NCBI GenBank assembly: GCA_019912845.1 | Contig: JAIOHU010000194.1 | Coordinates: 38,603 to 102,602 of the forward strand | DNA from: a bacterium | GTDB lineage: Bacteria > Electryoneota > Electryoneia > Electryoneales > Electryoneaceae | DNA: 64,000 nt | Reading direction: 5' to 3' | Shown here: piece by piece, positions 1-64,000 of the stretch | How the letters are laid out: each line of letters begins with the position of its first letter | Position numbering within the stretch: position 1 is the first letter of the stretch | Notes under the pieces: generated by a model | Databases searched by the model: none | Told to the model about the DNA's origin: nothing | The model's input: only the letters and a program-made list of their open reading frames with translations | Program-made: the position numbers and the translations under genes

Positions 1-493
1 GAACAGGTTGCTATCAGCTTTGCTGAACTTGATCTGGGAATTTATCAAAATTCTGGTAATCCAGGTTTAAAACATATTCCGGCTGGATACACACGACACT
101 GAATGTACTGCAGTTGAAATAAAGACAAAGTTTTTGAAATATTTATATTAGGTCCATAACAATTAAGAAAACAGGGTGTCGGATTTCAACGTTCAACACT
201 ATCCCCGGGTTCAATCTTTTGCCGAACTGGAGTTCGGCGCTCCAAAATACGCAACGCTCCAAATCCGCGGCAACATAACAAAAAATCAATCTTTACTATC
301 TTTTATATCTTTATCATCTTGTTCCAGTGTTTTGAGGTTTTCATTTAACGGCTAATTCCTCATCCCTGATTCCTGATTGGCGAAGCCACCTGGGATCATG
401 CTGCTATCAATAGAAGGGTGAATCGAGACAGAAACTGAATAGGAAAACCTATCCCAGTGATACAAAATCACGGGCTACCTTTCAAATGTCCTC

Positions 494-2431
494 TCAATAC
501 GTCGCTTTTTTATCCCCCATCGCGAACCATTCTTCATAAATAATCTCTAAATTCGCTTCAGTCTGTTGCAGGGTGTCGCGTTTGATGTTGGCACGTTTGG
601 TGTTGCCTTTAGATTCCTCTTTTTCGATCTCAGAGGATAGCCGTTCACGTTGCTCCTCAAGTCTTTCGATCTCCTTCTCAAGAAAATCAAATCGTTCTTT
701 ATTGAATTTTAACTTGCGGAAACTTCGAACTCTGTTGCTTTTCTTTGTGTCAACGTTCTCTTCGACAATTTTTTCTTTAGACCTCTTTTTCTCTTCTGTA
801 TAGGCTTCAAAGAAATCCGAGAAATTTCCCTCGTACTGGACGATCTGAGGTGGATTGATATAGAGCACCAGCTCCACCATTTTATCGAGGAAATAGCGAT
901 CGTGGCTGATAACAAATATGGTGCCCTCGAACTCCTCCAAGGCATCTTCTACAACTTCACGGCTGCGGATATCAAGGTGGTTGGTAGGTTCATCCAGCAG
1001 GAGGAAATTTGGGTGACGGATCATCAGGGTTGCCAGTTGCAGACGTGCCTTTTCACCACCGGAAAGCACCGAAACCGGTTTATCGAGATCATCACGCGAG
1101 AAGAGAAAACGGTAGAGCAATCCCTCCGCCTCATTTCGAAGCAGACCACCCAGACGCATCGCTTCTTCGACCAGCGAATTCCCAAATTCGAGGTTCTGAC
1201 CCATTTGCGTGAAATAGCCGATTTTCATCGACTTTCCCACACGCAGGGTCATATTCTCCCAACGTCCCTCTGAAATAATATCATTGAAGAGGGTAGTTTT
1301 TCCTGTGCCATTTGCACCAACTAAAGCAACTTTATCTCCCTGGGCGATACGGAAGGTGGCATTTTCAATCAGCAGTTTGTCGTCACCATAGTCGCGTGAA
1401 TACTCATTCACATCAAGAGCGATATCACCTTTGGTACGTACCCCACCGAAACGAATACCCATCTTACGTTTATCCTCACGGATACGTTCGCCCGCGTCCA
1501 CTTCCATCTTTTCGATGCGACGTTCGAATTGTTTCGCAGTACGTGCCAATCGAGGATTATCATACACATCAGCCCAGCTTTTCAAACGATGAATCTGGAA
1601 TTGAAGACGTGCCCGCTCCTTCTCCATCCGTTTAACAGCACTTTCAGCTTTCTCGATACGAAGCAGTTTTTCGGCACGATAGGCTGAATAGTTTCCGGAA
1701 TACTCCTCTATTTTACCATAGTCCAACTCCCACATCTTACGGCAGGTGTTGTCCAGCAGGTAGCGGTTATGTGAGACCAGGATGAAAGCGTTTCGGGAGG
1801 CTTTGAGGACATTCTCCAGCCAATCCAACCCCTCAAAATCGAGGTGATTGCCTGGCTCATCCAGCAGCATGATGTCTGGATCCTGTACAAGAATACGTGC
1901 GAGACCGATTATATTTCGTTCACCACCAGAAAATGTGGAAATATCTCGTTCCCAATCGAATCGCTTGATTCCAAGCCCATCAAGCACACCTTCTACCTTC
2001 GCATCCGCTTTCCAGCCATCCCGTGTGTCAAAGATATCGTGCAGGTAAGCGTAACGATCCATCAGACGTTTATAATTATCCTGATCCTCTTCTAAGGAGG
2101 GATCAGCCAACTCTACTTCGATCTGCCGTAATTCCTCCTCTATAGAGTCGAGGGCTGCAATCCCCTCTCTTACCTCTTCATATAAAGTACGTCCAGGATG
2201 ATAGAGTGGGTCTTGCTTTAAGTATGCGATCCGAACGCCAGTAGTAGTAACAATATGCCCGTCTGTTGCCTCTTCGCTGCCTTCCAGCAGGCGTAGCAGG
2301 GTTGTTTTGCCAACACCATTTCGTCCAACCAGTCCGATGTGATCGCCACGGTTGATCTCTGTGGAGACAGAACGCAGGACTTCCTGGGCGGCGTATGATT
2401 TATGGAGATTATTTATTGTAAGCAGGCTCAT
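494..2431 (-). CDS. ABC-F family ATPase with two ABC domains and a C-terminal coiled-coil tail (Uup/EttA-like translation or DNA-associated factor)
   Basis: Two Walker A motifs (GRNGVGKTT, GANGTGKTT) and two LSGGE signature motifs. Two Walker B DEP motifs. No transmembrane domain. Lys/Glu-rich coiled-coil C-terminus. Confidence 0.85.
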   Translation of the reverse strand: MSLLTINNLHKSYAAQEVLRSVSTEINRGDHIGLVGRNGVGKTTLLRLLEGSEEATDGHIVTTTGVRIAYLKQDPLYHPGRTLYEEVREGIAALDSIEEELRQIEVELADPSLEEDQDNYKRLMDRYAYLHDIFDTRDGWKADAKVEGVLDGLGIKRFDWERDISTFSGGERNIIGLARILVQDPDIMLLDEPGNHLDFEGLDWLENVLKASRNAFILVSHNRYLLDNTCRKMWELDYGKIEEYSGNYSAYRAEKLLRIEKAESAVKRMEKERARLQFQIHRLKSWADVYDNPRLARTAKQFERRIEKMEVDAGERIREDKRKMGIRFGGVRTKGDIALDVNEYSRDYGDDKLLIENATFRIAQGDKVALVGANGTGKTTLFNDIISEGRWENMTLRVGKSMKIGYFTQMGQNLEFGNSLVEEAMRLGGLLRNEAEGLLYRFLFSRDDLDKPVSVLSGGEKARLQLATLMIRHPNFLLLDEPTNHLDIRSREVVEDALEEFEGTIFVISHDRYFLDKMVELVLYINPPQIVQYEGNFSDFFEAYTEEKKRSKEKIVEENVDTKKSNRVRSFRKLKFNKERFDFLEKEIERLEEQRERLSSEIEKEESKGNTKRANIKRDTLQQTEANLEIIYEEWFAMGDKKATY

Positions 2432-3020
2432 AATGATTCTGATGCGGTTTGAAAACCACCTGAAAGTTTAATTAAACTCAGCTAGTGCGGTCATCCCTGA
2501 TCTTCAGTTTGACTGCCAAATTGTAATCATACCTCATGCTCACTTCAAGTGGAGGTGATCCCTCATCCTCCCCCTTATGCATCAATGTATACCAATGCTG
2601 GCTTAAAAAATCAAACAAAACCTCGGCATGGCTAATCACTGAAGGCTTCAGGAAAATAGCATAAAACTCTCCTCCAGAGGCATTTTGTGAAAATAATGAA
2701 AGATTCTGCCTGGAATCTTCAAAATATCAATTTCAGAGTTAAAGTGAATGGTTCTCGATCTCTACTTTAATTTATTAGTGTATAGATAACAAGAGTTTAC
2801 ATATCGTTCTTCTCTAAAAAAACACTCCTAAGAAATTATAGCTTCAGGTTTAAGTTTTTTGAGTTTCCTGGCAAACTTCAAGTTAGTGCTAAGCTTTATG
2901 TTGCCAGTTTTATCTCAAATATTTCGCTTACTTTAACTTTTAACACCTTGTTTTCTTAAGGATTAATAAAAAAACTTAAAGTAAATGGTAAAGTTTACTT
3001 GTTAATGTGCTACTTTAAAT

Positions 3021-3047
3021 TAAAGTTACTATCAATCAATCCGATAA
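3021..3047 (+). promoter_or_regulatory. Sigma-28 (FliA)-type promoter upstream of the flagellin gene
   Basis: TAAAGTTA, 11-12 nt spacer, then tCCGATAA. This is a near-perfect match to the TAAAGTTT-N11-GCCGATAA consensus, ~70 nt upstream of the flagellin ATG in an AT-rich leader. Confidence 0.5.
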
Positions 3048-3116
3048 AGTTAATGTCAGGGAACGAAATAAGTTCGCAAGAGATCTTAAGCCCTACATTA
3101 GCAAGAGAGGTATGTC

Positions 3117-3953
3117 ATGAGTACAAGAATCAACCACAACATTCTCTCCATGACAGCGCAGAGAAACATGTGGGTCACCCAGAATGATATGGAGACTTCG
3201 ATCAATCGTTTGTCTTCAGGTCTTCGTGTTAATTATGCATGGGAAGATCCCGCAGGTCTCGCAGTCAGTGAAAGAATGCGTGCGCAAATTTCATCCATGG
3301 TTGAAGCAGAACGTAACGCCAACTATGATGTAAACTTGCTCGCAACTGCTGAAGGTGCGATGATGGTTATCGACGAAAAGTTGAACCGGATGCGTGCCCT
3401 ATCAGTACAGGCTTCAAATGGTGCCTTAACTTCTACCGATCGCGGTTACATCGACGTTGAATTCCAACAGTTGAAATCCGAGATCACAAGAATCGCTGAG
3501 ACCACCAATTACAACGGCTTGAACCTGATTGACGGTTCTTTCAGTTCCGGAACAGGGATCAAGTTCCACATCGGCACGTACAACACTGCCAACCAGGATT
3601 ACTACTATGTCAACATCAACAGTATGACAGCTGCATCCCTCGGGTTGGGATCAGCCAATCTGTTGACTACGACTACAGCTCAGTCTGCAATCCTGTCGCT
3701 CGACTCTGCGATCAACTCAAAAGACTCAGAGCGTACTCGAGTAGGTTCGTACGTGGAACGTCTGCAGAATACAATTCTTAACCTGCAGATCAGCCGTGAA
3801 AATGCGCAGGCGTCCGAATCTCAAATTCGTGACGCGGACATCGCCGAAGAGATGAGTAATTTCGTTCGTTCCCAGATTCTCTTCCAGACCGGCACATCGA
3901 TGCTGGCACAGGCGAATATGATTCCGCAGATCGTCTCTGGATTGGTCGGTTAG
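3117..3953 (+). CDS. fliC: Flagellin, short D0/D1-only type (278 aa)
   Basis: N-terminal flagellin signature (INHN...RLSSGLRVNYAWEDPAGLAVSERMRAQI) and C-terminal D0 helix (QILFQTGTSMLAQANMIPQIVSGL). AGAGAGG ribosome-binding site 8 nt upstream. Confidence 0.85.
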   Translation: MSTRINHNILSMTAQRNMWVTQNDMETSINRLSSGLRVNYAWEDPAGLAVSERMRAQISSMVEAERNANYDVNLLATAEGAMMVIDEKLNRMRALSVQASNGALTSTDRGYIDVEFQQLKSEITRIAETTNYNGLNLIDGSFSSGTGIKFHIGTYNTANQDYYYVNINSMTAASLGLGSANLLTTTTAQSAILSLDSAINSKDSERTRVGSYVERLQNTILNLQISRENAQASESQIRDADIAEEMSNFVRSQILFQTGTSMLAQANMIPQIVSGLVG

Positions 3954-3986
3954 TCGTAGCAAAGACGCTTGATCACGTCAGAATGG

Positions 3987-4026
3987 AAAACCTCATCCCT
4001 CTCAAAGGGATGAGGTTTTGTTTTCC
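3987..4026 (+). terminator. Rho-independent terminator after the flagellin gene
   Basis: 12 bp perfect stem AACCTCATCCCT / AGGGATGAGGTT with loop ctcaa, followed by a TTTTGTTTT run. Confidence 0.65.
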
Positions 4027-4290
4027 AGACATTTAGCATTCAGCATACACAGAGTCGAATTATTCCTGAAGTCGTTCAAGTTAATACCCCTTTCAATTCC
4101 AGATACAATCCATCAATCAAATATAAGCAAAGAACCAGAGGAGCACTCGTGGAAGGTTTGCCCTATCTGTTTTGGGGAACATTTCGCTTGTTATCGGTTG
4201 AAATTCCTTATATTCTCTAGTGTATTGAAATTGATAGAAGTATCTACGCTTTTCGCTGGAAAGCGTTTAGCAGCATAAGGGGAGGAATGA

Positions 4291-5289
4291 ATGAACATTC
4301 CGTATAAACATGTGAATATTGGTGGTGAAATATTTCGCGTACCAGATTTAGGCAAGATGTTTGGTGGCTGGTGGGTGATTATTCTCATCGTTATTGCACT
4401 CTGGATGGCTAGCGGTATTTATATCGTTGGTCCTGACGAAGAAGGGGTCATACGTACCTTCGGCAAGATGACGAGGATTCATTCGCCGGGCTTGCACTAC
4501 CATTTTCCATATCCTATCGAGCAGGTATTAAAGCCTAAGGTCACGGAAGTAAAACGTATTGAGATAGGATTTCGCAGTAGACGGGGAGGTCAGCCTCTGG
4601 ATGTTCCGGAAGAATCGCTGATGCTCACCGGAGGGCTGAATATCGTCGATATGGATTTCATCGTGCAATATAAAATTCAGGATCCGGTGAAATACTTGTT
4701 CTTCGTGCGTGATGTTCCGACCACCATGCGTATCGCCGCGGAAGCAGTGATTCGCCAGGTTGTTGGAAAACACAAAATTGATGAGGTATTAACAACTGGA
4801 AAAGGTGAGCTTCAGGCTGAAGCATTGCAATCACTGCAATCTATCCTGAACAGTTACGAGATCGGTGTGACGGTCACCCAGATTCAGCTCAAAGATGTCT
4901 GGCCTCCCAATGAGGTCGAGGATGCATTCCGTGAGGTTGCTTCTGCGAAAGAGGACCGTGCACGGTTGATTAATGAAGCACAGGGATATGAAAACAAATT
5001 GATTCCCAAGACGCGCGGTGAAGCGGCTGAGCAGGTTAAACAAGCAGAAGCGTATGCCGCAGAACGTGTCACACGTGCAGAGGGTGATGCAGCTAATTTC
5101 CTCGCAGTGTTGGAGCAGTATAGACGATCACCGAATGTGACAAGGAAACGTATGCTTTTGGAAACACTTGAAATTATTCTCCCGCGATTTAATAAGTATA
5201 TCCTGGACAGCAAAAATGGAGACCTGATAAATGTGGTTGGTTCTTCGCTTGCAAAAGAACCGAGTAGTGTGAAAGGGGGTTCACGATGA
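4291..5289 (+). CDS. hflK: HflK, SPFH/band-7 membrane protease modulator
   Basis: N-terminal transmembrane segment, SPFH domain, Ala/Glu-rich C-terminal coiled coil. Directly followed, with a 4 nt overlap, by an hflC-like paralog. Confidence 0.8.
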   Translation: MNIPYKHVNIGGEIFRVPDLGKMFGGWWVIILIVIALWMASGIYIVGPDEEGVIRTFGKMTRIHSPGLHYHFPYPIEQVLKPKVTEVKRIEIGFRSRRGGQPLDVPEESLMLTGGLNIVDMDFIVQYKIQDPVKYLFFVRDVPTTMRIAAEAVIRQVVGKHKIDEVLTTGKGELQAEALQSLQSILNSYEIGVTVTQIQLKDVWPPNEVEDAFREVASAKEDRARLINEAQGYENKLIPKTRGEAAEQVKQAEAYAAERVTRAEGDAANFLAVLEQYRRSPNVTRKRMLLETLEIILPRFNKYILDSKNGDLINVVGSSLAKEPSSVKGGSR

Positions 5290-6143
5290 CAAAGACCATG
5301 CGAACTCTTATAGGGATAGTAATTGCTGTATTCCTGGTATCACTGGTTACTTATACAGTGGATGAAACCGAGCAGGTTATTATTCTTCAATTTGGTAAAC
5401 CGGTGGGTATGGTGAATAACGCTGGCTTGAAATTCAAGTTGCCGCCACCTTTTAATACGATTGAGCGATTTGAAAAAAGATTGCTCATTTATGATAGCCC
5501 TCCAAACATTGTGGTCACACAAGACAAGAAAAACCTGGTCGTAGATTCGTATGCCAGGTGGCAAATTGTTGATCCATTGCTTTTCCGGCAGACTGTACGT
5601 ACAGAGTCGGGAGCACAGGCTCGTCTCGACGATATTATCTATTCCGATCTTCTCCAGGAATTAGGGCAGCACGAGATGGAAGAAGTTGTAAGTGAAAATC
5701 GTGAAGACATCATGGTAGCTGTTACCAGATATGCAAATGAAAAGGCTAAAGATTTCGGGCTGGAAATCCTGGATGTTCGCATCAAACGTACCGACCTCCC
5801 TCGTGAAAATGAAGATGCTATTTTCCGTAGAATGAGAGCGGAACGGATGCGTATTGCAAATCTCTACCGGTCTGAAGGTGAAGAGGAAGCTCTCAAGATT
5901 CGGGCTGAAGCGGACAAGCAGATTAAAGTTATCATGGCGGATGCTTACAAAGAATCCCAGATTCTTCGCGGTGAAGCAGAGGCCATTGCGGTGAAAACAT
6001 ACGCCGATGCTTTCAACAAGGATCCAGATTTTTACGAATTCTTTAGAACACTTCAGATGTACGAGAACGCTTTAGATGAGAATACAACTCTCGTATTGCC
6101 GCCTGATTCGGAGGTATACAAATACCTGAAATCGAGCAAATGA
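5286..6143 (+). CDS. hflC: HflC, SPFH/band-7 membrane protein
   Basis: N-terminal transmembrane segment and SPFH domain. Paired with the upstream hflK by an ATGA overlap. Confidence 0.8.
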   Translation: MTKTMRTLIGIVIAVFLVSLVTYTVDETEQVIILQFGKPVGMVNNAGLKFKLPPPFNTIERFEKRLLIYDSPPNIVVTQDKKNLVVDSYARWQIVDPLLFRQTVRTESGAQARLDDIIYSDLLQELGQHEMEEVVSENREDIMVAVTRYANEKAKDFGLEILDVRIKRTDLPRENEDAIFRRMRAERMRIANLYRSEGEEEALKIRAEADKQIKVIMADAYKESQILRGEAEAIAVKTYADAFNKDPDFYEFFRTLQMYENALDENTTLVLPPDSEVYKYLKSSK

Positions 6144-8980
6144 ACAATTCGTATATACGAAAATTACGCTGGTTAAATTTTTCCGTCAACCGGTTTGGAA
6201 CATTGCATGGCGATTTTCAGCTTGCACCAGACCGGTTAACGGTATTGCACGGTGAAAATGAAGCGGGTAAAAGTACATTTGTTGCTGCGCTTCTGGCTGT
6301 CTTATACGGTTTATCTGACCAGGAGGCAGGTGTGCGTCCACAAAGGACGCATTTCCTGCCCTGGGAGGGTGACAGTTTTAAGGCTACTCTCGGGTTTGGC
6401 TGGAATGACCGCATTTTCAGGATCGATCGGAACTTCAGGGATCAAACAGTTCATTTGATGACTGAGTCTGGTGAAAATTCCGATCATCTGGTGAGCGAAC
6501 ATGGTAATATGGATGGCATCGGATATCTGCTCACTGGTGGCTTTACACCTGAAGTCTTCATTAAAAGTTTTATCGTACCACAAGAACAGGCTGCCCTGAT
6601 TTCGAGCCCGGGGGAACTGGCAGAAAAAGTCCAAGCATTGACACGGATTTCACCCGGAAGTTCAGCGACTCAATCAGCACGTCAAATTCTCCAAGAGCTT
6701 ATAGGATCAGCAGAAAATTCTGAGGGAGAGGGTACTTCCATTCTCACAGAGAAATATCGCCTCTCCCAAAATATGACGAAGTTACTCGAAGAGCATGCGT
6801 CACTGGTACAGCTCAAGAAAGAAGCAGACCATGTTGTGCGTGATCTGATAGCTCTCGAAAATGAACGAGTAACGCTGAAAACTCGTTTGAAAAGCATTCG
6901 TCGTGGTATTTTACTGAATGAAAAGAAAGACCTTGAATCCCGCCATGATGATATCCTGAATCACACAAAACGTCTTGAGACGCTTCAGGAGGAAGAGGCG
7001 GAATACAAGGATGCCGCACATATCACTTCCAACCTTGAGAAAAAGTTTACCCAGGTTTATGAACGATATCGGGAAGCTGCCGCTACTGCTGAAGGTGCTG
7101 TTCAGGAACGGCAGAAACGGCATGACACGTTTGAATCTGAAAAAGGTAAGATAACAGAATTCTCAAATCTTACTGAATTTGAAATCGAAGAGCTGGATGA
7201 TCTCAGCCAGAATCTTCATCTTTGGAAAAATCTGAACGAAAAACGAGCACGTATTGAAGAGGAATTGGATAAAGAGAAGGAGAACCTGGCAGGACGAGGT
7301 ATCTTTGCCAGACGACTTGAACTTGTTCAGGCGAACTTCCAGATACTTTCGGAAGAAACTCTCCTGGAATATGATCGGCTGGTAGCCGAGCACGATCAAG
7401 CTGAAGCGGAACTAAGGCAAGCTGATGAACGGGTTGCCAAAACCCAACTACCAAAACGAAAAATACGACTGACTCCTTTTGCCATAAGCATCGCATTGAT
7501 TGCGCTGATCGCAGCAATAGGCTCGGCATTGGAGTGGAAACTCGCACAAAATGAACTGGCTGCATTGATGGTTACCAGTGTAGCTGTAATTCTTGTTGTG
7601 GTGCTTGGTGTGCTAGAACATGTAACTTTCCAGCATTCAGCTCGTCAATCCAAACGTGAGCTTTCAGAATCTGAGAAAAAGTTAACCAGGATAGAAAAAA
7701 ATCTCGACTCACTGGCGATTTCAATAAATTTAAAAAATCACGATGAATTACGAAGTTTGCTGTCGGACTCACGCGATCTCTCCGGTGTCGGCAGCAAGTA
7801 TTTTGAGGTTAAAGCAGTCCATGATGATGCGCTTCACGAGCTTGAGTCCGTTGGTGAAAAGATACGTCCCTACCTTGAGGAAGCTGGTGTTATCGGTGAA
7901 GGTGAAATGCCAACCAGGGGCGAAGTGGACGGTTTTGCAGTGCATGTTGCCAATTATCGCAAGGCATTGGAAAAATATCGGTATGTAGAGAATCTTTATA
8001 CGAGTTCATTGGAAGAAGAACGTCGGGCTGCAGACAGAGTGGCTGGCTTCTGGAACGAGTTACAATCGATCTTCACAGAAGCAAAAATCACAGAGCGGGA
8101 AGAAGTTGAACAAGCAGCTAAAGAGTTTAATGTACTGAGTAGCCGTGCTCAACATTACCGAGATATCAGTGAGCAAATCACAACGCTACAGTCTGACGCT
8201 GGCGAAGAGGGAATGCTGAACGCTCTGAAATCCCGCCTTGAGGATACATACCGATACCTTGCCCAATTGGATGATGTAGCTGCAGAACCGGGGACAGTCA
8301 TTCAGCTTCATGAGCTCGAGGAGCAGCTTCAGGACAGACTGCATGAACTGACCCGTGATCTTTCCGATGAACGGGCGCACTTGACTATGCTACAACAGAA
8401 AATTTACCCGGCAATTCATCGTGCTGAACATCAACTAGCTTCAACTCGGAAATTGATGGAAGAAATTGAAATTAAAATCCATGCTCTAACTATTGCCGCA
8501 GATACCTTAAAAAATATAGAGAGCGACGTATTCGATAAGCTCTCGACCATGCTGAACGAAAAACTGCAACCGATTCTCGCTGAACTTGTGCCAAGATGGA
8601 GTGAAGCAACATTTGACAAAGACCTGAACCTGACAGCAAAGGATCGTCAAACAGGAAAAAGCATTTCAGCAGCGAAAGTGCAAAGATTATTGTCTGCAGG
8701 TGCCAGAGATTCGATCTTCCTGGGAGCGAGGTTGGCATTGAGCGACTATCTCGCTGGCGGCTATGTGGATGCACCGTACATCTTCGACGAACCTTTCGCT
8801 CACCTGGATGACAACCGATTCCGTACCGGAATGGATATGCTGATACGTCAGGTGAAAAATGGAAAGCAGGTGATCGTGTTGACCTGCCACAGTGGAAGGC
8901 ACAGAGAGTGGCTGGATCATCTGAACGTTGAGTTAAGGGATTCGGTACAAATGATGGAAATTGAGAGGGAGCTGGCATGA
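6140..8980 (+). CDS. Membrane-anchored Rad50/SbcC-like coiled-coil ATPase (YhaN/SbcE-like)
   Basis: N-terminal P-loop (GENEAGKST) and Q-loop (PQEQ). C-terminal Walker B (YIFDEPFAHLD), H-loop (LTCH) and a degenerate signature (LSAGARD). About 700 aa of coiled coil is interrupted by two hydrophobic helices (AISIALIALIAAIGSAL and LMVTSVAVILVVVLGVL) where a zinc hook would normally sit. 4 nt overlaps with both neighbouring genes. Confidence 0.7.
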   Translation: MNNSYIRKLRWLNFSVNRFGTLHGDFQLAPDRLTVLHGENEAGKSTFVAALLAVLYGLSDQEAGVRPQRTHFLPWEGDSFKATLGFGWNDRIFRIDRNFRDQTVHLMTESGENSDHLVSEHGNMDGIGYLLTGGFTPEVFIKSFIVPQEQAALISSPGELAEKVQALTRISPGSSATQSARQILQELIGSAENSEGEGTSILTEKYRLSQNMTKLLEEHASLVQLKKEADHVVRDLIALENERVTLKTRLKSIRRGILLNEKKDLESRHDDILNHTKRLETLQEEEAEYKDAAHITSNLEKKFTQVYERYREAAATAEGAVQERQKRHDTFESEKGKITEFSNLTEFEIEELDDLSQNLHLWKNLNEKRARIEEELDKEKENLAGRGIFARRLELVQANFQILSEETLLEYDRLVAEHDQAEAELRQADERVAKTQLPKRKIRLTPFAISIALIALIAAIGSALEWKLAQNELAALMVTSVAVILVVVLGVLEHVTFQHSARQSKRELSESEKKLTRIEKNLDSLAISINLKNHDELRSLLSDSRDLSGVGSKYFEVKAVHDDALHELESVGEKIRPYLEEAGVIGEGEMPTRGEVDGFAVHVANYRKALEKYRYVENLYTSSLEEERRAADRVAGFWNELQSIFTEAKITEREEVEQAAKEFNVLSSRAQHYRDISEQITTLQSDAGEEGMLNALKSRLEDTYRYLAQLDDVAAEPGTVIQLHELEEQLQDRLHELTRDLSDERAHLTMLQQKIYPAIHRAEHQLASTRKLMEEIEIKIHALTIAADTLKNIESDVFDKLSTMLNEKLQPILAELVPRWSEATFDKDLNLTAKDRQTGKSISAAKVQRLLSAGARDSIFLGARLALSDYLAGGYVDAPYIFDEPFAHLDDNRFRTGMDMLIRQVKNGKQVIVLTCHSGRHREWLDHLNVELRDSVQMMEIERELA

Positions 8981-10158
8981 GTATTCGTATACTTCAGGCT
9001 TCTGGTCTCAAGCTGGGTGCACCAGTGCTGCCATCAGGACACGGCTTTAGTGAGGATATCGTACGTCAACGCGAAGCTCTCCAGAATAGCCTGCTGAGCA
9101 GAATCGTAACAATTGCACAGGATCAAAATGTTGATTTATTGATCCTTAATGGTGATTTATTCGATTTTTCATCATTTTGCCTTCCAACAATACGTTCAGT
9201 TATCTCCACCCTTAACACTATTCAGGAGACGGCAGTTGTTATTGTTCCTGGTGTGTCGGACAACTTGAGCGAACTAAGCCCTTACAAGGATATTGTGTCA
9301 ACTGCCCTCGGATTAAATTGGGGAGAACATCGTCATATCTTAAGCGATGTACGGTATTCTAACCTCAGTATCGAAACACTCCCCGACCTTATGATTTCAT
9401 TCTATTCTGATGCTGAGAGTACTATTTTTGAATCACAACCTGCCCCCGTTGAAGGAAAGATAAACATTCTGGTTTGCCCAAGTGCAGGGAATGGCAAGGT
9501 AGATTTAAATCAATATAACAAAGCGGGTTTCCAGTGGGTTATCGTTTCCGGGAGTGGATACGAAGAGGTCTTCTCAAATGAGACTGGTGACGTTCTTGCA
9601 GTAGATTCCGGTGAAGTCTTCCAGAACAGTTTTGAGCATCCTGGGAGTGGGAAAGTGGCGGTGTATGAAGTAGATGAAAATGGGATCAAGAAAGACACCC
9701 TCGATTATCACACAATCGATCCGACAAAATTGTTAACCATTCAGGTCGATCTTCCCCTCGAATATGATGATCAGACTATAGATGATATCATTAAAACGCA
9801 GATTGAAAAGCTGGACGTCACATTTGAAGATATCTTATGGATAAAATTCACAGGGAAACATATTGAAGGTCCTTTCGCTCGCTTTGAAATAAATCAATCA
9901 TTGAACTGTAATGCGTTTTTTATCGATACGAGTTCTGTTGAATTCCCTGGATTGGAAAAGATTGCTGTAATGGGGGATGTCATTCCTGAGATTGCCGAAC
10001 GTTTTCAACTCGCTCTGGAACTTAAGCTGGAAAAAGCCGGCTTAGCCGAATCTGAAAAAGTTGCCTTGCGAACCCTGGCATATCAGTATGGGATATCAGC
10101 TCTACGGGGAAAAACCCCTTATCCCTTTGGGGAAAGTAGTAAAAAGAGCACCGATTAA
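8977..10158 (+). CDS. Mre11/SbcD-like calcineurin-fold phosphoesterase with degenerate metal-binding motifs (YhaO/SbcF-like, probably inactive)
   Basis: The N-terminus is collinear with SbcD, but motif I reads ILQASGLKLG where SbcD has ILHTSDWHLG. Motif II GDLFD is retained. Motif III is GVSD instead of GNHD. Translationally coupled to the ATPase. Confidence 0.55.
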   Translation: MSIRILQASGLKLGAPVLPSGHGFSEDIVRQREALQNSLLSRIVTIAQDQNVDLLILNGDLFDFSSFCLPTIRSVISTLNTIQETAVVIVPGVSDNLSELSPYKDIVSTALGLNWGEHRHILSDVRYSNLSIETLPDLMISFYSDAESTIFESQPAPVEGKINILVCPSAGNGKVDLNQYNKAGFQWVIVSGSGYEEVFSNETGDVLAVDSGEVFQNSFEHPGSGKVAVYEVDENGIKKDTLDYHTIDPTKLLTIQVDLPLEYDDQTIDDIIKTQIEKLDVTFEDILWIKFTGKHIEGPFARFEINQSLNCNAFFIDTSSVEFPGLEKIAVMGDVIPEIAERFQLALELKLEKAGLAESEKVALRTLAYQYGISALRGKTPYPFGESSKKSTD

Positions 10159-10257
10159 GAAGAAGAAATCATTTGGATTCGTTAACACGGTTTTGCACGC
10201 TGAACAATACCTTCTAATTTGATTATTAAACTTCAAGTGCAGGAATAAATTACAATT

Positions 10258-11016
10258 ATGATGAGCAATGAGCCAACATCTCTTCCCGATTCAGGAAGCA
10301 CACCAACATCCAAACTCAAACAAATAAGACAGTGGTTCCTGACCGGTCTGGTCTTCCTTGGTCCTTTGGTTTTGACGATCTGGATTGTCATAAAACTGTT
10401 TCTGCTCACAGACAGTATACTTGGTAAACCAATCCGCCTTTTTCTCGCAGAAGTATTGGACCTTCAGTATTTCAAAGAGGGGACGATTTATGGAATTGGC
10501 TTTTTTGTTTTAATGGGAATCATTTTGTTAGCGGGATGGTTTGCACGTCAATACCTCGGAGTTCGGGTTGCGGGTGTCATCAAATCAACGGTGCAGAGAA
10601 TTCCGTTGGTGAACAAAGTTTACCTCGCGATCTTTCAGATATCCGAAGCGTTACTCGGTGGTCAAAAGGAAGTATTCAAGCAGGCTGTTTTGATAGAATA
10701 TCCACGTAAAGGAACTTACTGCATTGGATTTATGACACAGGATACTCGCGGTCCCATTCAAGATGCCATAAAAGAAGATGTAATCAGTATATTTTTACCC
10801 ACTACTCCAAATCCAACTTCTGGATTCCTTTTGTTTTATCCCAAGACAGATGTGGTACTGTTGCACGTGTCAGTTGCTGAAGCGCTCAAACTTATCATTT
10901 CTGCAGGTGCTGTTGTACCTGAATCACAACGTGGGAGACCTGTTACTGCCAGCCAGGCTGGAATTATTTTTGATCCGCCCGGTTCACCTCCCAATGACAA
11001 GGAGGGGAAGGCGTGA
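10258..11016 (+). CDS. DUF502 family inner-membrane protein
   Basis: Two N-terminal transmembrane helices and the conserved PTTPNPTSGFLL motif typical of DUF502/COG2928. Confidence 0.7.
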   Translation: MMSNEPTSLPDSGSTPTSKLKQIRQWFLTGLVFLGPLVLTIWIVIKLFLLTDSILGKPIRLFLAEVLDLQYFKEGTIYGIGFFVLMGIILLAGWFARQYLGVRVAGVIKSTVQRIPLVNKVYLAIFQISEALLGGQKEVFKQAVLIEYPRKGTYCIGFMTQDTRGPIQDAIKEDVISIFLPTTPNPTSGFLLFYPKTDVVLLHVSVAEALKLIISAGAVVPESQRGRPVTASQAGIIFDPPGSPPNDKEGKA

Positions 11017-12860
11017 GGAGAAGTAGGTTTAGACTACTACTCAACCTGCTTTTACTTATCTTCTCAACCGCAACAGCGGCAAATGATTCACTTTATACCC
11101 GTTTCAGCCAGGAACTGGATACACGTATTTTACAGACCAGAGGCAATTACTCAGTATCAGATTCCACCCTTCACCTCCAATCAAGTGCCTACAGTAAGAT
11201 AACCCTGCGTCAGCTTCCTGGATTTGAACCACAATGGAAACGAGACCTCGGGCTGTCGCTCACTTCCACCAGATTTCTATCCCGGAATTTTGATCTTCTT
11301 TTTGAACTTGAAGGCAGTAATTTTCAGGATCAGGAAGCTCCGGAAAGAGTGCAGAAAGGCGGTGTCTCGCTGCATCCTTATGATCTCCGTCCACTCACTG
11401 ATGGTTCACGTCTGGTGACCGGTCAGAACAGTAAAATTACACGGGGTGTCTTGCGTGGAGGAGTATCATACAACCGATCAACGACCCTGCGAAGTACAAT
11501 GCTGGTGGGAGGAGCGTACGATGAGGAGCTGAAAGGTTCAGGTTCCGGTCCATCCATGCGAGGTGATTTTAAACTCCGTCCAATTGATGACCAGAATATC
11601 CAATTCGGCGGGAACGGTTATATCAATTTGTATGACGACCGACGATATCATGATCTCACATTAGATAATTCAATCGTTCGTGATTTTGGTGATGCAACTG
11701 ACCTTTTTGAAGCAAGCTGGCGCAATCGAAGAAGCGATATTTACCTGGGGCTGGAGGGAAATATCGTCAGTCGTGTACATGATGAACTCAGCTTGAGGAA
11801 TCGTCTCAGCACTCCTTTGAGTGAGGACATGAATGGGGTTTACGACCTTGATTTTCGTCGGTCTAATGTCTCCTATCGTGGTGTTGGTCCTGGTGAAAGC
11901 AGGGAGAATGATCTGGTACATCGTCTCGCCTGGATTTATGCACCATCAATCTGGCAGACCATGCTGCAATACAATTTTGCCGTTGAGGATCGGGACTATG
12001 GCGGCACCTTGACGCTGGGAAGAAGGCAGGAGCTGGAGTTGATTACATCCCGAAATAGCGACAAAGACAGCCTGACAGTAAAACTGGGCACAGAAAAACG
12101 ACGTTATGACTCCCCCGACAGCCTTGAAACCAATGACAGAGATCGCCTGGTTCATCATGCTGAGCTGGTTGGTGGGAGATGGCTGACCCCCTGGGTCTAC
12201 ACAGCAGTTGAAATTTCAGTAATACTTGACCATCTTGTATACATTAAGCAGGAACGTTCAGCGGACAATCACTGGAATCGCGTTATCGCATTACGACCTA
12301 TTGTACAATGGTTTCCTGCTGACGGATGGAACAACACAGCTTCTTTTGAAGTTTTAGCTAACTACAGCGTATATGATTTTGAGAGCATGGATGCACGCTC
12401 CGGGATTCGTAGTCGGGTGTTTAGAAGATGGTCTGCTGCCGACACTCTGACCCTCCCCCTGGGAGGACGTGTTCAATTGTCTCTATCCGGACGATATGAT
12501 CTTGAGGAACGGGGAAGGATTATCTGGGATGATTTTGTCCAGGACCTTTCCGACAAAGCCCGGGTGGGATTCGCTGCCACTCACCTTGAATATATATTTC
12601 TCTCAAGACTTCTCTTGAAAATTGGTTACCGTTATCAGAAACGAGTGGAAGAAAGCTTTGAACAAAGCGATATTGTTTTGCAGCAAAATCAGACAGATCG
12701 AACTTATATCAAACGAGGTCCCTCGCTTCGAGTACAAACCTTGTTCAACAGATCATGGCGATTGCTGGTAGATGGAGATTTTCAAACGATTGATGACAAC
12801 CAACGTGAATCTACTGAAACCCTTAATACGGTTTACGTCACCCTTGTTTACCAGTGGTAG
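11013..12860 (+). CDS. Secreted outer-membrane beta-barrel protein, hypothetical
   Basis: Signal peptide (LLLNLLLLIFSTATAAND). Alternating beta-strand-like pattern. C-terminal aromatic residue (YQW). 4 nt overlap with the DUF502 gene. Confidence 0.5.
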   Translation: MRRSRFRLLLNLLLLIFSTATAANDSLYTRFSQELDTRILQTRGNYSVSDSTLHLQSSAYSKITLRQLPGFEPQWKRDLGLSLTSTRFLSRNFDLLFELEGSNFQDQEAPERVQKGGVSLHPYDLRPLTDGSRLVTGQNSKITRGVLRGGVSYNRSTTLRSTMLVGGAYDEELKGSGSGPSMRGDFKLRPIDDQNIQFGGNGYINLYDDRRYHDLTLDNSIVRDFGDATDLFEASWRNRRSDIYLGLEGNIVSRVHDELSLRNRLSTPLSEDMNGVYDLDFRRSNVSYRGVGPGESRENDLVHRLAWIYAPSIWQTMLQYNFAVEDRDYGGTLTLGRRQELELITSRNSDKDSLTVKLGTEKRRYDSPDSLETNDRDRLVHHAELVGGRWLTPWVYTAVEISVILDHLVYIKQERSADNHWNRVIALRPIVQWFPADGWNNTASFEVLANYSVYDFESMDARSGIRSRVFRRWSAADTLTLPLGGRVQLSLSGRYDLEERGRIIWDDFVQDLSDKARVGFAATHLEYIFLSRLLLKIGYRYQKRVEESFEQSDIVLQQNQTDRTYIKRGPSLRVQTLFNRSWRLLVDGDFQTIDDNQRESTETLNTVYVTLVYQW

Positions 12861-12867
12861 ATCAAAC

Positions 12868-14229
12868 TTGCTCCGCGCTCTATCCCAGCTAAGCTATGCA
12901 CTAATTCTCGTTCTCTTTATTCCCTGCATCTCTTCCGCACAATCCACTCCCGCGGTTATTGATACCATCATCATAGAAGGCAATCGCACGACAAAATCGT
13001 TTGTCATTCTCAGCGAAATGAAGTTAAGCTCGGGAATGGTTGCAACACCTGAGTTGATCGATCAGGACAAGCAACGCTTGGAATCATTAGGATTATTCAG
13101 CCGTGTAGAACTCTATCCTGGAACTATCGGTAATGAACAGGCATTAATTGTCGAAGTCACTGAGCTCTGGTATATCTGGCCTGGTATCTACCTCGAAATT
13201 GATGAAGAAGAAATTGAAAATCTGCAACGAACCGCGTATGGTGGTCATATCAATCACGATAATTTCCGTGGAAGACGTGAACACCTTTCCCTGATCGGGT
13301 TTACCGGCTACCGACGTGGTGGGCAGGCTCGTTGGAAAATCCCCTATCTGTTTTCCACAAGAGAGTGGGGTATGAATGTTGAGATGAAGTGGATGGAGGA
13401 GGATGAACCTGGGATTCTGGCAGAACGTGAGGATATAACCTCGCTGTCACGTTCACTTAGAGCCAGCCTGGGAAGAAGACTAAATCTGGAATCCAGCTAC
13501 TCGATCAGCAGTTCCATCGAAGAGCGTCAGTTTTACGAACGAAATGTTGAGAATGGCAGTGAATATGTTGAGCCGGATACAGACAACGATATTCTTTTCG
13601 AGCTGACCGGTGGTTACCACTATGATACACGCTATTATAACCCCTGGCCTACACAGGGGGTCAACCTCGATATCTCCTTTAGCGTTTCAAATAGTCTGAA
13701 CAGTGGAGATGTTTTATATGTCCGTCCCCTGCTTTCGCTCTCGGCGTACAAATTGGTCGCTCCACGGATTTATCTGGCTGGCAGAATTTACAGTCTGGCG
13801 ACTTTTGGCAGCTCTCCGGTTTTTCGTCGCTACATCATCAACAGACTGAAATCTGTGCGAACCTCAGCAGAACGGAGTCTGGAAGGGGATCGTGCTCTGT
13901 TGCTGCAGTCAGAAGTACGATATGACATCATCGATCGAACCTATCTAACCCTCTGGGCACCGTGGAAACTGCAACGTTACACCCGTAACCTCAAATTTGG
14001 TGTTTCCGTTGCAACCTTTGTTGACTATGGTGTCGTAGATGGTGTACACGGTATATATGATCCAGCGAATAAGCCAGACCGTTATTATGCGGGGTGGGAA
14101 GCGGCGTACGGCGCGGCATTGGTCTTTCATGTGCCCTATCGGGATATCATAAGATTCGAAGTATCTCGAAGCGCACGTTTTCCCGACAGTGGTTACCTTT
14201 TCAAGCTTCGGATTGGACCTGCTTTTTAG
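12868..14229 (+). CDS. Omp85/BamA-superfamily outer-membrane protein with a single POTRA domain
   Basis: POTRA-like segment (IIIEGNRTTKSFVILSEMKLSSGMV...LESLGLFSRVEL) followed by a beta-barrel region. The proposed TTG start at 12868 places the signal peptide (LRALSQLSYALILVLFIPCISSAQ) at the N-terminus. The ATG at 12772 would put 58 aa ahead of the signal peptide. Confidence 0.55.
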   Translation: MLRALSQLSYALILVLFIPCISSAQSTPAVIDTIIIEGNRTTKSFVILSEMKLSSGMVATPELIDQDKQRLESLGLFSRVELYPGTIGNEQALIVEVTELWYIWPGIYLEIDEEEIENLQRTAYGGHINHDNFRGRREHLSLIGFTGYRRGGQARWKIPYLFSTREWGMNVEMKWMEEDEPGILAEREDITSLSRSLRASLGRRLNLESSYSISSSIEERQFYERNVENGSEYVEPDTDNDILFELTGGYHYDTRYYNPWPTQGVNLDISFSVSNSLNSGDVLYVRPLLSLSAYKLVAPRIYLAGRIYSLATFGSSPVFRRYIINRLKSVRTSAERSLEGDRALLLQSEVRYDIIDRTYLTLWAPWKLQRYTRNLKFGVSVATFVDYGVVDGVHGIYDPANKPDRYYAGWEAAYGAALVFHVPYRDIIRFEVSRSARFPDSGYLFKLRIGPAF

Positions 14230-14410
14230 TTCATACTGGAGCGCCACACTCCAGTGTGGCAATTTCTTTGGCTTTTGACAAGTCCAAATTCAACCATCAA
14301 ACCATGCAAGTTGTTCCCCAAGCGGTGTTTTAGGGTCTTCTAAACTCCAAGAAATCCATAGTTTTATAGGTTTTTGCGTTGCCACGAACGGTTTAACCCT
14401 CACTGCTAAT

Positions 14411-14641
14411 TTACAGAAAACTGTTCAAAACATCTGTGCTCATATCAGCTTGGTGAAGTATGCTTTTCAGGGTTCCTTTTTTCAAGTCTTTATTGTGATA
14501 TGGAACGGTAACTGTAAGTTCTGGTCGTTCTGGATGAACCAGAGAGATGTGACTGCCTTGCTGATAGTCAACCTCAAACCCAGCTTTTCTAAGGGCACGA
14601 AGTAATTGTCTTGGTGTGATAACGGGAAGTTTTGGACTCAT
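14411..14641 (-). CDS. hicA: HicA toxin (YcfA-like mRNA interferase)
   Basis: 76 aa with PRQLLRALRKAGFEV...QGSHISLVHP, the hallmark of HicA/YcfA. Confidence 0.8.
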   Translation of the reverse strand: MSPKLPVITPRQLLRALRKAGFEVDYQQGSHISLVHPERPELTVTVPYHNKDLKKGTLKSILHQADMSTDVLNSFL

Positions 14642-14644
14642 CTC

Positions 14645-14881
14645 CTACACCGCCACTGCCAACTTATCGCGTAGTGGCATAGATTCTTGTATATCTTCAG
14701 GTATGGGTAATCCCCGTTTTATTAGTGATGCAATATGGCAACGGATTGCATCTTTTGCCATCTCTTTTGCTTCATCAAGGGTATCCCCTTCGGTGACCAG
14801 TCCCGGCAACGCAGGAATCGTGACAATATATCCGCCTTCCTCTGCCAGTTCAAAGATCGCCGTATATTCCTTTTCTACCAT
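14645..14881 (-). CDS. hicB: HicB-type antitoxin (UPF0150 fold, no DNA-binding extension)
   Basis: 78 aa, YTAIFE...EEGGYIVTIPALPGLVTEGDTLDEAKEMAKDAI pattern of HicB. Lies 3 nt upstream of hicA on the same strand. Confidence 0.7.
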   Translation of the reverse strand: MVEKEYTAIFELAEEGGYIVTIPALPGLVTEGDTLDEAKEMAKDAIRCHIASLIKRGLPIPEDIQESMPLRDKLAVAV

Positions 14882-14986
14882 AGTATTCTCCGTAGGCGAT
14901 AGTAATCATCCTATTAATATAGCAAATGATTGATTGTTTGAACAGATGTTACCAGAAACAAGATCAGAATCGATAAGGTTATTCCC

Positions 14987-15460
14987 ATCCACAATTTCCG
15001 CAATATCCGTGGGTGTTGCGGGAAAACCACAATAATTTGATCCCCTTGCGTAGAAAGATTTGCGTAGCCCTGCGATGTAGCGAAGCGAAACCCGGGGAAC
15101 AGAGGTGCCCTTAACTCAGGGTGGCCCGGGGATGAGAGCAATTCTACTCCACAAAGTGACGAATGTATAGACTTTCAAAACCCCAATATCATTTGTATTC
15201 ATACTCATCCCCGGGTTTCATTCTTTAAGGAGTGTCTCTCTCCAGTCTGGCTTGATCCACCCCGCGTCATGCCAGCATGCTTTTAGCTGGTATCCAGGAG
15301 TAAAATGAATATCCCCGTGTTCCGCAATATCCGAAGATGTTGCGGGAAAATCATTCATCCATTTTATAATAGAAGTGTGCAATTGAATTTGTCCCTTATA
15401 CCCGATGCAAAACATCGGGGCATCTTGGTGAATCACCCCAAGCCAAATCCCAAAAACATC
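14987..15460. repeat. Cluster of genome-specific intergenic hairpin repeat modules (D, CCGCAA hairpin, F and E modules)
   Basis: Module D (tgcgtagccc...gaagcgaaacccgggga...ggggatgagagcaattctact...catactcatccccggg) matches 45581-45730 and 45941-46090. The hairpin cccgatgcaaaacatcgggg matches 45792-45810. Module F at 15263-15299 matches 62995-63031. Confidence 0.6.
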
Positions 15461-15833
15461 ATTTATTTCCCGCAATTCATTGAATTTGTCACAATAGTAG
15501 TGGTATATATTAATGTAGAAACCAACTCGTGTGAAGTGTTCGTTCTGGTACGGGTAACTATTAGGGGGAAATCTTCTTTGTCTTCTATGAAAGGGGCTGA
15601 CACGCCCCTTTCGATCCCCAAAATGATCCAATCGGGTATTTTTGCTAAGATATTTAACGGGAATAAGCGCGATACCTGTAGCAAGCTACAGGTCATCCGT
15701 CGCGAATATTTAATTCGTTGAATGATATAGGATTTATATAAACAAGCCATTGACTTTATTGTGGATCAAGAGTAAACTATTTACAAGATTGCAAAGGATT
15801 ATTGGAATCAGTTATTATTTGCGGGGGTATTTT

Positions 15834-18800
15834 ATGAATCGGATCAAAAGAATATTCACAGTGATCTGCATCCTATTATCATTTGGCAGTAGTATGGCGC
15901 AGGATAGTCTGAACATTAGCATGCTGGGTAGTTTATACAACAATTGGGATCTATCTGCTGATCTTTTTATCGTCGATACTTTGGTGTTTATCGCAACAAC
16001 TGGTAGTGGTTTAAGGATTTTAGACATCCGTAATCCTGGTTCTCTTAATGAGCTTGGTTTTTGTTATACGCCGAGCAATGCCTACGATGTCGCAGTTGCT
16101 GGTGAATATGCATATATCGCAGATGGAAGCGAAGGGCTTTGTGTTGTTAACGTGAGTGATCTGGAAAATCCAGTAGTCGTTGGTTCATTCGATGAACCCG
16201 AGTGGGTTGAAGGTGTGGCAGTTCATGGAGGGTATGCTTACCTGACAGATTTTTATCAAGGAATGTGGATAGTTGATATCAGTGATCCGCAGAATCCTTT
16301 TCAGGTTAGCTATATAATTTCCCCCGATCATTCGCAGGATATCGCAGTTGTTGAAGATTACGCCTATGTCGCCATCTGGGATGAGGGATTATGGATAGTT
16401 GATATCAGTGATCCGGAAAACCCTGAAGAAGTTGCAACCCTCAGAACCCGTGATTCAGCTCGGGATGTTACTGTGTTTGACGGTTTTGCTTACATAGCTG
16501 ATAACGAAGCGGGTCTCTTTATCGCTGATGTAACTGATCCCGAAAATCCCATCGAAGTTGGCTCCTATGATACTCATGGTCGTACCAGAGGTGTAGCTGT
16601 CACAGAGAACTACTCATTTATCGCAGACAGTCGGGGAATGCGAGTGATTGATATCACCCAGTTGGAAAACCCTCTGGAGGTCGGATTTTACGATTCAATG
16701 TCTCGTACCACCAGCCTTGTCATCTCAGATTGGATCGCTTTTATTTCTGATGAGGTTGGTGGCCTTCGAGTTGTTAATGTACACGATCCTGAACAACCCA
16801 TTGAAATAGGCAGTTATGACACACCAGCATGGGCACGAGAGGTAGTGGTACAGGGAGAATATGCTTTTATCGCGCATGATGAAGGTGGGCTTCGAGTAGT
16901 TGATATAAGGAATGGAGAGAATCTGTTCGAAGCAGCATTCCTCACTTTTCGTCGACCAGCAATGAATATTGATTTGCAGGGGGATTACGTATATGTGGGT
17001 ACTTCTGATTGGGAGCGGGAAGAAGGCGGTCTTAGAATTGTCGATATCAGCAACCCAGTTGCACCTGATGAAACTGCTTTTTTCGATCTAGAAGAGGTGG
17101 TCAGTGATCTTGCAGTTTCAGAAGGGATCGCATTTGTCGCTACAAATGAAACTGATCTTCATATCTTGGATGTATCTGATCCCGAAAATCCATCAGAAAT
17201 CAGCCAACTTTACCTGCAGGGAAATGCTAGCAGTGTTGCAGTTGAAGGAAATTTTGCTTACGTCGTAGCTGCTGGTCTCAGGGTGGTTGATGTAGGCGAC
17301 ATTCAAAATCCTGTCGAAGTAGGGTTTTACAATCCGGTTGGCAACAATATTAGACATGTTGCTGTTTCGGGAGATATAGCTTACATTGCTGAGAGAGGTC
17401 TCAAAGTATTAGATGTCAGTAATCCAGAAAACCTCGTCGAAATTGGGGCGTTCAACGCACCAGGATCAATCCGGAATATTACTGTTGTAGACAGTTATGT
17501 GTTTGTCGCTTATTCCTGGAAACTTAGCACATCCGGTGGATGTCTACGTGTGATTGATGTCAGTGACCCAACACACCCAGAACAAACGGGATTTTACAAA
17601 ACTCCAGGTATTGCAAACAATGTTTGTGCCGTAAACCAGTTCGCTTATGTGGCGGATTCCTACCATTTTGAAGTTTATGACTGTTCCTATGCAATTGATT
17701 GGCCGGATACTGCCAGTGTATCTGGAATCGTAATTGATGAAGAAACCAGTGAGGTTATCTCCGGAGCTGTAGTGTCTTTCGATGAACATCAAACTTCCAC
17801 AAATGAAAATGGTGAATACAACTTCACCCTCCTTTCTCCTGATAATTATTCTGTAGATGCTTATGCTCTGGACTACGAACCATTTCATGCTGGAAGAGTA
17901 CAGCTTGAATCTGGGGAGAACACTTATAATTTTTCTATGCGAAAGAATGAAAGTTTAAATATCGAAATCCTCTCGATGATCGAGTCTCACTACTACAACG
18001 AAGCTGTGGCAATCGAAGGCGATTTTGCATATGTGGCGGATCAGGATTCAGGATTACGCGTTATTGATGTTTCTGATCCGCAATTCCCAAGAGAAATTGG
18101 TTTTTTTCCCGCAAATGACGCATTTCGCGGTGTCGTTGTGTCAAATGGTTACGCTTATCTTGCTGACCACGGAGCAGGATTTCGTATTGCTGATGTCAGT
18201 GATCCAGAAATTCCTGTTGCAGCAGGATCTCTTGCCACGCCAAACCGAGCAAATAAAGTCGTCGTAGAGGGAGATTATGCATACATAGCAAATACCTATG
18301 ACGGTTTGCGTATTGTCAATGTGAGTGATGCGGCAAATCCTGTGGAAATAGGTGTCTGCAATACACCTGACTGTGCGCTTGATGTAGTAGTCGGGGAAGG
18401 TTTCGCGTATATCGCGGATTATAATGAAGGTTTACGGGTGATCGATATTCATGATCCAGCAATTCCGGTTGAAATCGGCTATTTTACAACAGATGATGAA
18501 TGCGCAATTTGCGTTACTGTTGATGGGAATTATGCCTATGTTGGATATGGTATGGATGGGCTTCGCGTCCTTGATATTAGAAATCCGGCTAACCCTGTAG
18601 AAATTAGCCATTATCAAACACCGGGTCGTGTCTACTGCATCAAAGTTGTTGAAAACTTTGCTTTTATTGCTGATTTTTACGATGGATTAAGAGTGCTCGA
18701 TATCAGCGATCCCACCAATATTGCAGAAACAGGTTTTTATAATACGCCAGGAACAGCCCAATGGGTCGAAATTGAAGGTAACCTTGCGTATGTCGCTGAT

Positions 18801-19151
18801 CGAAATCACCTCGAAATTTTCGACTGTTCAAACGCTATGATTGAGAACATTGCACCAAACATTGATGAAATAAGTTTACCACATGATTTTTTTGTCAGCA
18901 ATGCTTACCCAAATCCTTTTAACAGTACAGTAACTGTTACTGTTGGATTGTCCGAAAACGGAATGATTACGTTACGTCTTTTTAATATCCTTGGACAGGT
19001 AAAGTTTGAATCAACACAGAGATTCAACGCTGGATATCATCGTTTGAGTCTTGACGATGAACAGACTTTTGACGTTGTGAGTGGGATCTATTTCCTGCAG
19101 GTGCAGGTTGGTGGAGTGAACGAAGTGCAGAAGGTGATTTTGTTGAGGTAG
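15834..19151 (+). CDS. T9SS cargo protein: two LVIVD-repeat beta-propellers separated by a CarboxypepD_reg-like domain, T9SS C-terminal sorting domain
   Basis: Signal peptide, then ~20 repeats of the LVIVD motif (GLRVIDISDPENPVEVG). A CarbopepD_reg-like segment (SGIVIDEETSEVISGAVVSF...ENGEYNF). C-terminal domain YPNPFNSTVTVTV...IYFLQVQVGG...KVILLR. The first ATG after the long leader is 15834. Confidence 0.8.
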   Translation: MNRIKRIFTVICILLSFGSSMAQDSLNISMLGSLYNNWDLSADLFIVDTLVFIATTGSGLRILDIRNPGSLNELGFCYTPSNAYDVAVAGEYAYIADGSEGLCVVNVSDLENPVVVGSFDEPEWVEGVAVHGGYAYLTDFYQGMWIVDISDPQNPFQVSYIISPDHSQDIAVVEDYAYVAIWDEGLWIVDISDPENPEEVATLRTRDSARDVTVFDGFAYIADNEAGLFIADVTDPENPIEVGSYDTHGRTRGVAVTENYSFIADSRGMRVIDITQLENPLEVGFYDSMSRTTSLVISDWIAFISDEVGGLRVVNVHDPEQPIEIGSYDTPAWAREVVVQGEYAFIAHDEGGLRVVDIRNGENLFEAAFLTFRRPAMNIDLQGDYVYVGTSDWEREEGGLRIVDISNPVAPDETAFFDLEEVVSDLAVSEGIAFVATNETDLHILDVSDPENPSEISQLYLQGNASSVAVEGNFAYVVAAGLRVVDVGDIQNPVEVGFYNPVGNNIRHVAVSGDIAYIAERGLKVLDVSNPENLVEIGAFNAPGSIRNITVVDSYVFVAYSWKLSTSGGCLRVIDVSDPTHPEQTGFYKTPGIANNVCAVNQFAYVADSYHFEVYDCSYAIDWPDTASVSGIVIDEETSEVISGAVVSFDEHQTSTNENGEYNFTLLSPDNYSVDAYALDYEPFHAGRVQLESGENTYNFSMRKNESLNIEILSMIESHYYNEAVAIEGDFAYVADQDSGLRVIDVSDPQFPREIGFFPANDAFRGVVVSNGYAYLADHGAGFRIADVSDPEIPVAAGSLATPNRANKVVVEGDYAYIANTYDGLRIVNVSDAANPVEIGVCNTPDCALDVVVGEGFAYIADYNEGLRVIDIHDPAIPVEIGYFTTDDECAICVTVDGNYAYVGYGMDGLRVLDIRNPANPVEISHYQTPGRVYCIKVVENFAFIADFYDGLRVLDISDPTNIAETGFYNTPGTAQWVEIEGNLAYVADRNHLEIFDCSNAMIENIAPNIDEISLPHDFFVSNAYPNPFNSTVTVTVGLSENGMITLRLFNILGQVKFESTQRFNAGYHRLSLDDEQTFDVVSGIYFLQVQVGGVNEVQKVILLR

Positions 19152-19383
19152 GGTAAAAGCTGGCTCGGGGCTTTGGGCTTCTGGCTTTTAGAAGACTTTA
19201 ACACCCTTCTCAACATCAACTACATCAGTGCTGGCGCACTGAGTCTTGTCTGGTTCCCCGCCTACGCGGGGATGACGAGGCGGACAAGGCTTTGGGCTAT
19301 TGGCTTCGGTTCCGCACGCAACTTCTTCAGATGTCGCAGAACGAAGAGTAACTGGGAGGCACGATGTAAACGGAAAAAATTGC

Positions 19384-19600
19384 TTCCTGGATCCCGGCCC
19401 AACTCATCACCGGGATGACGCGGGGTGTGATGCCACACTGGAATAGATCGGCTTAGAATTTCAAGGGAATTATTAGACTTGGGATAAATCCCAAGCCAGA
19501 ATAAATGCCAAACTGGAGTGTGGCGCTCCAGGGCGGGGTGGTGTAGTCTTCTGCTCCCCGGGTTCCGCTGCGCTACACCACAGGGCTACACCAATCTCCC
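19384..19600. repeat. Intergenic repeat cluster: module A stem-loop, module B hairpin, module C, inverted module D
   Basis: Module A (19384-19440) recurs at 30061, 40090 and 48871. Modules B and C (19449-19531) recur at 48759-48946. 19552-19600 is the reverse complement of module D. Confidence 0.6.
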
Positions 19601-19777
19601 CGAGGCATAAAGTATGTAAACTTGAAATTATAGTCCATTTACTTGCTGTTACATTGATATTGTTCTAAATTGTACTCTAATGTGTCAGCGAAATACCTGG
19701 GGGTTGATTAAGGCTGTCAGTAATACTCCCTGCCCCGTTTTCGTTCATTTGGATACCTTACGGAATTGGAGTCCATC

Positions 19778-21919
19778 ATGATCTATCCTACTCGAAAAAT
19801 CCTGTTTACCATCTTCTGCCTCACTTCCCTTCTTATAAGTTCAACACTGCTTTTCGCACAGGAAGGCATAGAGCTGTTGTCAACCATTGAGAATGAATCG
19901 TGGGAACGTGTCTGGGATGTTACCTACGAGGACAATTTGCTGTATGTATGTGCCGCATCGGAAGGTATGTTTATTTATAATGTTGAGGATCTGGAAAACC
20001 CCGAATTATTGGGTGAGTTCACCACCGGAGCGACAATGAGGCAGGTGACAATCAAATCTGAATATGCCTATATCGCTGCCGCCAGTCAGGGGATGTATGT
20101 TGTGGATATCAGCACACCCACCAATCCCGTGTTGCGTTCTCAACTTGAAATCGACGAATTCACCTGGACAATTGATGTTCATGGCAACATGGCGTATGCC
20201 ACCGAGTTCGGTGATATCTATGCGATTGATATTTCCGACCCGGACGACCCGGAAATTCTATCTGTCATTGATGCACGTTGCTGTCAGAGGAAGGCACTGA
20301 TCAGGGATGGAATCTCTTACTCGCCATCCGAAAATTGGGGTTTCCAAACCATTGATGTTTCCGACATTTTCAATCCTGTTCAACTGGACATGGAACGTGA
20401 GTACAGTGGGACAGCGTATGATGTAGCGTTGCAGGGGGACTATGCTTATGTCGCATATGCACGACAAGGCATTCTCGTGTACGACATTTCCGATCCGTCA
20501 GATATCTTTGTCGCCGGACGAACCTGGGAATATAACAACATTTTCGGGATAGATGTTCAGGATGGGTATGCTTACTTTACCAATAGTTCAAATGGTATAT
20601 CTGTGCTGGATATCAGCAATCCTGTTGATCCTGCACCAGTCGGATCACATGATGTTGAGGGTGTAATATACGGACTCGCCATAAATCCACCCTATGCATT
20701 CATACCTGCAGGAAACACTGTATCAATCTTTGATTGTTCGGAAGCGATCGGTTATGATGACCAGGAAGAGGTAAACATCCCTCTTGCAACAAATCGTTAC
20801 GAACTGGTTTCCATGCCTCGTCTCCCCTTAGACCTCTTCGCAATCAACTTGTTCGAAGATATCCCCCATCTTGCTATCGTACAAAACGAGCAGGGGCAGG
20901 TTCATATACCTGACCTGATCGACGCCGATTGGATGGTGAATCCTACCGAAGCCTACATGATTTATACAAGCGAAGAGAGCGAATGGGTCTATACAGGTAC
21001 AACCATCCGTGCCGACCATGAGTTCAACCTCCAACCTGATACCTGGAATTGGATTGGCTATCCCTTCACTGACGAAATGCTGGTAGAACAAGCGATGGAA
21101 CCGATTTATGATGAGCTGGAAATTATTCTCAATGATGACGGTGAGATTTTCATTCCTGATCCGGATTTTAACATCAACACCATGGGGAATATGACACCCG
21201 GCGAAGGTTATCGTGTCTTTGTAAATGAGGAAGTCGACCTGGAGTATCCAGAGGAACTCGAACGTGCCGGAGCTTTTACAACGGAAAAATGGAATATCCC
21301 TGAAATTGAAGATACTCCTCATGCGACAGGTTTGCCCTGGGTTGTCCTGGTGACGCTGGACGAAAGTATGAAACAGCAGGCAGCGGTTATCGAACTCTAT
21401 GACGGCAACGTTTTGGTCGGCAGAGCTGCTGTGCTCGAAGACAAACCGGTCACGCCGGTAACAGCATGGCAGGCGATCCCGGAGCATGATATTCCAGGCT
21501 TTTTCCCCGGAAATCCGATCAGTGTGAAAGTGTTGGATGAAAGCGGTGAAGTCGTTGGTGAATCAGGGAGTGCAAACGTCAGCTCATCAGCTTTTGGTAA
21601 AGGTCCTTATGCTGAAATCACGGTATCTGCAATCGAGAATGAATCTGAACTCCCACTCGAACTTTCCATGGGCAAAGCCTATCCGAACCCGTTTAATCCG
21701 TCGATCACTGTTCCATTTACCCTGCCGGAAAAAATGGAAGTCAGTTTGAGTTTATACAATATCGTTGGGCAGCTGGTAGCGGAATTGAACCAGGGAGTGC
21801 TGGATCGAGGTCACCATGAATTGGTCTTCGAAGCTGTGAACCAGACTTCCGGTGTCTATTTCCTCGTCTTGAAAGCTGGCGAACATCACGCCATGCAGAA
21901 GGTGATTTTGTTGAAGTAG
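19778..21919 (+). CDS. T9SS cargo protein: N-terminal LVIVD beta-propeller, non-propeller C-terminal half, T9SS C-terminal domain
   Basis: Signal peptide plus LVIVD repeats, then a domain shared with the C-terminal half of the 51153-54188 protein. C-terminal domain AYPNPFNPSITVPFTLPEKM...VYFLVLKAGEHHAMQKVILLK. ATG at 19778; the listed ORF uses an upstream TTG at 19766. Confidence 0.8.
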   Translation: MIYPTRKILFTIFCLTSLLISSTLLFAQEGIELLSTIENESWERVWDVTYEDNLLYVCAASEGMFIYNVEDLENPELLGEFTTGATMRQVTIKSEYAYIAAASQGMYVVDISTPTNPVLRSQLEIDEFTWTIDVHGNMAYATEFGDIYAIDISDPDDPEILSVIDARCCQRKALIRDGISYSPSENWGFQTIDVSDIFNPVQLDMEREYSGTAYDVALQGDYAYVAYARQGILVYDISDPSDIFVAGRTWEYNNIFGIDVQDGYAYFTNSSNGISVLDISNPVDPAPVGSHDVEGVIYGLAINPPYAFIPAGNTVSIFDCSEAIGYDDQEEVNIPLATNRYELVSMPRLPLDLFAINLFEDIPHLAIVQNEQGQVHIPDLIDADWMVNPTEAYMIYTSEESEWVYTGTTIRADHEFNLQPDTWNWIGYPFTDEMLVEQAMEPIYDELEIILNDDGEIFIPDPDFNINTMGNMTPGEGYRVFVNEEVDLEYPEELERAGAFTTEKWNIPEIEDTPHATGLPWVVLVTLDESMKQQAAVIELYDGNVLVGRAAVLEDKPVTPVTAWQAIPEHDIPGFFPGNPISVKVLDESGEVVGESGSANVSSSAFGKGPYAEITVSAIENESELPLELSMGKAYPNPFNPSITVPFTLPEKMEVSLSLYNIVGQLVAELNQGVLDRGHHELVFEAVNQTSGVYFLVLKAGEHHAMQKVILLK

Positions 21920-22031
21920 ATCTGGCTATGAGACAAGTTTATGTGTTTTCATGAAGAAATTGCTTATATGTTAGTTAAGCATTTCTGAATGTAATTTTAA
22001 CACAAAATGTAAAGATAAGGCAGAAGGTATA

Positions 22032-24200
22032 ATGAAAAGAATGATGGTTACTTTGACAATTATAGTGTGCCTAAGTTCGATAGGTTCCGCTTATTCTCAG
22101 GATAGTCTTAATGTCAACATGGTTAAGCAATATTACAGCAACTGGGATTATGCCAGTGATATTGCCGTATCAGGAGAATTTGCATTTGTAACGACATTGA
22201 GAACTGGTTTGAGTGTTCTGGACATTCGCGATCGACACAATCCCGTTGAGGTTGCAAGATGCAGAACAGTTGGTAGGGCTGGAAACATCACTATCCAAGG
22301 TGAACTCGCCTATATTGGCGATTCCCGAGATGGTTGGTTATCAGTTATTGATATAAGTTCACCACAAAATCCACTAGAAATTGGACAATTCCAGTTTGAC
22401 GAACCTATCACAGATGTTGTCATTGAGGGAGACTTTGCTTTTCTCGCCTGTCGCCAAAGTGGTTTGATAGTTGTGGATGTAAGTAATCCAACTGATCCCA
22501 CAATTGTTGATATATACGATACTCCTGGAAATGTCTCTAAAATAGCAATAGCGGGAAATTGTGCGTTTGTGACAGATTCAGATAGCGTACGAATAATCAG
22601 TATTTCTGATGTGATGAATATGGAAGAGTTAGCTGCATTTCCTGCGATACCTTCAGATGTTCATGTCGACAATGGTATCGCCTATGTTTCAGATTGGTCA
22701 GGAGGAATGCATATTATTGATGTAAGCGAACCTGCAAACCCTGTGGAAATGAGTTACTTTATTACTCCACCAAACGCTACGAGCGTTAGTGTTTCAGGAA
22801 ACCTGGTCTATCTTACGCTTGACAATACCGATGTCGATCTCGTGATCATTGATGTTACTGACCCATATAATGCTCTTCAACTTGAAGGTCTTGTAACGAC
22901 AAATAGAACTGAAAATGTTGCTATTGTTGATAATTTTTCCTTTCTAGCTGAAGGGTATGCAGGAATTCAAGTATTTGATGTCACCGAACCTACAGATCCT
23001 TTGCCGGTTGGAGCATATGACCCGTGGGGAAGACTTACAAGAATTGAAAAGAGAGATAGCTTGTTGTTCATTGGAGGGGTAAAAGATACAGACAATACTG
23101 GTGTTTTACGTATCTTGAACATTGGAGATCCAGATCATCCCGTTGAGTTGGGGGAATGCAACCTACCGGGCAGTCCCAAGGAAATTGTGATATCTAATAG
23201 TTACCTATATATAGCTAATGACCATAGCGGACTGTCAGTTATAAACATAGAAGATCTATTAAATCCACAACTAATGGCTTCACTAGGTACAGCACATCGT
23301 GCATATGATGTTTCAATTTTTGAGGGCTGTGCCTACGTTGCAGATTTTGTCGGAGGTTTACGTATTATTGATATTTTAGATCCCTCAAACCCTTCTGAAG
23401 TCACATCCATTGAAACAATCCAAAGCACAAATGCTGTTGAAGTCTTGGACAATATGGCTTACCTAACAGACGAGGATATAGGACTGATTGTTTTTGATAT
23501 AAACGATCCCGAGCATCCGTTGGAAATGGACCGCTATACAAGTCCCCAAAGTGCGACTGATGTAGCAATTTCAAATGGATTTGCGTATGTCGCAAGCGGT
23601 AATCACCTATATATAGTGGACATTAGTGATCCGGAAAATCTTTCTGAAATCTCTATATTTGATAATTCTGGTGAGATAGATGGCGTAACAATTTCAAATG
23701 GATTTGCGTATTTGACGGAAAAAGATGAAGGATATCTTTATATTCTTGATGTACAGGACCCAGCAAATCCAGTTGAGGCTGGCTATTATAACACACCTGG
23801 GGAAGCTTGGGATTTAGTAGTTTCGGATCAAATTGTATTTGTAGCTGACAATAATTACCTGGATGTATTAGACTGTACAGAGGCAATTGAATGGACTGGA
23901 GTTTACGATCAATGGTCATCGCTTCCCTTGGAGGCTATTGTTCAACAAGCATATCCTAATCCATCAAATTCAACAATTACGATACCGTTTGACACTTTCA
24001 ATCCAACACAATTGGAAATCGCAATTTTTAATGTTCTGGGATTACAGGTATTCTCGGCTATTCAAGGATATGGTACCGGACATCATCGATTTGTACTCGA
24101 TTGCAATCAACCTGGACTAAATTTAGTAAGTGGTACATACTTTCTGAAATTCAAAATGAAGGAAAGTACCTTTACCAGGAAGATTACCTTGCTGAAATAG
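22032..24200 (+). CDS. T9SS cargo protein with LVIVD beta-propeller repeats
   Basis: Signal peptide plus QDSLNVNM start, repeated IIDVSxPxNPVE units, C-terminal sorting domain ending TFTRKITLLK. Ribosome-binding site AAGG upstream. Confidence 0.8.
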   Translation: MKRMMVTLTIIVCLSSIGSAYSQDSLNVNMVKQYYSNWDYASDIAVSGEFAFVTTLRTGLSVLDIRDRHNPVEVARCRTVGRAGNITIQGELAYIGDSRDGWLSVIDISSPQNPLEIGQFQFDEPITDVVIEGDFAFLACRQSGLIVVDVSNPTDPTIVDIYDTPGNVSKIAIAGNCAFVTDSDSVRIISISDVMNMEELAAFPAIPSDVHVDNGIAYVSDWSGGMHIIDVSEPANPVEMSYFITPPNATSVSVSGNLVYLTLDNTDVDLVIIDVTDPYNALQLEGLVTTNRTENVAIVDNFSFLAEGYAGIQVFDVTEPTDPLPVGAYDPWGRLTRIEKRDSLLFIGGVKDTDNTGVLRILNIGDPDHPVELGECNLPGSPKEIVISNSYLYIANDHSGLSVINIEDLLNPQLMASLGTAHRAYDVSIFEGCAYVADFVGGLRIIDILDPSNPSEVTSIETIQSTNAVEVLDNMAYLTDEDIGLIVFDINDPEHPLEMDRYTSPQSATDVAISNGFAYVASGNHLYIVDISDPENLSEISIFDNSGEIDGVTISNGFAYLTEKDEGYLYILDVQDPANPVEAGYYNTPGEAWDLVVSDQIVFVADNNYLDVLDCTEAIEWTGVYDQWSSLPLEAIVQQAYPNPSNSTITIPFDTFNPTQLEIAIFNVLGLQVFSAIQGYGTGHHRFVLDCNQPGLNLVSGTYFLKFKMKESTFTRKITLLK

Positions 24201-24500
24201 AACAATAGCACGGAATCTTGTATTCCGAGAAAAAGGTTCCCTGAGTCGACGCAAGCGATCAAATTGAAATTGTATTGGTGAATTAATGTTTCGCTACTAG
24301 AGAGACGATTCCGACAAGTGGACAACCTGAACCACTTCAATCGGCCATCAGAGGTGAAGACAATCCAAATTGATGTGAGAATCTTAAGCTGTTGAGATGT
24401 ATGATTAGGTTCAATCGGAATCGCTCTGAATCTTTTCCCTGGGATGCAAGTTCCCTGGCTACGCTTACTAGAACGAACAGCTACATGATAGTAATAGTTT

Positions 24501-27500
24501 ATGAGGAGATCAGTTTTGAAACTATTCACTGCGTTGTTAATGTCAATAATTCTTTTCTGCACAACAGCCTCTGTTTTTGGTCAAGACAGCTTGAACATAA
24601 ACATTATCTCCAGGCTGGATACTCCTGGATGGGCAAGAAGTATCGCAGTATCAAATGGACATGCCTTCGTTGCAGACAGTGCGAATGGAGTTCGAATTAT
24701 TAATGTTGAAGATAGGACTAACCCATGGCACGTAGGAGTATTTGACCCACTTTCTGAAGCATTTGAAGTGAATGTCTCCGAGGACATTCTCTATGTAACA
24801 ACTCGTTCCGGTGTTCACATACTGAGTTTGGATAATCCCGCAACCCCGGAAGAGATCAGTGTATACGAAAACGGACAATTTGGAACTATTCAAGTTCAAG
24901 ATGGGATTGCCTACCTGTCATATGGTCGGAACCTTAGAATTGTTGATGTGACGGATCCTGAAAATCCAACATTCATTTCTGATTGTGGGGTTGTAGCTTC
25001 TCCCCTTGGAATCGACATTTCAGAGGAATATGCCTATTTGGCGTGCAACAATGATGGTGGACTTAGGATTATTGATATCTCCGACCTCTTTAACCCCGTT
25101 GCGATGGGGTTCTATGATACCATTGGATGGGCGAATGATGTTGCGGTTGATGGTGATATCGCTTGTGTTGCTGATGGACCACGCGGTTTGCATTTGATCG
25201 ACATAAGCAATCCTGATTCTCCCCAATTAATCAGTAGCGTTGATTTGCCTGGCTATTCACGACGCGTTCAGATTATTCAAAATCACGCAATTGTAGCAGC
25301 GAGTGGCGGCGGGTTGCGAATCGTAGATTTCAGTGACCCTGAAGACCCCATGATAACAGGGTTCTACAGAACACCTGGCGGTGCAGAAAGTATATATGCA
25401 AAATCAATACGCTTATGTAGCTGATAATATTTATTTCGATATTTTCGATTGTTCCGATGCACTGCTTGATCCTGGACCTGCAAATGTTTTCGGTGTTGTC
25501 ACAGATAGCATTAATGCGCACCCAATACCAAATGCGACTGTTAGATTTAATCTAAACGAAACAGTTACTGATGAGAATGGAGAATATTCCCTGGTTGATT
25601 TGGAGTTTGGTGAATATAATATCAGGGTATCAGCAAATGGTTATCAAGATTTCATCCAGAACGGAGTATATATTTGGCCGGGCGATAATTTTTTAGACTT
25701 TGATCTACGTTATTCAGATAGTCTCAACATTAATATGTTGTGCCTATTGGATACTCCAGACAATTCACATGCTGTTGCTTTCAGTGATAGTTATGCCTTT
25801 ATCGCATCAGAAGAAGCTGGATTGGTTGTTGTCGATGTAAGTGACCCTGAAAATGCTACTGTCATAAGTACATTCGATACTCCAGATTGGGCAAATGGAA
25901 TTGATGTGGTAGATGGATATGCCTATGTCGCAGATGCAGAATCAGGTTTAAGAATAATAGATGTAACTGACCCTGAAAATCCTGCTGAGATTGGAGTTTA
26001 TAACACACCCGGTTATTGCCACGATGTAATCGTTATAGACAATATTGCTTATGTAGCTGATCGATTTGGTGGGCTCAGAGTTCTTGATGTAAGTGATCCT
26101 GCGCATCCGGTTCAAATTGGTGTTTACAACACAAATGACATGGCACATAGTATTGATTATTCTGATGGTTACGTGTATATCGGAAGCATTTATAGCAGAA
26201 TTCATATTATCAATGTTTCAGATCCCGCAAATCCCCAACAAGTAAGTTCAATTAATATGAACCGAACTGATGATATCACTGTCAGCCAAGGTTTCCTGTA
26301 TGTAGCTGCCAGAAGTGATGGTTTAGTAATATTTGATGTCACGGATCCTGCAAATCCGAGAGAGATGGGAAATTATGATGCGAGCGGTTCAGTCTCTGGT
26401 GTCGAGTATGTTGATGGATACGCATTCTTGACTGCTTCCTGGGCTGGTGGATTCCATGTTGTTAACGTATTCAATCCTGAAAATCCCTATCAGACAGGAT
26501 ATTATGATACCCCGGCACAAGCATTTGATGTGGTCGTTGAGGATAACCTTGCTTATGTAGCTGATTATCATAGTTTCCAAATTTATGATTGCACAGAAGC
26601 TACACCAGAAATATTACCAGCTTCGGTTTCAGGCAGAGTTAGTGATAGCGGAACTGATCAAGGGATTGTGCATGCTGAAGTAAGATTTGGAAATCGATCT
26701 GCATACACTGACCTTGATGGTAATTATCAACTCCACGATTTGGGGTCAGTGAACTATGATGTGAGAATTACTGCAACTGGATATCGTGGTTTTACACAGG
26801 AAAATTTCCAGGTATTGGAGGGTGAAAACGAGTTTAATGCAGTACTGATCTTGGATGACAGTCTAAATGTGAATCGAATTTCAATTTTAGAATCTCCACA
26901 AGTAGCACGAAATGTATTTGGAACAAGTGAACATCTTTTTATTGCAGATAGTATTGATGGACTCAGGATTTTCGATATATCGGATCCTGTGAATCCAAAT
27001 CAAATTGGAGTTACAGAAACTATCACAGGCGCCTGGGATGTTGAATTCATCAATATTACAACATTTGCATTATCCAGTTCCGATGGAATTCATATAATTG
27101 ATCCACAAATTAGGATGTCACCTGTTGAAGTTGGATTTATTGAAACTGCTGGAGACGCCTACGGTATCGAATCAATGGATCATTTCCTTTTAGTCGCCTC
27201 GGGTACAGATGGTTTGCTGATTATTGATGTGGCAGACAGGAATAACCCTGTGGTGGTGGGGTCGATAGAGACTACTGGTTTTGCCTGGGATGTTTCGGTT
27301 CAAGGAAATACCGCTCTGATTGCGGACGGTGCTGATGGAGGTGTCCGTCTGATTAATATTGAAAACCCTGCAGATCCTGTTGAAATAGGGTTTATTGTTA
27401 CTGAGGGATCGGCTCTTGGAATTGTAGTAGATGATGATCTTGCTTATGTCGCCGATGGAATAGCTGGATTGAAGATTATCGATATGAGTAACGTAGAAAT

Positions 27501-28053
27501 GCCAGCAATTATTGCGTCCTATGCTGTACCAGGCATATCAACCAATGTGTTTCTTGAAAATGGAGTTCTCTACCTTGCATCACAGTTTGCCGGTTTACGA
27601 ATTATTGATATAGAGGATCCTGAAAATCTGCATGAGAGCGGATACTACACGACTGAAGGGAATGCATTGGCAGTAGCGGCTCGAGAAGAATTCGCCTATG
27701 TCGCTGCGGGTGAATTTCTCGAAATTTACGATTGTTCCAGCGCGCTTGGCTGGAATCCTGTGCAAAACCGAACTGATCTTGTCCCACCTTCTACAATCGC
27801 TCTGGAGCCAGCCTATCCGAACCCGTTTAATCCGTCGATCACTGTGCCATTTACCCTGCCGGAAAAGATGGATGTACGTTTGAGACTGTACAATATCATC
27901 GGGCAGCAGGTGGCTGAATTAAATCAGGGAGTGCTGGATCGAGGTCACCATGAATTGGTCTTCGAAGCTGTGAACCAGACTTCCGGTGTTTATTTCATCG
28001 TGTTGGAAGCGGGTGAACATCAAGCCATGCAGAAGGTGATACTGCTAAAATAG
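24501..28053 (+). pseudogene. T9SS cargo LVIVD-propeller gene (~1180 aa if joined) interrupted by a +1 frameshift in an A4 run at 25400-25403
   Basis: ORF 24501-25424 (signal peptide plus first propeller) and ORF 25381-28053 (CarbopepD_reg, propeller, CarbopepD_reg, propeller, C-terminal domain) join seamlessly if one A is removed. The joined protein has the paralog pattern TPGxAxx...AYVADxxxxxIFDCSDA. The joined architecture matches the 15834-19151 paralog. Confidence 0.6.
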
Positions 28054-28121
28054 ATCAATATGCCGGATTAAAATAACTCTGTTGGGAATCAAATACTGCC
28101 GATTAATTCAGCGTAAAAATT

Positions 28122-28150
28122 AAGGCGTCGACCAATTTCGACGCCTTAAG
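28122..28150. terminator. Perfect 10 bp inverted repeat (AAGGCGTCGA-ccaattt-TCGACGCCTT) downstream of the frameshifted cargo gene
   Basis: Strong hairpin ~70 nt after the stop at 28053. No U-tract on the + strand (TTTTTAC follows on the minus strand), so the terminator role is tentative. Confidence 0.35.
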
Positions 28151-28657
28151 GGTACTGGAGGGAGAGAATATGCGCTGGTATTCCCTTCGTTGAAGGGAAA
28201 CTCGTAAGATTATATTTTTGTTGAAACCGCTGCTCTGCGTAGGATCAGAAAAACACTTTCCATCACCACTATTCCGATAAGACTAATGAGTAACAGTGCC
28301 ATTTTCTAATCTACCTGTTAATTGTCATTATTCCTGCATTCAATTTCATTTAAGTTATTAGCAACCACTATGCCAAAGTATGTCCAGCTATTCACAGCTT
28401 TGCATAGAACGCTGTTTCTCTGCCTGAACAGGTTACGAACAAAAGGTTTGGCTATTTATTTCGGTAACAATAATGAAAAGCAGAATCTTGAATTTCTTAT
28501 GATTTTCAAAGTTACCTCGGATCGCTCCTGCATTTGACTACTCAGCCACAAATAAAATTGTAGCGGTTTGCTACTGTTTTTATCATTGGAGGAATATCCA
28601 ATTTCTTGTTCCACCTCTCTGGAGATTCTATTTTAAAGGCAAACTTGGAGGAGGAAA

Positions 28658-29179
28658 ATGCAACATATCGAAATACCGGAATCATGGGATAAAACAGTCG
28701 CAGTTTTCGGCGGAAGTGACTGGGATGTGGAGAGTGACAACTGGACTTTGGGAATTGAGATCGGACGTTTGCTGGGACGGCTCGGTTTAAAGGTCGTGAA
28801 CGGTGGCTATTCCGGCTGTATGGAAGCTGTCAGCATCGGGGCGAAGGATACCGGCAGCACGACAATAGGTGTCCTGCATACATCGCCAGAAGAAAAACAA
28901 GCAAACGATTATATAGATGAATATATCCTGGCATCGGATTACCTCGACCGTATGCGAATTCTGATGAGTGTTCCTATCGCGGTTGTCCTTCCAGGAAAAA
29001 GCGGGACGTTAGCGGAGGCTGCCGCATCCTATGCATTATTAAAACGCAACCCGGAACGTAAACTGATGATCTTCGCGCCCTATTGGGAGGATAAACTTCG
29101 TCCGATGTTCGAACAGTTTGAAGGAAACGAAATCCTGCCCGAAGGTTTGCACTGGTTTAACGATCCTGTTGAATTGTAG
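28658..29179 (+). CDS. LOG/TIGR00725-like Rossmann-fold protein
   Basis: GG-rich nucleotide-binding motifs (VVNGGYSGCMEAVSIGA, VVLPGKSGTLAEAA) resembling the PGGxGTxxE motif of the LOG family. Strong ribosome-binding site GGAGGAGG. Confidence 0.5.
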   Translation: MQHIEIPESWDKTVAVFGGSDWDVESDNWTLGIEIGRLLGRLGLKVVNGGYSGCMEAVSIGAKDTGSTTIGVLHTSPEEKQANDYIDEYILASDYLDRMRILMSVPIAVVLPGKSGTLAEAAASYALLKRNPERKLMIFAPYWEDKLRPMFEQFEGNEILPEGLHWFNDPVEL

Positions 29180-29190
29180 CTGGATAACTT

Positions 29191-30003
29191 ATGTCTCTCA
29201 ACAAGATCAGAATAAAGGTAACCCTGCTGTGTGCAATCCTGCTTGGTACTCTTATTTCAATTGGATGCAAAGAGGCAGAACCCAAATTCACCCTGCTGGT
29301 CAGCGGTAACGCGCATGGTCTGGTTGACCCATGTGATTGCGAGCTTGGTCATTTGGGAGGGCTGGCTAAACGTGCGACACTCTTCCAAAAACTTGACAAG
29401 GGAAATTCTGCAATTCGTATCGAAACCGGTGGGATCGTGGATGAACTCACTGATTCAACGCGGCTTCCCTCAATCAATGAAGCACTCGATTTACTAGAAT
29501 ATGATTTCATGCTGCCATCCCAGCAGGACAGCCTGCTTTTTCATTCATCCCTGCCTTCTTCACCACTTCCTTGGACTTGGATAAAAAATCCGAATCCTCA
29601 AATGACAAAAGTTAACAACACCACAGTTTCGATTTACGGATTCCGGGATGATTGGATCACTGAAGAATCCATATCCAGGCTGCAAAATAGTCCACCAACA
29701 TCTGATATAATAATTTGGCTTACCTATCTTGAAAAAATTGATCCAGGGGAACTTCTTGTTCAGTTGAAAAACATCACGCCTGACCTTATCCTTGAAGGAA
29801 ACATTGAGTACACCAATCCTGCACCTGACACAATTCAAGGAATACCAGTCCTGCGTTGCGGTGCGGAGGGGATGGATGTTCTTGAGGTTGATGTTTTCAG
29901 AGTTGGTGAAGGCTTCCAGTTTAAACCAACCTGGCACCAGGTGGATGATAAGGTAGAAGAAGCAGCAGATGTAAAACAGGTGCTTATGACGCAGAAGAAA
30001 TAA
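29191..30003 (+). CDS. Hypothetical lipoprotein
   Basis: Signal peptide with lipobox (LISIGC). 12 nt downstream of the LOG-like gene. No recognisable domain. Confidence 0.45.
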   Translation: MSLNKIRIKVTLLCAILLGTLISIGCKEAEPKFTLLVSGNAHGLVDPCDCELGHLGGLAKRATLFQKLDKGNSAIRIETGGIVDELTDSTRLPSINEALDLLEYDFMLPSQQDSLLFHSSLPSSPLPWTWIKNPNPQMTKVNNTTVSIYGFRDDWITEESISRLQNSPPTSDIIIWLTYLEKIDPGELLVQLKNITPDLILEGNIEYTNPAPDTIQGIPVLRCGAEGMDVLEVDVFRVGEGFQFKPTWHQVDDKVEEAADVKQVLMTQKK

Positions 30004-30145
30004 AATTTTGCACGGAAGTCGTATTTATTTTGTCTAACATATTATAACATCAATTTCTTACTGGATCCCGGCCCAACACATCACCGGGATGACGCGAAGA
30101 AACGATACTATCGAGAACCTTACAACTTGAAGAGCAAGGATCATC

Positions 30146-31177
30146 TTGAAACCAGTAAATATTATCATAGCCATTGCAATCGGAATAATCCTCGGGATCG
30201 CTGGATTTGCGTTTATTTACCTGAATGGCGAAAGTGCCCACCCCGATCGCGAAGGAGATGTCCTGATCACGATCCCCCAGGGTGCTTCAGCGTATTCAGT
30301 GGGCTATACCATGCGTGACAGTACCCTCATAAACGATGTCCGGCGTTTTATCTGGCACTTGAAATTCCGTGGTATGACCAGTGATCTGCAGGCTGGAACA
30401 TTCAGACTTCCACGTTCCGCATCCATGAAGGAAATGGCGAATATCCTGGCGTACGGTGAGGAAGCGCGAGTCCTGGTGACCATCCCTGAAGGGTGGAGCT
30501 CCATGTTGATCGCTGGAGAACTTCAGAGGCAGGGAGTATGTGACAGTGTTGAGTTTATGGCTGCGGTACTTGATACAAACACGATTGCGAAAGCAGGGTT
30601 TGGCAAGCACGGGGCAGAGGGGTTTCTTTTCCCGGAAAGTTATTCTCTGCCATATACTCATCCCGCGGAAAAAGTTGTCGCCCAGATGCTGGAAACATTT
30701 ACAGCTAAAACTGGCACTGAATGGCTAAGCGAGGCAAAAATAGATAGACTGGGGCTGCATGGTATCGTTACTCTCGCGAGTATCATTCAGGGTGAGATGC
30801 AGTTGAATGAGGAGGGTGGTGATATTTCTGCGGTGTACCGAAATCGTCTGAAACAAAACATGAAGCTGCAGGCAGACCCGACCATTCAATACATTGTAAA
30901 AGGTGCTCCGAGACGTTTATTGTTATCAGACCTGAAAATTGATTCGCCTTACAATACTTACAAGTATAAGGGTTTGCCACCGGGACCGATCAACAACCCT
31001 GGACTGGTTGCACTGAAAGCAGCGATCAATCCTGCCGAGAAAAACTGGATATTTATGGTGGCACGTGGCGATGGTGGGCATACCTTCACCACCAACTGGC
31101 AGGATCATCTCAAAGCAAAAGAGCGGCTCGATGCCATTAGACGGCAGGTCGCTCGTAATGAACAAAATCAAGGCTGA
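30146..31177 (+). CDS. mltG: Endolytic murein transglycosylase MltG (YceG family)
   Basis: N-terminal transmembrane anchor plus the conserved DPTIQYI and YKGLPPGPINNPG motifs of YceG/MltG. Confidence 0.85.
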   Translation: MKPVNIIIAIAIGIILGIAGFAFIYLNGESAHPDREGDVLITIPQGASAYSVGYTMRDSTLINDVRRFIWHLKFRGMTSDLQAGTFRLPRSASMKEMANILAYGEEARVLVTIPEGWSSMLIAGELQRQGVCDSVEFMAAVLDTNTIAKAGFGKHGAEGFLFPESYSLPYTHPAEKVVAQMLETFTAKTGTEWLSEAKIDRLGLHGIVTLASIIQGEMQLNEEGGDISAVYRNRLKQNMKLQADPTIQYIVKGAPRRLLLSDLKIDSPYNTYKYKGLPPGPINNPGLVALKAAINPAEKNWIFMVARGDGGHTFTTNWQDHLKAKERLDAIRRQVARNEQNQG

Positions 31178-31180
31178 AAA

Positions 31181-33430
31181 TTGTCATCATATCATATAGA
31201 CCCATTGAAGGGATTGAACGGTCAGCAACTGCAAGCAGTTGAAGCGACTGAAGGAGCGGTTCTGGTGCTTGCTGGTGCGGGAAGTGGTAAAACGCGTGTC
31301 CTTGCACACCGCATCGCCCATATTATTCAAAAGGGAGATGCGAAACCCTGGCAAATCCTGGCAGTAACCTTTACCAATAAAGCTGCGAATGAATTACGTG
31401 AACGTGTTGCTGCTATCGCGCCAGACGGAAATCAAGTTGCTGCCGGCACCTTTCACTCGATGATGCTGAGACTGCTTCGACGTGAGCATAAAGCTGCCGG
31501 TTTCCCACAGGATTTTACAGTTTTTGATAGCGATGACTCAAAGCGGCTGGTAAAAATCATCCTGAACGAGATGAATGAAGATCGCTTCCGTCCCAATTAT
31601 GTCCACTCCGCGATCAGTCGCTTGAAGAATGATTTTATACCGCCAGATCAATGTGCTGAAGAAGCTCAGACTCCTCGTGACACAATGATCGCAAATGTGT
31701 ATAAGGAGTACCAGGAAAAAATCGCTCGTTTTGCTGCGATGGATTTTGATGATTTACTCAGCCGTCCCATCGAAGTATTCCGTAATCATCCTATGGTGCT
31801 GAATTTCTGGTCAAATCGATGGCGTTATATCCTCGTGGATGAATTTCAGGATACCAACCGTGTGCAATTTGAACTGGTACAAACTATCGCAGGTCCTCGA
31901 GGAAACCTGTTTGTGGTTGGTGATGATGATCAATCCATCTACAGTTGGCGTGGGGCACGTGTCGAAAACATCTTCCAGTTCAAGGAAAAATTTGATGGCG
32001 CACAGATTTTCCGGCTTGAACGGAATTATCGCAGCACCCAACCGATACTTGATCTCGCACATTCAGTTGTTTCCAACAGCATACAACGTGAAGCTAAAAA
32101 GCTCTGGACTGAACGTACCGATGGCAAAAAACCAACTGCGATTGGTCTGACCACGGATATCGACGAAGTGCGAGAAGTTGTAGACCGTATCGCACGTGAA
32201 GTAATGAGTGGCAAACGCTCTTATAAGGATTTTGCGATTCTCTATCGTACAAATGACCAGTCCCAGCTCTTTGAAGATGCGCTTCGGGCGAGACGTTTCC
32301 CCTACCAGGTAATTGGTGCACTGAAATTTCTCGACAGAAAAGAAATACGAGATATCCTGGGATACTGGAAACTGATTCTGAATCCACGTGACGATGTCGC
32401 ATTGAGACGTATTGTAAAAGAACCGCCCCGTGGAATCGGCGATACCACGATTGACAAGCTGGTAAAATGGGCGCGTGAAAATGACTCTTCGCTAACCGAG
32501 GCGTTGTCAAAGGCGCATCAGGTTCCAGGGTTGAACAGTAGAGCGGTGAATACGTGCAGGAAGTTTGGTGCTGAACTGGAAAAATGGCGTGAAGGATTGA
32601 AGGAAAAGGATCTCGGCGTCTGGGCGCAACAGATGATCGAAGAAACAGGCTATCTGGAACGTCTCGAAAAAGAGGGGAGCTTTGAAGCAGAGGGGAGAAT
32701 TGGTAACCTCGAACGTCTGGTGTCAAGTATTACTGCACACGCGGAAGAGAATGATACCGGATTACGTGGATATCTGGAAGAAGTGACGCTTGCGACAGAT
32801 GTAGATCGAATGGATGATAGCGCGGACAGTGTTTTTCTGATGACCCTGCACGCTTCCAAAGGGCTTGAATTCCCAATTGTTTTTGTGACCGGTCTTGAAG
32901 CTGGTTTATTCCCGCTGGAAAATCAGGAACAACAGGTGGAGAACATGGATGAGGAACGTCGATTGTTCTACGTTGGTGTAACTCGAGCCGAGGATGAGCT
33001 ATTCCTGACCTATGCCAAGCAGCGTAGACGTTGGGGGCAGACTCGTTACACCACAGTGAGTAATTTCTTGCGTGAAATCCCAAAGGAAAGCGTAAATTGG
33101 GAAGGACTGCACCCCTACAGTGAAAACCAGGTTCGTACCATGTCCCTCGATATGTTTCAGTCTGGCGGCGGCTGGGATTCGTCCACACGAAATACGAGCG
33201 CAAGTAACAGCGCATCAATACGTGCTACTGGCAGGGCGAGGGTTAATCCGGATGATATTCCAGCGATTCATGTTGGAGATCTGGTTGAGCATGAACGTTA
33301 TGGACAGGGTATTGTAGCGACACTGACACGTTTCCGTGAGACACACAAGGTGACAGTGCAATTTGATCACGGCTTCCAGACCTTTGTACAGGATAAGGCG
33401 AGATTACAGCCTGTGAAGAAATTCAAGTGA
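31181..33430 (+). CDS. pcrA: ATP-dependent DNA helicase PcrA/UvrD (superfamily 1A) with a C-terminal Tudor-like tail
   Basis: Helicase motif I (AGAGSGKTRVL), the DEFQDTN box and YRSTQ motifs. ~100 aa C-terminal extension typical of PcrA. Confidence 0.85.
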   Translation: MSSYHIDPLKGLNGQQLQAVEATEGAVLVLAGAGSGKTRVLAHRIAHIIQKGDAKPWQILAVTFTNKAANELRERVAAIAPDGNQVAAGTFHSMMLRLLRREHKAAGFPQDFTVFDSDDSKRLVKIILNEMNEDRFRPNYVHSAISRLKNDFIPPDQCAEEAQTPRDTMIANVYKEYQEKIARFAAMDFDDLLSRPIEVFRNHPMVLNFWSNRWRYILVDEFQDTNRVQFELVQTIAGPRGNLFVVGDDDQSIYSWRGARVENIFQFKEKFDGAQIFRLERNYRSTQPILDLAHSVVSNSIQREAKKLWTERTDGKKPTAIGLTTDIDEVREVVDRIAREVMSGKRSYKDFAILYRTNDQSQLFEDALRARRFPYQVIGALKFLDRKEIRDILGYWKLILNPRDDVALRRIVKEPPRGIGDTTIDKLVKWARENDSSLTEALSKAHQVPGLNSRAVNTCRKFGAELEKWREGLKEKDLGVWAQQMIEETGYLERLEKEGSFEAEGRIGNLERLVSSITAHAEENDTGLRGYLEEVTLATDVDRMDDSADSVFLMTLHASKGLEFPIVFVTGLEAGLFPLENQEQQVENMDEERRLFYVGVTRAEDELFLTYAKQRRRWGQTRYTTVSNFLREIPKESVNWEGLHPYSENQVRTMSLDMFQSGGGWDSSTRNTSASNSASIRATGRARVNPDDIPAIHVGDLVEHERYGQGIVATLTRFRETHKVTVQFDHGFQTFVQDKARLQPVKKFK

Positions 33431-33481
33431 TATAGGATAATATCGAACCACTCAGTGGTTCACTTCTGGCGGAATTCAATA

Positions 33482-36400
33482 ATGAGAGCATTTTTAGTCT
33501 GTATTGCCATTCTAATCAGTTTGTTTTATATCTCTGCTCCATTCGCCCAGGCACCCTCTGCACTTCAAGCTGAAGAAGACTTTGTCTACGCCAAAAAACT
33601 GTTCGATGACAGCCATTACGACCTCTCTGCGGCAGCATTTGCGTTATATTTTTCAACCTATCCTGATGACGCCCACACAATCGACGCCCTCTACTACACC
33701 GCTGAATCATACTTCAAAATGAAAGACTATGAAGCGGCTCGAATTCACTACCAACGTCTTCTCCTCGAGTATCCAAATTCTTCACGAGCCCTGCCAGCAC
33801 TGAAATCCATTGCCTCTTGTTATGAAAAACTGGACAACAGGGAGATGTATGTACGTACCCTCATGCGTATCCCTCTTTTCTTCCCAACGTCCCCCGAAAT
33901 TCCTCAAATTCTGCTTCAAGTGGCGGATTTTTATATTGCAGAAGGCGAGTGGAACGAGGCTGAAATTCCCTTGCAACAGATAATCAACCAGTACAAAGAT
34001 TCACCGCAGTATCTTCCTGCCAAACTGGGTTGGGCGAAGTTGCTCTTTAATCGTCATCAGTTCGAGCAAGCCCTCGCTGAAGCAAAAAAAATTGCACAAA
34101 AAGAAGACTCACCGGAAATTTCAGCAGAAGCATACTACCTGGAATCGCAGTGCCTGCAGTCGCAGGGACGAACTATTGAAGCGATTGCACCAATGGAAAT
34201 TATCATTGAAAACTACAAACAGGTATCTATACGACCAAAAGCACTTTCCGCCTTGGGGAAATTTTATCTTGAAACTCACCAGTTGGAGCGTGCCTTTGAG
34301 GTACTTTCTGAAGCCACCGCCACAGAATCCAACCCGGAAATTGCGGATATCGCACGAATTCACCTGGTAGACGTTCTGTTTCTGCTCGGTGAATACACTG
34401 CCTTATTCGAAGAACTGAATCAGGTAACAGAACAATCCAGTCCTGAAGTTCTATTTCGTAAGGGATTGATTCTCGAAAAAATGCAAAGGATAGAGGAAGC
34501 TGGTGCTGTTTATCTGCAATGTTCGGAAGTAGATGATTCGGAGTTCTCCGCTTCCGCAATTTGGCAAGCGGCGGAAATTCTCAAAACTTTAGAGCTGGCA
34601 AAACGCTCCAGTGACCAATTCCTGAAGGCTGAGTCTCTATTCGAGAACGAGCAGGAAAAAGCGGAGGTGCGTTATCAAGCTGCACTTGTTCGATTCCAGG
34701 AGGATGATTCGAGTTGTGTAGCACTTCTGACCGATTTTTCTGAGACTTATCTGATTTCACCCCGCATTGATGACATGTATTACCTGCGAGCAGAGGCGGA
34801 GGTCAGACTTGGAAGGTTACCCAGTGCGTTGCTTGATTTTGAAAGGGTTGTTGAGGATTATCCATTCAGCCCGTATGCTGTGAAAGCCAGTTTACGGCTT
34901 ACTCTTCTCAAAAATCATCAGCTTCAAGCGAGCGACCCCACAAACATCATCGCCGACCTGTTAACTGAATATGCACTTGGCAATACCGGACCCGAACTGG
35001 CACTTGAGCTTGGCAAGGTCTACTTCCACGATTATCACGATTATGATCGAGCCGTTCAGCTTTTCCAGAAGGTGTACGATGATCCCGTCGCCAATGCCGA
35101 CGACCGCCTGAAAGCACAATACCTGCTGGTTGATGCCTGGTGGGAACGATTTGAACGTGAGCAACTCTGGCAGCAACTTGGTATGCCGACGGATATTGTA
35201 AAGGTGGCAAATGAAACAGTTGAAAATCTGACGGCACTTCGTAACCAAATCAACACAAAGGATGCGATAGATAAAATTGACTTACGTGTCATACAGGCGG
35301 TTGAGACCAAGCTGGAAGGCGAACCGAAAGTACGTTACGCCCGTACCGCCTGGCATGATTTTCTCCTCAAACACGAAACACACCCGGATAACGCCTACGC
35401 TATGAACCGTCTCGCCTGTGCGTATTCACAGAAACTTCCTGAAGATGAAAAAGTAGGACCGGATCAGGCGATTCGATACTGGGAAGAGGTGATAGCAACC
35501 TACCCGGGCAGTAACGAATCCGAAAACGCACAACTCGCGTTGGCAGATTATTACCTCACTAAGGGTGAGCTCAAAAAAGCACAAAATCATTACGAAAGCC
35601 TTGCGCAGGAGGGCACAGGTGAAGAAAGGGTGCAGGCGATCAGACGGTTGCTGGATATGCCGGATTTGCCGTCAAATAGAAAAATTACACTGATACGAAC
35701 CTTACTTCGAGATGCGTGGTATCATCCAGACACAGCATCGCTTCATTTTACCCTGGCGGAGTTGTTGATTGAGGAGAAACAATATCAAGCGGCTTTAATT
35801 GAGTTGAGTGAACATCGAAGAGGGTCATCTCCGGGTAATCCCGGTCTGACAATCCTTCAACCAAGAGATGCAGAACAACTGATCGCCTATGCCAGAGCGT
35901 ATGGTGGGAACGATAACCCCAAAATGGCAATGACCTTCTATCGTGCTTACCTGGAGCAGTTCCCAGAAGGATATGACGCCGTCGAATGCCATCGCAGGTT
36001 GGCAGCATACCTGAAAAAACAGGAAAATGACGACGCAGCGATGCACCATCTCGAAGCCCTCGAAGCCTTGGATGTTGATGACTCCATTCGTCTGGAAGCT
36101 CAGGCGGAAAGATGCCGTTTGTATTTCAGGCAGGAAGAATATCCCCAGGCACGTCAACTGGCAAAACAGCTCGCAATAGATTTCACCAACTCTGACAGTG
36201 CTTTTTATTACAGTCAGCTTGCGACAGTCTGTCTCTATCGCTTGAGCATGCCCGACGATGCACGTCAGGAAGCACAACAACTACGCAAGGATTACAAAGA
36301 CCGTGATGATATCGATAATGCCACAGCCCGTTTCTACCTCGAACGGGGACGGTATCATTCACGTTACAAAGAATACGAATCTGCACAGAAAGCATTTGAG

Positions 36401-37168
36401 ACAGTCATCGAATCCTTCGAGGATAGTCCCTGGGTTATCGAGGCGAAGTATGAACTGGCACGTGACTATCTGATCCGTAACATGTACGAAGAGGGGTTAG
36501 CGATCCTGACCACCCTTCCCGATCAATATCCGAATCATCCGATACTCGGTTTGGTATATGTCATTCTGGCTGGGTATTACATCGAAAGCGGGAATTTTTC
36601 TGATGGGGTCTCAACATACGAACGTGTGCTTCGGGATGAACAATATGAAAACCTCTGGCGAACAGTTTATCCATTGCAGATCAAAGCATACCGTCAAGCA
36701 AGTTTTTACGCTGGCGCACTTAAAACCACTAAAGAATACCTGGAGAAATTCCCGGACGCACCAGATGCGTTCCACCGTAAAATGGATATGGGGCAATTTT
36801 ATCTTGCGCTCGAGGAATATGACCTTGCCCGTTCACAATATGAAGCACTGAAGCCCTACGCTGACATTGAAAATGAAGCTGCCTGCCAGTTTTATATCGC
36901 TGAAACACTGGAAAAACAGGGACGGTTAAAAGAAGCAATCATCGAGTACATGAAGGTTGATTATATCGGTAAACCTACCAAACTGAACTGGGTAATCACC
37001 GCCTGGTATAACGCCGGTCGTTGCTATGAAAAACTCGATAAAGCTGAAAAAGCAGAAGAGATGTATCGCCGTATCGTTGTTCAAGAGGGTTTGGGTAGTG
37101 TCTTCGGACGGAAAGCTCAGGAGCAGATTGATAGATTGAAAGCGATGCAGGCGGGGAATTCCAATTAG
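33482..37168 (+). CDS. Large secreted TPR-repeat protein (~1228 aa)
   Basis: Signal peptide (MRAFLVCIAILISLFYISAPFAQA), then dozens of 34-residue TPR-like units with the W/Y-LG-Y-A-P pattern. No catalytic motif recognised. Confidence 0.7.
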   Translation: MRAFLVCIAILISLFYISAPFAQAPSALQAEEDFVYAKKLFDDSHYDLSAAAFALYFSTYPDDAHTIDALYYTAESYFKMKDYEAARIHYQRLLLEYPNSSRALPALKSIASCYEKLDNREMYVRTLMRIPLFFPTSPEIPQILLQVADFYIAEGEWNEAEIPLQQIINQYKDSPQYLPAKLGWAKLLFNRHQFEQALAEAKKIAQKEDSPEISAEAYYLESQCLQSQGRTIEAIAPMEIIIENYKQVSIRPKALSALGKFYLETHQLERAFEVLSEATATESNPEIADIARIHLVDVLFLLGEYTALFEELNQVTEQSSPEVLFRKGLILEKMQRIEEAGAVYLQCSEVDDSEFSASAIWQAAEILKTLELAKRSSDQFLKAESLFENEQEKAEVRYQAALVRFQEDDSSCVALLTDFSETYLISPRIDDMYYLRAEAEVRLGRLPSALLDFERVVEDYPFSPYAVKASLRLTLLKNHQLQASDPTNIIADLLTEYALGNTGPELALELGKVYFHDYHDYDRAVQLFQKVYDDPVANADDRLKAQYLLVDAWWERFEREQLWQQLGMPTDIVKVANETVENLTALRNQINTKDAIDKIDLRVIQAVETKLEGEPKVRYARTAWHDFLLKHETHPDNAYAMNRLACAYSQKLPEDEKVGPDQAIRYWEEVIATYPGSNESENAQLALADYYLTKGELKKAQNHYESLAQEGTGEERVQAIRRLLDMPDLPSNRKITLIRTLLRDAWYHPDTASLHFTLAELLIEEKQYQAALIELSEHRRGSSPGNPGLTILQPRDAEQLIAYARAYGGNDNPKMAMTFYRAYLEQFPEGYDAVECHRRLAAYLKKQENDDAAMHHLEALEALDVDDSIRLEAQAERCRLYFRQEEYPQARQLAKQLAIDFTNSDSAFYYSQLATVCLYRLSMPDDARQEAQQLRKDYKDRDDIDNATARFYLERGRYHSRYKEYESAQKAFETVIESFEDSPWVIEAKYELARDYLIRNMYEEGLAILTTLPDQYPNHPILGLVYVILAGYYIESGNFSDGVSTYERVLRDEQYENLWRTVYPLQIKAYRQASFYAGALKTTKEYLEKFPDAPDAFHRKMDMGQFYLALEEYDLARSQYEALKPYADIENEAACQFYIAETLEKQGRLKEAIIEYMKVDYIGKPTKLNWVITAWYNAGRCYEKLDKAEKAEEMYRRIVVQEGLGSVFGRKAQEQIDRLKAMQAGNSN

Positions 37169-37300
37169 GAATTAATTTGATACGTGGGAAGTTAGGAGTT
37201 AGTGTGTCGTCCAGAAATAGGTTGACAGTATTCCGCAACATCCGTAGATGTTGCGGTTGGGTAGCAACTGGATATTCTGAATAGATTATAAGACGGTAAA

Positions 37301-38827
37301 ATGAAAAGAATTTTCTGGCATAGTCGCTGGTTCATGCTGGTAAACCTGGTGCTTCTGCTCATGAACTCCACCATTTTTTCACAAATCCATATTTCTGGCG
37401 AGATCAGCGGCGTTCTCGAAGATACACTCTATATCATAGATGACGACATCACTTTGCGTGGATTTGATACTTTGACAATATCAGGCGGTGCAGAGTTGGA
37501 GTTCATGCCGGACACTTACTTTGCGATTTATGGACGTTTGATCACGGATGGTGCGGAAGGTGATACGATTCGGTTTAGGTCTCATCTGGCAGATTCTACC
37601 TGGCGAGGCATTAACTTCAGGACAGGTGGTAGAGGTGATTTTAACTACTGTCTGATCAGGGATGCCCATATTGGAATACAGGGATGGATGGGTGGAGAAA
37701 TCCGAAACTGTGTGTTTATTTATAATGATGGCGCCATGGGAAGCGCTGCCGACAGGATTTATGATAGTATAGTTCGACACAATAGGCAGGGAATTAATGC
37801 AAATGGAACTGAAGAATTTCCTGATTCTGTTATAAATTGTGATGCTTCCTACAATAGAGACTATGGCATTAATGCTAGCGGGGCAATAATTAAGAACTGT
37901 ATCATATCTTATAATGGATCCGATCCAGAAGTGGATGGCGTTGGGATATCAGCGTCTAGCCATACGGTAGTTGATTCCTGTATGATCTTCCAAAACAGGT
38001 GTTCTCGAGGTGGTGTTTATCTTTCAAATGGATCTACAATTAAAAATTCAATGATATTTGCTAACCAGGGTGAAATTGGTGGAGGAATTACCACTCATCT
38101 TAGCGGTTGTTTAGTTGATAAATGTACGATTATTGGAAACAACGTTATTTCACACCTTTCTATTGGATCCGGTGTGTGGATGGAAGGGTACAATGATGTT
38201 TTAACAAACAGTATTGTAGCATATAACACCGGATATCTTACTAATGGAGTAGATCATCATTATGTTAGAGAAGAAAATATTGTGACCTATAATCTGATTT
38301 ATGGTAATGACAACAGGCAATACCGCCAGATGGATACCACCGAATATTATTTATACCGCAACCTCAATGAGACCCCATGCGACTCATTGTTCAATATATA
38401 CCTCGACCCCAGACTGTTAGACATCGAAAATAATATATTTGAACTAACTGCAGATTCACCCTGTATTGATGCAGGTGATCCTGACCACCTTTATGATCCG
38501 GATAATACCATTACTGATATAGGCTATCATTATTATCCCCACGAAAGTATTGTTAAAAAATCGAATCTTGAGAATCAAATCGTGAGCATTTTTGATGTCT
38601 ATCCAAATCCATTCAATCAGAATCTGAAGGTGAACATTTTAACGGATGATCTTCTACCGGATGCTGAGCTGAAAATTTATGATCTGCTCGGAAGACAATT
38701 GATATCAGCTAAAATTAACAATCCCAGGCAAAGTTATAACTTCGAAGGTTTTTGCTCTGGCACTTATTTTATTAGAGTAACACAGGGGAACTACCAGGAG
38801 AGTAGAACTGTCTATCATATCAAATAA
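37301..38827 (+). CDS. Secreted right-handed beta-helix (pectin-lyase-fold) protein with T9SS C-terminal sorting domain
   Basis: Signal peptide. Repeated parallel beta-helix rungs (NCDASYNRDYGINASGAIIKNCIISYNGS...). C-terminal domain VYPNPFNQNLKVNI...GTYFIRVTQGN...TVYHIK. Confidence 0.7.
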   Translation: MKRIFWHSRWFMLVNLVLLLMNSTIFSQIHISGEISGVLEDTLYIIDDDITLRGFDTLTISGGAELEFMPDTYFAIYGRLITDGAEGDTIRFRSHLADSTWRGINFRTGGRGDFNYCLIRDAHIGIQGWMGGEIRNCVFIYNDGAMGSAADRIYDSIVRHNRQGINANGTEEFPDSVINCDASYNRDYGINASGAIIKNCIISYNGSDPEVDGVGISASSHTVVDSCMIFQNRCSRGGVYLSNGSTIKNSMIFANQGEIGGGITTHLSGCLVDKCTIIGNNVISHLSIGSGVWMEGYNDVLTNSIVAYNTGYLTNGVDHHYVREENIVTYNLIYGNDNRQYRQMDTTEYYLYRNLNETPCDSLFNIYLDPRLLDIENNIFELTADSPCIDAGDPDHLYDPDNTITDIGYHYYPHESIVKKSNLENQIVSIFDVYPNPFNQNLKVNILTDDLLPDAELKIYDLLGRQLISAKINNPRQSYNFEGFCSGTYFIRVTQGNYQESRTVYHIK

Positions 38828-39011
38828 TAGCTCTTCTCTACTTTATTTGGGTGGCTACCTAATTAATAGTGATACCATAGTCATTGAGAACGAAGTGAAA
38901 CAATCTATCTTGTTGCTAATTTCAGATTGCTTCGTCGCTTCGCTTCCTCGCAATGACTAGCAACCATAAATTCTGATAACAAACAATATATTTCATAATT
39001 GAAGAACTCGT

Positions 39012-39884
39012 ATGGGACTCTTAGAAGTAGTTGGAAGAAAATGGCTGGAGCGTCATGTTTATGAGGCACTTGCTGAAGACCTGGGTGAAGCTGGCGATAT
39101 AACTGCGCTTGCAAGTGTACCCACTGGTCAGAGTGGTTCTGCAAAAGTCATCACCAAACAGGAGGGGGTATTGGCAGGTGCAGACTGGGCAGTTGTCTGT
39201 GGTGAACTTACCAAACCGGCGGTGGAGTGGCATTTTCTAAAGGCTGATGGCGAACGTGTTCATAAAGGGGAGACCGTCGCTGAGGTAACTGGTTTGATGC
39301 ATGGCATCCTCATCTCGGAACGAACCGCTCTGAATGGATTACAACACTACTCGGGTATCGCCACCATGGCAGCGAGGGCAATGGAATTGGTCAAGGGTAC
39401 CAATGCGAAGGTGCTGGATACACGTAAGACCTTTCCGGGGCAACGTCTCGCAGAAAAATATGCAGTGCGTATGGGTGGGGCATTTAATCATCGTGCAGGT
39501 TTATATGATGAATTCCTGATCAAGGAAAATCATATTGCATCTGCTGGTGGGATTATGCAGGCACTGCAAGCAGCTAAAAAATGGCGGAACGAAAATGCGG
39601 CTGGAAGTCACATTCCCATTGAGATCGAAGTGACAAATCTTGCAGAACTCGAACTCGCACTAGACGAACAACCCGACTATATCCTGCTCGATAATTTTTC
39701 CAACGACGCACTGAAAAAAGCGGTTTCGATGAGACGAGGAGCCTGTCTTCTGGAGGCGAGTGGAGGAATTACGCTGCAGAACCTCCGTGAAGTCGCCGAA
39801 ACCGGAGTAGATCGAATTTCGCTCGGTGCTTTGACTCATTCAGTAATTCCACTGGATCTTTCGCTTCTGGTTGTAGAAGCATGA
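39012..39884 (+). CDS. nadC: Nicotinate-nucleotide pyrophosphorylase (quinolinate phosphoribosyltransferase)
   Basis: Conserved LDTRKTFPGQRLAEKYAVRMGGAFNHRAGLYD...LIKENH core of NadC. 290 aa. Confidence 0.85.
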   Translation: MGLLEVVGRKWLERHVYEALAEDLGEAGDITALASVPTGQSGSAKVITKQEGVLAGADWAVVCGELTKPAVEWHFLKADGERVHKGETVAEVTGLMHGILISERTALNGLQHYSGIATMAARAMELVKGTNAKVLDTRKTFPGQRLAEKYAVRMGGAFNHRAGLYDEFLIKENHIASAGGIMQALQAAKKWRNENAAGSHIPIEIEVTNLAELELALDEQPDYILLDNFSNDALKKAVSMRRGACLLEASGGITLQNLREVAETGVDRISLGALTHSVIPLDLSLLVVEA

Positions 39885-40324
39885 GCCGTCCAGTATTGAC
39901 AATCGGAATCACCGGCTTTATCGGAGGGTATCTCTGGAAAAACCATTGGATTGATTAATATTATCAGAGGGATTGGTGCTGGATTTATCCAGGGTGTACA
40001 CCTTCCTAGCTGTCCGAGAATGAAAATTTTAGATTATTCTGAAAAATTGCGGATATGTTATGTTTTCTAACATGTAATAATATCAACACCTTCCTGGATT
40101 CCGGCTCAACTCATCACCGGAATGACGAGGGCGATAGAACCAATATTTGAATTATTAAACTTTGGACAAGTCCAAAGCCAATAATCAAGGTGTGCGAGAT
40201 AGCCTGCTACGTCATCAGCCTTGCGCAAAGTATTTTGAAAACCCCTTTGCCTGGTATTGAAGCGTGAATTTGTAATGTCTACCTTCGATATCACAAATTG
40301 AGCCGATCACAAGGAATTTGAAAT

Positions 40325-40789
40325 ATGGTTACAAAAATTCAACGTGTTGTAGAAGAACTGATTGAACTTGGTGAGGTGATGCCAAGCCACACCTGGTATG
40401 AAGAAATCGTCAGCAAATTACGGGATGAAATTCCCACCTACTCTTGGGTTGGTTTTTACTGGGTAACTGGTGATCATCTTATCCTGGGCGCCTGGGATGG
40501 TCCCGAAGCCACCGAGCATGTGCGTATCAACATTGGCGAGGGAATATGCGGTCAGGCGGCGAGCACTGGTGAGACGGTAATTGTAGATGATGTAAATGAA
40601 CATTCAAACTACCTTGCCTGTTTCCCATCCACAAAAAGTGAGATTGTTGTCCCTATTTTCAAAGGTGGTGAAGTAATTGGCGAGCTCGACATCGATGGTG
40701 ATAAGGAAGGTGCATTCACCAGCGAGGATCAAAGGCAACTCGAACGTCTCGCTCAAGCGATCGCAGATCAGATGAAGTCCGAGGGTTGA
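40325..40789 (+). CDS. GAF-domain protein (free methionine-R-sulfoxide reductase-like)
   Basis: 154 aa single GAF domain with WVGFY...GEGICGQAA...SEIVVPIF pattern. Confidence 0.7.
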   Translation: MVTKIQRVVEELIELGEVMPSHTWYEEIVSKLRDEIPTYSWVGFYWVTGDHLILGAWDGPEATEHVRINIGEGICGQAASTGETVIVDDVNEHSNYLACFPSTKSEIVVPIFKGGEVIGELDIDGDKEGAFTSEDQRQLERLAQAIADQMKSEG

Positions 40790-40792
40790 TCC

Positions 40793-41620
40793 TTGCCAGA
40801 ACTGCCGGAAGTTGAAACAATTGTAAGAGCACTTCGTCCAGTGCTGACGGGTAAAACGATTTTGCAGGCAGAATTTCTCCACCCGAGAACCACACCCCAC
40901 ACCCCGCCAGCTCGACTGAAAGAAGCATTGAAGAACAACCGGATTGTTGCAGTTAGCAGGCGCGGCAAGTACATCCTGGTTCACTTGGAGAACAAACCGG
41001 ATATGGTTGTCCATTTACGGATGTCCGGTAAATTACTACTAAATAAAGAGTCGCTCTCTGATCCTCACTTGAGGGCTTTTTTTCGTCTTTCAGAAAACAT
41101 CGTACTCAATTTTGTCGATACTCGCACTTTTGGGTTTCTCTATCTTCTGGAAGAACCGATCCCCGAAGGGTTTCGCTCTTTGGGTGTTGAACCCTTATCT
41201 TCATCCTTTAGCGCGAAACGATTAGCAGAATTGTTTCGTAATCGTAAATCACCGGTAAAAGCATTGCTCCTGCGTCAGGACTTGATTGCAGGTATTGGAA
41301 ATATTTACGCTTCGGAAGCGTGCTGGATCGCGAAAGTTCACCCCGCGACATTTGGTGGTGAACTTGAAGAGAAGCAGCTCAAAGCACTTCACCGAGCGGT
41401 GAGGAAGGTGTTACGACAGGCTGTTGATCTAATGGGTACGACCCTGAATGATTTCAGACGTCCCGATGGCACACCCGGCGAATATGGCAATGCATTGCTG
41501 GTGTATGGAAGAAAAGGTGAACCGTGCCCACGGTGCGGTCAAACGATAGAACGGATTGTTCAAAATGGCAGAAGCAGTTTTCTTTGCCCCAACTGCCAAC
41601 ACGAGACGCGCGGCGGTTGA
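40793..41620 (+). CDS. mutM: Formamidopyrimidine-DNA glycosylase
   Basis: N-terminal MPELPEVE catalytic Pro/Glu, H2TH region and C-terminal CPRCG...C zinc finger. Confidence 0.85.
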   Translation: MPELPEVETIVRALRPVLTGKTILQAEFLHPRTTPHTPPARLKEALKNNRIVAVSRRGKYILVHLENKPDMVVHLRMSGKLLLNKESLSDPHLRAFFRLSENIVLNFVDTRTFGFLYLLEEPIPEGFRSLGVEPLSSSFSAKRLAELFRNRKSPVKALLLRQDLIAGIGNIYASEACWIAKVHPATFGGELEEKQLKALHRAVRKVLRQAVDLMGTTLNDFRRPDGTPGEYGNALLVYGRKGEPCPRCGQTIERIVQNGRSSFLCPNCQHETRGG

Positions 41621-41663
41621 GGGTACAATCGATCTCCCTGATAGCAGTGAGGTAACATGGGCG

Positions 41664-42347
41664 ATGTCACGTCGTGAATTTGGTCCCATGTCATTCAAAG
41701 GTCGTCCCGACTGGGATATCACCCATAACCGTATGTCCTTTCTCCGTTTATTTAATCTGAAGATTGATAAAGTTGTGGCACCTCAACTGGTTCACGGCAA
41801 TAATGTTGAAGTAGTTACGGAGAAAGATGTTCGAAAGGGTGCACGTGAGATGCACACCGGCATCCCTGACACTGATGGTTTGGTGACACAAGATGCAAAT
41901 GTGATCTTGTTTACCACACATGCTGACTGTCCGTCAGTCTGGTTGGTTGCTCCTGAGTCGGGATGGATTGGGCTTGCACACTCCGGTTGGCAGGGTTTGT
42001 TGAATGGTGTGGTGGATAATTTGATATTGGCAATTCCTGAGTCGGATCGAAACAATTTGAAATTAGGTATTGGTCCCGGAATTTCGGCACAAAACTATGA
42101 AATCGGTGAAGAGGTCGCTGAAAAATTCCGCAGCCATGAGACCCTGCGTTCTGCGCTCGTCGAAAACGACGATAAAATTTATCTCGACCTGCAAAAAGGA
42201 ATTCGTCTTATTGGTGAAAGCCATGGCACAATTGTAGACTCATCTCCCTGGCTTTGCACCCATGAAAATGAATTTCTAAGTTCTTATAGACGTGATGGCG
42301 AAAATTTTGCTCCCATGGGAGCGTTTATAACCAGAATCAAGGTCTGA
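41664..42347 (+). CDS. pgeF: YfiH/PgeF (DUF152) purine-nucleoside phosphorylase / peptidoglycan-editing-factor family protein
   Basis: Conserved HGNNV, THADCPSV and AHSGWQG motifs. The start was moved to 41664 to avoid a 65 nt overlap with mutM; 41556 is also possible. Confidence 0.65.
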   Translation: MSRREFGPMSFKGRPDWDITHNRMSFLRLFNLKIDKVVAPQLVHGNNVEVVTEKDVRKGAREMHTGIPDTDGLVTQDANVILFTTHADCPSVWLVAPESGWIGLAHSGWQGLLNGVVDNLILAIPESDRNNLKLGIGPGISAQNYEIGEEVAEKFRSHETLRSALVENDDKIYLDLQKGIRLIGESHGTIVDSSPWLCTHENEFLSSYRRDGENFAPMGAFITRIKV

Positions 42348-42349
42348 CT

Positions 42350-43876
42350 ATGTTCAGCAAACTCTGGACAATGGCGTTGGAAGGGATTGATGCCAGCCTG
42401 GTAGAGGTGGAAACCCAACTCGAAGGCGGATTTGAGGGGATTACCATCGTTGGGCTTGCCGGCGCATCGGTACGTGAATCAAAAGACCGTGTGAGTGCTG
42501 CGATCAGAAATTCCGGCTTCATCTATCCACGTAAGAAGATCACCATCAACCTTGCGCCCGCAGACAAACGCAAAGAGGGTAGCGCATTTGATCTACCGAT
42601 TGCGTTGGGGCAACTGGCGGCTACTGGTCAAATACGAAATGATGACCTTGATCGATTTGTCTGCCTCGGTGAACTGGCGCTGGATGGACGACTTCGGCAT
42701 GTACGTGGAGTCTTACCTTCTGCACTAGCGGTTCGCAAACTCGGTAATAAAGCGATTATTGTTCCAGAATCCAATGCCGACGAGGCAGCGGTTGCGGAAG
42801 GGGTGGATGTTTATCCTATGGCGAACCTGCGGGATGTCGTTGATTTCCTCAACGGCGATGATCAGGTTGATCCCTATACAATAAATCTGCGAGAACTTTT
42901 CGCCGAACGTCAGCAATATGATGTCGATTTTTCAGAGGTAAAAGGGCAGGATCGCGCAAAACGTGCGCTTGAAATCGCTGCCGCCGGGGGACATAATGTG
43001 CTGTTAATCGGTCCTCCCGGTTCAGGGAAAACGATGTTATCGCGTCGGTTACCGACGATTCTACCCCCTCCCACATTAGATGAAGCTCTTGAGACAACTC
43101 AGATTCATTCGGTCGCCGGAACACTTAGAGAAGAAACCGCACTCATGGCAGTGCGTCCCTTCCGCAGCCCGCATCATACCATTTCCGATGCAGGGCTAAT
43201 TGGAGGAGGCACGATACCGATTCCGGGTGAGGTAAGCCTTTCACACCGCGGTGTCCTCTTTCTGGATGAACTACCTGAATTTGGAAAAACAACCCTCGAT
43301 TCATTACGTCAGCCATTGGAAGATGGGGAAGTAGTAATCGCACGTGTGGCTATGACAACACGTTTCCCCGCTCGTTTCCTCCTGATTGCCGCCATGAACC
43401 CCTGTCCCTGCGGATTTCTGGGCGATTCAAACCGAGAGTGTGTCTGTTCAATCAACCAGGTAAGAGCCTATCGTGCGCGGATTTCTGGTCCGTTGCTGGA
43501 CAGGATTGATTTGCATGTCTCTGTGCCAGCAGTAAAAGCTGAGGAATTGAGCCTGAAGAGTGAAGGTGAACCTTCTTCGAGTATGAGGGATCGTGTCATG
43601 AACGCTCGCAATATCCAGCTCGCTCGATTCCAGGATGCTGGAATCTTTTCAAATGGCGAAATGGTATCCAGGCATGTACGCAATTATGCAAAGGTATCTG
43701 ATGGAGCTGAAAAAATGCTTCAAGAGGCGATTAAACGGCTCGGTTTATCAGCGAGAGCACATTTCCGTTCCATGAAAGTTGCCCGTACCATTGCGGATAT
43801 GGCAGGGCATGAGGAAGTACAGGAGGATGATATCCTGGAAGCTGTTGGATTCCGTGAACTTGATCGTGAGGTTTAG
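42350..43876 (+). CDS. comM: YifB/ComM family Mg-chelatase-like AAA+ ATPase
   Basis: N-terminal Lon-like domain (MALEGIDASLVEVE). Walker A (GPPGSGKT), Walker B (VLFLDELPEF). C-terminal Mg-chelatase subunit-like region. Confidence 0.8.
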   Translation: MFSKLWTMALEGIDASLVEVETQLEGGFEGITIVGLAGASVRESKDRVSAAIRNSGFIYPRKKITINLAPADKRKEGSAFDLPIALGQLAATGQIRNDDLDRFVCLGELALDGRLRHVRGVLPSALAVRKLGNKAIIVPESNADEAAVAEGVDVYPMANLRDVVDFLNGDDQVDPYTINLRELFAERQQYDVDFSEVKGQDRAKRALEIAAAGGHNVLLIGPPGSGKTMLSRRLPTILPPPTLDEALETTQIHSVAGTLREETALMAVRPFRSPHHTISDAGLIGGGTIPIPGEVSLSHRGVLFLDELPEFGKTTLDSLRQPLEDGEVVIARVAMTTRFPARFLLIAAMNPCPCGFLGDSNRECVCSINQVRAYRARISGPLLDRIDLHVSVPAVKAEELSLKSEGEPSSSMRDRVMNARNIQLARFQDAGIFSNGEMVSRHVRNYAKVSDGAEKMLQEAIKRLGLSARAHFRSMKVARTIADMAGHEEVQEDDILEAVGFRELDREV

Positions 43877-43878
43877 CA

Positions 43879-45453
43879 GTGCAAGAATATACGGGTAATC
43901 TTTTTACACAACTTACAAACCGGATAAAGAGAGGTGATTCTGCCAGTTCTATCAAATGGCGTTCGAATAATCTCTCCTGGTCACAAGTTGAACAGGCTGC
44001 AAGGAAGGTAGCTGGTGGACTGGTCAAACTTGGGGTCAAGCCGGGAGACAGGGTTGCTTTAATGCTTCCCAATGTACCTCCCTATCTCTTCATTAAGTTT
44101 GGGGTTCACCTGATGGGAGGGATTTTAGTGCCGATTCACATCCTGACCAGAGGCCCTGAATTGGGGTATCAGCTTGAAGATTGCGAAGCGAAAGTTTTGT
44201 TCACCTGGAGTGGGTATGAGGAAGTTGCCCTGGAAGGAATCGAGCAAACAGAATCACTTCAGCATCAAATTCAAATTGGGTGCAGTAATTCGGACACCTG
44301 TATCGATTTTAATGAGTGGTTGAGCGAGTGTGAGCCTTTTGACGGCGAGCCTGTTGGTGGTGATGACGATATTGCTTTGATCCGTTATACCGCAGGTGTT
44401 ACGGGACGACCTAAGGGTGCCATGATCACTCACAAGAACCTGATTTTCGGGAGTCGAGAAACCCAACGTATCCTGCGTCTGAGTGCGAAAGATCGTCTCT
44501 TGACCACCATACCGTTTTACCATCCTTTCGGCGACAGTCTGCAGATTCACCTTGCCCTTGAGTCGCGATCGGATATCATCATGCTATCTCGTTTTGACCC
44601 GGAGGAGACCTACGACCTGATCAATCATGGAGAGGTTGATGTTATCATCGGTCTTCCTGTCCACTTCAGTACACTCTGTGAAGCTGCGGAGGATGCGGAA
44701 CCTGAAGAGAAGCATTTACGTTTTGCAGTCAGTGGTGGTGGACCGCTCGATATGGAAGTGATCCAGGGCTTTGAATCCATATTTGACAGCAAAGTTGCCA
44801 GTGTGTACGGTACCTGTGAAACCAGTCCGACCATTGCAGTAAATGCGCCTCACCGTGAGGAAAGCCCGCGTGAATCCTGGGGTCGTCCAATTTCTGGCAT
44901 GGATATCCAGATCGTCAATGTTCAGAATGAAGCGGTTCCAATCGGTGAAGTTGGAGAAATTATTGTAAAGGGAGCGGGTGTTTTTGCTGGATACTGGAAC
45001 CGTCCCGGTGCAACCGCGATGACCATCGACGCTGATGGCTGGTTCCACACTGAAGACCTCGGACGTGTAGATCTGAATGGTTATCTGTATGGCATGGGCA
45101 GGATGCATGATCGTATCAATAAGGGCGGATTTTCAGTATATCCTCGTGAAATCGAAGGAATAATCGACGCCCACCCTACTGTACGCATTAGTGCTGTGAT
45201 AGGCATTCCTGACGCTGTTTACGGTGAGGAAATCATTGCTTATGTCGTTCCACGCTCAGGGCAGCATGTAGATACCGATGAAATTATACGCTATTGCATG
45301 GCTCATCTGGCGCGTTACAAAGCACCCAAGCATATCAATATTGTGGAAGAATTGCCACGTTCCCCCAATGGTGTAATTTTGCGACGAGCCTTACGTGAAT
45401 CAGCAACAGGAAATCTACACTCACAGCCACAATCCATCGAAGGGGATGTGTAG
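43879..45453 (+). CDS. AMP-dependent acyl-CoA synthetase/ligase
   Basis: AMP-binding motif YTAGVTGRPKGAMITH, later YGTCET and a C-terminal lysine motif region. Confidence 0.8.
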   Translation: MQEYTGNLFTQLTNRIKRGDSASSIKWRSNNLSWSQVEQAARKVAGGLVKLGVKPGDRVALMLPNVPPYLFIKFGVHLMGGILVPIHILTRGPELGYQLEDCEAKVLFTWSGYEEVALEGIEQTESLQHQIQIGCSNSDTCIDFNEWLSECEPFDGEPVGGDDDIALIRYTAGVTGRPKGAMITHKNLIFGSRETQRILRLSAKDRLLTTIPFYHPFGDSLQIHLALESRSDIIMLSRFDPEETYDLINHGEVDVIIGLPVHFSTLCEAAEDAEPEEKHLRFAVSGGGPLDMEVIQGFESIFDSKVASVYGTCETSPTIAVNAPHREESPRESWGRPISGMDIQIVNVQNEAVPIGEVGEIIVKGAGVFAGYWNRPGATAMTIDADGWFHTEDLGRVDLNGYLYGMGRMHDRINKGGFSVYPREIEGIIDAHPTVRISAVIGIPDAVYGEEIIAYVVPRSGQHVDTDEIIRYCMAHLARYKAPKHINIVEELPRSPNGVILRRALRESATGNLHSQPQSIEGDV

Positions 45454-45458
45454 TCGCA

Positions 45459-46178
45459 GGAGCGCCACACTCCAGTGTAGCATTTTATATTCTGGCTTGG
45501 GATTTATCCCAAGTCTAATAAATCCATCGACGTATTTTTCAATGCTTTTATCTAAGGACTTCACCTCAGCGTGGTGAGATTTGCGTAGCCCCGACGTGCT
45601 GCGAAGCGAAACCCGGGGAGCAGAAGCGTCCTTCTCTCAGGGTGGCAAGGGGATGAGAGCAATTCTACTGATAAATAGCAATGAATTGAAAAACGTTTAA
45701 GAACTGAATTGTTTTTTGTATTTCATACTCATCCTCGGGTATTATTCATCCACTCTAAAATTGAAACTTGCACAAGAATTTGTCACTTAAACCCGATGCA
45801 AAGCATCGGGCCATCTTTGGAGCGGCACACTCCAGTGTAGCATTTTTTATTCTGGCTTGGGATTTATCCCAAGTCTAATAAATCCATCGACGTATTTTTC
45901 AATGCTTTTATCTAAGGACTTCACCACAGCGTGGTGAGATTTGCGTAGCCCCGAGGTGCAGCGAAGCGTAACCCGGGGAGCAAAGGCGTCCTTCTCTCAG
46001 GGTGGCCCGGGGATGAGAGCAATTCTACTGATAAATAGCAATGAATTGAAAAACGTTTAAGAACTGAATTGTTTTTTGTATTTCATACTCATCCCCGGGT
46101 ATTATTCATCCACTCTAAAATTGAAACTTGCACTAGAATTTGTCACTTAAACCCGATGCAAAGCATCGGGCCATCTTG
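45459..46178. repeat. Perfect-phase tandem duplication, 2 x 360 bp, of a composite intergenic repeat (modules C, inverted B, D, E)
   Basis: The sequence from 45459 (ggagcgccacactccagtgtagc...) recurs from 45819 with only a few substitutions. Copy boundaries are at 45459, 45819 and 46178. Confidence 0.85.
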
Positions 46179-46537
46179 GTGGAACGACGTACTCCAGAGT
46201 ATCCCCAAGCCACCCACAAAATAATATCATCTTTTTCCAGCAATTCATTGAATTTGTCACAATTATAATGGTATATTTTATTGCAGGCACCAACATCGTG
46301 TGATGTATTCGGTTTGCCGTACTTGTATATTTGACTGCTGGGGGAACCTTTCTGTGCTTCTGTGAAAGGGTGGCTGACACGCCCCCCTTTCGATCTCCCT
46401 CATCATCGAGAAGGTATATTTGTGAAAAACTCTCTCATAATCAATATGAGACCTGTAGTAAGAGCTACAGGCCACCCATCGTTTTCAATCACTCTCAACG
46501 CTCTCAGCAACACACTTAATTTAGGGGCTGCAATAGA

Positions 46538-48745
46538 ATGAAATTCATCCTCGCTTTTTTCGTGCTTTTTCCTTCATTCATATTTGCACAGGACAGTCTG
46601 AACATGAGCCTGCTGAAGCACTTCCAGACCTACGAACCGTTTGCCTGTGATGTTACCTCGATTGATAACTACGTTTATGTCGCAAATCATATCGATGGCA
46701 TTGTTATCGTGGATATCTCTAATCCTCAAGAACCTGATGATTTTACAAAAGTTCCTGTTCCTACAAATTGCTTTAACCTGTTTATTCTTGATCCGTACCT
46801 GTATGTAAGTGGTTTCCATAGTGATAATCCTGAAAATCAATCCGGTCTCTATATATTTAATATTGAAAACAGGGAAGAACCGGAATTTATTACTCGCTAC
46901 GAGCAGCAGTCTTCTTATATGGTGAATGTAGGTGAAACTCTTTTTACAGCAAACCCCTGGTACATTACCATCCTCAACCTGGAAAATAGAACTCAGCCAG
47001 ATACCCTGGCGCGAATTGGACGCGAGAATAGTTTATATTATGAGAACTCAATACACGTAGCGAACTCACACCTCTTCATCATCAACAGAGAACACATTCT
47101 AAAATGTTTTAATGTTGTAGATCCAGCGAATCCCCAACTGGTGGATACGTTACATCTTGAAACAGGTGCGAACGACTTGACTTCCATGGGTTCTACACTC
47201 TTGGTGGGTAATAGTGAAAATGGAATCACCACAATTGATATTTCGAATCCAGCCGAACTAACCAGAATCAATAACTTCGAAGTGTACAGTCCTGTTAGAC
47301 ATGTAGGTACGGTAAGCGATCACTTTGCGCTGTCAGTCCACAGGGAGGAACGTGATGATTGGCCGGACAGCCTTTATGTATTTGATATACTGGACAATGG
47401 TGATATTGATGTTCTTGGCAGCCACTATCTTCAGAATTTTACAGGTGTATTGTTATACGAACAAGCGGGAAACCTGCTGTTTCTGGCAGATGATTATTTG
47501 CGAATTGTTGATGTAAGCGATTTAGCCAACATGGTGGAATTGGGTACAACTCAACAACCTATACAATTCTTGTCCACAGTTGTTATCGGTGATCGTTACT
47601 ATGGAATGCTTGATGGATATATCTGGATTATTGATATATCAAACCGTGATGAAATCGAAATCCTGGGAAAAAAACCTGTAAATCACCGGGCGTTCAGTGA
47701 TCGTGCCAGAAATGCCCTGGCCACAGATGGCACCAATCTCTGGATTGGTTGTGCTGGTTGTTGGTTGTATAAAGCTGAAGTATTGCAGGATGCACCCTGG
47801 GTGACACTCGTTGATTCAGTAAACCTTTATACAGACGAAGACACCTTCGCCCCTGTTATTCATGTGGAGAGTGAATCCAATACCCTTTACTACAGCGAAC
47901 ATACTGAAAATCTTTGTGCGATTGATTTGTCTACATTTGAAATCAGTCAAATCTACAATACCCATGGGATAATATCCGATATTGAACATCAGGATGATCT
48001 TCTTTTTGTCACAATTCTTCAAGATTCCATTTATATATTCGATAAAAGTGATGCTATGCTTCCTGTTCTTTCATCTACCATTTACCATGATGGTGTTGGT
48101 TTGCCAGGAAGCGTGGTTACTGTCGAAAACAGTCTATATTACAATTATTTATATGGAATTCGAAAATATGATATATCGAATCCATTTGATCCCATTATGA
48201 TTGGGAATTACACCCCCCCCTACATCAGGACGAGTATTATTCTGGATAAAGTTGGTGAGTACGTAGTTTATAACAATATATCAGGAGTAGACTACTTATT
48301 CGTGCTCGATTTAACAAGTGATGATCCTGCTGAATGGCAACCTGTCGCCTGGCACCGAGCCAGTATAGCCGGTATATGGACTTTTACTGTCAGCGATAAT
48401 CTCCTTCTAGCAGAAAATTATATCTACCAAGTTTCAGATGAGCTTAATCCAGTAAAGGAGATAGATGAGGAAGTTGGGTTACCAGGTAATATCACCCTCT
48501 CAACCTCACCCAATCCGTTCAATGAAACTATTCAGATTACCTTTACTTTGCCCCATAGAACAAATGTAGATATTGCGTTATATGATCTTTTAGGCAGGGA
48601 AATAGCTTCTATTGTACAGGACAGAGTCTTTGATGTTGGGAAATACAATTATTCCTGGTCTCCATCCATATCGTCCGGGATATATTTTGTTCGACTGGAA
48701 GGTAACGGAGTATCAATTAATCAGAAGATAATATATCTGAAGTGA
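46538..48745 (+). CDS. T9SS cargo protein with degenerate beta-propeller repeats and T9SS C-terminal domain
   Basis: Signal peptide plus QDSLNMSL start. Repeated IVDISNP-like units. C-terminal domain SPNPFNETIQITFTLPHRTNVDIALYDLLGREIA...GIYFVRLEGNGVSINQKIIYLK. Confidence 0.75.
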   Translation: MKFILAFFVLFPSFIFAQDSLNMSLLKHFQTYEPFACDVTSIDNYVYVANHIDGIVIVDISNPQEPDDFTKVPVPTNCFNLFILDPYLYVSGFHSDNPENQSGLYIFNIENREEPEFITRYEQQSSYMVNVGETLFTANPWYITILNLENRTQPDTLARIGRENSLYYENSIHVANSHLFIINREHILKCFNVVDPANPQLVDTLHLETGANDLTSMGSTLLVGNSENGITTIDISNPAELTRINNFEVYSPVRHVGTVSDHFALSVHREERDDWPDSLYVFDILDNGDIDVLGSHYLQNFTGVLLYEQAGNLLFLADDYLRIVDVSDLANMVELGTTQQPIQFLSTVVIGDRYYGMLDGYIWIIDISNRDEIEILGKKPVNHRAFSDRARNALATDGTNLWIGCAGCWLYKAEVLQDAPWVTLVDSVNLYTDEDTFAPVIHVESESNTLYYSEHTENLCAIDLSTFEISQIYNTHGIISDIEHQDDLLFVTILQDSIYIFDKSDAMLPVLSSTIYHDGVGLPGSVVTVENSLYYNYLYGIRKYDISNPFDPIMIGNYTPPYIRTSIILDKVGEYVVYNNISGVDYLFVLDLTSDDPAEWQPVAWHRASIAGIWTFTVSDNLLLAENYIYQVSDELNPVKEIDEEVGLPGNITLSTSPNPFNETIQITFTLPHRTNVDIALYDLLGREIASIVQDRVFDVGKYNYSWSPSISSGIYFVRLEGNGVSINQKIIYLK

Positions 48746-48758
48746 CACAGGAATAGCT

Positions 48759-48946
48759 CGGCTTAGATATTCAAGGGAATTATTAGACTTGGGATAAATC
48801 CCAAGCCAAAATACATGCCGCCCATGCGGAGAATGCTTGTCCATAATTCCAAAATCTACAATATCAATTGCTTCCTGGATCCCGGCCCAACTCATCACCG
48901 GGATGACGCGGGGTGTGATGACACACTATGGAGTGTGGCGCTCCAG
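48759..48946. repeat. Intergenic repeat cluster (modules B, A, C) between convergent genes
   Basis: Near-identical to 19384-19531 but with the module order changed. Confidence 0.6.
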
Positions 48947-48956
48947 TGTAAATGTT

Positions 48957-51056
48957 CTAATTGAATAGCAGCCAGCGCACTCCCCAGATTTCATCACGGT
49001 GTGTATATGGGAAACCGGGAATGGGTTCGTAGTAGGCACTCAGGAGATTGTTTGTACCCCAGTAAACTTCGAAGTTGGAGATTGTAACACTCGCAAGTCC
49101 ATTGAGGAAGATTTTTGATTCCTGAAAAATTGCACTTTCCGTAATATCCAGGGAACGGTAAGTATAGCTATCCCAGTAATTTGCAGTAAATGACGCCTTT
49201 ACAAGCAAATGTCCGTCGAAAAAGTGATCGTTATATCGTGCACTGCCCCAGCCCCAGTTTGAAGGAATCGCAGTATCATCTCGTTTCAGATTACTCCATG
49301 TATAGGCACCAGCCAGCGAGAAGGGTCCCCATAGGTCTAGCCAGCCATCAGCGGTTACTTCCAACCCTTGAATATCCTTGTCCTGATATGCTGTCCAGGT
49401 ATTGTCCTCAAGTTGCCGATAACGGATTGGCGATAAATACTGCCGTTGACCAAGCATAATTCGGATAGACCGATCCTGCTTTTGACGATATATACTTCCG
49501 GCACCGAGAAAAATCCCGCCGACAGGAAGAAGGTCGGGATTTCCCTCGTATACGCTTGATGAATCTGGAACGTATAAGGGTTCAAGAGTACGTGGGGGTG
49601 AATGCAAAGCCCAGTAACCGTAGCTTTCATCCAGTCCCGGCAACCTCCACCCCATGTTCGCGCTGCCAAGAAGTGCGAATCCGAGACTGTCACCATACTC
49701 GATATTCATGGTAAAAGCGGGACGTCCGATCAGAGGAGTCTCCCGTGAATCACGCTGATCATTTGAGCGGCTTATTTCCGCCCGAAGCATCGTGGTGTAA
49801 GATAATTTTTCATACCGAGCATTGTTTCCGACGCTCATACCCAGTTGATCACGTTCTCCTTTTGGTTCAACTTTTTTCGGTAGTTCGCCAAAACGTGCGC
49901 CAGATTTCGCGAGATCAAGCTGGAGATAGCTGCGGTTTTGTTTCCAACTTTTTTCTCCTCGCATTCTGCCACCAAGCTGGAAGCCATCCTCACCTCGATA
50001 ATAATAGCCTCGGTTATTACGAGTATACCAGGCTGCAATCTCATAGTAGGTGGAATCGTTCTGTAGCCCACTCCTCCAGATGAGGTCGAGGTCATTACGG
50101 TGAATGCTATTTGCATTGTTGGTGTAGGGACGACCATAATCGAGTCGAGTCTGCATCCAGTAGGCTCCAAATCGCCCAAAATTGCCCATGTTCTGTTCAC
50201 CGCCCAGACGCAACAGACTCGTGTTGGCATACGAATTCAAACGATAGCCTTCGTACTCCCCGATGTTTACACCGAGGTGGTAACGAAATGCGGGAGTTAA
50301 CGATTGCGCGATGCGCCAGTCTGCATGACCCAGACCGTAAAAACCTTGACGGTGTACGATACGTGCTTCAGGTATAACAGGATATTGCTGTGGAGTATGT
50401 AAGGTATAAGCAGGACCAGAGGTCATCCAACCTGCGGGATGATTTCCTTGAAACAAATCAACAGTTTCAAGCTCCTCCGGTGCGAAGGCACTAAGGTCTG
50501 CGCTTCCGGTAATCGGATCAAGATAGGGTCGCCCGCGATAGACAAAGGCGACATCCCGTGCACTCATTCCCGGTGGGATCATGTACGCGGGTTGGGCATA
50601 TAGTGCCGGACTGTATGGATAGGCACCCGGCAATATTGATATGATATCACCAACATCTTTGTAGCCCTGACGTGTCCATGATTTACGATCGAGGCGTATT
50701 CCAGCAGTTACGACAGGTGGCAGGGGAAGTGTATCCAGCACAAGAATAACTTCAGGAAGGTGACCTCTATGTTCACTTACGAGGGAACTGTCTGCGACCA
50801 GAGTGGAGTCCGAGATAACTGGGTTCAGTGAATCGGGGAGTGTATCCAGAGAATCGCTGCGTACGCTGTCCGGTTGCACCGGGTTCACTATAAGCGAATC
50901 GGGATTTTCCTGCCCGAACCCGCATGTTGCGACGAACAGGATTGCCAGTATCAGCAGGCTGAGATCGCGAAAACTGAAAACGATCTTGCACGAACCGTTT
51001 GAAGAGAACTTTTCTGTTCTTTGTTTCAGATTTATCTGTTCAACCATTATAAGCAC
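48957..51056 (-). CDS. Outer-membrane protein, TonB-dependent-receptor-like (plug-like segment plus beta-barrel), hypothetical
   Basis: Signal peptide/anchor. Plug-like segment (DVGDIISILPGAY...ELETVDLFQGN). Long beta-rich region. C-terminal RWLLFN. Confidence 0.45.
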   Translation of the reverse strand: MLIMVEQINLKQRTEKFSSNGSCKIVFSFRDLSLLILAILFVATCGFGQENPDSLIVNPVQPDSVRSDSLDTLPDSLNPVISDSTLVADSSLVSEHRGHLPEVILVLDTLPLPPVVTAGIRLDRKSWTRQGYKDVGDIISILPGAYPYSPALYAQPAYMIPPGMSARDVAFVYRGRPYLDPITGSADLSAFAPEELETVDLFQGNHPAGWMTSGPAYTLHTPQQYPVIPEARIVHRQGFYGLGHADWRIAQSLTPAFRYHLGVNIGEYEGYRLNSYANTSLLRLGGEQNMGNFGRFGAYWMQTRLDYGRPYTNNANSIHRNDLDLIWRSGLQNDSTYYEIAAWYTRNNRGYYYRGEDGFQLGGRMRGEKSWKQNRSYLQLDLAKSGARFGELPKKVEPKGERDQLGMSVGNNARYEKLSYTTMLRAEISRSNDQRDSRETPLIGRPAFTMNIEYGDSLGFALLGSANMGWRLPGLDESYGYWALHSPPRTLEPLYVPDSSSVYEGNPDLLPVGGIFLGAGSIYRQKQDRSIRIMLGQRQYLSPIRYRQLEDNTWTAYQDKDIQGLEVTADGWLDLWGPFSLAGAYTWSNLKRDDTAIPSNWGWGSARYNDHFFDGHLLVKASFTANYWDSYTYRSLDITESAIFQESKIFLNGLASVTISNFEVYWGTNNLLSAYYEPIPGFPYTHRDEIWGVRWLLFN

Positions 51057-51152
51057 AATTCAAATTTACCCTGTTTGAATCATGCAAGGTAATGAATTTC
51101 AGTAACAAAATCAGTAGGACTAGATTGCTAAATTGCGATCTTCCATGAAGTG

Positions 51153-54100
51153 CTATCTTACGAGTACGATTTTCATAGATCTGCTTTCACCCTTGAAGCT
51201 CAAGGTTACGATATAGATTCCACTGACTAGATTGTTCGCTTGTTTCGTAGATTGAACCAGATATCGATTAACTCCCGCAGGGTAATGCTTTGATTCTTTG
51301 AACACAACTTGACCCTGAATATTATAGACAATCAAACTCACATCACCTTCACCAGGCAATGTGAAGGGAATTGTCACTGCTGGATTGAAAGGTTGTGGAT
51401 ATGGATTTGAGACTGTGAATTTCTCGGGCAAGTTGCTGTTGTTTGTATTCACGAGAGTAATGTGACCATAGGGATTACCGAAGTACTTTACCTGCTTACT
51501 CGTAGTTAAACTGTTACCTTCGTCATCCAGCCCACGAATGGTTACTGCTTCTCCTGTTTGTGCCCCAGTAAATTTGTCGGCGCTATTTTTTCCCCAGACA
51601 ACAAGCGGTACCAACGATTGTCCTTCCATCGGGATTGCACTACCAATCAGTTCGCCGTTCGTATTGCGCGCTTCCAGCAATGCGATACCATCCATCGATG
51701 ATTCTCCAGCCACTTCAACAAGGACAATCCATGGAATTCCCGTTGGTGAAACACCTGGCGATACTGCTGTGGGAAGAGGTTCGGCTATTGTCGTTCTTGC
51801 TAATTGTTCAGGTTGTGGATAGTTGAAGGTGATATCAGCATTGGCGAATACCATCAACCCGCGTCCTGGATGCATATCACCCAGCGTATTGATAAACCCT
51901 GGTATCCATGCCCCACCCTCAACGTCAGTTGCGATGATTATCGCACCTTCCACTTCAGCTAGAGCAGTGGAGGCATCGATGTTTTGCTGGTAAAGATGTC
52001 CCAGCCAGTTCCAGCGATTAGCAGCTAATGAATAGGTGAAATCCGTTGGTAGCTCTTCTCCTTGTACTACCCAGGCGGAAGGTTCTTCGCAGAACAATTG
52101 ATATGCCTCAGACAGGTCAACAGTACCAATGGTGTTGATACCCAATTCCGGAAGTAGAATTCCACCGTCATCATTTTGGGCGATATTAAGATTTTGAATT
52201 GATCCAAATACATCCTCCGCATTCAGGAATGCTGGTCTCACTGGGGAGGTAACCAGTTCATAAAATCTACTTCGCAATGGAAGTTCGAGTTGCTCATTAC
52301 CATGTTGACCATCCACTTCTATTGTTCTTACCGAAGCGACACGGATTTTTTCTGAGATTATTGCAAATTCTCCTGCTAAAGCAGTCTTTCTGATATTATC
52401 CCCACGTGCACGATGACCAATCATGATAGGTTCATCAGCATTTGTAACATCAAATACTTCTATTATAGTCTGATCTTGAGTAACCCATAGAGCACCGTTT
52501 TGATAGTCCAGATCAGCCACAAATGCAATGCTGGTTGGCTCAATTGTTGAACGTATCACTGGATCAGCCGGATTTGTTATGTCAATTACCCAAACGCCTT
52601 GTTGCAAGTTGCTGATATAGACTCTATCTGCTGACATGGTTATTGGACCATAAGGTCCTTCCAGTTCGAGAGATCCCACTAGCTGTGGATTCGTACGATC
52701 ATGAGTGTCATAAAGTAGAAGCCCATCTTCATCATCCAGGAAAGCAACCATCTCTCCGAACGTAGCAATTCGTCTGATGAAGGAAGGTGCCTGAATTTCT
52801 GCAATAATTTGATAACGCGGACCTGGAACAAGGTCATACACTTCTACCTGTTCTTCTGTGGATACAAACAATAACCCGTTGCCAATCGCATGTGAATGAA
52901 AAGCTTGGATTCCCCAGGAATACAATTGTTCGAGGTTATCCGGATGTGTAACATCAATTACACGCATCCGTCCGGAGTTTGACGAATACGATCCTGCGAA
53001 CAGATAATTATTGTAGTGATCAAATCCTGAAATTCTGTGATTCGTGTACCCGATTGAGTCTTGTTCCACAAGGTCCTGTGGAATTGAAATATCTATTGTT
53101 CGAATCGCATGGGTTTGATAGTCGTGCAAAAAAGCATAATTACCGATAATATCAATTTCCTTGACCAATCCAACTGTCAAATAACTTCCTGCAACTTGTG
53201 GATTATCCGGTGCTGTATAGTCGATCACATATAATCCAAAAGGACCTGAACCGTCCCAGAAGGCGAAATAAGCGTAACCATCCTTTGCCACAACACCTTC
53301 CCAGTAGGGACGGTAATATTCCTGATTTTCGAGCATTCCAATCAGGTTTACTGTTGGAGGCTCTGAGATGTTGACAACTGATATCTGGTGAGGTCCATCA
53401 GAAATGATCCCCATAGGATAGTCGATGGCCATCCCAAGTGCATGATGAGGATCATAACCTCCAATTCCAACTAAACTGATATTGGCAGGATCAGACACAT
53501 CAAATATCTGAACATCATCATCAGTTACATAAAGTAAATCATTGTGAAGTAATACTTCACAGGCATGACCAAGCGTTGCATTAATACTCGCAATTTCCAC
53601 AGGTGCATTAATTTCGGATATATCGTATACAAACAGATCACCATCCGTTGCTACATACAGATAAGGATAATCTGTTAGTAGTTCTGTCTGGCGACTCTCA
53701 GCTATCCTTCTATTGACAACAAGTTGAGGTACAGCGGGGACACTCACGTCATAAATTACTAAACCATCTTCGTAGGTAATCGCATAGTTTTCCCAGAGAT
53801 TTATATCCTTGATCCACGATACACTCTCAGGACCACGAAAGACATTTACAGGGTCATAGGGATTGCTGATATCGAATATCTCCAGACGGGACGAAACCAC
53901 ATAAAGCCATGGGAAATCAACTACAGGCGAACAGAAACCAGCTGCATTCTCTGTAAAAGCCACACTGATCCCGGAAGGATTTTCAGGATCACTTACATCG
54001 TAAAGATAAACATTTTCACCATGACCACCCTGGTATACGATTGTATCATTTTTCGTGATGTCATAAGTTCTATAGATACTGAAGAGTAAAGCATCAACTG

Positions 54101-54188
54101 TTGGTATATCCGGTTGTGCGTTACCAGGCAAAGGGAATAAAAGAGTGATATAGATAGACACGACCAAAATATTAAGAAGTATTTTCAT
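51153..54188 (-). CDS. T9SS cargo protein (~1011 aa): LVIVD propeller region, shared non-propeller domain, T9SS C-terminal domain
   Basis: Signal peptide (MKILLNILVVSIYITLLFPLPGNAQ) and LVIVD-type repeats. The middle domain is homologous to the C-terminal half of the 19778-21919 protein. C-terminal domain NPYPQPFNPAVTIPFTLPGEGDVSLIVYNIQGQ...KIVLVR. Confidence 0.8.
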   Translation of the reverse strand: MKILLNILVVSIYITLLFPLPGNAQPDIPTVDALLFSIYRTYDITKNDTIVYQGGHGENVYLYDVSDPENPSGISVAFTENAAGFCSPVVDFPWLYVVSSRLEIFDISNPYDPVNVFRGPESVSWIKDINLWENYAITYEDGLVIYDVSVPAVPQLVVNRRIAESRQTELLTDYPYLYVATDGDLFVYDISEINAPVEIASINATLGHACEVLLHNDLLYVTDDDVQIFDVSDPANISLVGIGGYDPHHALGMAIDYPMGIISDGPHQISVVNISEPPTVNLIGMLENQEYYRPYWEGVVAKDGYAYFAFWDGSGPFGLYVIDYTAPDNPQVAGSYLTVGLVKEIDIIGNYAFLHDYQTHAIRTIDISIPQDLVEQDSIGYTNHRISGFDHYNNYLFAGSYSSNSGRMRVIDVTHPDNLEQLYSWGIQAFHSHAIGNGLLFVSTEEQVEVYDLVPGPRYQIIAEIQAPSFIRRIATFGEMVAFLDDEDGLLLYDTHDRTNPQLVGSLELEGPYGPITMSADRVYISNLQQGVWVIDITNPADPVIRSTIEPTSIAFVADLDYQNGALWVTQDQTIIEVFDVTNADEPIMIGHRARGDNIRKTALAGEFAIISEKIRVASVRTIEVDGQHGNEQLELPLRSRFYELVTSPVRPAFLNAEDVFGSIQNLNIAQNDDGGILLPELGINTIGTVDLSEAYQLFCEEPSAWVVQGEELPTDFTYSLAANRWNWLGHLYQQNIDASTALAEVEGAIIIATDVEGGAWIPGFINTLGDMHPGRGLMVFANADITFNYPQPEQLARTTIAEPLPTAVSPGVSPTGIPWIVLVEVAGESSMDGIALLEARNTNGELIGSAIPMEGQSLVPLVVWGKNSADKFTGAQTGEAVTIRGLDDEGNSLTTSKQVKYFGNPYGHITLVNTNNSNLPEKFTVSNPYPQPFNPAVTIPFTLPGEGDVSLIVYNIQGQVVFKESKHYPAGVNRYLVQSTKQANNLVSGIYIVTLSFKGESRSMKIVLVR

Positions 54189-54399
54189 GTCCGAATCCTC
54201 TAAGTAGCAAGAGTTGGTCAAGGTGCGACTTACATCAGATTACATTATTAGCAATCAGTTTGCAAATGAATTCATGTCACTTTCTAAAAATCTCGCAAGA
54301 AGTCTCTCAGGGAAAGGACGCCAGGTGAGGAAAATACTGGATTTCCCCTTGAGAAAATCAAAAAAATAACGATACCTTTAGCGTTTGGAATTTGTGGAC

Positions 54400-54432
54400 T
54401 AAAATCGCATATTCAAGTGCGATTTTCTTTTT
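54400..54432. terminator. Hairpin plus T-run immediately upstream of prfA (terminator or attenuator-like)
   Basis: AAAATCGCA-tattcaagt-GCGATTTT followed by CTTTTTG. Confidence 0.3.
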
Positions 54433-54456
54433 GTGGTTATTGAGGAATTAGAGATA

Positions 54457-55536
54457 ATGAATCAGGAATTAATAGATAAGCAGGTTATCGTTGCGAACTC
54501 ACGTCTCGCTGACGTTGAAATAAAAATGTCCGATCCCGAAGTCGTTACAGACCGTCAGGCGATGACCGATTTGGGACGAGAGCATCGTCGCCTTCGGACG
54601 ATCATTCAAGCTGCTGAAAAAGTTACCGAACTGGACGAACACCTTCAGCAATCGCGTGAATTATTGAATGAAGAGGATCAGGAAATACGTGATCTGGCAC
54701 AGGTTGAAATTGATGAGCTGACCCCACAACTGGAACGTGCTCACAACGATCTTCAACTCGCACTTATTCCGCAGGCAACAGAAGACACCCGAGACGCGAT
54801 TATCGAAATTCGTGCAGGAACTGGCGGTCAGGAAGCAGCGATCTTCGCTGGCGATTTATTCAAAATGTATCAGCGATTTGCGGAAACAAAAGGCTGGCGT
54901 CTCGAAGAGCTAAGTTCACATCCCAGTGAAATGGGTGGGTTCAAGGAGGTTGTCTTTGCGGTAAGAGGTGATGAAGCGTATGGTATTCTGAAATACGAGG
55001 GTGGAGTCCATCGTGTTCAACGAGTCCCTGAAACCGAATCACAGGGACGGATTCATACTTCTGCAGCAAGTGTTGCAGTTTTACCGGAAGCTGAAGAAGT
55101 TGATGTGGAAATTGATCCTAATGATCTCCGTATCGATGTTTATCGCAGTAGCGGACCAGGGGGTCAGTCTGTGAATACTACTGATTCTGCGGTTCGTATT
55201 ACTCATGTTCCCACCGGTCTTGTGGTTACCTGCCAGGATGAAAAGAGCCAGCATAAGAATAAAGCAAAAGCGTTAAGGGTGTTACGTGCGCGTCTCTATG
55301 AACAGGCACTGGAGGAGGAACGTGCGAAAAGATCAGCCAGCCGTAAAAGCCTGGTGGGCAGCGGTGACCGTAGTGCAAAAATAAGAACATATAATTTCCC
55401 GCAGGGACGCGTGACTGATCACCGTATCAATCTCACCCTTTACCGTTTAAATGAAATCCTTAATGGCAGTGTGGATGAAGTTCTTGAAGCATTACAACTT
55501 GCTGAGGCTGAAGAAAGACTGAAGGATATCGAGTAA
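54457..55536 (+). CDS. prfA: Peptide chain release factor 1
   Basis: GGQ motif ([18 protein letters not shown]). RF1-type [14 protein letters not shown] segment. GAGG ribosome-binding site before the ATG at 54457. Confidence 0.9.
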
Positions 55537-55628
55537 AGTTTATCTCTTTGATCTCTGGTGGAAGTCGAAGTGAGTTATCCGTAACACTTGTAAAAGCGAT
55601 AAATCGTAACCCCATATATCTAGAAAAA

Positions 55629-56567
55629 ATGAATCCTGTTCCCTTGCAATCCTCGCCCAAAAAATTAATCGATTTCCTTCAACTCAGTGCGGAGTATCTG
55701 CAGCAAAAAGGGATAGAATCCGCACGTCTGGAAGCTGAACTCCTGCTCGCTGATTTGCTCGGTTGTAAAAGAATAGACCTCTATCTTGATTTTAATCGTC
55801 CCCTGACAAAACTAGAAAGAGAGAATCTCAGAGATCGGATAGCAAGACGAGGCAGACAAATTCCACTGCAATATATAACCGGAAAAACAGACTTTTTTGG
55901 AAGAAATTTTCTCTGCCGTGAGGGGGTTTTCATCCCTCGACCAGAGACCGAACGTCTCATAGAGATTGCGAAAGAAGCAGGCAAGAATAAACGATTCAAG
56001 CGAGTGCTTGAGGTCGGTAGCGGTACTGGGGTTATCGGGCTGACATTGCTGCATGAAAATATCGCAGAGATGGTTATTGCTATTGATATTTCAGAGAAGG
56101 CTTTCAAATTATCCGCCGAAAATGCGGAACACACTGGACTGATTCCAGTTTATAATGATGAAGCTAAAGTGGTGTTTGAATCTGCTGATGACTCAATCAG
56201 TAAATTTCAATATGAATTGCAGCATACTGGTCTGGATCATTTCGTAAGAACGTATAACTCTGAAAAATTTGACCTGATCATCTCGAATCCACCTTATATT
56301 GCAACTTCAGAGGCGCACTCATTACCAGAAACAGTGCGAAAGTTTGAACCGGACGAAGCTTTATTCAGCGGGGCAGATGGACTTGATTTTTACCGGAGCC
56401 TAAGGAGCGTGTTGCAGAATTTGCTTTACACACCTGGAGTATTCCTGGGGGAAATCGGCGAAAAACAAGGCGATTCTGTTCAGTCGATTTTCAGATCTCT
56501 TGGAAATACAACTATTCATCAAGATTACAATGATCGTGATCGTATTTTAATGCTTGATTTACTCTAA
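55629..56567 (+). CDS. prmC: Release factor glutamine N5-methyltransferase PrmC/HemK
   Basis: Class I SAM-methyltransferase motifs (VLEVGSGTGVIGL) and the NPPY motif (ISNPPYI). Lies directly downstream of prfA. Confidence 0.8.
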   Translation: MNPVPLQSSPKKLIDFLQLSAEYLQQKGIESARLEAELLLADLLGCKRIDLYLDFNRPLTKLERENLRDRIARRGRQIPLQYITGKTDFFGRNFLCREGVFIPRPETERLIEIAKEAGKNKRFKRVLEVGSGTGVIGLTLLHENIAEMVIAIDISEKAFKLSAENAEHTGLIPVYNDEAKVVFESADDSISKFQYELQHTGLDHFVRTYNSEKFDLIISNPPYIATSEAHSLPETVRKFEPDEALFSGADGLDFYRSLRSVLQNLLYTPGVFLGEIGEKQGDSVQSIFRSLGNTTIHQDYNDRDRILMLDLL

Positions 56568-56582
56568 AATTGATCGTTCAAA

Positions 56583-57182
56583 ATGAAAAATATAACAATC
56601 GTATTGTATATATCATTCCTTTTCATATTCTTGTGCTGCTGGGCAGGTTGCTCGGAAAACGAGCAGTCGAAAGAAGAAGTGGGAGTTATAGAAACATCAT
56701 TGGGTGAAATTGTTCTGCGATTTTACCCCGAATCTGCACCAATGCATGTTGAACGTGTGAAGGCTATAATTGCTTCGGGCGAATATAATAATGTGCAGTT
56801 CCATCGTGTGATTCCCGGTTTTGTGGTACAGGCGGGCGACCCTACAACAGCCGATTCAAAAACTCAGAGACGTGAATATGGAAAAAATGGTACGGGTGTT
56901 ACGCTCCCTGCTGAATTCAATGAATTAAAACATCTACCTGGAAGAGTTGGAATGGCAAGGGGAGATCATGATATCAATTCCGCAGACAGCCAGTGGTATA
57001 TCTGTCTTGATACCCTCGCACATCTGGATGGACGATATACGATCTTTGCTGAAGTGATAGAGGGAATGGATGTAGTCCATAAGATCGCGTCCGTAGAAAC
57101 CGATGCACATGATATTCCTTTGGAACCGGTGCGAATAAATTCTGTAAAGTTAAGTAGTTACAAAGATGCAGTGGGCGAATGA
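56583..57182 (+). CDS. Cyclophilin-type peptidyl-prolyl cis-trans isomerase, probable lipoprotein
   Basis: FHRVIPGFVVQAGDPT and later cyclophilin signature residues. Signal peptide with lipobox (WAGCS). Confidence 0.8.
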   Translation: MKNITIVLYISFLFIFLCCWAGCSENEQSKEEVGVIETSLGEIVLRFYPESAPMHVERVKAIIASGEYNNVQFHRVIPGFVVQAGDPTTADSKTQRREYGKNGTGVTLPAEFNELKHLPGRVGMARGDHDINSADSQWYICLDTLAHLDGRYTIFAEVIEGMDVVHKIASVETDAHDIPLEPVRINSVKLSSYKDAVGE

Positions 57183-58825
57183 AAAAAGTTTTCTCACATC
57201 CAACCTCTAACTATTTGCTTACCTATAATCAAAAAACTGTTTATGGTGTCGTCTTCTATTGCCTGTTCATTCTGCTTCAATTTGCTCCAAATCCTGCATT
57301 TTCAACACTTATTCAAGTTGTGGATAATCGCGCAATCGTGGAGTATGGCGATCATAATCGTGGAGATCATTTTCAGGATACACTCACCTTCTTCCAAGAT
57401 TCTGAAAGTGAAAGGATTCTGATTCGCCCCATCGATGCTGAGGTTACTTGTGATTGCATAACGGTTGATGTTCGTCCTGATTCCAGTAAAACCTATCCGA
57501 ATGGTTACCTTCTGCTGAATTTTGACGTATTGCAAGAGGAACCGGATGGTCTTTGCGAGAAAATCGTCTATGTGTTTCATGATGGCGAGGAAAGTGATCT
57601 TTTCAGATTAACCGTGACAGTCAATGTGCTTCCTGGTGGAGAAAAACCATCTCAATCTTCCAGTAATAAGCTCACTTCTCCCCCTAAAAAAGACACAAAT
57701 TTTAGCGAACAATATTCTTCTATCTCTCGAATCTATTCACCTTCTGATGCCTTGAAGATTCTATTCTTCTACTCTCCCGGATGCCAGAGTTGTCAACGAG
57801 TTAAAGATATTGTACTGCCAGAACTGACAAACAAATATGCAGAGAAAATTGATATTATCCAGATCAGCATTGATGAAACAGATGGATATGCCCTACTTCT
57901 TGCCATGCGTGAACAATATGGCGTAAGCAATCGTCACAGTCCTTTCACTATGTTTATTGGGGAAGAAGCAATCCAGGGCAGGAAGGATCTGTTTGAACGT
58001 GCAGATCGGGCTGTTCAAGTATCACTGACAAACCGAATACAAACTATCATTCCCCAAATGAAAGAAAGCTCTGAGATTAAGACACGACGAGCATTTCAGT
58101 CATTTTCATTCTGGGCTGTGCTGGGTGCGGGTTTGATTGACGGGCTAAACCCCTGCGCATTCGCGACCATTGTATTCTTCATCAGTTTGCTGGGGTATGC
58201 CGGCTCTACCAAACGTCAAATGATGATTGTCGGCATCGGTTTTACGATTTCTGTATTTGCGGTCTATCTATTGTTGGGGCTTGGTGCTTTCCGGGCATTG
58301 CAAGCACTGTCAATTTATGGTTTCATCTCTAAAAGTATCTACTTTCTCACTTTCCTCCTCCTCGTTATACTATTTGTTCTCGCACTGCGTGATACAATTC
58401 GTTACTACCAGACAGGCGGTCGCACCGATGATCAGATATTACAGTTAGGGAAAAAAACCAAGCGTCGTATTCACAGTGTGATGCGAAAGGGGATAAAAAC
58501 TCAGAACCTGCTTCTCGGAGCAATCTCAATCGGTGCGCTTGTTTCACTATTTGAGGCTGCATGCACCGGGCAGGTTTATCTCCCAACCATTGTACTGATG
58601 CTCAACGATCCTATCCTGAGCGGGAATGCGTTACTTTACCTGGTGCTCTATAACGTGATGTTCATCACGCCCTTGATTGTGGTTTTCCTACTAGCATACT
58701 TTGGAGTTGCCTCGGAAAGATTTGCAGAGTGGAGTCGAGAACATTTTGGGGTTACACGCATTGCCTTAACCGGATTGTTTCTCTTACTCGGTATACTGAT
58801 GGCGTACGAATGGCTCCAAATTTGA
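57179..58825 (+). CDS. DsbD/CcdA-like thiol:disulfide reductase with N-terminal domain and CxxC thioredoxin fold preceding the transmembrane core
   Basis: Signal peptide. ~170 aa N-terminal domain. Thioredoxin-like FFYSPGCQSCQRVK motif. Multi-pass transmembrane region with a GLIDGLNPCAFATIVFF motif typical of CcdA/DsbD beta domain, and a second Cys (FEAACTGQVYLP). 4 nt overlap with the upstream PPIase gene. Confidence 0.6.
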   Translation: MKKVFSHPTSNYLLTYNQKTVYGVVFYCLFILLQFAPNPAFSTLIQVVDNRAIVEYGDHNRGDHFQDTLTFFQDSESERILIRPIDAEVTCDCITVDVRPDSSKTYPNGYLLLNFDVLQEEPDGLCEKIVYVFHDGEESDLFRLTVTVNVLPGGEKPSQSSSNKLTSPPKKDTNFSEQYSSISRIYSPSDALKILFFYSPGCQSCQRVKDIVLPELTNKYAEKIDIIQISIDETDGYALLLAMREQYGVSNRHSPFTMFIGEEAIQGRKDLFERADRAVQVSLTNRIQTIIPQMKESSEIKTRRAFQSFSFWAVLGAGLIDGLNPCAFATIVFFISLLGYAGSTKRQMMIVGIGFTISVFAVYLLLGLGAFRALQALSIYGFISKSIYFLTFLLLVILFVLALRDTIRYYQTGGRTDDQILQLGKKTKRRIHSVMRKGIKTQNLLLGAISIGALVSLFEAACTGQVYLPTIVLMLNDPILSGNALLYLVLYNVMFITPLIVVFLLAYFGVASERFAEWSREHFGVTRIALTGLFLLLGILMAYEWLQI

Positions 58826-58889
58826 TTGTGCGATTGTCTGTACCCATGAGAAATCCTTAATCCATCAACATATTTCTGATTTAGAACAA

Positions 58890-61800
58890 TTGTTCACGGG
58901 AGGAAATCAGGAAGTGATAAAGCCACGAGGAAATCTGTATTTTGGCACAAATCTATTGATCGCATTTCTCTCTATTTTCCTCAGTATTTCGACTTGTTAT
59001 TCTCACCATTATGGAAATATCCGTGTAAGCGGTGATTCAGACTATCCACCCTATGAATTCCTCAATAAAGATGGTGAACCGGATGGTTTTACTGTTGATT
59101 TGCTGAAAGCCATCGCCTCCAATCTGAACACCAGTGTTGAAATTAATCTGGATACATGGCAAAGGGTTATTGATAGACTTCGAGCTGGTGAAATTGATAT
59201 GATTTCCGGCTTATATTATTCTCTTGAACGTGATTCTCTTTTCGATTTTTCAACCCCTCATCTTTCAGTCAACCATGCTATTTTTGTTCGAGAAGATTCT
59301 CCCATCAACACTTTAGATGATATTCTTGACCAGACAATTATCGTGCAGGAGGGGGATATCATGCACGAATTTCTGTCTAATACCTCGCTTTTTCACGGTG
59401 AAATTGTTCTCGCGGAGAACCAGATAGAAGCATTTCATCTTTTGCTGGATGGTGTTGGTGATGCTGCACTACTCGCGAAATTACAGGCGATCTATTTCGG
59501 ACATCAGCATAAACACCTGGGTTACCGTTTCATAGATGTTCACTCCCTCGAACGCGACTACTGCTTTGCTGTTCAGGAGGGGAACGACAGTCTGATTACA
59601 ATCCTGAATGAGGGTTTGACCTACCTGAAAGCTACCGGGGAATATCAACAGATTTACAATAAATGGTTTGGTGTTTACGAACAAGGACAAACCCGACAGA
59701 CACTGGTGCGGATTTTAAGCTTCATCCTTGTACCCATCATCATTCTCATTCTTGGCATTTTAATATGGAATTGGTCACTCAAAAAAACTGTTCGGGCACG
59801 GACTGCTGACCTCAAATATCAACTGGAAGAAAGAGTTCGGACAGAAAAATCATTACGTCAATCAGAAAATAAGTGGCGCACTTTAGTAAAATACGCACCA
59901 GACATCATAATGATATTGCAATTGGACGGCACAATCGACTTCATTAACAAAACTGAAGGAAAATATTTTAAAGAAGAGTCGGTTGGAAATAATATATTTG
60001 ATCTGATTGACACCGACTATCGTGAAGAAGTGTTTGCTTTGATGGAACGAGTAAAAAAAACAGGGGAAGCGCAAACCCTTGAGCTGCCAATTCGTGATCT
60101 GGAAGGTGTTACTCACTGGTGGTTGAATAGATTGGGACCAGTAAAAGAAAATGGCGGGGCAACAAAACTGCTATGTATCAGCACTGACAACACAAAATCT
60201 CACCTGATAGCGAATGCACTTAAACAAGAACATGATCGCGCCCAAAATTACCTGGATATCGCTGGAGTTATTATCGTGGCACTCGACACAGATGGGTGCA
60301 TATCCCTGATAAATCGCAAGGGCTGTGAAATCCTGGGGTACCGCGAAGAGGAATTACTAGGTAAGAACTGGTTCGAAAAGATCATTCCCGAAAGCAAACG
60401 TGCTGATTTAAAGGCATATTTTTCTGAGTTAGTGGAAGCTACAGATCCACCAGTAAATGACGGCGAAAATCCAGTACTCACAAAAGATGGCGAAGAGAAA
60501 ATCATTCATTGGTACAACAGTCTGATACGTAACGAAAATGGTAAAATTATCGGTTCACTCAGTTCTGGAGAGGATGTTACTCGTCAGATTCAAATGCAGT
60601 TTGCGTTGGAAACCAGCGAAAAACGATACCGCCACCTGTTCGAAAAGAGTGTAGCCGGAATTTATGGTACTTCCCCTGATGGGACAATTAATGAGTGCAA
60701 TGACGCATTCGCCCGGATGCTTGGCTTTGATTCACCACAAGAAGTCCTGAGCTTAAATGCATACGATTTGTTTTACACGGAACGCGATCGAGAGAGTTTT
60801 CTGGAAGTACTCCTCACTGAAGGTACTGTTAGAAATTACGAGAGTAGACTGAAAAGCAAAGAGGGAAAACCAGTTGATATTCTCGAAAATGCAGTCGTCA
60901 TCACAAATAATACTGGCAGTCCGGTTGAGATTCAAGGTACCTGCATAAATATTTCAATGCGTAAAAGTACTGAAAGAGAGCTTCAACAATCGGAAAAAAG
61001 ATACCGTATGGTAGTCGAGAGTGCCAGTGAGATTATTTATATGGTTGATCGGAAGGGTAATTTTACCTTTGCCAATCAAGCTGGGCTTCGATTCACTGGT
61101 TATTCAATAGAGGAACTGAATAATTTCAAATACGAAGAGCTCATCCTGGATGAACACAGAGCCATGGTCAGACGGCACTACACCCGTCAACTCCTCCACA
61201 AAACACCATCAACATATCTGGAATTTCCATTTGAGAGAAAAGATGGACAGATAAAGTGGATTGGGCAAAATACCTCCCTCCGGCTTGAAAATGATAAAGT
61301 CGCAGGTTTTGATGTTATTGCCAGAGATATCACGCAACGAAAGAATGCTGAAGAGGCGATGAGAATCAGTGAACAACGTTTTCGTGATATATTTGAACAA
61401 TCAAACGATCTGATTTATGTAATTCAGGAGGGTAAGTTTAAGCTGGTTAATCCTGTGATGGCACGTACAATGGGATTTTCTGCCGAGAAGATGACCGATC
61501 CATCATTTTCAATGATTGAATTAATTGCAGATGAGAGCAAAGAGTTTATCCGAGATCGCCTGGACAATTTTGATGATTCCAATTCTGCGAGCTATGAACT
61601 CAAAACGATTTCAAATACTGGTGAAAGACGAGAGTTTGAAGTTAACCTCAGCCCAATCCGTTGGGAAGGAAAACCTGCCAAACTAGGCATCGCACGTGAT
61701 GTGACCGAGAAGAAGATGATGGAAGCCAAACTCATGCAGTCCCAGAAAATGGAAGCTATTGGCAGGCTGGCAGGTGGGGTTGCGCATGATTTCAATAACC

Positions 61801-62873
61801 TTCTGACTGCAATTACGGGCAATGTTGAACTGGTACGAATGCAGGTGGATGAAGAAAAGACATATTACCCAAACCTCCTCGATATCCGAAAAACTGCCGA
61901 CCGTGCAGCCAATTTAACCAAACAACTCCTCGCTTTCAGCCGACGGCAGGTTCTCGCACCCAAAATAATCAACCTGAATCAGGTTTTATCCGATATGGAA
62001 TTTATGCTCACCAAGATCATCGGTGAACAAATCGAATTGAGTACCTACTACGATGACGATCTCCCTGCTGTAAAAGCCGATCCTTCCCAGCTTGAACAGG
62101 TTATTCTGAATCTCGTCGTAAACGCCCGTGATGCCATGCCTCGAGGTGGCAAATTAACCCTGGAAACGACAAATGTTCTTCAGGGGAAAATGTCGTCCAA
62201 ATTGAAAGAAAGGTTGTTGTCTGGTGATTATGTGATGCTGGCAGTGTCTGACACTGGTGTAGGTATGTCCGAAAAACTGAAAAATCAGATATTTGAACCA
62301 TTTTTTACCACCAAGGAACAGGGAAAAGGGACTGGATTTGGTCTGGCGACTGTTTACGGTATCATCAAACAAAGCGGTGGTGAGATTACTGTATTCAGCG
62401 AGGAGGGTAAGGGGACAACCATGAAAGTTTACCTGCCTCGTTCCCTTGAGGTGAGTGAATACACGCGTCCATCTCTTTCAGCGGACAGCAGTGAAAATCC
62501 GACAGGTTCCGAGACGATTCTTGTAGTTGAAGATGACGAGGATGTCCGTGAACTAGTGATTCAGGCGTTAGAGTTTTTCGGGTATCATGTGCTTCACGCT
62601 ACCTCAGGAAAACGTGCACTGAAACTTTGTCTGGAAATGGAATCGCCAGTCGACCTGATCGTAACCGATATCATTATGCCCGAGATGAACGGTGATGAAT
62701 TTGTGCTCGAATTGCGTAAATTCTGGCAGAATGTACCTGTGTTGTTTATGTCTGGATACACCGAGACCGCCCTGGTTAACAAAGGCGAACTACCTCCCAA
62801 TACCCCCTACCTCCAGAAACCATTTCGACCACATATCCTGGCGCAAAAAATCCGTCAACTACTCGATCAGTAA
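58890..62873 (+). CDS. Hybrid sensor histidine kinase: periplasmic solute-binding-like domain, transmembrane helix, at least four PAS/PAC domains, HisKA, HATPase_c, receiver
   Basis: SBP_bac_3-like N-terminus between two transmembrane helices. Repeated PAS cores. H-box (GRLAGGVAHDFNNLL). N, G1 and G2 boxes (DTGVGM...GKGTGFGLA). Receiver domain with ILVVEDD...VTDIIMPEMNG. Confidence 0.8.
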   Translation: MFTGGNQEVIKPRGNLYFGTNLLIAFLSIFLSISTCYSHHYGNIRVSGDSDYPPYEFLNKDGEPDGFTVDLLKAIASNLNTSVEINLDTWQRVIDRLRAGEIDMISGLYYSLERDSLFDFSTPHLSVNHAIFVREDSPINTLDDILDQTIIVQEGDIMHEFLSNTSLFHGEIVLAENQIEAFHLLLDGVGDAALLAKLQAIYFGHQHKHLGYRFIDVHSLERDYCFAVQEGNDSLITILNEGLTYLKATGEYQQIYNKWFGVYEQGQTRQTLVRILSFILVPIIILILGILIWNWSLKKTVRARTADLKYQLEERVRTEKSLRQSENKWRTLVKYAPDIIMILQLDGTIDFINKTEGKYFKEESVGNNIFDLIDTDYREEVFALMERVKKTGEAQTLELPIRDLEGVTHWWLNRLGPVKENGGATKLLCISTDNTKSHLIANALKQEHDRAQNYLDIAGVIIVALDTDGCISLINRKGCEILGYREEELLGKNWFEKIIPESKRADLKAYFSELVEATDPPVNDGENPVLTKDGEEKIIHWYNSLIRNENGKIIGSLSSGEDVTRQIQMQFALETSEKRYRHLFEKSVAGIYGTSPDGTINECNDAFARMLGFDSPQEVLSLNAYDLFYTERDRESFLEVLLTEGTVRNYESRLKSKEGKPVDILENAVVITNNTGSPVEIQGTCINISMRKSTERELQQSEKRYRMVVESASEIIYMVDRKGNFTFANQAGLRFTGYSIEELNNFKYEELILDEHRAMVRRHYTRQLLHKTPSTYLEFPFERKDGQIKWIGQNTSLRLENDKVAGFDVIARDITQRKNAEEAMRISEQRFRDIFEQSNDLIYVIQEGKFKLVNPVMARTMGFSAEKMTDPSFSMIELIADESKEFIRDRLDNFDDSNSASYELKTISNTGERREFEVNLSPIRWEGKPAKLGIARDVTEKKMMEAKLMQSQKMEAIGRLAGGVAHDFNNLLTAITGNVELVRMQVDEEKTYYPNLLDIRKTADRAANLTKQLLAFSRRQVLAPKIINLNQVLSDMEFMLTKIIGEQIELSTYYDDDLPAVKADPSQLEQVILNLVVNARDAMPRGGKLTLETTNVLQGKMSSKLKERLLSGDYVMLAVSDTGVGMSEKLKNQIFEPFFTTKEQGKGTGFGLATVYGIIKQSGGEITVFSEEGKGTTMKVYLPRSLEVSEYTRPSLSADSSENPTGSETILVVEDDEDVRELVIQALEFFGYHVLHATSGKRALKLCLEMESPVDLIVTDIIMPEMNGDEFVLELRKFWQNVPVLFMSGYTETALVNKGELPPNTPYLQKPFRPHILAQKIRQLLDQ

Positions 62874-62994
62874 ATAACAGGTACTCGGTGATAAGGTCAC
62901 ATTGGGATTTCCTGAATTCTCATTTTAGTGTATTTCGGTTCATACTATTACATTTGTATTGATTCTATTGCGGTTCTCTCAAGTATTGTTAGAT

Positions 62995-63031
62995 CGCGTC
63001 ATGCCAGCGTGGGGTTAGCTGGCATCCAGGA
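62995..63031. repeat. Module F hairpin repeat (CATGCCAGC...GCTGGCAT), second copy
   Basis: cgcgtcatgccagcgtggggttagctggcatccagga matches 15263-15299. Confidence 0.5.
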
Positions 63032-63207
63032 AGGTAATAGTATTATTGATTTCAGGACTGATTGGAAGGCGGTAATCAGAACAACACGAACATATAGCCG
63101 TTTAGTATGAGACAATAATTCCAAAAATCAGTATAAGTAAAAACAGGGAAGCGTTTCAGCTTCCCTATTTCGTAAATCGTACAATTCACAACTTGAATTC
63201 CAGAGTT

Positions 63208-64000
63208 TTATTCACCCTTGAATTCCGCTTTCCGTTTCTCCAGGAAGGCAGTCGTACCCTCTTTGAAATCAGAAGTAGTACACACCATACCAAAGAGATC
63301 TGCTTCTACTTTCTGTCCTTCGGTAAGCGTCATGCCTGCGCCACGTCTCGCAGCTTCGATGGCAAAGCGAACAGCGATGGGTGCCTTATTGGTAATACTG
63401 GCAACCTTTTTCTGCACAGCTTCCATGAAACCATCCATGTCAGCCTGCTTCCGTCCCTTATCGTCGAGCTCAGGCTCGCCGGCATCATTGGTTTTCCAGG
63501 CATCAAAGACAGCGTTCACCAGACCAATATCGAGGGCACGTTTTGAGTTGATCATTTCGCCGTTTGCCAGCAACTCAACAGCGTTTCCATAGCCTACGAT
63601 CCGCATCAGACGTTGTGTTCCACCGTATCCCGGGATCAAGCCAAGATTTACTTCCGGTTGCCCGAAACGGGCACTTGAATGTGCGTAACGAATATGGCAC
63701 GCCATCGCCAGTTCACAACCACCACCCAGAGCAAAACCATTCACCGCAGCTATGACAGGCTTATCAAGACCCGCGATATGGTTCATTACATGCTGACCAT
63801 AAGTTGCAAAGGCTTTCGCTTCCATGGGATTCAATTTTGCCAGTTCACCGATATCAGCACCAGCGACAAAAGATTTCCCACCCGCACCTGTCAGGATAAT
63901 CGCACGGACTTCAGAATCGTTATTCGCCTCGCGTACGGCTTTGTCGAGTTCCTGAACCGTTGCAACATTAAGAGCGTTCAATACTTTGGGACGATTGATC
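63208..64000 (-). CDS. Enoyl-CoA hydratase/crotonase family protein, 5' end beyond the window
   Basis: Crotonase-fold motifs (ILTGAGGKSFVAGADI, GGGCELAMACH). The reading frame continues past nt 64000 (INRPKVLNALN...). Confidence 0.75.
   Translation of the reverse strand, partial: INRPKVLNALNVATVQELDKAVREANNDSEVRAIILTGAGGKSFVAGADIGELAKLNPMEAKAFATYGQHVMNHIAGLDKPVIAAVNGFALGGGCELAMACHIRYAHSSARFGQPEVNLGLIPGYGGTQRLMRIVGYGNAVELLANGEMINSKRALDIGLVNAVFDAWKTNDAGEPELDDKGRKQADMDGFMEAVQKKVASITNKAPIAVRFAIEAARRGAGMTLTEGQKVEADLFGMVCTTSDFKEGTTAFLEKRKAEFKGE

Follow-up and report, generated by a model that had tools for sequence, protein, structure and literature searches.

We propose that the two genes following hflK and hflC in the window (the whole stretch of DNA analysed, 64,000 nucleotides) encode a divergent YhaN/YhaO (SbcE/SbcF) pair that resides in an envelope operon and is co-transcribed with HflKC, has lost its nuclease site in this genome and has no dedicated partnership with HflKC; taken as a whole, we regard this reading as probable. 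A previous sequence-only reading had presented the four genes as the best candidate for an undescribed system, but the pair belongs to a family with known members in B. subtilis, and in RefSeq its relatives carry the name 'YhaN family protein', with a 'DNA repair exonuclease' as neighbour. The B. subtilis proteins SbcE and SbcF (YhaN/YhaO) were described by Krishnamurthy et al. 2010 (PMC2811018); SbcE is SbcC-like, lacks the CxxC motif, contains a hydrophobic, insoluble central domain and is encoded adjacent to the SbcD-like YhaO (PMC2811018). Among searchable open-access papers, nothing beyond PMC2811018 was found on membrane-anchored SMC-like proteins, SPFH-nuclease links or YhaN transmembrane (TM) segments.

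The genes and signals of the region are as follows.

3991..4024, + strand: terminator-like hairpin (CCTCATCCC, loop, GGGATGAGG, then TTTTGTTTT) 3' of a flagellin gene, read directly from the sequence
4291..5289, + strand: hflK, 332 aa (TIGR01933, E 5.8e-79, 265 bits against a cutoff of 159; Band_7)
5286..6143, + strand: hflC, 285 aa (TIGR01932, E 6.8e-65, 219 bits against a cutoff of 134)
6140..8980, + strand: YhaN/SbcE-like Rad50/SMC-type ATPase, 946 aa (Pfam AAA_23 and AAA_27 above gathering score)
7475..7612, + strand: TM hairpin of the ATPase, aa 446-491 (hydropathy, AF2)
8977..10158, + strand: 393-aa orthologue of YhaO/SbcF-type phosphoesterases, with the Mre11/SbcD fold and degenerate motifs
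10258..11016, + strand: DUF502 inner-membrane protein (Pfam PF04367, E 1e-30)
11013..12860, + strand: conserved 615-aa protein without a Pfam family
12772..14229, + strand: Omp85/POTRA outer-membrane protein (Pfam Omp85 and POTRA)
14231..14259, + strand: terminator-like hairpin directly 3' of the Omp85 gene (11-bp stem, T-rich tail; terminator scan)

All four ORFs from hflK to the 393-aa protein were recovered at these coordinates; their start codons match the N-termini of the orthologues, and re-reading of the sequence confirmed the three ATGA overlaps that join them (5286-5289, 6140-6143 and 8977-8980). The 4-base overlap is the commonest overlap type among bacterial operons, and three of them in a row therefore indicate an operon with possible translational coupling; the fixed stoichiometry that had also been read from the overlaps is not given by them alone. 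The gene order hflK-hflC-ATPase-phosphoesterase is also found in four further lineages (L001/L025, L032, L113 and L114), but the spacing from hflC to the ATPase gene is +3, +63, +37 and +13 nt in the four orthologous loci, so that the hflC/ATPase overlap is specific to the window genome. hflK is preceded, at a distance of 5 nt, by the ribosome-binding site GGGGAGG. The hairpin at 3991..4024, which is absent from the output of the terminator consensus scan, is likely the upstream boundary of the transcription unit, and the Omp85/POTRA gene is likely its last gene; positions 4291-14229 are bounded by hairpins on both sides. Throughout the window's lineage, the gene for the 615-aa protein has the DUF502 gene on one side and the Omp85-family gene on the other. 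No internal promoter or terminator signal rose above shuffles in the consensus scan, which is uninformative for internal promoters because it returned fewer sites than the shuffles, and an Rfam search of 2400-15800 gave no matches. Co-transcription of the ATPase pair with hflKC is almost certain, and the best reading of the locus is a seven-gene envelope operon that houses an SbcEF-type pair co-expressed with HflKC.

The identity of hflK and hflC holds: both products pass the curated cutoffs of their equivalog models, and each consists of one N-terminal TM helix (aa 29-47 in HflK by hydropathy, aa 7-25 in HflC) followed by the SPFH domain. This layout, the 4-nt hflK/hflC overlap and the equivalog matches are shared with the HflKC-FtsH system of E. 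coli; the difference is that an SbcEF-like pair, DUF502 and Omp85-type genes lie downstream here, and neither ftsH nor hflX occurs among the scanned subset of window genes. In searchable papers, no report was found that connects HflKC with an SMC-like ATPase.

The 946-aa protein is, as had been supposed, a Rad50/SMC-like ATPase with its own TM hairpin. Its head lobes (about aa 1-190 and 820-946) are separated by long helical arms, and the AAA_27 domain (PF13514) in the N-terminal part scores 30.8 bits against a gathering score of 22; PF13514, which we take to be the YhaN-type domain, is carried by all 19 of the database matches. The motifs GENEAGKST (Walker A), VPQEQ (Q-loop), LSAGARDS (signature), IFDEPFAHLDD (Walker B) and LTCHS (H-loop) all align with 15 relatives. 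The protein matches Rad50 in NCBIfam and PDB, and Rad50 (7zr1_C) is the best Foldseek match of its AF2 model; its scores of 50.8 and 34.6 bits with the curated Rad50 models fall below their cutoffs of 700-1000. In the AF2 model the helical arms span about aa 201-436 and 475-816 and would pair antiparallel. Between them lie two hydrophobic segments (aa 446-464 and 473-491, with Kyte-Doolittle peaks of 2.31 and 2.87), modelled as hairpin helices 446-468 and 475 onward, with an 8-residue loop and basic residues on both flanks. The hairpin sits at the midpoint of the ATPase, the position of the zinc hook in Rad50 and SbcC. The window protein has a single cysteine (C916) and no CxxC, and CxxC is missing from all five ATPases of the clade. 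A TM hairpin and no CxxC zinc hook were found together in 38 of 40 YhaN/SbcE (Pfam AAA_27) relatives; the combination is common to the whole family and is not a trait tied to HflKC. A TM hairpin in place of the zinc hook of Rad50/SbcC is here made explicit as the hallmark of the class, which amounts to a membrane-tethered analogue of Mre11-Rad50.

The claim of an Mre11-like phosphoesterase can be upheld for the fold only. Alone, the 393-aa protein has no Pfam match, and it falls short of the curated SbcD model TIGR00619 (22.9 bits against a cutoff of 77.65). It matches the L001 orthologue (tblastn E 4e-37), its family profile matches SbcD/Mre11 in PDB (E 5e-25), and the top 50 Foldseek matches in PDB are all Mre11/SbcD. 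Four of the five motifs are degraded: D-x-H of motif I reads G-x-K (both residues lost), GNHD of motif III reads GVSD (Asn and His lost, Asp remaining), the His of motif IV is a Pro inside a deleted stretch, and GHxH of motif V reads GSGY (both His lost). Motif II (GD) and the A-x3-G-x2-A helix motif near the C-terminus are retained. The five motifs are present in all 18 aligned relatives, the motif III His being replaced in two; the nearest relatives (P0141-P0151) are all canonical, and P0152 is an independently degenerate family member. With nearly all metal-binding and catalytic residues lost, a nuclease machine is unlikely in the window: judging from its motifs, the protein is most likely a dead nuclease, and it may have residual or altered activity. 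An analogy is offered by pseudo-enzymes such as retromer Vps29, which has the calcineurin-like phosphoesterase fold, has lost the metal ligands and serves as a structural subunit.

The loss of these motifs raises the question of whether the pair is a decaying remnant, its function gone, heading for the loss seen in a sister subclade. The phosphoesterase is 24-27% identical to ingroup orthologues, which are 43-46% identical to one another, and sits on a branch roughly double the length of theirs; a word-based homologue search of 5.8 billion proteins matched it only to itself, its relatives being recovered by an exhaustive HMMER search, and the clade of L027, L029, L031 and L115 dispenses with the pair altogether. 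Against decay, the ORFs of 946 and 393 codons are intact with normal in-frame codon usage and coding signal, the stop/start overlaps are preserved, and every ATPase motif is intact in a protein that shows no such acceleration. The phosphoesterase itself has a confident AF2 model (pLDDT 83) with the full fold and conserved C-terminal helices, and, to judge from P0152, versions without catalytic activity can be maintained. Decay of the pair is on balance improbable. Within the same operon, the apparently intact-nuclease orthologues (L025, L032 and L114) and the predicted dead-nuclease window form a natural comparison that could help separate a tethering role from a cutting role.

The window pair was compared with relatives from Firmicutes MAGs (L013, L014, L018-L021) and with RefSeq 'YhaN family' plasmid proteins, and with the B. 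subtilis pair by description. It shares with SbcE/SbcF the SMC/SbcC-like ATPase with long heptad arms and AAA_27 above threshold, the hydrophobic central domain replacing the CxxC hook, and the adjacent SbcD/Mre11-like gene. It differs in that the ATPase comes first (the nuclease is first in B. subtilis), in its position after hflKC and in a nuclease subunit without the metal-binding motifs; it is at most 34% identical to any relative. With canonical SbcCD/Mre11-Rad50 it has in common the Rad50-type ABC head lobes, the presumably antiparallel helical arm and an Mre11-fold partner whose C-terminal helices are of the kind that binds the Rad50 coiled coil, whereas here the apex is a TM hairpin without a zinc hook, so that dimerisation or tethering would take place in the membrane, and the window genome encodes a subunit with a destroyed nuclease active site.

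Members of the SbcE/SbcF class consist of a Rad50/SMC-type ATPase and a subunit of Mre11/SbcD fold, and a TM hairpin forms the apex of the ATPase coiled coil where a zinc hook would be expected. Such a pair, we propose, arrived between hflC and the DUF502 gene in an ancestor of the Calditrichota/Electryonea-like lineage, inside a conserved envelope operon (hflK-hflC-DUF502-OMP-Omp85) and with the ATPase gene unusually placed before the phosphoesterase gene. It would have been co-transcribed with hflKC ever since, one subclade having lost it. In the window genome the ATPase is intact and the Mre11-like subunit lacks its dimetal site, so that the complex could serve at most as a clamp that is tethered to the membrane, driven by ATP and able to bind or tether DNA, but would be no nuclease. 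Its ligand would be DNA if B. subtilis SbcEF is taken as the model.

Gene order bears directly on the alternative that the four genes form a true membrane module, in which the HflKC SPFH ring corrals the TM hairpins of the ATPase, as with FtsH, for sensing of DNA ends or foreign DNA in a microdomain. In its favour, the genes overlap or are tightly spaced, all three proteins are inner-membrane proteins, and the pair lies between hflC and the DUF502 gene in five sampled Calditrichota/Electryonea-like lineages (the window, L025, L032, L113 and L114), the order being kept down to an HflC identity of 55-59%. Across these five, HflC is 55-77% and the ATPase 21-38% identical. Such persistence 3' of hflC would also be expected from a real functional link, and no genome with the pair away from hflKC was found in this lineage. 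The order itself is inverted: the phosphoesterase precedes the ATPase at 88 of the 90 other loci with enough upstream sequence, and ATPase-then-phosphoesterase, with the partner gene downstream of the ATPase gene and overlapping it, is unique to the window's lineage.

Other observations tell against such a module. An SPFH gene within 8-10 kb was found at 0 of 101 YhaN-like loci of other phyla. Part of this comparison comes from a metagenome scan whose output was dominated by the generic Walker A pattern and which added no member to the window's own clade; its 80 distant YhaN-like loci serve as a negative control for SPFH adjacency. At the empty sites (L027, L029, L031 and L115) hflKC is kept, hflC directly preceding the DUF502 gene with a gap of 7-48 nt. 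These four form one clade in an NJ tree of HflK and HflC; given the short internal branches of the tree, a single loss is the reading that parsimony favours and no more. Because synteny extends over all seven genes of the block, retention of position is the default outcome. No feature of the HflK cytoplasmic tail tracks the pair, the tail being of the same style in occupied and empty lineages, and the nuclease is predicted to be dead in the window genome. The idea of an SbcCD-like complex in an HflKC microdomain thus finds no backing in the SPFH neighbours of other phyla or in the sister subclade; we consider the four-component module unlikely.

Topology adds a further constraint. The SPFH domains of E. 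coli HflKC are periplasmic (PMC12005517); by homology, those of the window proteins, and with them their bulk, would be periplasmic as well, and the ATPase heads must be cytoplasmic, so that contact between HflKC and the ATPase would be limited to TM helices. A further proposal is that SbcE-like ATPases of Calditrichota/Electryonea-like lineages are clients or partners of the HflKC ring, their hairpins lying in the SPFH corral as a microdomain-anchored DNA tether or sensor that is nuclease-free here; we consider this improbable. The comparative data give no support for a dedicated HflKC partnership, and we infer that a dedicated physical one is absent. The adjacency to hflKC is best regarded as a lineage-specific curiosity, a new SPFH-nuclease system being unsupported by current evidence.

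The patchy presence of the pair, its faster evolution than that of its neighbours, weak PADLOC matches to mad3 (E 4e-11) and LmuB (E 2e-10) and one plasmid relative that adjoins Fic and HipA genes would fit an SMC-like anti-phage or foreign-DNA defence system (Lamassu, Wadjet or MADS-like). These matches, however, reflect generic SMC-head similarity: judged against Lamassu LmuB, MADS mad3 and Wadjet JetC, they are only partial and low-scoring (41 and 38 bits), the neighbouring genes match no PADLOC model, and no partner genes of these systems lie nearby. The context is a chromosomal housekeeping envelope operon, the loci of other phyla have unrelated housekeeping genes around them, a scan of viral contigs found no relatives, and nuclease effector activity would not be expected here. 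A defence function is therefore very improbable.

The YhaN/SbcE class, to which we assign the pair, was seen in Bacillota, Chloroflexota, Nitrospirota, Planctomycetota, Sumerlaeota, Pseudomonadota and the FCB lineage of the window; it is widespread, yet one paper on the class was found among searchable open-access papers. An exact-sequence look-up of the ATPase returned no record, and an identical hflC occurs only on short Logan contigs; fragments identical to hflKC-ATPase are present in samples ERR477402 and SRR15661998. Horizontal acquisition of the pair was also considered; its GC content and codon usage are those of its neighbours, and any transfer would therefore be old.

The two genes following hflC very probably encode a member of the YhaN/YhaO (SbcE/SbcF) family. 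They end a run of four open reading frames, placed here as in an earlier sequence-only reading, and inspection confirmed an ATGA at each of the three junctions.

Called open reading frames of the four-gene run
4291-5289, + strand: hflK
5286-6143, + strand: hflC
6140-8980, + strand: ATPase, 946 aa
8977-10158, + strand: phosphoesterase, 393 aa

By inspection, a GGGGAGG ribosome-binding site lies 5' of hflK, and a hairpin with a T-run is found at 3991-4024, 3' of the upstream flagellin gene. The phosphoesterase gene is followed, after a 99-nt gap, by a DUF502 gene, a gene whose 615-aa product gave no family in a Pfam scan, and an Omp85/POTRA gene (Pfam), with a terminator-like hairpin at 14231-14259. 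Because hairpins flank these seven genes and no internal promoter or terminator signal rose above shuffled controls, they are likely to form one transcription unit (4291-14229). An Rfam search around the locus returned no matches. An 89-nt overlap between the ORF at 11013-12860 and the beginning of the Omp85 ORF suggests that Omp85 probably starts 3' of the called position. A flagellin gene (3117-3953, with 3954-4290 between it and hflK) stands directly 5' of hflK in this genome, which also encodes many T9SS substrates; most sampled relatives instead have a conserved gene of ~250-325 aa without a Pfam family in front of hflK, and the upstream neighbour is therefore not conserved.

The first two products pass the NCBI equivalog models for HflK and HflC, respectively, and hydropathy gives each a single N-terminal transmembrane helix. 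The ATPase scores above the Pfam gathering thresholds for AAA_23 and AAA_27, matches the Rad50 C-terminal lobes in PDB (E 3e-5) and hits the NCBIfam Rad50 models at sub-threshold scores. Alignment with 15 relatives showed that Walker A, Q-loop, signature, Walker B and H-loop are all kept; the CxxC hook is absent, the whole protein having a single cysteine. In its AlphaFold model (pLDDT 79), long helices join two head lobes (about aa 1-190 and 820-946), and Foldseek against PDB ranked Rad50 best and SMC proteins next. The helices at aa 446-468 and from 475 onward match both hydrophobic peaks. The Rad50/SMC-like character and the transmembrane hairpin originally proposed for this protein are thus borne out by motifs, model, Foldseek and hydropathy alike. 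Since the hairpin has an 8-residue loop with basic residues flanking both sides, the heads and arms are predicted by the positive-inside rule to be cytoplasmic.

This membrane anchor is not peculiar to the locus. PF13514 occurs in all database homologues of the ATPase, and in 38 of 40 relatives one or more strongly hydrophobic segments (two in most) lie at the midpoint. SbcE (YhaN) of Bacillus subtilis, likewise SbcC-like without CxxC and with a conserved, hydrophobic and insoluble central domain, is encoded next to the SbcD-like YhaO (SbcF) and has a role in double-strand-break repair and transformation (PMC2811018). That 2009-2010 paper was the only one on the class found in the searchable open-access literature. 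The membrane-anchored Rad50-like ATPase, earlier put forward as part of a candidate undescribed system, thus shows the hallmark features of a known, little-studied family; new here are the reversed gene order, the lineage-wide residence in an hflKC operon and the probable pseudo-nuclease of the window genome. The YhaN class in its entirety resembles an Mre11-Rad50 analogue tethered to the membrane, a general point that perhaps outweighs the HflKC adjacency. RefSeq plasmid relatives are named 'YhaN family protein', with a 'DNA repair exonuclease' gene in front. One such pair, on Sphingorhabdus plasmid NZ_CP022549.1 (1611-12213), neighbours an AAA ATPase, a Fic protein and an HTH/HipA toxin-antitoxin-like pair; this setting resembles a defence or addiction island more closely than the window's does. 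Several Clostridia-type loci (L013, 12344-13066; L046, L069, L070, L094) have a small second Metallophos gene (~230-240 aa) after the ATPase gene, giving the order nuclease-ATPase-small phosphoesterase.

The phosphoesterase alone gave no Pfam match. It matches its orthologue at locus L001 (tblastn, E 4e-37), and a 15-sequence family profile matches SbcD/Mre11 structures (E 5e-25); with its AlphaFold model (pLDDT 83, pTM 0.79), the top 50 Foldseek matches in PDB are Mre11/SbcD only. The protein is clearly homologous to SbcD/Mre11-type phosphoesterases. Motif residues of calcineurin-like phosphoesterases are metal ligands and the catalytic histidine (PF00149, Mre11 structures), and these were compared across 18 aligned relatives, which represent at least six phyla.

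Phosphoesterase motifs in the relatives and in the window protein
Motif I: D-x-H in relatives; G-x-K in the window
Motif II: GD in relatives; GD, kept, in the window
Motif III: GNHD in relatives; GVSD in the window
Motif IV: His in relatives; Pro with an adjoining deletion in the window
Motif V: GHxH in relatives; GSGY in the window

All five motifs are present in 18/18 relatives, with the motif III His replaced in two (GNRD in L002, 4710-5915; GNED in L113, 11015-12229; remaining motifs intact). The Mre11-like identification thus holds for the fold; of the metal and catalytic motifs only the GD of motif II is left intact, and on these residues the window protein is very likely a dead nuclease. 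Among 1.84 billion representatives searched exhaustively with HMMER, its closest relative is 33% identical, and the ten best full-length matches all have canonical motifs. A more distant match, P0152 (SDVLL, GNLWD, GKMD, motif IV His missing, GGAS), is independently degenerate, so loss of catalysis may recur among YhaO-like phosphoesterases. The window ORF is intact with normal in-frame codon usage, and the invariant C-terminal A-x3-G-x2-A helix motif is retained. Phosphoesterases of its own clade are 43-46% identical mutually and 24-27% identical to the window protein, an acceleration with no comparable counterpart in the window ATPase. To us this suggests that constraint has relaxed or shifted for a subunit probably still made and no longer catalytic; that the pair as a whole is in the process of decay seems to us quite improbable.

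Within this FCB-type lineage, which has T9SS substrates and whose closest named HflC proteins are those of Ca. Electryonea clarkiae and Calditrichaeota, contexts were anchored on HflC relatives. The order hflK-hflC-ATPase-phosphoesterase recurs in the window, L001/L025, L032, L113 and L114, whereas in L027/L028, L029/L030, L031 and L115 DUF502 is the next gene after hflC, at a distance of 7-48 nt. A neighbour-joining tree of HflK and HflC, its root placed on L113 as the most distant member, unites the four empty lineages in a single clade; ancestral presence and one loss would be the most parsimonious history. The genes hflK, hflC, DUF502, 615-aa gene and Omp85 stand in collinear order in every lineage; only L114 (7001-14025), which keeps the four-gene order, lacks DUF502, present in all eight other lineages. 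These five genes (DUF502 to Omp85 at 10258-14229 in the window) make up a tightly spaced conserved block of the lineage, pair-less L027, L029, L031 and L115 included.

Co-expression of the pair with HflKC is therefore likely, and old in the lineage. FtsH sits inside the HflKC ring, and an FtsH-like placement of the ATPase hairpins there is decidedly unlikely. The proposed SbcCD-like complex in an HflKC microdomain, a genuine HflKC-SbcEF module, we also consider unlikely, although order and tight gene spacing speak for it. HMMs from HflK and HflC, which cross-detect each other (E 1e-9 to 1e-13), found no SPFH ORF within 8-10 kb at any of 21 outside-lineage loci from species-representative genomes or 80 from metagenomes; neighbours there are unrelated housekeeping genes, and in 88 of 90 loci with enough upstream sequence the pair begins with the phosphoesterase gene, as in B. 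subtilis and unlike the window. The hflC/ATPase overlap is confined to the window genome (+3 to +63 nt in other occupied loci). Moreover, lineages that lost the pair retain an unchanged hflKC, and no feature of the HflK cytoplasmic tail tracks the pair between occupied and empty lineages. Finally, the SPFH and coiled-coil domains of E. coli HflKC are periplasmic (PMC12005517) and the ATPase heads must be cytoplasmic, leaving contact through transmembrane helices only.

We somewhat favour a membrane-anchored, operon-expressed SbcEF-type complex that binds or tethers but cannot cut. It would be expressed from the seven-gene envelope operon and anchored in the inner membrane via the apex of the ATPase coiled coil, the heads reaching into the cytoplasm; in the window genome, binding or tethering of its ligand would depend on ATP and would not lead to cutting. 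The analogy with SbcEF and Mre11-Rad50 makes DNA the presumed ligand. A defence system is very improbable: PADLOC matches were weak and partial, a viral-contig scan gave no relatives of the pair, and the chromosomal context is housekeeping.

Elsewhere in the window, at least seven paralogous LVIVD-repeat beta-propeller genes (15750-28053, 46538-48745 and 51153-54221), five of them in a row on the + strand, mostly carry CarboxypepD_reg domains and a T9SS Por_Secre_tail sorting signal. A gene for a small SLOG/LDcluster4 (Lysine_decarbox-like) protein (28658-29179) lies between the LVIVD cluster and mltG.

Follow-up and report, generated by a model that had tools for sequence, protein, structure and literature searches.

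A predicted membrane hairpin at the position of the Rad50 zinc hook: a YhaN/SbcE-family ATPase encoded behind hflK-hflC with a partner that appears to have lost its nuclease site

The window analysed here, a stretch of 64,000 nucleotides from a bacterium of the Electryoneota (GenBank assembly GCA_019912845.1, contig JAIOHU010000194.1), carries a co-directional block of genes (Table 1). It opens with hflK and hflC, true members of their families by the NCBIfam cutoffs, and continues with a large Rad50/SbcC-like ATPase and a Mre11/SbcD-like partner. Packing is tight: hflK and hflC overlap by 4 nt and, as read directly from the junction sequences, the stop of hflC overlaps the start of the ATPase gene, the stop of which overlaps in turn the start of its partner (ATGA at both junctions). 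Three further genes follow, and the second of them, coding for a 615-residue protein, has no match in Pfam or NCBIfam. Scanning the block for promoters and terminators returned nothing exceeding shuffled sequences.

Table 1. Genes of the block and features of the ATPase (nucleotide positions in the window; aa, residues of the ATPase)
Feature	Position	Strand	Evidence
hflK (SPFH/Band_7, FtsH modulator), first gene of the block	4291..5289	+	TIGR01933 265 bits (cutoff 159); Pfam Band_7
hflC (SPFH/Band_7)	5286..6143	+	TIGR01932 219 bits (cutoff 134)
YhaN/SbcE-family Rad50/SbcC-like ABC ATPase, 946 aa	6140..8980	+	ORF translation, Pfam, profile, Foldseek
Walker A GENEAGKST, aa 38-46	6251..6277	+	N40, G43, K44 invariant in 110 relatives
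N-terminal helical arm, aa ~201-435	6740..7444	+	AF2 helices 201-270, 279-288, 297-344, 349-385, 390-401, 405-435
Predicted TM helix 1, aa ~445-465	7472..7534	+	KD19 2.31; AF2 helix 446-465
Short predicted extracytoplasmic loop WKLAQN, aa 466-471	7535..7552	+	AF2 loop 466-471
Predicted TM helix 2, aa ~472-492, running on into the C-terminal arm	7553..7615	+	KD19 2.87; AF2 helix 472-528
C-terminal helical arm, aa ~493-816	7616..8587	+	AF2 helices to 528, 534-547, 552-581, 593-647, 656-680, 691-708, 720-816
ABC signature LSAGARD, aa 851-857	8690..8710	+	Family consensus form
Walker B and D-loop APYIFDEPFAHLDDN, aa 878-892	8771..8815	+	D883 invariant (110 relatives)
H-loop VLTCHSG, aa 913-919	8876..8896	+	C916 107/110, H917 95/110 relatives
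Mre11/SbcD-like partner, 393 aa, active site lost (by its motifs)	8977..10158	+	TIGR00619 sbcD E 6e-5
DUF502 membrane protein, conserved downstream neighbour	10258..11016	+	Pfam DUF502 E 1e-30
615-aa protein, conserved downstream neighbour	11013..12860	+	Orthologs equally placed in 8 loci
POTRA/Omp85 outer-membrane protein, conserved downstream neighbour	12772..14229	+	Omp85 1.3e-11, POTRA 2.9e-9 (Pfam)

The ATPase is a member of the YhaN/SbcE family (COG4717). It passes the Pfam gathering cutoff of 22 for AAA_27 (PF13514, the YhaN domain) with 30.8 bits and also matches AAA_23 (35.8 bits, cutoff 27). Its family profile matches Rad50 heads (E 6e-19), and the full-length Foldseek matches of its AF2 model (mean pLDDT 86, from an alignment of 110 sequences) include Smc5/6, condensin and Rad50. 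The nucleotide-binding motifs that a preliminary description of this DNA had listed as intact are all found: Walker A, the Q-loop glutamine Q148, Walker B, which together with the D-loop reads YIFDEPFAHLDD, and the H-loop histidine H917. An acidic residue (E or D) occupies position 884 in 109 of 110 relatives, D890 is kept in 107 and D891 in 108. The same description had regarded LSAGARD as a degenerate version of the LSGGE signature, and here it has to be corrected. In an ABC signature the residues that matter are the serine and the second glycine. L-S-x-G-A-R-D-Q is the family consensus, with S852 present in 108/110 relatives, G854 in 110/110, A855 in 82/110 and D857 in 90/110; because both critical residues are kept here and in nearly all relatives, the alignment indicates that LSAGARD has not degenerated in a way that would matter for function.

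The N-terminal arm displays a strong hydrophobic periodicity of 3.5 residues. The C-terminal arm is longer by about 90 residues (about 324 as compared to 235) and, since the arms are unequal and interrupted in the AF2 model, it is not certain how far the head would reach. Between the arms the model places a helix, a loop and a second helix. These correspond to the two hydrophobic segments of about 20 residues, separated by a short turn, that had originally drawn attention to this protein: found at residues ~445-465 and ~472-492, they comprise AISIALIALIAAIGSAL (residues 448-464, nt 7481-7531) and LMVTSVAVILVVVLGVL (residues 476-492, nt 7565-7615), both within the interval 7440-7640 first reported. 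They yield the two top Kyte-Doolittle 19-residue means of the protein. When insertion is scored as an unweighted sum on the Hessa scale, segment 2 reaches -2.64, to be compared with -2.65 for the anchor of the neighbouring HflK, and segment 1 is marginal at +0.34; the median across the ATPase is +22. A chance hydrophobic run is ruled out, as none of 2000 shuffles of the ATPase gives two such segments at most 40 residues apart, and 80 give even one.

The surroundings of the segments are those expected of a membrane hairpin with its ends inside. PKRKIR, rich in K/R, precedes the first predicted helix. Averaged over 94 relatives, the 15 residues ahead of helix 1 contain 4.3 K/R and the 15 that follow helix 2 contain 3.3. 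The connecting loop, given as 6-8 residues in the ATPase, has a W-K/R-L/V-x-x-N motif common to direct orthologs; family-wide it counts about 5 residues outside the two 19-mers, with a mean K/R of 0.35. With K/R-rich flanks and so short a loop, both helical arms should lie in the cytoplasm, in a predicted N-in/C-in arrangement. The preliminary description had made its reading depend on the coil having no CxxC elsewhere: there is none anywhere in the 946 residues, the sole cysteine being C916. Hydrophobicity, positive-inside flanks, the short loop, the helix prediction, the lack of CxxC and family conservation thus form the basis on which a predicted transmembrane helical hairpin is supported at the coiled-coil apex, where Rad50/SbcC has its CxxC hook. 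The initial idea of a tip inserted into the membrane is in this way upheld, as a prediction, by all computational tests, but it does not single out this protein.

Indeed, of the 133 full-length representatives of 50%-identity clusters nearest the query, all but one (132) show a hydrophobic segment in the centre, exactly two of them in 115 cases; a central CxxC is seen in only one of these 133, which is chance-like. The feature is found in 17/18 genome relatives, from Nitrospirota, Sumerlaeota, Chloroflexota and Clostridia, and in all 16 metagenome relatives. The family as a whole comprises 1209 clusters at 50% identity (E<=1e-10), PF13514 being annotated on nearly all relatives, many of which are named 'uncharacterized protein YhaN', and the identity of the window ATPase with the other clades is only ~17-28%. 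Among 110 relatives the columns of helix 1 are 85-97% hydrophobic or small and 0% K/R, and small residues are retained at 455 (Gly/Ala, 90%) and 462 (Gly/Ala/Ser, 83%), as are Gly/Ala in helix 2 at 482 (82%) and 488 (78%). The predicted hairpin is, by these comparisons, a shared hallmark of the YhaN/SbcE family and no one-off. It cannot be obligatory in all relatives, because one YhaN-like subclade of ~1170 residues and one relative from the Planctomycetia have no hydrophobic segment.

The partner is related to SbcD/Mre11: phmmer joins it to orthologs bearing a Metallophos domain (E 9e-35), and its family profile matches SbcD/Mre11 structures (E 1e-24). A search for its homologues by word index returned nothing beyond the identical NCBI entry. 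Four of its five catalytic motifs are gone: motif I has changed from SDWHLG to SGLKLG, III from GNHD to GVSD and V from GHYH to GSGY, and motif IV (LLFHGS) is deleted, leaving motif II (GDLFD). The catalytic motifs are intact in 30/30 other partner relatives examined. At the C-terminal end A368, G372 and A375 are invariant, window protein included. Judging from these motifs, the phosphoesterase site has been lost in this organism and the C-terminal module has been kept. A dead nuclease could also be the mark of a system on its way to being lost in this lineage.

Gene order around the pair is conserved within a limited circle. In the clade where the ATPase gene precedes that of the nuclease, hflKC lies upstream of the pair in 10 of 11 loci, L027 being the exception. 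Downstream, the DUF502 gene is equally placed in L001, L024, L027, L030, L031 and L032, as is the POTRA/Omp85 gene in related loci. These syntenic loci belong to fairly close relatives, with HflC 54-77% identical, so that the linkage may be a matter of inheritance rather than of a functional tie between the genes. A scan of genome contigs brought up distant clades only, none of its matches belonging to the close one. Outside this clade no hflKC is found, the nuclease gene being the sole conserved neighbour in an otherwise unrelated context; likewise, no third gene is conserved next to the pair across five other phyla. The literature that we searched holds no link between HflKC and SMC- or Rad50-like proteins, and the hflKC-ATPase association is one of gene order alone.

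What is known of the family by experiment comes from Bacillus subtilis. Our search of the open-access literature returned a single experimental paper, in which the central domain is not read as transmembrane, and no statement that the YhaN/SbcE family is membrane-embedded. SbcE (YhaN) was described in 2009 as having a "unique" central domain, hydrophobic and insoluble, with no CxxC; it interacts with SbcF and has roles in double-strand-break repair and transformation (PMC2811018). Its accumulation at the cell poles, together with the DNA-uptake machinery, depends on ComK, and SbcE-YFP forms mobile foci "on the nucleoid" that move from pole to pole within minutes; the paper never names it a membrane protein (PMC2811018). 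Comparing the window pair with the published description of SbcE/SbcF (YhaN/YhaO), we find the same bipartite Rad50-like head with long arms and a deviant signature, the same hydrophobic central domain without CxxC, and the same kind of Mre11/SbcD-like phosphoesterase partner. However, the window pair lies behind hflK-hflC and its partner is, by its motifs, catalytically dead. Its order is ATPase then nuclease, whereas other YhaN clades have nuclease then ATPase.

The window pair can also be set beside Rad50-Mre11 and SbcC-SbcD. A homologous ABC head (E 6e-19), antiparallel helical arms and a homologous partner (E 1e-24) are held in common, but the window ATPase has a predicted transmembrane hairpin for the zinc hook, LSxGARDQ for LSGGE/Q and a predicted membrane location. 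It is no Rad50 equivalog, with only 51 and 35 bits in the NCBIfam Rad50 models (cutoffs 700 and 1000). SbcC/Rad50 proper is rejected as well: there is no CxxC, the family profile matches E. coli SbcC at just E 4e-4, and motifs I, III, IV and V of the partner are lost. Nor is it an SMC protein proper: no hinge family is matched, SMC_N scores 24.8 bits, below the cutoff of 40, and the apex is a helix-loop-helix of 48 residues.

All in all, the observations are probably best explained by a YhaN/SbcE-type ATPase with a membrane-anchored apex hairpin, acting as a tether. The N- and C-terminal halves of the head would be joined via the two long helical arms, and the apex would be closed by the hairpin of two transmembrane helices (residues ~445-465 and ~472-492) in place of a CxxC zinc hook. 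Since the arms are predicted to exit on the K/R-rich, cytoplasmic side, the ATPase would be suspended from the cytoplasmic membrane on its inner side, its head and partner some tens of nanometres inside the cell. Within the bilayer the hairpins of two protomers may pack via the small residues of columns 455, 462, 482 and 488, which would combine a constitutive apex dimerisation, the job of the zinc hook in Rad50, with fixation to the membrane. By extension from B. subtilis SbcE/SbcF, the complex may bind or tether DNA ends near the membrane in an ATP-dependent way, candidate substrates being broken ends or incoming DNA that crosses the envelope. In the present organism it would be a clamp or tether instead of a nuclease, as the partner appears to have lost its phosphoesterase site and to have kept its invariant C-terminal module. 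With hflK-hflC conserved just upstream, we may further speculate on a role for the HflKC/FtsH membrane system in arranging the anchor or in regulating its turnover. Pushed to its most complete form, that of a Rad50/Mre11-type machine permanently anchored in the membrane by its tip, with dimerised hairpins, in or beside the HflKC/FtsH compartment, performing ATP-driven tethering or surveillance of DNA and not cutting it, the picture becomes a tentative one, and rather unlikely to be right in every part. What would speak in it for tethering over cutting is the lineage of this window, in which ATPase and partner binding module persist and the nuclease site appears to be gone.

Another view of the same locus would do away with DNA. 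The conserved block that extends from hflK-hflC through ATPase, partner, DUF502 and the 615-residue protein to Omp85, the overlap of the window genes, and the disappearance of the nuclease site alongside preserved ATPase motifs and partner C-terminal module would also fit a membrane-associated ATPase operating with HflKC/FtsH and the downstream envelope genes, either in the quality control of membrane proteins or in organising the envelope, with the Mre11-like protein as a scaffold. We consider this unlikely. The one member studied, SbcE, works in DNA repair and transformation (PMC2811018), and nuclease motifs stand intact in 30/30 other relatives. Furthermore, beyond the clade the nuclease alone is a conserved neighbour, with hflKC absent, and the genomes that share the block are fairly close kin.

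Long helical bundles ending in a hydrophobic hairpin are known elsewhere: Hbl L1, Nhe L1 and MakA have one at their tip. The family profile weakly matches these proteins over positions 401-577 (E 7e-5 to 1e-4), a likeness that would make the hairpin a conditional insertion element, soluble and packed against the helical bundle until triggered, with the complex cycling between nucleoid and membrane. The shift of SbcE foci between poles within minutes (PMC2811018) would agree with such cycling, but foci that diffuse laterally within the bilayer would move in just the same way. With positive-inside flanks, and helices so hydrophobic that they would be inserted during translation, the soluble form is unlikely to be stable. 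When the segment of the window protein is searched by itself, none of these toxins is matched, so that the resemblance is probably compositional; we hold conditional insertion to be improbable. Homology with ClyA-family toxins (Hbl L1, NheB/L1, MakA) is itself rejected, with E ~1e-4 at profile level only and nothing below E 0.47 for the single ATPase sequence. Those toxins have neither an ATPase head nor a partner, and the common architecture is one of analogy, not homology.

It could also be argued that the two segments never meet lipid, and make up the buried core of a soluble, hinge-like apex dimerisation domain in a cytoplasmic protein. Mobile foci of SbcE-YFP were, after all, described on the nucleoid (PMC2811018), a hydrophobic dimer interface could account as well for the insolubility of the isolated SbcE central domain, and the insertion score of helix 1 is marginal (+0.34). 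However, foci seen by wide-field microscopy cannot tell the membrane from the nucleoid surface, and helix 2 is as hydrophobic as a true anchor, that of HflK. Segment identity is low, yet hydrophobicity is kept and K/R stays at about 0% over ~40 columns, between K/R-rich flanks and around a very short loop. This combination marks an anchor exposed to lipid, as opposed to a packed soluble core, and gives the soluble alternative little chance.

An anti-phage or anti-plasmid module akin to the SMC-like ATPases of Lamassu and Wadjet, stationed at the membrane where foreign DNA arrives, is highly improbable, and identity with such a defence system is rejected: the weak PADLOC matches over the head regions (LmuB 2e-10, 38 bits; mad3 4e-11) and the presence of JetC and LmuB among many SMC-like Foldseek matches express generic head or coiled-coil likeness and a general SMC-like fold, whereas LmuA and JetA/B/D partners are absent, the neighbours have no defence-model match, the gene belongs to a conserved block of housekeeping genes with no defence-island context, and matches number 0 in 50,697 phage records and 1, weak, in 72,556 plasmid records (an 861-kb replicon).

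Returning to the membrane-anchored tether, the YhaN/SbcE family and its hydrophobic central domain are known already; particular to this locus are the dead partner and the hflK-hflC-ATPase-nuclease block. Current models of Rad50/SbcC dimerisation and DNA bridging give the zinc hook a central place, and here is a large bacterial sister family where the hook is replaced by what appears, by prediction, to be a membrane anchor. If the family is indeed anchored, a Mre11-Rad50-like machine would stand at the inner face of the membrane, where DNA enters during transformation, conjugation and phage infection. With an intact ATPase and a partner that seems nuclease-dead, the window offers a natural experiment. 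The conserved link with hflKC could guide tests, and the predicted anchoring is directly testable in B. subtilis.

The 946-residue Rad50/SbcC-like ATPase of the window is encoded by a single long open reading frame containing both hydrophobic segments that a preliminary description had placed at 7440-7640, and this observation is confirmed: the pair is real and well supported. The two segments have the highest 19-residue Kyte-Doolittle means of the protein (2.31 and 2.87). On the biological insertion scale, applied unweighted, the second sums to -2.64, against -2.65 for the HflK anchor encoded next door, and the first to +0.34, the median 19-mer of the ATPase reaching +22. A chance origin was rejected: none of 2000 shuffles of the ATPase sequence produced two such segments within 40 residues. 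CxxC is absent from the whole protein, the sole cysteine of which is C916. An AlphaFold2 model based on a 110-sequence alignment (mean pLDDT 86) has a helix (446-465), a loop (466-471) and a second helix (472-528) running on into the C-terminal arm, between two long helical arms that are interrupted in places (201-435 and 493-816), the N-terminal one with a strong 3.5-residue periodicity. Foldseek aligned the entire model to Smc5/6, condensin, Rad50, MukB and JetC chains.

The reading of the pair as a predicted membrane hairpin replacing the hook is right, but it is no novelty of this gene: the predicted hairpin is the hallmark of the known and under-studied YhaN/SbcE family. The ATPase exceeds the Pfam gathering scores of both AAA_23 and AAA_27, while matching the Rad50 models of NCBIfam below threshold only; by family profile, the nearest heads are those of Rad50 from archaea and Thermotoga (E 6e-19). 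Relatives number 4175 at E<=1e-3 (1209 at E<=1e-10) among 1.84 billion cluster representatives. Among the full-length proteins within the best 150 of these matches, 132 of 133 have a central hydrophobic segment, 115 have exactly two, and one has a CxxC near its middle. The segment recurs in 17 of 18 relatives from named genomes (Nitrospirota, Sumerlaeota, Chloroflexota, Clostridia), in 16/16 further metagenome relatives and in 95 of the 126 family proteins of a separate profile search, many hits of which bear the JGI name "uncharacterized protein YhaN". Since a subclade of YhaN-like proteins of about 1170 residues (P0092-P0126) and one Planctomycetia relative (L002 5956-8895) have neither segments nor CxxC, the family includes anchor-less members with something else at the apex. 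Walker A, Q148, Walker B and H917 are present, in line with the preliminary description, as is the D-loop. The signature had been called degenerate, yet LSAGARD keeps the serine and second glycine of the ABC signature and is the normal family form, the consensus being L-S-x-G-A-R-D-Q (S852 in 108, G854 in 110 and A855 in 82 of 110 relatives).

In the open-access literature searched, the family is treated experimentally in a single paper, devoted to Bacillus subtilis SbcE/YhaN, which describes a "unique central domain" that is hydrophobic in its first half and completely insoluble upon expression, in a protein devoid of CxxC and with deviant ATPase motifs (PMC2811018). SbcE interacts with the SbcD-like SbcF/YhaO and has a role both in transformation and in the repair of double-strand breaks; dependent on ComK, it gathers at the cell poles together with the machinery for DNA uptake (PMC2811018). 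The word "transmembrane" is absent from that paper, and our search of the open-access literature found none describing the family as membrane-embedded.

The partner, closest to SbcD/Mre11 in a family profile search (E 1e-24), overlaps the ATPase stop by ATGA. It has lost four of five phosphoesterase motifs: SDWHLG has become SGLKLG (I), GNHD GVSD (III) and GHYH GSGY (V), LLFHGS (IV) is deleted, and GDLFD (II) is retained. All five are intact in 17/17 aligned relatives, III and V are kept in 13 further partners out of 13 from a metagenome scan, and the catalytic motifs checked are thus kept in 30/30 other relatives examined. Residues A368, G372 and A375 (A-x3-G-x2-A) are invariant in all 18 aligned partners, that of the window included; judging from Mre11, the C-terminal stretch to which they belong may form the module that binds the ATPase. 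Decay in progress is an alternative; yet the reading frame is intact, so that the protein resembles a retained non-catalytic subunit, and it is probably a pseudo-nuclease.

The gene order hflK-hflC-ATPase-partner-DUF502-(~615 aa)-POTRA/Omp85 recurs whole, or up to the contig end, in related loci (L001, L023-L025, L028, L030-L033); in the window, three of its junctions are ATGA overlaps, including that of the hflC stop with the ATPase start. HflK and HflC both pass their own NCBIfam cutoffs. Counting loci with upstream DNA, hflKC precedes the pair in 10 of 11 of the clade where the ATPase comes first (the exception is L027), and in none of some 30 loci of other clades, which have the nuclease first and unrelated contexts. 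Among the syntenic loci (L001-L031), HflC is 54-77% identical, against 25-34% for the ATPase and 21-27% for the partner, so that the pair evolves far more rapidly than its neighbour; with HflC this similar the genomes are not very distant, and some of the shared order may simply have been inherited. The 615-residue protein, without match in Pfam or NCBIfam, is 29-42% identical and directly upstream of the POTRA/Omp85 gene in all related loci; it may therefore be an uncharacterised outer-membrane biogenesis partner. This synteny and the dead nuclease would suit an envelope function shared with HflKC and unrelated to DNA, against which stand the intact nucleases of all other relatives. Elsewhere in the window are a putative flagellin, judged by reading its translation, a UvrD-family helicase, and six large LVIVD-repeat proteins with Por_Secre_tail (type IX secretion) sorting domains, which suggest that the host belongs to the FCB group.

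Features of the window and of its Rad50-like ATPase
Feature	Nucleotides	Strand	ATPase residues
Putative flagellin	3117-3953	+	
hflK to POTRA/Omp85 block	4291-14229	+	
hflK	4291-5289	+	
hflC	5286-6143	+	
ATPase	6140-8980	+	1-946
Region of weak family-profile match to ClyA-family toxins	~7340-7870		401-577
Hydrophobic segment 1	7481-7531		448-464
Position 455	7502-7504		455
Position 462	7523-7525		462
Loop motif	7532-7552		465-471
Hydrophobic segment 2	7565-7615		476-492
Position 482	7583-7585		482
Position 488	7601-7603		488
LSAGARD signature			851-857
Partner	8977-10158	+	
DUF502 gene	10258-11016	+	
~615-aa protein	11013-12860	+	
POTRA/Omp85 gene	12772-14229	+	
LVIVD-repeat proteins (six)	15750-28053	+	
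	46538-48745	+	
	51153-54221	-	
UvrD-family helicase	31181-33430	+	

Averaged over the 94 relatives whose two segments are clear, K/R numbers 4.3 in the 15 residues before helix 1, 3.3 in the 15 after helix 2 and 0.35 in the loop, about five residues long beyond the two 19-mers; such a composition agrees with a helical hairpin that has its two ends in the cytoplasm and a minimal outside loop. Across the family, conserved small residues are spaced about seven apart within each predicted membrane helix, at positions 455 (G 63%, A 27%), 462 (G 58%, A 15%, S 10%), 482 (G 60%, A 22%) and 488 (G 67%, A 11%), a pattern typical of tightly packed membrane helices that suggests close helix-helix packing. 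The loop motif L-E/Q-W-K/R-L/V-x-x-N is common to the direct orthologs, which are 29-38% identical overall; it is their best conserved apex stretch and might make contacts at the outer face. The apex might instead insert conditionally, as in ClyA-family toxins, whose helical bundle likewise ends in a hydrophobic hairpin: the family profile weakly matches Hbl L1, Nhe L1 and MakA (E ~1e-4), but these matches vanish when the single ATPase sequence is the query, and the similarity is probably analogy or composition. A soluble hydrophobic hinge is unlikely, disfavoured by columns 85-97% hydrophobic or small and essentially free of K/R (450-464 and 473-491), flanked by K/R at 35-61% (439-443). A defence system is also unlikely, PADLOC matches being weak, cognate partners absent, and phage matches nil with one marginal plasmid match.

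Membrane anchoring of the ATPase is a prediction from sequence and model. What is shown or strongly predicted is a head of Rad50 type on two helical arms, with a membrane hairpin at the apex, both its ends inside, and an Mre11-like subunit encoded alongside. Because Gly or Ala is favoured at four helix positions, we infer that hairpins would pack against each other, their dimerisation within the bilayer substituting for the zinc hook. DNA would be handled near the membrane in an ATP-dependent manner, as the behaviour of SbcE in competent cells hints, and, speculatively, HflKC/FtsH might organise the complex or control its turnover. The new details of this locus are the nuclease-dead partner and the linkage to hflKC; in this organism, the complex may tether DNA without cleaving it.

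Follow-up and report, generated by a model that had tools for sequence, protein, structure and literature searches.

The gene at positions 8977..10158 (+ strand) of the window, which is the whole 64,000-nucleotide (64-kb) stretch analyzed, encodes a 393-amino-acid protein of the Mre11/SbcD fold whose active site is degenerate. The protein belongs to an orthologous group of otherwise active phosphoesterases, which are Mre11/SbcD-like and of the YhaO/SbcF type, and it has kept their fold. The protein probably represents a pseudo-nuclease that lost its dimetal site in one lineage and has been retained as a structural subunit beside the ATPase encoded upstream, a reading to which we assign a probability of about 60%. 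In NCBI it is recorded as MBZ0265340.1 and annotated as 'hypothetical protein K8I28_11810'.

The dimetal site is the defining feature of Mre11/SbcD nucleases, whose activity is abolished by mutation of a single ligand. Eight catalytic positions were analyzed, namely seven metal ligands in motifs I-VI and the catalytic histidine of motif III. Seven of these are lost in the window phosphoesterase (six of the seven ligands and the catalytic histidine), and only Asp60 remains. In a family alignment of 66 sequences the ligand string reads GKDVSPGG, compared to DHDNHHHH in intact members, and 8/8 catalytic positions are kept in each of the eight syntenic orthologues, which come from Ca. Electryoneota-like MAGs. 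These orthologues harbor SD[WLF]H[LF]G at motif I, which is reduced to ASGLKLG in the window protein (aa 8-14; 8998..9018, + strand), with the ligand aspartate replaced by Gly10 and the ligand histidine by Lys12. Motif III reads GVSD (aa 92-95; 9250..9261, + strand), with Val93 in place of the ligand asparagine and Ser94 in place of the catalytic histidine, whose counterpart in P. furiosus Mre11, His85, is needed for nuclease activity (PMC4996933). The sole surviving canonical ligand, Asp60, lies in the GDLFD of motif II (aa 59-63; 9151..9165, + strand), of which G59, D60, L61 and D63 are invariant across the subfamily. The site of motif IV, LVCPSA (aa 165-170; 9469..9486, + strand), lacks a histidine. 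A deletion of about 14 residues, evident in the orthologue alignment, removes the FHGS...TAPF segment of the orthologues there, and the ligand histidine pairs with Pro168 in the family alignment. At motif V/VI, SGSG (aa 191-194; 9547..9558, + strand) replaces GHYH, and both ligand histidines are gone. The initial annotation of this DNA had placed the motif strings and the open reading frame correctly. Its description of ligand loss in motifs I and III, with GDLFD as the only survivor, is confirmed by the alignments, and the loss extends further than it had described, to motifs IV and V/VI.

The substitutions are not the product of an offset alignment: they fall at the ligand positions in the profile, pairwise and family alignments as well as in a confident structure model. 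BLASTP aligned the window phosphoesterase over its full length with the orthologue L001:4144-5403 (E=4e-41), pairing SGLKLG with SDWHFG and PGVSD with PGNHD. The subfamily profile matched T. maritima Mre11 (2q8u; E=2.8e-15) with SDWHLG, GDL, GNHD and GHIH in register. No hidden canonical motifs were found in the other reading frames of the gene, which are full of stops. The Pfam Metallophos model (PF00149) scored 15.2 bits (E=0.03) over aa 44-106 only, below its gathering threshold of 21.5, whereas the L001 orthologue reached 48.4 bits and thus exceeded it. Judging from its sequence, the window phosphoesterase is predicted to have no nuclease activity, and it should not carry an exonuclease label.

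The resemblance to SbcD/Mre11 that had been noted initially holds for the fold, but not for canonical SbcD. An AF2 model of the protein reached a pLDDT of 84.9 and a pTM of 0.81, a confidence that leans on the alignment of intact homologues. The best 50 Foldseek matches in the PDB were all Mre11/SbcD structures, with a probability of 1.00, E values of 3e-12 to 5e-10 and target-normalised TM scores of 0.39-0.65. The model and these matches place the protein in the Mre11/SbcD structural family, with a phosphoesterase and capping domain followed by C-terminal helices, although of the seven ligands and the catalytic histidine of that family it retains Asp60 only. Against the models for SbcD proper (TIGR00619 / NF008206) it scored 22.9 bits, below the cut-off of 77.65. 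The intact orthologues also fall below the TIGR00619 cut-off (38-42 bits), which sets the entire subfamily apart from SbcD. A C-terminal helix pair in the AF2 model (aa 337-353 and 358-376; 9985..10104, + strand) lies where Mre11/SbcD carries its Rad50-binding helix-loop-helix and retains the conserved residues F343, A368, G372 and A375. In the 66 family sequences A368 and G372 hardly vary, and A375 and F343 are nearly invariant in an alignment of 20 sequences. By analogy with Mre11-Rad50 structures (3qg5, 3tho and 6s6v are among the fold matches), this helix pair may bind the ATPase.

The upstream gene (6140..8980, + strand) encodes a YhaN/SbcE-like ATPase of the SMC family with 946 amino acids, which matches AAA_27 (30.8 bits, cut-off 22) and AAA_23 (35.8 bits, cut-off 27) of Pfam. 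The ATG of the window phosphoesterase gene overlaps the stop codon of this gene as ATGA (4 nt) and is preceded by the Shine-Dalgarno-like sequence AGGGAG. The two genes are translationally coupled, in agreement with the tightly coupled operon proposed initially. In an alignment with eight orthologues the ATPase shows an intact Walker A (GENEAGKST, aa 38-46), Q-loop, signature (LSAGARD, aa 851), Walker B (IFDEP, aa 881), D-loop and H-loop (TCH, aa 915-917). With all ABC/SMC motifs conserved, the ATPase looks active. A CxxC zinc hook is absent from the protein, which contains a single cysteine. Hydropathy and alignment identify a central hydrophobic hairpin instead (aa ~446-497; 7475..7630, + strand), in which a short loop connects two segments predicted to span the membrane. 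The proline ahead of the hairpin is conserved in eight of nine aligned ATPases including that of the window, the exception being L003. The partner is YhaN/SbcE-like rather than a canonical SbcC. PADLOC defence-system models showed only generic SMC-head similarity to the ATPase (mad3 4e-11, LmuB 2e-10) and gave a best match of E=0.004 for the phosphoesterase; neither protein could be assigned to any of these systems.

The gene pair is part of a conserved neighborhood. It is preceded by hflK (4291-5289, + strand; TIGR01933, 265 bits, cut-off 159) and hflC (5286-6143, + strand; TIGR01932, 219 bits, cut-off 134), and overlaps of 4 nt join hflK to hflC and hflC to the ATPase gene. Synteny with hflK-hflC was found at six related loci. 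Conserved downstream are genes for a DUF502 family protein (10258-11016), a 615-amino-acid protein without family match (11013-12860) and an Omp85/POTRA family protein (12772-14229), all on the + strand, and the order hflK-hflC-ATPase-phosphoesterase-DUF502-615aa-Omp85 recurs in related MAG loci. A terminator scan located the first terminator-like hairpin outside a coding region 3' of the phosphoesterase gene at 14231-14259 (+ strand). One further weak hairpin on the + strand (10949-10961) lies inside the DUF502 gene.

Degenerate sites recur elsewhere in the family, and approximately 16 of 66 cluster representatives carry them, comprising one deep clade (P0032, P0033, P0047, P0052, P0053, P0061, P0062, P0092 and others) and scattered cases. 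Like the window phosphoesterase, the members of this clade are YhaO-like proteins without most of the ligands, encoded beside a large partner ORF. Unlike in the window, the loss is independent and older, the aspartate of motif I is kept, motif II contains GN[LF], no hflKC genes are nearby, and the ATPase motifs are also lost in two loci. The gene order differs as well. The ATPase gene comes first in the window and its eight syntenic relatives, whereas the phosphoesterase gene comes first in all other family loci, including this clade. The six degenerate proteins examined, on seven contigs, are all encoded immediately upstream of a large partner ORF, with a stop codon overlapping the start of the partner by 4-11 nt, and in L004, L078, L079 and L080 the partner matches AAA_27 or has a GKST P-loop. 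One degenerate gene from Thermoanaerobaculia showed a dN/dS of 0.17 (8 non-synonymous versus 20 synonymous codon changes) and is demonstrably under purifying selection. A dead pair in Thermoanaerobaculia is inserted between yajC and secDF.

The main alternative to a retained structural subunit is a gene on its way to loss, in which the nuclease became dispensable, perhaps because another one covers its function, constraint was relaxed and the remnant ORF has not yet been disrupted. The tip branch of the window phosphoesterase is 2.99 times as long as those of the others, compared to ratios of 0.92-1.07 for five flanking genes, so that an approximately threefold acceleration is specific to this gene, while its ORF is still open. 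The partner ATPase is also mildly accelerated (1.34). Beyond aa 100 the identity to the orthologue consensus drops to 11-35%, and motif IV was removed by the deletion. Of 105 highly conserved columns in the whole protein 42 are kept, compared to one of eight catalytic positions, a difference that is not significant on its own (binomial P about 0.1). The catalytic loss is no more extreme than that of other conserved columns, and therefore general relaxation is part of the picture. Moreover, among about 15 billion proteins and in JGI contigs no relative more than 33% identical was found that could show persistence, and in such a singleton lineage all function may have been lost very recently. 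On the other hand, simulated neutral drift of an orthologous gene to 60-35% amino acid identity introduced 8-13 stops on average and left none of the 300 ORFs open, whereas the window frame is free of stops over 393 codons despite the many stops in its other frames. Within aa 1-34, 13 columns are conserved in at least seven of eight orthologues; the window protein keeps 11 of them, and the two it lost are exactly the two metal ligands, an outcome with a chance of 1/78 if losses are random. The retained N-terminal columns and C-terminal helix residues indicate selective retention of fold and interface, the ATGA coupling and the Shine-Dalgarno-like sequence are intact, and dead relatives elsewhere are under purifying selection. 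Decay is therefore unlikely, and we favor the view that the gene is not a decaying relic.

Two further explanations assume a maintained gene with another function. The protein might be an enzyme of altered chemistry that hydrolyses its substrate with one metal or without any, or it might bind phosphorylated ligands, in either case via Asp60, Asp63 and Asp95 together with Lys12 and Ser94. The three aspartates are invariant and kept, and the polar Lys12 and Ser94 show that not all substitutes at ligand positions are inert. However, six of seven ligands and the catalytic histidine are lost, the motif IV loop is deleted, and we know of no calcineurin-fold enzyme that works with such a site. In other dead members the same positions have been replaced by different residues, which speaks against convergence on a new active site, and an altered enzyme thus appears highly improbable. 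Alternatively, the dead subunit could be a regulator that restrains or redirects the ATPase or that assembles into mixed complexes with an active paralogue whose gene lies elsewhere in the genome. The contig is at least 104 kb long, which leaves room outside the 64-kb window for a canonical sbcCD or a second copy, and the divergence of the window ATPase is greatest in the head at aa 60-240, possibly through co-adaptation to the changed partner. Such a regulator is nevertheless quite improbable, as the large ORFs scanned in the window include no second Mre11/SbcD-like gene or SMC-like ATPase gene, and obligate partner subunits typically show the kind of 1:1 translational coupling seen here.

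An open, selected gene beside an intact ATPase, despite near-total loss of the site, is probably a scaffold and not a nuclease. The structural or regulatory role suggested in the initial annotation is thereby supported, though we still infer it from four lines of evidence: the threefold acceleration specific to an open phosphoesterase gene, an N-terminal segment that is retained together with the family-wide conserved helix-loop-helix residues at the C-terminus, the independent dead members, which lie beside a partner gene in every case examined, and the purifying selection on one of these members. In the proposed mechanism, the window phosphoesterase would join the upstream ATPase in a complex as its non-catalytic subunit, the binding of the two being assumed by analogy. 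As in Mre11-Rad50/SbcCD, a phosphoesterase dimer would grip two ATPase heads via the C-terminal helix-loop-helix. The hairpin at the coiled-coil tip would anchor the ATPase in the inner membrane, and the ATPase would still bind and hydrolyse ATP. Because its phosphoesterase subunit would be non-catalytic and its ATPase membrane-anchored and ATP-hydrolysing, such a complex might clamp or tether its substrate without cleaving it.

Among the closest known counterparts is the pair YhaO/SbcF and YhaN/SbcE of B. subtilis (PMC2811018), in which an SbcD-like phosphoesterase gene likewise adjoins that of an SMC-like ATPase with an AAA_27 head. In both ATPases the coiled coils are long, a CxxC zinc hook is lacking and the central domain is hydrophobic and contains a conserved proline; the central domain of SbcE/YhaN was described as hydrophobic and insoluble (Krishnamurthy et al. 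2010, PMC2811018), and an interaction between SbcE(YhaN) and SbcF(YhaO) was reported from yeast two-hybrid data (PMC2811018). The window pair thus agrees with this type in the adjacent AAA_27 ATPase gene and in the proline-preceded hydrophobic hairpin that replaces the hook, but the order of yhaO followed by yhaN is inverted. It also differs in being joined to hflK-hflC and in the loss of seven of eight catalytic positions. The likeness of the window phosphoesterase to YhaO is one of pair features and description rather than of direct sequence comparison, and the profile search gave no match named YhaO. E. coli SbcCD and Mre11-Rad50 share the fold of the nuclease subunit (phosphoesterase, capping domain and C-terminal helix pair), an ABC/SMC-type coiled-coil ATPase partner and two translationally coupled genes. 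However, the window ATPase has a predicted membrane hairpin and lacks the CxxC hook that SbcC/Rad50 partners of SbcD proper carry at the coiled-coil apex, and the dimetal site that is essential in Mre11/SbcD is absent from the window phosphoesterase. A precedent for a dead subunit is provided by the B-subunits of eukaryotic DNA polymerases, structural subunits in which the Mre11-like phosphoesterase domain has lost all catalytic residues (PMC4996933). The B-subunits of Pol alpha, delta and epsilon likewise keep a dead calcineurin/Mre11-like fold as structural partner of an active enzyme, but this enzyme is a polymerase and not an SMC-like ATPase, and they carry an OB domain. Their inactivation is ancient and universal in the clade, whereas in the subfamily of the window protein, which is otherwise active, the loss is confined to a single tip.

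YhaN/YhaO is a widespread but barely studied fourth SMC-like system of bacteria. The window phosphoesterase may be viewed as a natural separation-of-function allele, which has lost nearly the whole site and is still paired with an intact ATPase, implying that an ATPase-scaffold function of the complex can be selected for without cutting. The significance of this is limited, as one genome samples the lineage and the role of the dead subunit rests on computation. A broader and rather doubtful possibility is that YhaN/YhaO-type complexes are membrane-embedded SMC-like machines whose core job requires no DNA cleavage, perhaps in membrane-protein biogenesis or quality control rather than in double-strand-break repair. 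If true, this would explain the repeated loss of the nuclease site, and sometimes of the ATPase site, in gene pairs maintained by selection, as well as the location of the pair within the hflK-hflC operon in Ca. Electryoneota-like bacteria and of a dead pair between yajC and secDF in Thermoanaerobaculia. The window phosphoesterase would then be one snapshot of a transition away from cleavage. Dead versions recur across the family, and two lineages have the pair in an operon that serves secretion or the quality control of membrane proteins (hflKC in one, yajC-secDF in the other). In view of both observations, it is worth asking whether the YhaN/YhaO system really is a DNA-repair nuclease.

The phosphoesterase gene at 8977-10158 (+ strand) encodes a protein of 393 amino acids that is identical to NCBI MBZ0265340.1, annotated as 'hypothetical protein K8I28_11810 [bacterium]' on a 104-kb contig of a metagenome-assembled genome. 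Judged by sequence alone, its family signal is weak. The Pfam Metallophos score of 15.2 bits lies below the cut-off of 21.5, the match to the SbcD model TIGR00619 (E=6e-5) is well under the cut-off of that model, and a phmmer search against the PDB gave marginal SbcD/Mre11 matches only, covering amino acids 28-108. A word-indexed protein search returned only the query itself, an exhaustive HMMER search yielded no relative above 33% identity, no close relatives were found in a scan of JGI metagenomes, and neither the source genome nor a sister of it was present among the scanned GTDB genomes. Orthologues were recovered via the partner ATPase, proceeding from the contig of its single full-length relative to a scan of GTDB genomes. 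Eight loci sharing the gene order of the window were found, and the phosphoesterases at these loci are thus orthologues by synteny.

All eight syntenic orthologues retain the complete set of eight catalytic positions, i.e. the seven metal ligands of motifs I to VI and the catalytic histidine of motif III. The initial annotation had proposed that the window protein lost the ligands of motifs I and III and that only motif II survives. BLASTP aligned it over the full length with the orthologue at L001, one of the eight loci (25% identity, E=4e-41), where the gene call was truncated and the full ORF (L001:4144-5403) begins MIKVLQTSDWHFG. In this alignment SGLKLG is paired with SDWHFG, GDLFD with GDLWD and PGVSD with PGNHD. 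A profile of the subfamily matched Mre11 of T. maritima (2q8u) with E=2.8e-15, and its motifs I, II, III and V fell on those of Mre11. In the alignment of 66 family representatives obtained by the exhaustive HMMER search, intact members show the ligand string DHDNHHHH, whereas the window protein reads GKDVSPGG. Asp60 of motif II is the sole ligand left. The motif strings were therefore present and correctly assigned in the initial annotation, and the losses extend beyond those it described, as the histidine of motif IV falls in a deletion of ~14 residues (FHGS...TAPF) and GHYH of motif V/VI is replaced by SGSG. Pairwise, profile-to-PDB and family alignments ruled out that the ligands are present but offset, the outcome named there as contrary to the proposal. 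A frameshift or assembly error hiding the motifs was also rejected, because GNHD, DxH and GHxH are absent from all three forward frames; the frames other than that of the phosphoesterase are full of stops. The segment VLPSGHGF directly after motif I (amino acids 17-24, window 9025-9048) corresponds to the LPxGHGF typical of the subfamily and is fully kept although the neighboring ligands are lost.

An AlphaFold2 (AF2) model built on the 66-sequence family alignment was confident (pLDDT 84.9, pTM 0.81). It contains a phosphoesterase domain and a capping-like beta domain, together with a linker of low confidence and a pair of helices at the C-terminus. Each of the 50 top PDB matches to the model was a Mre11/SbcD structure, the sources being T. 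maritima, M. jannaschii, P. furiosus, E. coli, S. aureus and human, with 3qg5, 3tho and 6s6v among them. The window protein thus has the fold of Mre11/SbcD but lacks the active site. In Mre11/SbcD the two C-terminal helices contact Rad50/SbcC, binding at the base of its coiled coil.

The start codon of the phosphoesterase gene overlaps the stop codon of the 946-codon ATPase gene (6140-8980) as ATGA, and the sequence AGGGAG is located directly 5' of the start. Upstream of the ATPase gene lie genuine hflK and hflC genes, both above the TIGRFAM equivalog cut-offs, and overlaps of 4 nt join these first four genes. They are followed by a DUF502 gene, a gene for a 615-aa protein without family match and an Omp85/POTRA gene. 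This conserved seven-gene cluster spans 4291-14259 (+ strand) and also occurs at L001, L003, L005, L008, L009 and L010. The only non-coding terminator-like hairpin on the same strand 3' of the phosphoesterase gene is found at 14231-14259; a weaker one at 10949-10961 is positioned inside the DUF502 gene. The order of ATPase before phosphoesterase and the linkage to hflKC are confined to a Ca. Electryoneota-like lineage, of which Ca. Electryonea clarkiae (FCB group) is the nearest named genome. Acidobacteriota, Verrucomicrobiota, Armatimonadota and many Clostridia harbor the phosphoesterase before the ATPase, without hflKC. The 615-aa protein (11013-12860, + strand), between DUF502 and Omp85, has no Pfam or NCBIfam match and is conserved in all eight related loci with 35-46% identity. 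Its ORF overlaps that of Omp85 by ~90 nt as listed, thus the true Omp85 start may be located further downstream.

The ATPase shows AAA_23 and AAA_27 matches above threshold. Alignment with its eight orthologues demonstrates that it keeps Walker A (GENEAGKST), the Q-loop glutamine, the LSAGARD signature, Walker B (IFDEP), the D-loop and the H-loop histidine. A CxxC motif is absent from this protein. Midway along the coiled coil lie two conserved hydrophobic segments (amino acids ~446-497), preceded by a proline that is conserved in eight of the nine aligned ATPases. SbcE/YhaN of B. subtilis has been described as SbcC-like without CxxC and with a unique hydrophobic, insoluble central domain containing a conserved proline; the adjoining SbcD-like gene yhaO/sbcF encodes a product that interacts with SbcE in yeast two-hybrid assays (PMC2811018). 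The window ATPase matches this description, and by its motifs it looks like a competent enzyme with a membrane hairpin. Its main divergence from the orthologues is in the N-terminal head lobe (amino acids ~60-240, nt ~6317-6859), where identity to the consensus is 22-37% compared to 58-70% in the orthologues; its C-terminal head has remained well conserved. Co-adaptation with the altered phosphoesterase may account for this divergence.

As the phosphoesterase has no close relative, dN/dS was replaced by a relative-rate test and a simulation of drift to assess constraint. The ratio of window-to-others identity to others-to-others identity is 0.97-1.03 for HflK, HflC, DUF502, the 615-aa protein and Omp85, 0.88 for the ATPase and 0.57 for the phosphoesterase (25.0% vs 43.5%). 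Correspondingly, the tip branch of the window is 2.99 times that of the others for the phosphoesterase, 1.34 times for the ATPase and 0.92-1.07 times for the five flanking genes. The phosphoesterase thus stands out from its flanking genes, which shows that the change of constraint is specific to it. The main rival reading, that the gene is in late relaxation, has to be weighed against retention as a structural subunit. Beyond amino acid 100 the protein shares only 11-35% identity with the orthologue consensus. Over its whole length one of eight catalytic columns is kept versus 40% of the conserved columns in general, and the catalytic loss does not statistically exceed the general one.

Three results argue that the gene is still maintained as a protein. 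Simulated mutation of an orthologous gene, free of constraint, down to 60-35% amino acid identity left none of 300 runs with an open frame, the mean being 8-13 stops. Of the 105 columns identical in at least seven of the eight orthologues, 42 are preserved in the window protein; within amino acids 1-34 the figure is 11 of 13, both losses being the two metal ligands (chance 1/78). Finally, its C-terminal helices retain A368 and G372, which are nearly invariant among the 66 family sequences, as well as F343 and A375, nearly invariant among 20 aligned sequences. We therefore regard late relaxation as improbable and retention of a pseudo-nuclease as structural subunit as the best reading, with a probability of about 0.6; the structural or regulatory, non-nuclease role suggested in the initial annotation is supported to the same degree. 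In a neighbor-joining tree the protein was placed on a long branch and drawn to the degenerate family member P0087. This placement was treated as long-branch attraction, and orthology was therefore based on the seven-gene synteny.

Degenerate sites also occur in ~16 of the 66 family representatives, a frequency biased by the degenerate query that seeded the search. These members form one deep clade (P0032/47/92/33/52/53/61/42/62/40/80) and scattered cases, and each one with an examined contig is located directly upstream of, and overlapping, a large partner ORF. The partner keeps the P-loop GKST at L004 and L078, and also Walker B at L004, whereas the ATPase motifs are gone at L076 and L077. 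At the latter loci (L076 354-3954, L077 6001-9539) degeneration extends to both partners: the phosphoesterase is devoid of its ligands, and the large protein encoded downstream of it has neither Walker A nor Walker B but keeps a central hydrophobic segment. Judged by their motifs, these pairs seem to represent an entirely non-enzymatic form of the complex. In Thermoanaerobaculia a dead YhaO-like gene and an AAA_27 ATPase gene are inserted in the order tgt-yajC-[pair]-secDF (L079 5001-8908; L080 1427-5481). For the dead phosphoesterase, comparison of two variants of this locus gives a dN/dS of 0.17 (8 non-synonymous and 20 synonymous codon changes); the corresponding values of the ATPase and yajC are 0.055 and 0.05. 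Dead members of the family can thus be maintained by purifying selection, and by analogy it is plausible that the window phosphoesterase is likewise so maintained. The dS of SecD at this locus (0.69) is far above that of its neighbors, which points to recombination, or to another allele, at the secDF end. One membrane-related context common to all dead members was not found, as the P0032/P0033 lineage adjoins a thiolase gene; the hflKC and yajC-secDF contexts may therefore be coincidental.

By homology with Mre11-Rad50/SbcCD and SbcE-SbcF, the window phosphoesterase would dimerize and bind the ATPase via its C-terminal helices. ATP binding and hydrolysis by the ATPase would still drive head engagement, and the complex might clamp or tether its substrate without cutting. 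This proposal builds on the fold without dimetal site, the competent-looking ATPase with its hairpin, the translational coupling and the phosphoesterase-specific acceleration without ORF decay. The protein resembles Mre11/SbcD as a subunit of an SMC-like ATPase complex, but it lacks the defining catalytic feature and scores below the thresholds of both the SbcD and the Metallophos model. Among known families the pair fits the YhaO/SbcF-YhaN/SbcE type best, assigned by features and not by comparison with the B. subtilis YhaO sequence; a profile search returned no match named 'YhaO'. Shared features are the neighboring position of the two genes, the AAA_27 head, a hydrophobic central domain and the lack of a hook, whereas the gene order is inverted. 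The closest conceptual precedent is the B-subunit of eukaryotic DNA polymerases, in which an inactivated Mre11-like domain is kept as structural subunit (PMC4996933). Within a partial coverage of journals, no report was found that describes a natural Mre11/SbcD/YhaO partner with a dead site or connects a YhaN-type ATPase with HflKC (SPFH), nor any on membrane-anchored SMC-like proteins, the SbcE paper and the paper on PolD and the B-subunits being the only relevant ones; a PADLOC search for membership in defense systems gave no meaningful match. The window phosphoesterase, known from one metagenome-assembled genome, would represent a clean natural case of separation of function with a suggestive family-wide context.

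Directly downstream of the seven-gene cluster, on the opposite strand (14411-14881, - strand), a HicA toxin (76 aa, Pfam E=1.8e-21) and a HicB-like antitoxin (78 aa, E=6.5e-11) are encoded. The window further contains six large LVIVD-repeat/beta-propeller proteins with a Por_Secre_tail, the C-terminal sorting domain of type IX secretion, at 15750-19151, 19766-21919, 22032-24200, 25381-28053 and 46538-48745 (+ strand) and at 51153-54221 (- strand), and a seventh Por_Secre_tail protein at 37301-38827. These proteins are consistent with an organism of the FCB group.

Follow-up and report, generated by a model that had tools for sequence, protein, structure and literature searches.

The window analyzed here, the whole stretch of DNA with a length of 64 kb, contains two plus-strand genes for LVIVD-repeat proteins with a T9SS C-terminal sorting domain, beginning at 15834 and 46538, and each of these LVIVD + Por_Secre_tail genes is preceded by a co-oriented copy of the same upstream element (Table 1). 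The leader 5' of gene 15834 is referred to as copy A and the leader 5' of gene 46538 as copy B. In protein searches the 46538 protein had no relative above 23% identity besides itself, and the 15834 protein returned generic LVIVD matches only. Five other places in the window hold genes with a T9SS tail (19766, 22032, 24501/25381, 37301 and 51153, the last on the minus strand); all except 37301 bear LVIVD repeats, and the leader is absent from every one of them. The earlier note on this DNA had proposed that the element co-regulates a subfamily of cargo proteins, which is unsupported as stated, given that the two proteins are just 22-26% identical to each other and that the other T9SS-tail genes lack the leader. 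The rest of the searched genes in the window are housekeeping genes and a hicAB pair.

Alignment of the two upstream regions with blastn and MAFFT, the check that the earlier note had proposed, bore out their homology. With blastn, 15350-15619 aligns with 46101-46398 at 73% identity over 299 columns (E 4e-44), while the MAFFT alignment of the leaders reaches about 15705 in A and about 46485 in B, with an identity of 74.7% over 348 ungapped columns; direct reading of the sequence finds CATTGAATTTGTCACAAT in A and B alike. The earlier claim that some 370 nt of leader are homologous was thus right about the homology but not about its bounds. On the gene side the similarity stops about 13 nt past hairpin 2, leaving 128 nt in A and 52 nt in B before the ATG, and 15706-15833 of A is unrelated to the proximal segment of B (global alignment z -1.9). 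On the far side it goes on past 15461, through module M2 and then module M1, for a whole collinear unit of about 550 nt. M1 of copy A matches 45929-46107 of copy B at 78% and includes a run of 34 nt with the same letters in both, CTCAGGGTGGCCCGGGGATGAGAGCAATTCTACT. Copy B also carries a tandem duplication of this far part, with M1 copies at 45569-45747 and 45929-46107 and an older tandem copy of the M2 hairpin at 45792-45810, and this looks like an unequal exchange between two REP-like repeats.

Table 1. Features of the two upstream regions and of the genes that follow them (positions in the window).
Feature	Copy	Positions	Strand	Description
M1	A	15048..15223	+	long-range stem CCCGGGGATGAG (15125-15136) / CTCATCCCCGGG (15204-15215); 34-nt run shared with B
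M2	A	15350..15430	+	box GAATTTGTCCC 15385-15395; hairpin CCCGATG-CAAAA-CATCGGG 15401-15419
M2	B	46101..46181	+	box GAATTTGTCAC 46136-46146; hairpin CCCGATG-CAAAG-CATCGGG 46152-46170
Tandem 360-nt units	B	45459-45818 and 45819-46178	+	95% identical; each consists of a REP-like head, M1 and M2
24-nt identical block	A and B	15472..15495 (A), 46240-46263 (B)	+	GCAATTCATTGAATTTGTCACAAT; 13-bp palindrome AATTCATTGAATT and second GAATTTGTCAC box (15482-15492 in A)
Promoter-like site	A	15480..15509	+	TTGAAT-18-TGG TATATA; -10 without final T, site not called by scan
Promoter-like site	B	46248-46277 (with block, 46240..46277)	+	TTGAAT-18-TGG TATATT; 9/12 with TG extension
Downstream block	A	15521..15534	+	ACCAAC(A)TCGTGTGA; TGTGA and TCACA 15488-15492 form an inverted pair
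Hairpin 1	A	15589..15612	+	GAAAGGGGC-TGACAC-GCCCCTTTC, -17.1 kcal/mol; followed by GATC, without U-run
Hairpin 1	B	46364..46391	+	GAAAGGGTGGC-TGACAC-GCCCCCCTTTC; 11-bp stem, one mismatch, -16.7 kcal/mol
Small island	A and B	15638..15645 (A), 46415-46422 (B)	+	TATTTTTG in A, TATATTTG in B; TAT(T/A)TTTG within near-random spacer
Hairpin 2	A	15675..15692	+	CCTGTAGCAAGCTACAGG, CCTGTAG-CAAG-CTACAGG; conserved 3' tail TCATCCGTCG; -13.7 kcal/mol
Hairpin 2	B	46452..46471	+	CCTGTAGTAAGAGCTACAGG, CCTGTAG-TAAGAG-CTACAGG; -11.8 kcal/mol
A-specific proximal segment	A	15706..15833	+	own promoter-like TTGACT-17-TAAACT 15750-15778; without homology to B
LVIVD-repeat protein + T9SS C-terminal sorting domain	A	15834..19151	+	1105 aa, Pfam
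LVIVD-repeat protein + T9SS C-terminal sorting domain	B	46538..48745	+	735 aa, Pfam

The two GC-rich palindromes described earlier were found by direct reading exactly where they had been placed, in both copies. The core of the first is GGGGCTGACACGCCCC at 15593-15608 in A and GGGTGGCTGACACGCCCCCC at 46368-46387 in B, and its true extent in A is the 9-bp stem GAAAGGGGC/GCCCCTTTC at 15589-15612; the second, at 15675-15692 and 46452-46471, is in A an 18-nt perfect palindrome (CCTGTAGCAAGCTACAGG). They had been said to lie 100-250 nt before the start codon, which holds for A (142-245 nt) and for only part of the range in B (67-174 nt). A third hairpin, CCCGATG-CAAAR-CATCGGG, lies in M2 and is common to A and B. 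Across both copies the three hairpins have folding energies of -11.6 to -17.1 kcal/mol (z -3.9 to -5.1), with at most 1 in 200 shuffles as stable, and fuzzy searches of the 64-kb window found them nowhere beyond the two leaders. On either strand RNAalifold gives local hairpins only, together with 2-4 pairs that are compensated, and no large global fold; the whole-UTR fold has a z of -3.2 in A and of -1.1, which is unremarkable, in B, and the folds of M1-M2 are unexceptional (z -0.4 to -2.4). Since only two independent copies are known, phylogenetic covariation between species is absent.

The way in which the hairpins differ between the copies bears on what they are. From A to B, hairpin 1 grows symmetrically by 2 nt per arm, from 9 to 11 bp, with its pairing kept, and hairpin 2 keeps its 7-bp arms and changes only in the loop, from 4 to 6 nt (CAAG vs TAAGAG). 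A dimeric DNA-binding protein requires a fixed spacing of its half-sites, whereas a folded hairpin tolerates such change. Arms that lengthen symmetrically and a spacer that varies suit a hairpin and not a dimer, and these changes in loop and stem length with preserved pairing thus favor folded hairpins over operators for a dimeric factor. A second likeness lies within each copy: hairpin 2 and the M2 hairpin have a common oriented architecture, A-CC-N5-CAA..-N5'-GG-N-CAYC, on the strand of the gene. They differ by three base pairs, all of them compensated on both sides, and no other perfect hairpin of this form occurs in the window; in other loci, 187 kb in all, six hairpins are comparable and none of them has the tail. 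We regard this common architecture as suggestive only. It does not extend to the surrounding modules, as the local alignment of the M2 module with the hairpin-2 module is no better than that of shuffles and the hairpin architecture alone is shared.

The central part of the leader consists of conserved islands in the order 24-nt block GCAATTCATTGAATTTGTCACAAT, then TGGTATAT, then ACCAAC(A)TCGTGTGA, and it contains a promoter-like site, which across the copies reads TTGAAT-N18-TGG-TATATW. The 1.1-kb intergenic region of B has a single sigma70-like site on the plus strand, TTGAAT-18-TATATT with TG, and this site is aligned with the invariant 24-nt block. A 13-bp perfect palindrome, AATTCA-T-TGAATT (15474-15486 and 46242-46254), is invariant and overlaps the putative -35 TTGAAT; it is the operator-like element of the leader, which the earlier note missed, and a repressor or an activator could plausibly bind there. 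Besides the box in the 24-nt block, another GAATTTGTC box is present in M2. Both copies also have a mirror-image promoter-like site on the minus strand, TTCACA-17-TAATAT from 15535 to 15507 in A and ATCACA-18-TAAAAT from 46304 to 46275 in B, and in A and B the -10 regions of the two strands overlap. Symmetric bidirectional promoters with overlapping -10 elements have been described in E. coli and other bacteria. The leaders are like these in having hexamers on both strands, one AT-rich -10 region, inverted TCACA/TGTGA flanks and predicted starts about 17 bp apart; they are unlike them in that here there are consensus matches alone and that the plus-strand -10 of A is without its final T. Other parts of the window contain sigma70-like -35/-10 pairs of the ordinary kind, a flagellin promoter that is sigma28-like and, after the flagellin gene, a canonical terminator ending in a T-run, and because such ordinary promoters and a terminator occur, a standard promoter architecture is plausible for this host.

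The leader is non-coding. Mismatches between A and B have no 3-nt periodicity and no bias to the third codon position, the gaps in the alignment have lengths of 16, 6, 2, 2, 2, 1 and so on, and similarities seen in translation are short and jump across frames and strands. These three observations rule out a coding sequence or a leader peptide, and no upstream ORF or leader peptide is conserved in frame between A and B. Conservation is instead patchy, with a variance of windowed identity of 6.85 compared to 2.72 +/- 0.64 in 5000 permutations (P<0.0002). Islands that are 80-100% identical are set in near-random spacers; the hairpins reach 80-95% and the island of the M2 box and hairpin 90-95%, and the spacer between hairpin 1 and hairpin 2 is near random (P 0.11). 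Repeats have been inserted into this pattern. Between M1 and M2, A has an insert of 127 nt (15225-15351, plus strand) that is composed of hairpin modules of REP-like type, bounded by the direct repeat TCATTC and missing from B. In B a degenerate REP-like element, GGAGCG..CTCCAG, occupies the loop of a CTTGG/CCAAG stem, which is where the 16-nt insertion specific to B falls. REP-like repeats have entered both leaders since A and B diverged, and in both they lie only between conserved islands. Because conservation is patchy and repeats were inserted only between islands, the pattern of islands and spacers indicates probable selection on the islands rather than a recent neutral copy.

Our searches for further copies, within the window and outside it, found none. 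Profiles of M2-M3 and of M1 run with nhmmer against the window and all fetched loci gave no extra copies, the sole addition being a partial inverted piece of M1 at 19547-19601. The five loci of the neighboring AMP-binding gene (four from three of its relatives and one, Logan contig L016, from the source organism) contain no leader copy. Among GTDB representative genomes an exact 18-mer gave 14 single matches in unrelated taxa, where about 17 are expected by chance, and no other leader sequence; in JGI metagenomes an exact 20-mer gave one match, in coding-looking DNA without further similarity, and viral contigs scanned with the patterns of hairpin 1 and the M2 hairpin gave nothing. Rfam had no match at gathering threshold in the whole window, and a permissive search with both leaders reached a best E of 1.3-7.4, far under threshold. 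Among the closest relatives of the AMP-binding gene, at 52-62% identity, is that of Candidatus Electryonea clarkiae, a member of the FCB superphylum (PMC9324843). In the four loci from relatives (AMP-binding gene 57-62% identical) the upstream order is kept, with Fpg, Cu-oxidase_4, the ComM-like Mg-chelatase gene and the AMP-binding gene, and neither an LVIVD gene nor any of the repeats is present. Look-ups of window proteins gave either short Logan contigs (L016, L021) ending at repeats or no match, and the source, a metagenome-assembled genome, also appears in the Logan assemblies of SRR15661998 and SRR15661999. A literature search returned nothing relevant on LVIVD with T9SS or on T9SS leaders.

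Several known kinds of element were also compared with the leaders and set aside. The ops element, GGCGGTAG(nnTG), is absent from both leaders on both strands (allowing at most 1 mismatch in the 8-mer and at most 3 in the 12-mer), so an RfaH ops or JUMPStart leader was rejected. A MITE was rejected since there is no boundary duplication and no terminal inverted repeat common to both copies, the only boundary inverted repeat (15350-15364 / 15712-15726, 80%) being present in A and not in B. An inverton was likewise rejected, as the 5-bp TCACA/TGTGA pair alone flanks the block in both copies, where inverted repeats of about 10-30 bp would be expected, and no recombinase domain was found in 29 of the larger ORFs. 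More widely, Pfam searches of 29 of the 34 larger ORFs in the window found no transposase, RAYT, TnpB, recombinase or NusG domain, and among the ORFs run against Pfam no regulator gene adjoins the leaders.

Our tentative interpretation, which we hold with somewhat less than even confidence, is that M1-M2-M3 form a paralogous, lineage-specific cis-regulatory region, a promoter with a structured leader, that serves the two LVIVD/T9SS genes. In it the invariant block would be a sigma70-type promoter whose -10 is extended, TTGAAT-N18-TGG-TATATW, and the 13-bp AATTCA-T-TGAATT palindrome over the -35 would gate this promoter as the site of a repressor or an activator protein. We infer that the plus strand is transcribed from a start near 15517 in A and 46285 in B, which would give 5' UTRs of about 320 nt and about 250 nt. 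Hairpins 1 and 2, lying in the UTR, would act at the RNA level through attenuation or pausing, through stability or processing, or through the binding of a protein. M1 and M2, with another GAATTTGTC box and hairpins, may insulate or modulate the promoter; alternatively, the minus-strand mirror-image promoter may drive their divergent transcription. The earlier note's other suggestion, a structured 5' UTR or shared regulatory leader, fits the evidence. The element is co-oriented, 5' of LVIVD/T9SS genes and non-coding, and its conservation is concentrated in the hairpins and the promoter-like block. About 430 nt of conserved sequence are unexplained by a 5' UTR, because the M2 hairpin and M1 are upstream of the proposed start. 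The element is somewhat richer than had been described.

Several observations count against reading the element as a leader. The -10 of A is TATATA, and a minus-strand promoter-like site that is equally good is present in both copies. The homology ends abruptly, the 128 and 52 nt before the ATG are unrelated, and A has a proximal promoter-like site of its own. Other T9SS-tail genes in the window are without the element, and its CTTGG..CCCAAGCCA piece resembles one dispersed hairpin repeat of the surrounding mosaic. With only two copies found, any function of the leader is putative.

The most serious alternative is that the unit is a selfish or neutral repeat, a low-copy member of the hairpin-bearing intergenic repeats of this genome, either REP/BIME-like or an IS200/IS605 PATE, that was copied or converted between the loci after the genes diverged, its hairpins being sites for a single-stranded DNA transposase and not for gene control. 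We consider this doubtful, though its probability is appreciable. The intergenic DNA of the window is full of dispersed hairpin repeat families in both orientations, some of which were inserted in both leaders, the 3' flanks of the two genes share repeats at 89-98% (D13, D19) where the coding regions are about 24% identical, and Logan assemblies break at repeats. Like REP/BIME (REPIN) elements, the leader hairpins are short, GC-rich and intergenic, in a neighborhood that holds such families in mosaics. Such elements are found in many copies, in both orientations and usually 3' of genes, as other repeat families in the window are, whereas within the 64 kb the leader hairpins occur in the two leaders only, in one orientation, 5' of genes and as parts of a collinear unit of about 550 nt; the M2-M3 blocks recur nowhere else in either orientation, while true dispersed families recur 3-6 times. 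The leaders resemble PATEs in that there are two similar, subterminal, oriented hairpins on the same strand, no terminal inverted repeats or target-site duplication, and a sharp right boundary about 13 nt beyond the right hairpin. Against this, the homology runs more than 200 nt past the left hairpin, no tnpA/tnpB and no RAYT gene is present among the searched ORFs, and the copies are 25% diverged in a patchy and strongly non-uniform manner that is unexpected for a neutral copy. Moreover, A and B are placed and oriented alike with respect to genes of one family.

A different possibility is that the conserved core is the source of independent small RNAs, whether one or several: one of about 100 nt on the plus strand, from the promoter-like block to hairpin 1 as a U-poor terminator, and/or a divergent one on the minus strand over M2-M1, driven by the mirror-image half of a symmetric bidirectional promoter. 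The overlapping promoter-like sites on both strands are conserved in A and B, hairpin 1 is located about 75-80 nt downstream of the putative plus-strand start, its shape of A-tract, GC stem and T-tract recurs after gene 25381-28053, and M1 and M2 are conserved to the same degree as M3, which a simple promoter leaves unexplained. We nevertheless regard small RNAs as unlikely. A GC-rich stem-loop, as in a terminator, is present in hairpins 1 and 2, but neither leader has a U-rich tract 3' of the stems (at least 5 T in 8), the tails being TTTCGATC with TTTC inside the stem; just UUUCGAUC follows the stem of hairpin 1, and the terminator scan called no site in either leader. In addition, no Rfam family matches, and the M1-M2 folds are the unexceptional ones noted above. 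Less probable still is the earlier note's leading idea of a dimeric transcription factor that binds the two GC-rich palindromes as operators in double-stranded DNA. Both palindromes are indeed perfect or near-perfect inverted repeats kept in the two copies; it is the variation in half-site spacing (4 vs 6 nt) and in arm length (9 vs 11 bp) that speaks against operators, as do their position, 75-180 nt on the downstream side of the one promoter-like block that is conserved, and the lack of an adjacent regulator gene among the ORFs run against Pfam. Fixed half-site spacing, in which both of them fail, is found only in AATTCA-T-TGAATT. A grander version of the regulatory reading, in which M1-M3 would be an undescribed class of regulatory RNA or leader of about 550 nt, combining the duplicated oriented hairpin A-CC-N5-CAA..-N5'-GG-N-CAYC with a palindrome-gated bidirectional promoter for a subset of T9SS-exported LVIVD proteins, appears to us a distinctly unlikely one.

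If the element is a promoter with a structured leader, known leaders offer points of comparison. NusG-family antiterminators, among them RfaH with ops/JUMPStart, UpxY in Bacteroides and LoaP with its leader hairpins, read the long conserved 5' leaders of surface-structure operons. Those leaders are similar to the ones described here in being several hundred nucleotides long, shared within one genome by paralogous loci whose large products are exported or lie at the surface, and equipped with short conserved sequence and hairpin elements well before the start codon. They differ in that here there is no ops-like GGCGGTAG and no NusG domain in 29 of the larger ORFs, and transcription of the leader is putative. 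Intrinsic-terminator attenuators and riboswitch-type leaders share with A and B a promoter-like block and a stable GC-rich hairpin some 75-80 nt on, before the gene, but the leaders reported here have no U-run, conserved anti-terminator pairing, leader peptide or Rfam match.

We know of no regulators or cis-elements for the control of T9SS-exported beta-propeller surface proteins in such uncultured FCB-related lineages. As a low-copy repeat with hairpin ends, the element would be one more sign that this genome is unusually rich in mobile hairpins of the REP type. A regulatory role would instead make it a first way into how T9SS-exported beta-propeller surface proteins, which are abundant, are controlled in an uncultured FCB-related lineage. 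The element would then also be a clean footprint within a single genome, with conserved islands in saturated spacers and repeat insertions tolerated only between them, and given more genomes of the lineage this footprint could seed a covariance model.

The palindrome CCGCAAyATCCG-N-rTGTTGCGG occurs three times in the window, and the copy before gene 37301 overlaps a -35-like hexamer, TTGACA. Its half-site, TTCC(C)GCAAT, is found in both leader A and leader B (the homologous non-coding regions 5' of LVIVD/T9SS genes 15834 and 46538), where it precedes the 24-nt block that is invariant between the two. We consider that the copies of this palindrome may represent a genuine family of operators serving T9SS cargo genes. 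In front of LVIVD gene 51153-54221, which is on the minus strand, we also observed GTGACATGAATTCATTTGC, at about 54250-54290, which adjoins a promoter-like TTGCAA-17-TAATCT and, when read on the opposite strand, is similar to the leader box and palindrome (GTGACAAATTCAATGAATTGC), a likeness that may be due to chance in AT-rich DNA.

Coordinates (window positions) and strands of the elements discussed in the text
Feature	Position	Strand	Remark
CCGCAAyATCCG palindrome	14998-15021, 15322-15345		in leader A
CCGCAAyATCCG palindrome	37233-37256		just 5' of T9SS-tail gene 37301
GGAGCGCCACACTCCAGTGTGGC element	14238-14265, 45459-45486, 45819-45846	+	
GGAGCGCCACACTCCAGTGTGGC element	about 19513-19531, 48930-48947	-	
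GGAGCGCCACACTCCAGTGTGGC element	15229-15256, about 46181-46205		degenerate
CTTGGGAT-TT-ATCCCAAG	45496-45513, 45856-45873; near 19470 and 48790		last two inverted
CCTGGAT REP-like family	19387-19420, 30061-30094, 40094-40127, 48875-48908	+	
CCTGGAT REP-like family	15265-15297, 62997-63029	-	
hicA/hicB toxin-antitoxin pair	14411-14881	-	Pfam
Flagellin gene signals	3040-3116 and 3954-4020		sigma28-like TAAAG-N15-CCGATAA upstream, terminator downstream

A further element, GGAGCGCCACACTCCAGTGTGGC, can form two hairpins that overlap each other; it lies directly after stop codons as well as within both leaders, and is often followed next by the perfect palindrome CTTGGGAT-TT-ATCCCAAG. The intergenic region downstream of the AMP-binding gene contains a 360-nt unit duplicated in tandem (45459-46178, 95% identical), which was probably produced by exchange between two copies of the element. 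The Logan contig carrying that gene, L016, ends 64 nt inside the duplication.

Dispersed in the window is also a REP-like family with the conserved flanks CCTGGAT ... ATGACGCG, whose stem covaries among copies (ATCCCGG/CCGGGAT, ATTCCGG/CCGGAAT, GCCAGC/GCTGGC). The majority of copies lie 3' of genes, and one lies within the 127-nt insert specific to leader A. The lone hairpin CTGGTTCCCCGCCTACGCGGGGATGACGAGG at 19255-19285 is reminiscent in shape of a type I-E CRISPR repeat; it is solitary, there is no array, and judged by its flanks it belongs to the CCTGGAT...ATGACG family.

Among the other LVIVD/T9SS genes, the overlapping ORFs 24501-25424 (signal peptide and repeats) and 25381-28053 (repeats and sorting tail) together resemble one single gene, an arrangement that points to a frameshift, an error in sequencing or a pseudogene. 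The 3' ends of two LVIVD genes, encoding the sorting domains (21676-21922 and 27810-28056), share 89% DNA identity whereas the remainder is far more diverged, a pattern that suggests gene conversion or a recent tail exchange.

A hicA/hicB pair (HicA_toxin, E 1.8e-21; HicB_lk_antitox, E 6.5e-11) is encoded on the opposite strand in the interval that separates the Omp85-family gene from leader A. Finally, the flagellin gene is followed by a canonical terminator with a GC stem and a T-run, and this terminator and the promoter-like site upstream are a useful reference for the signals of this organism.
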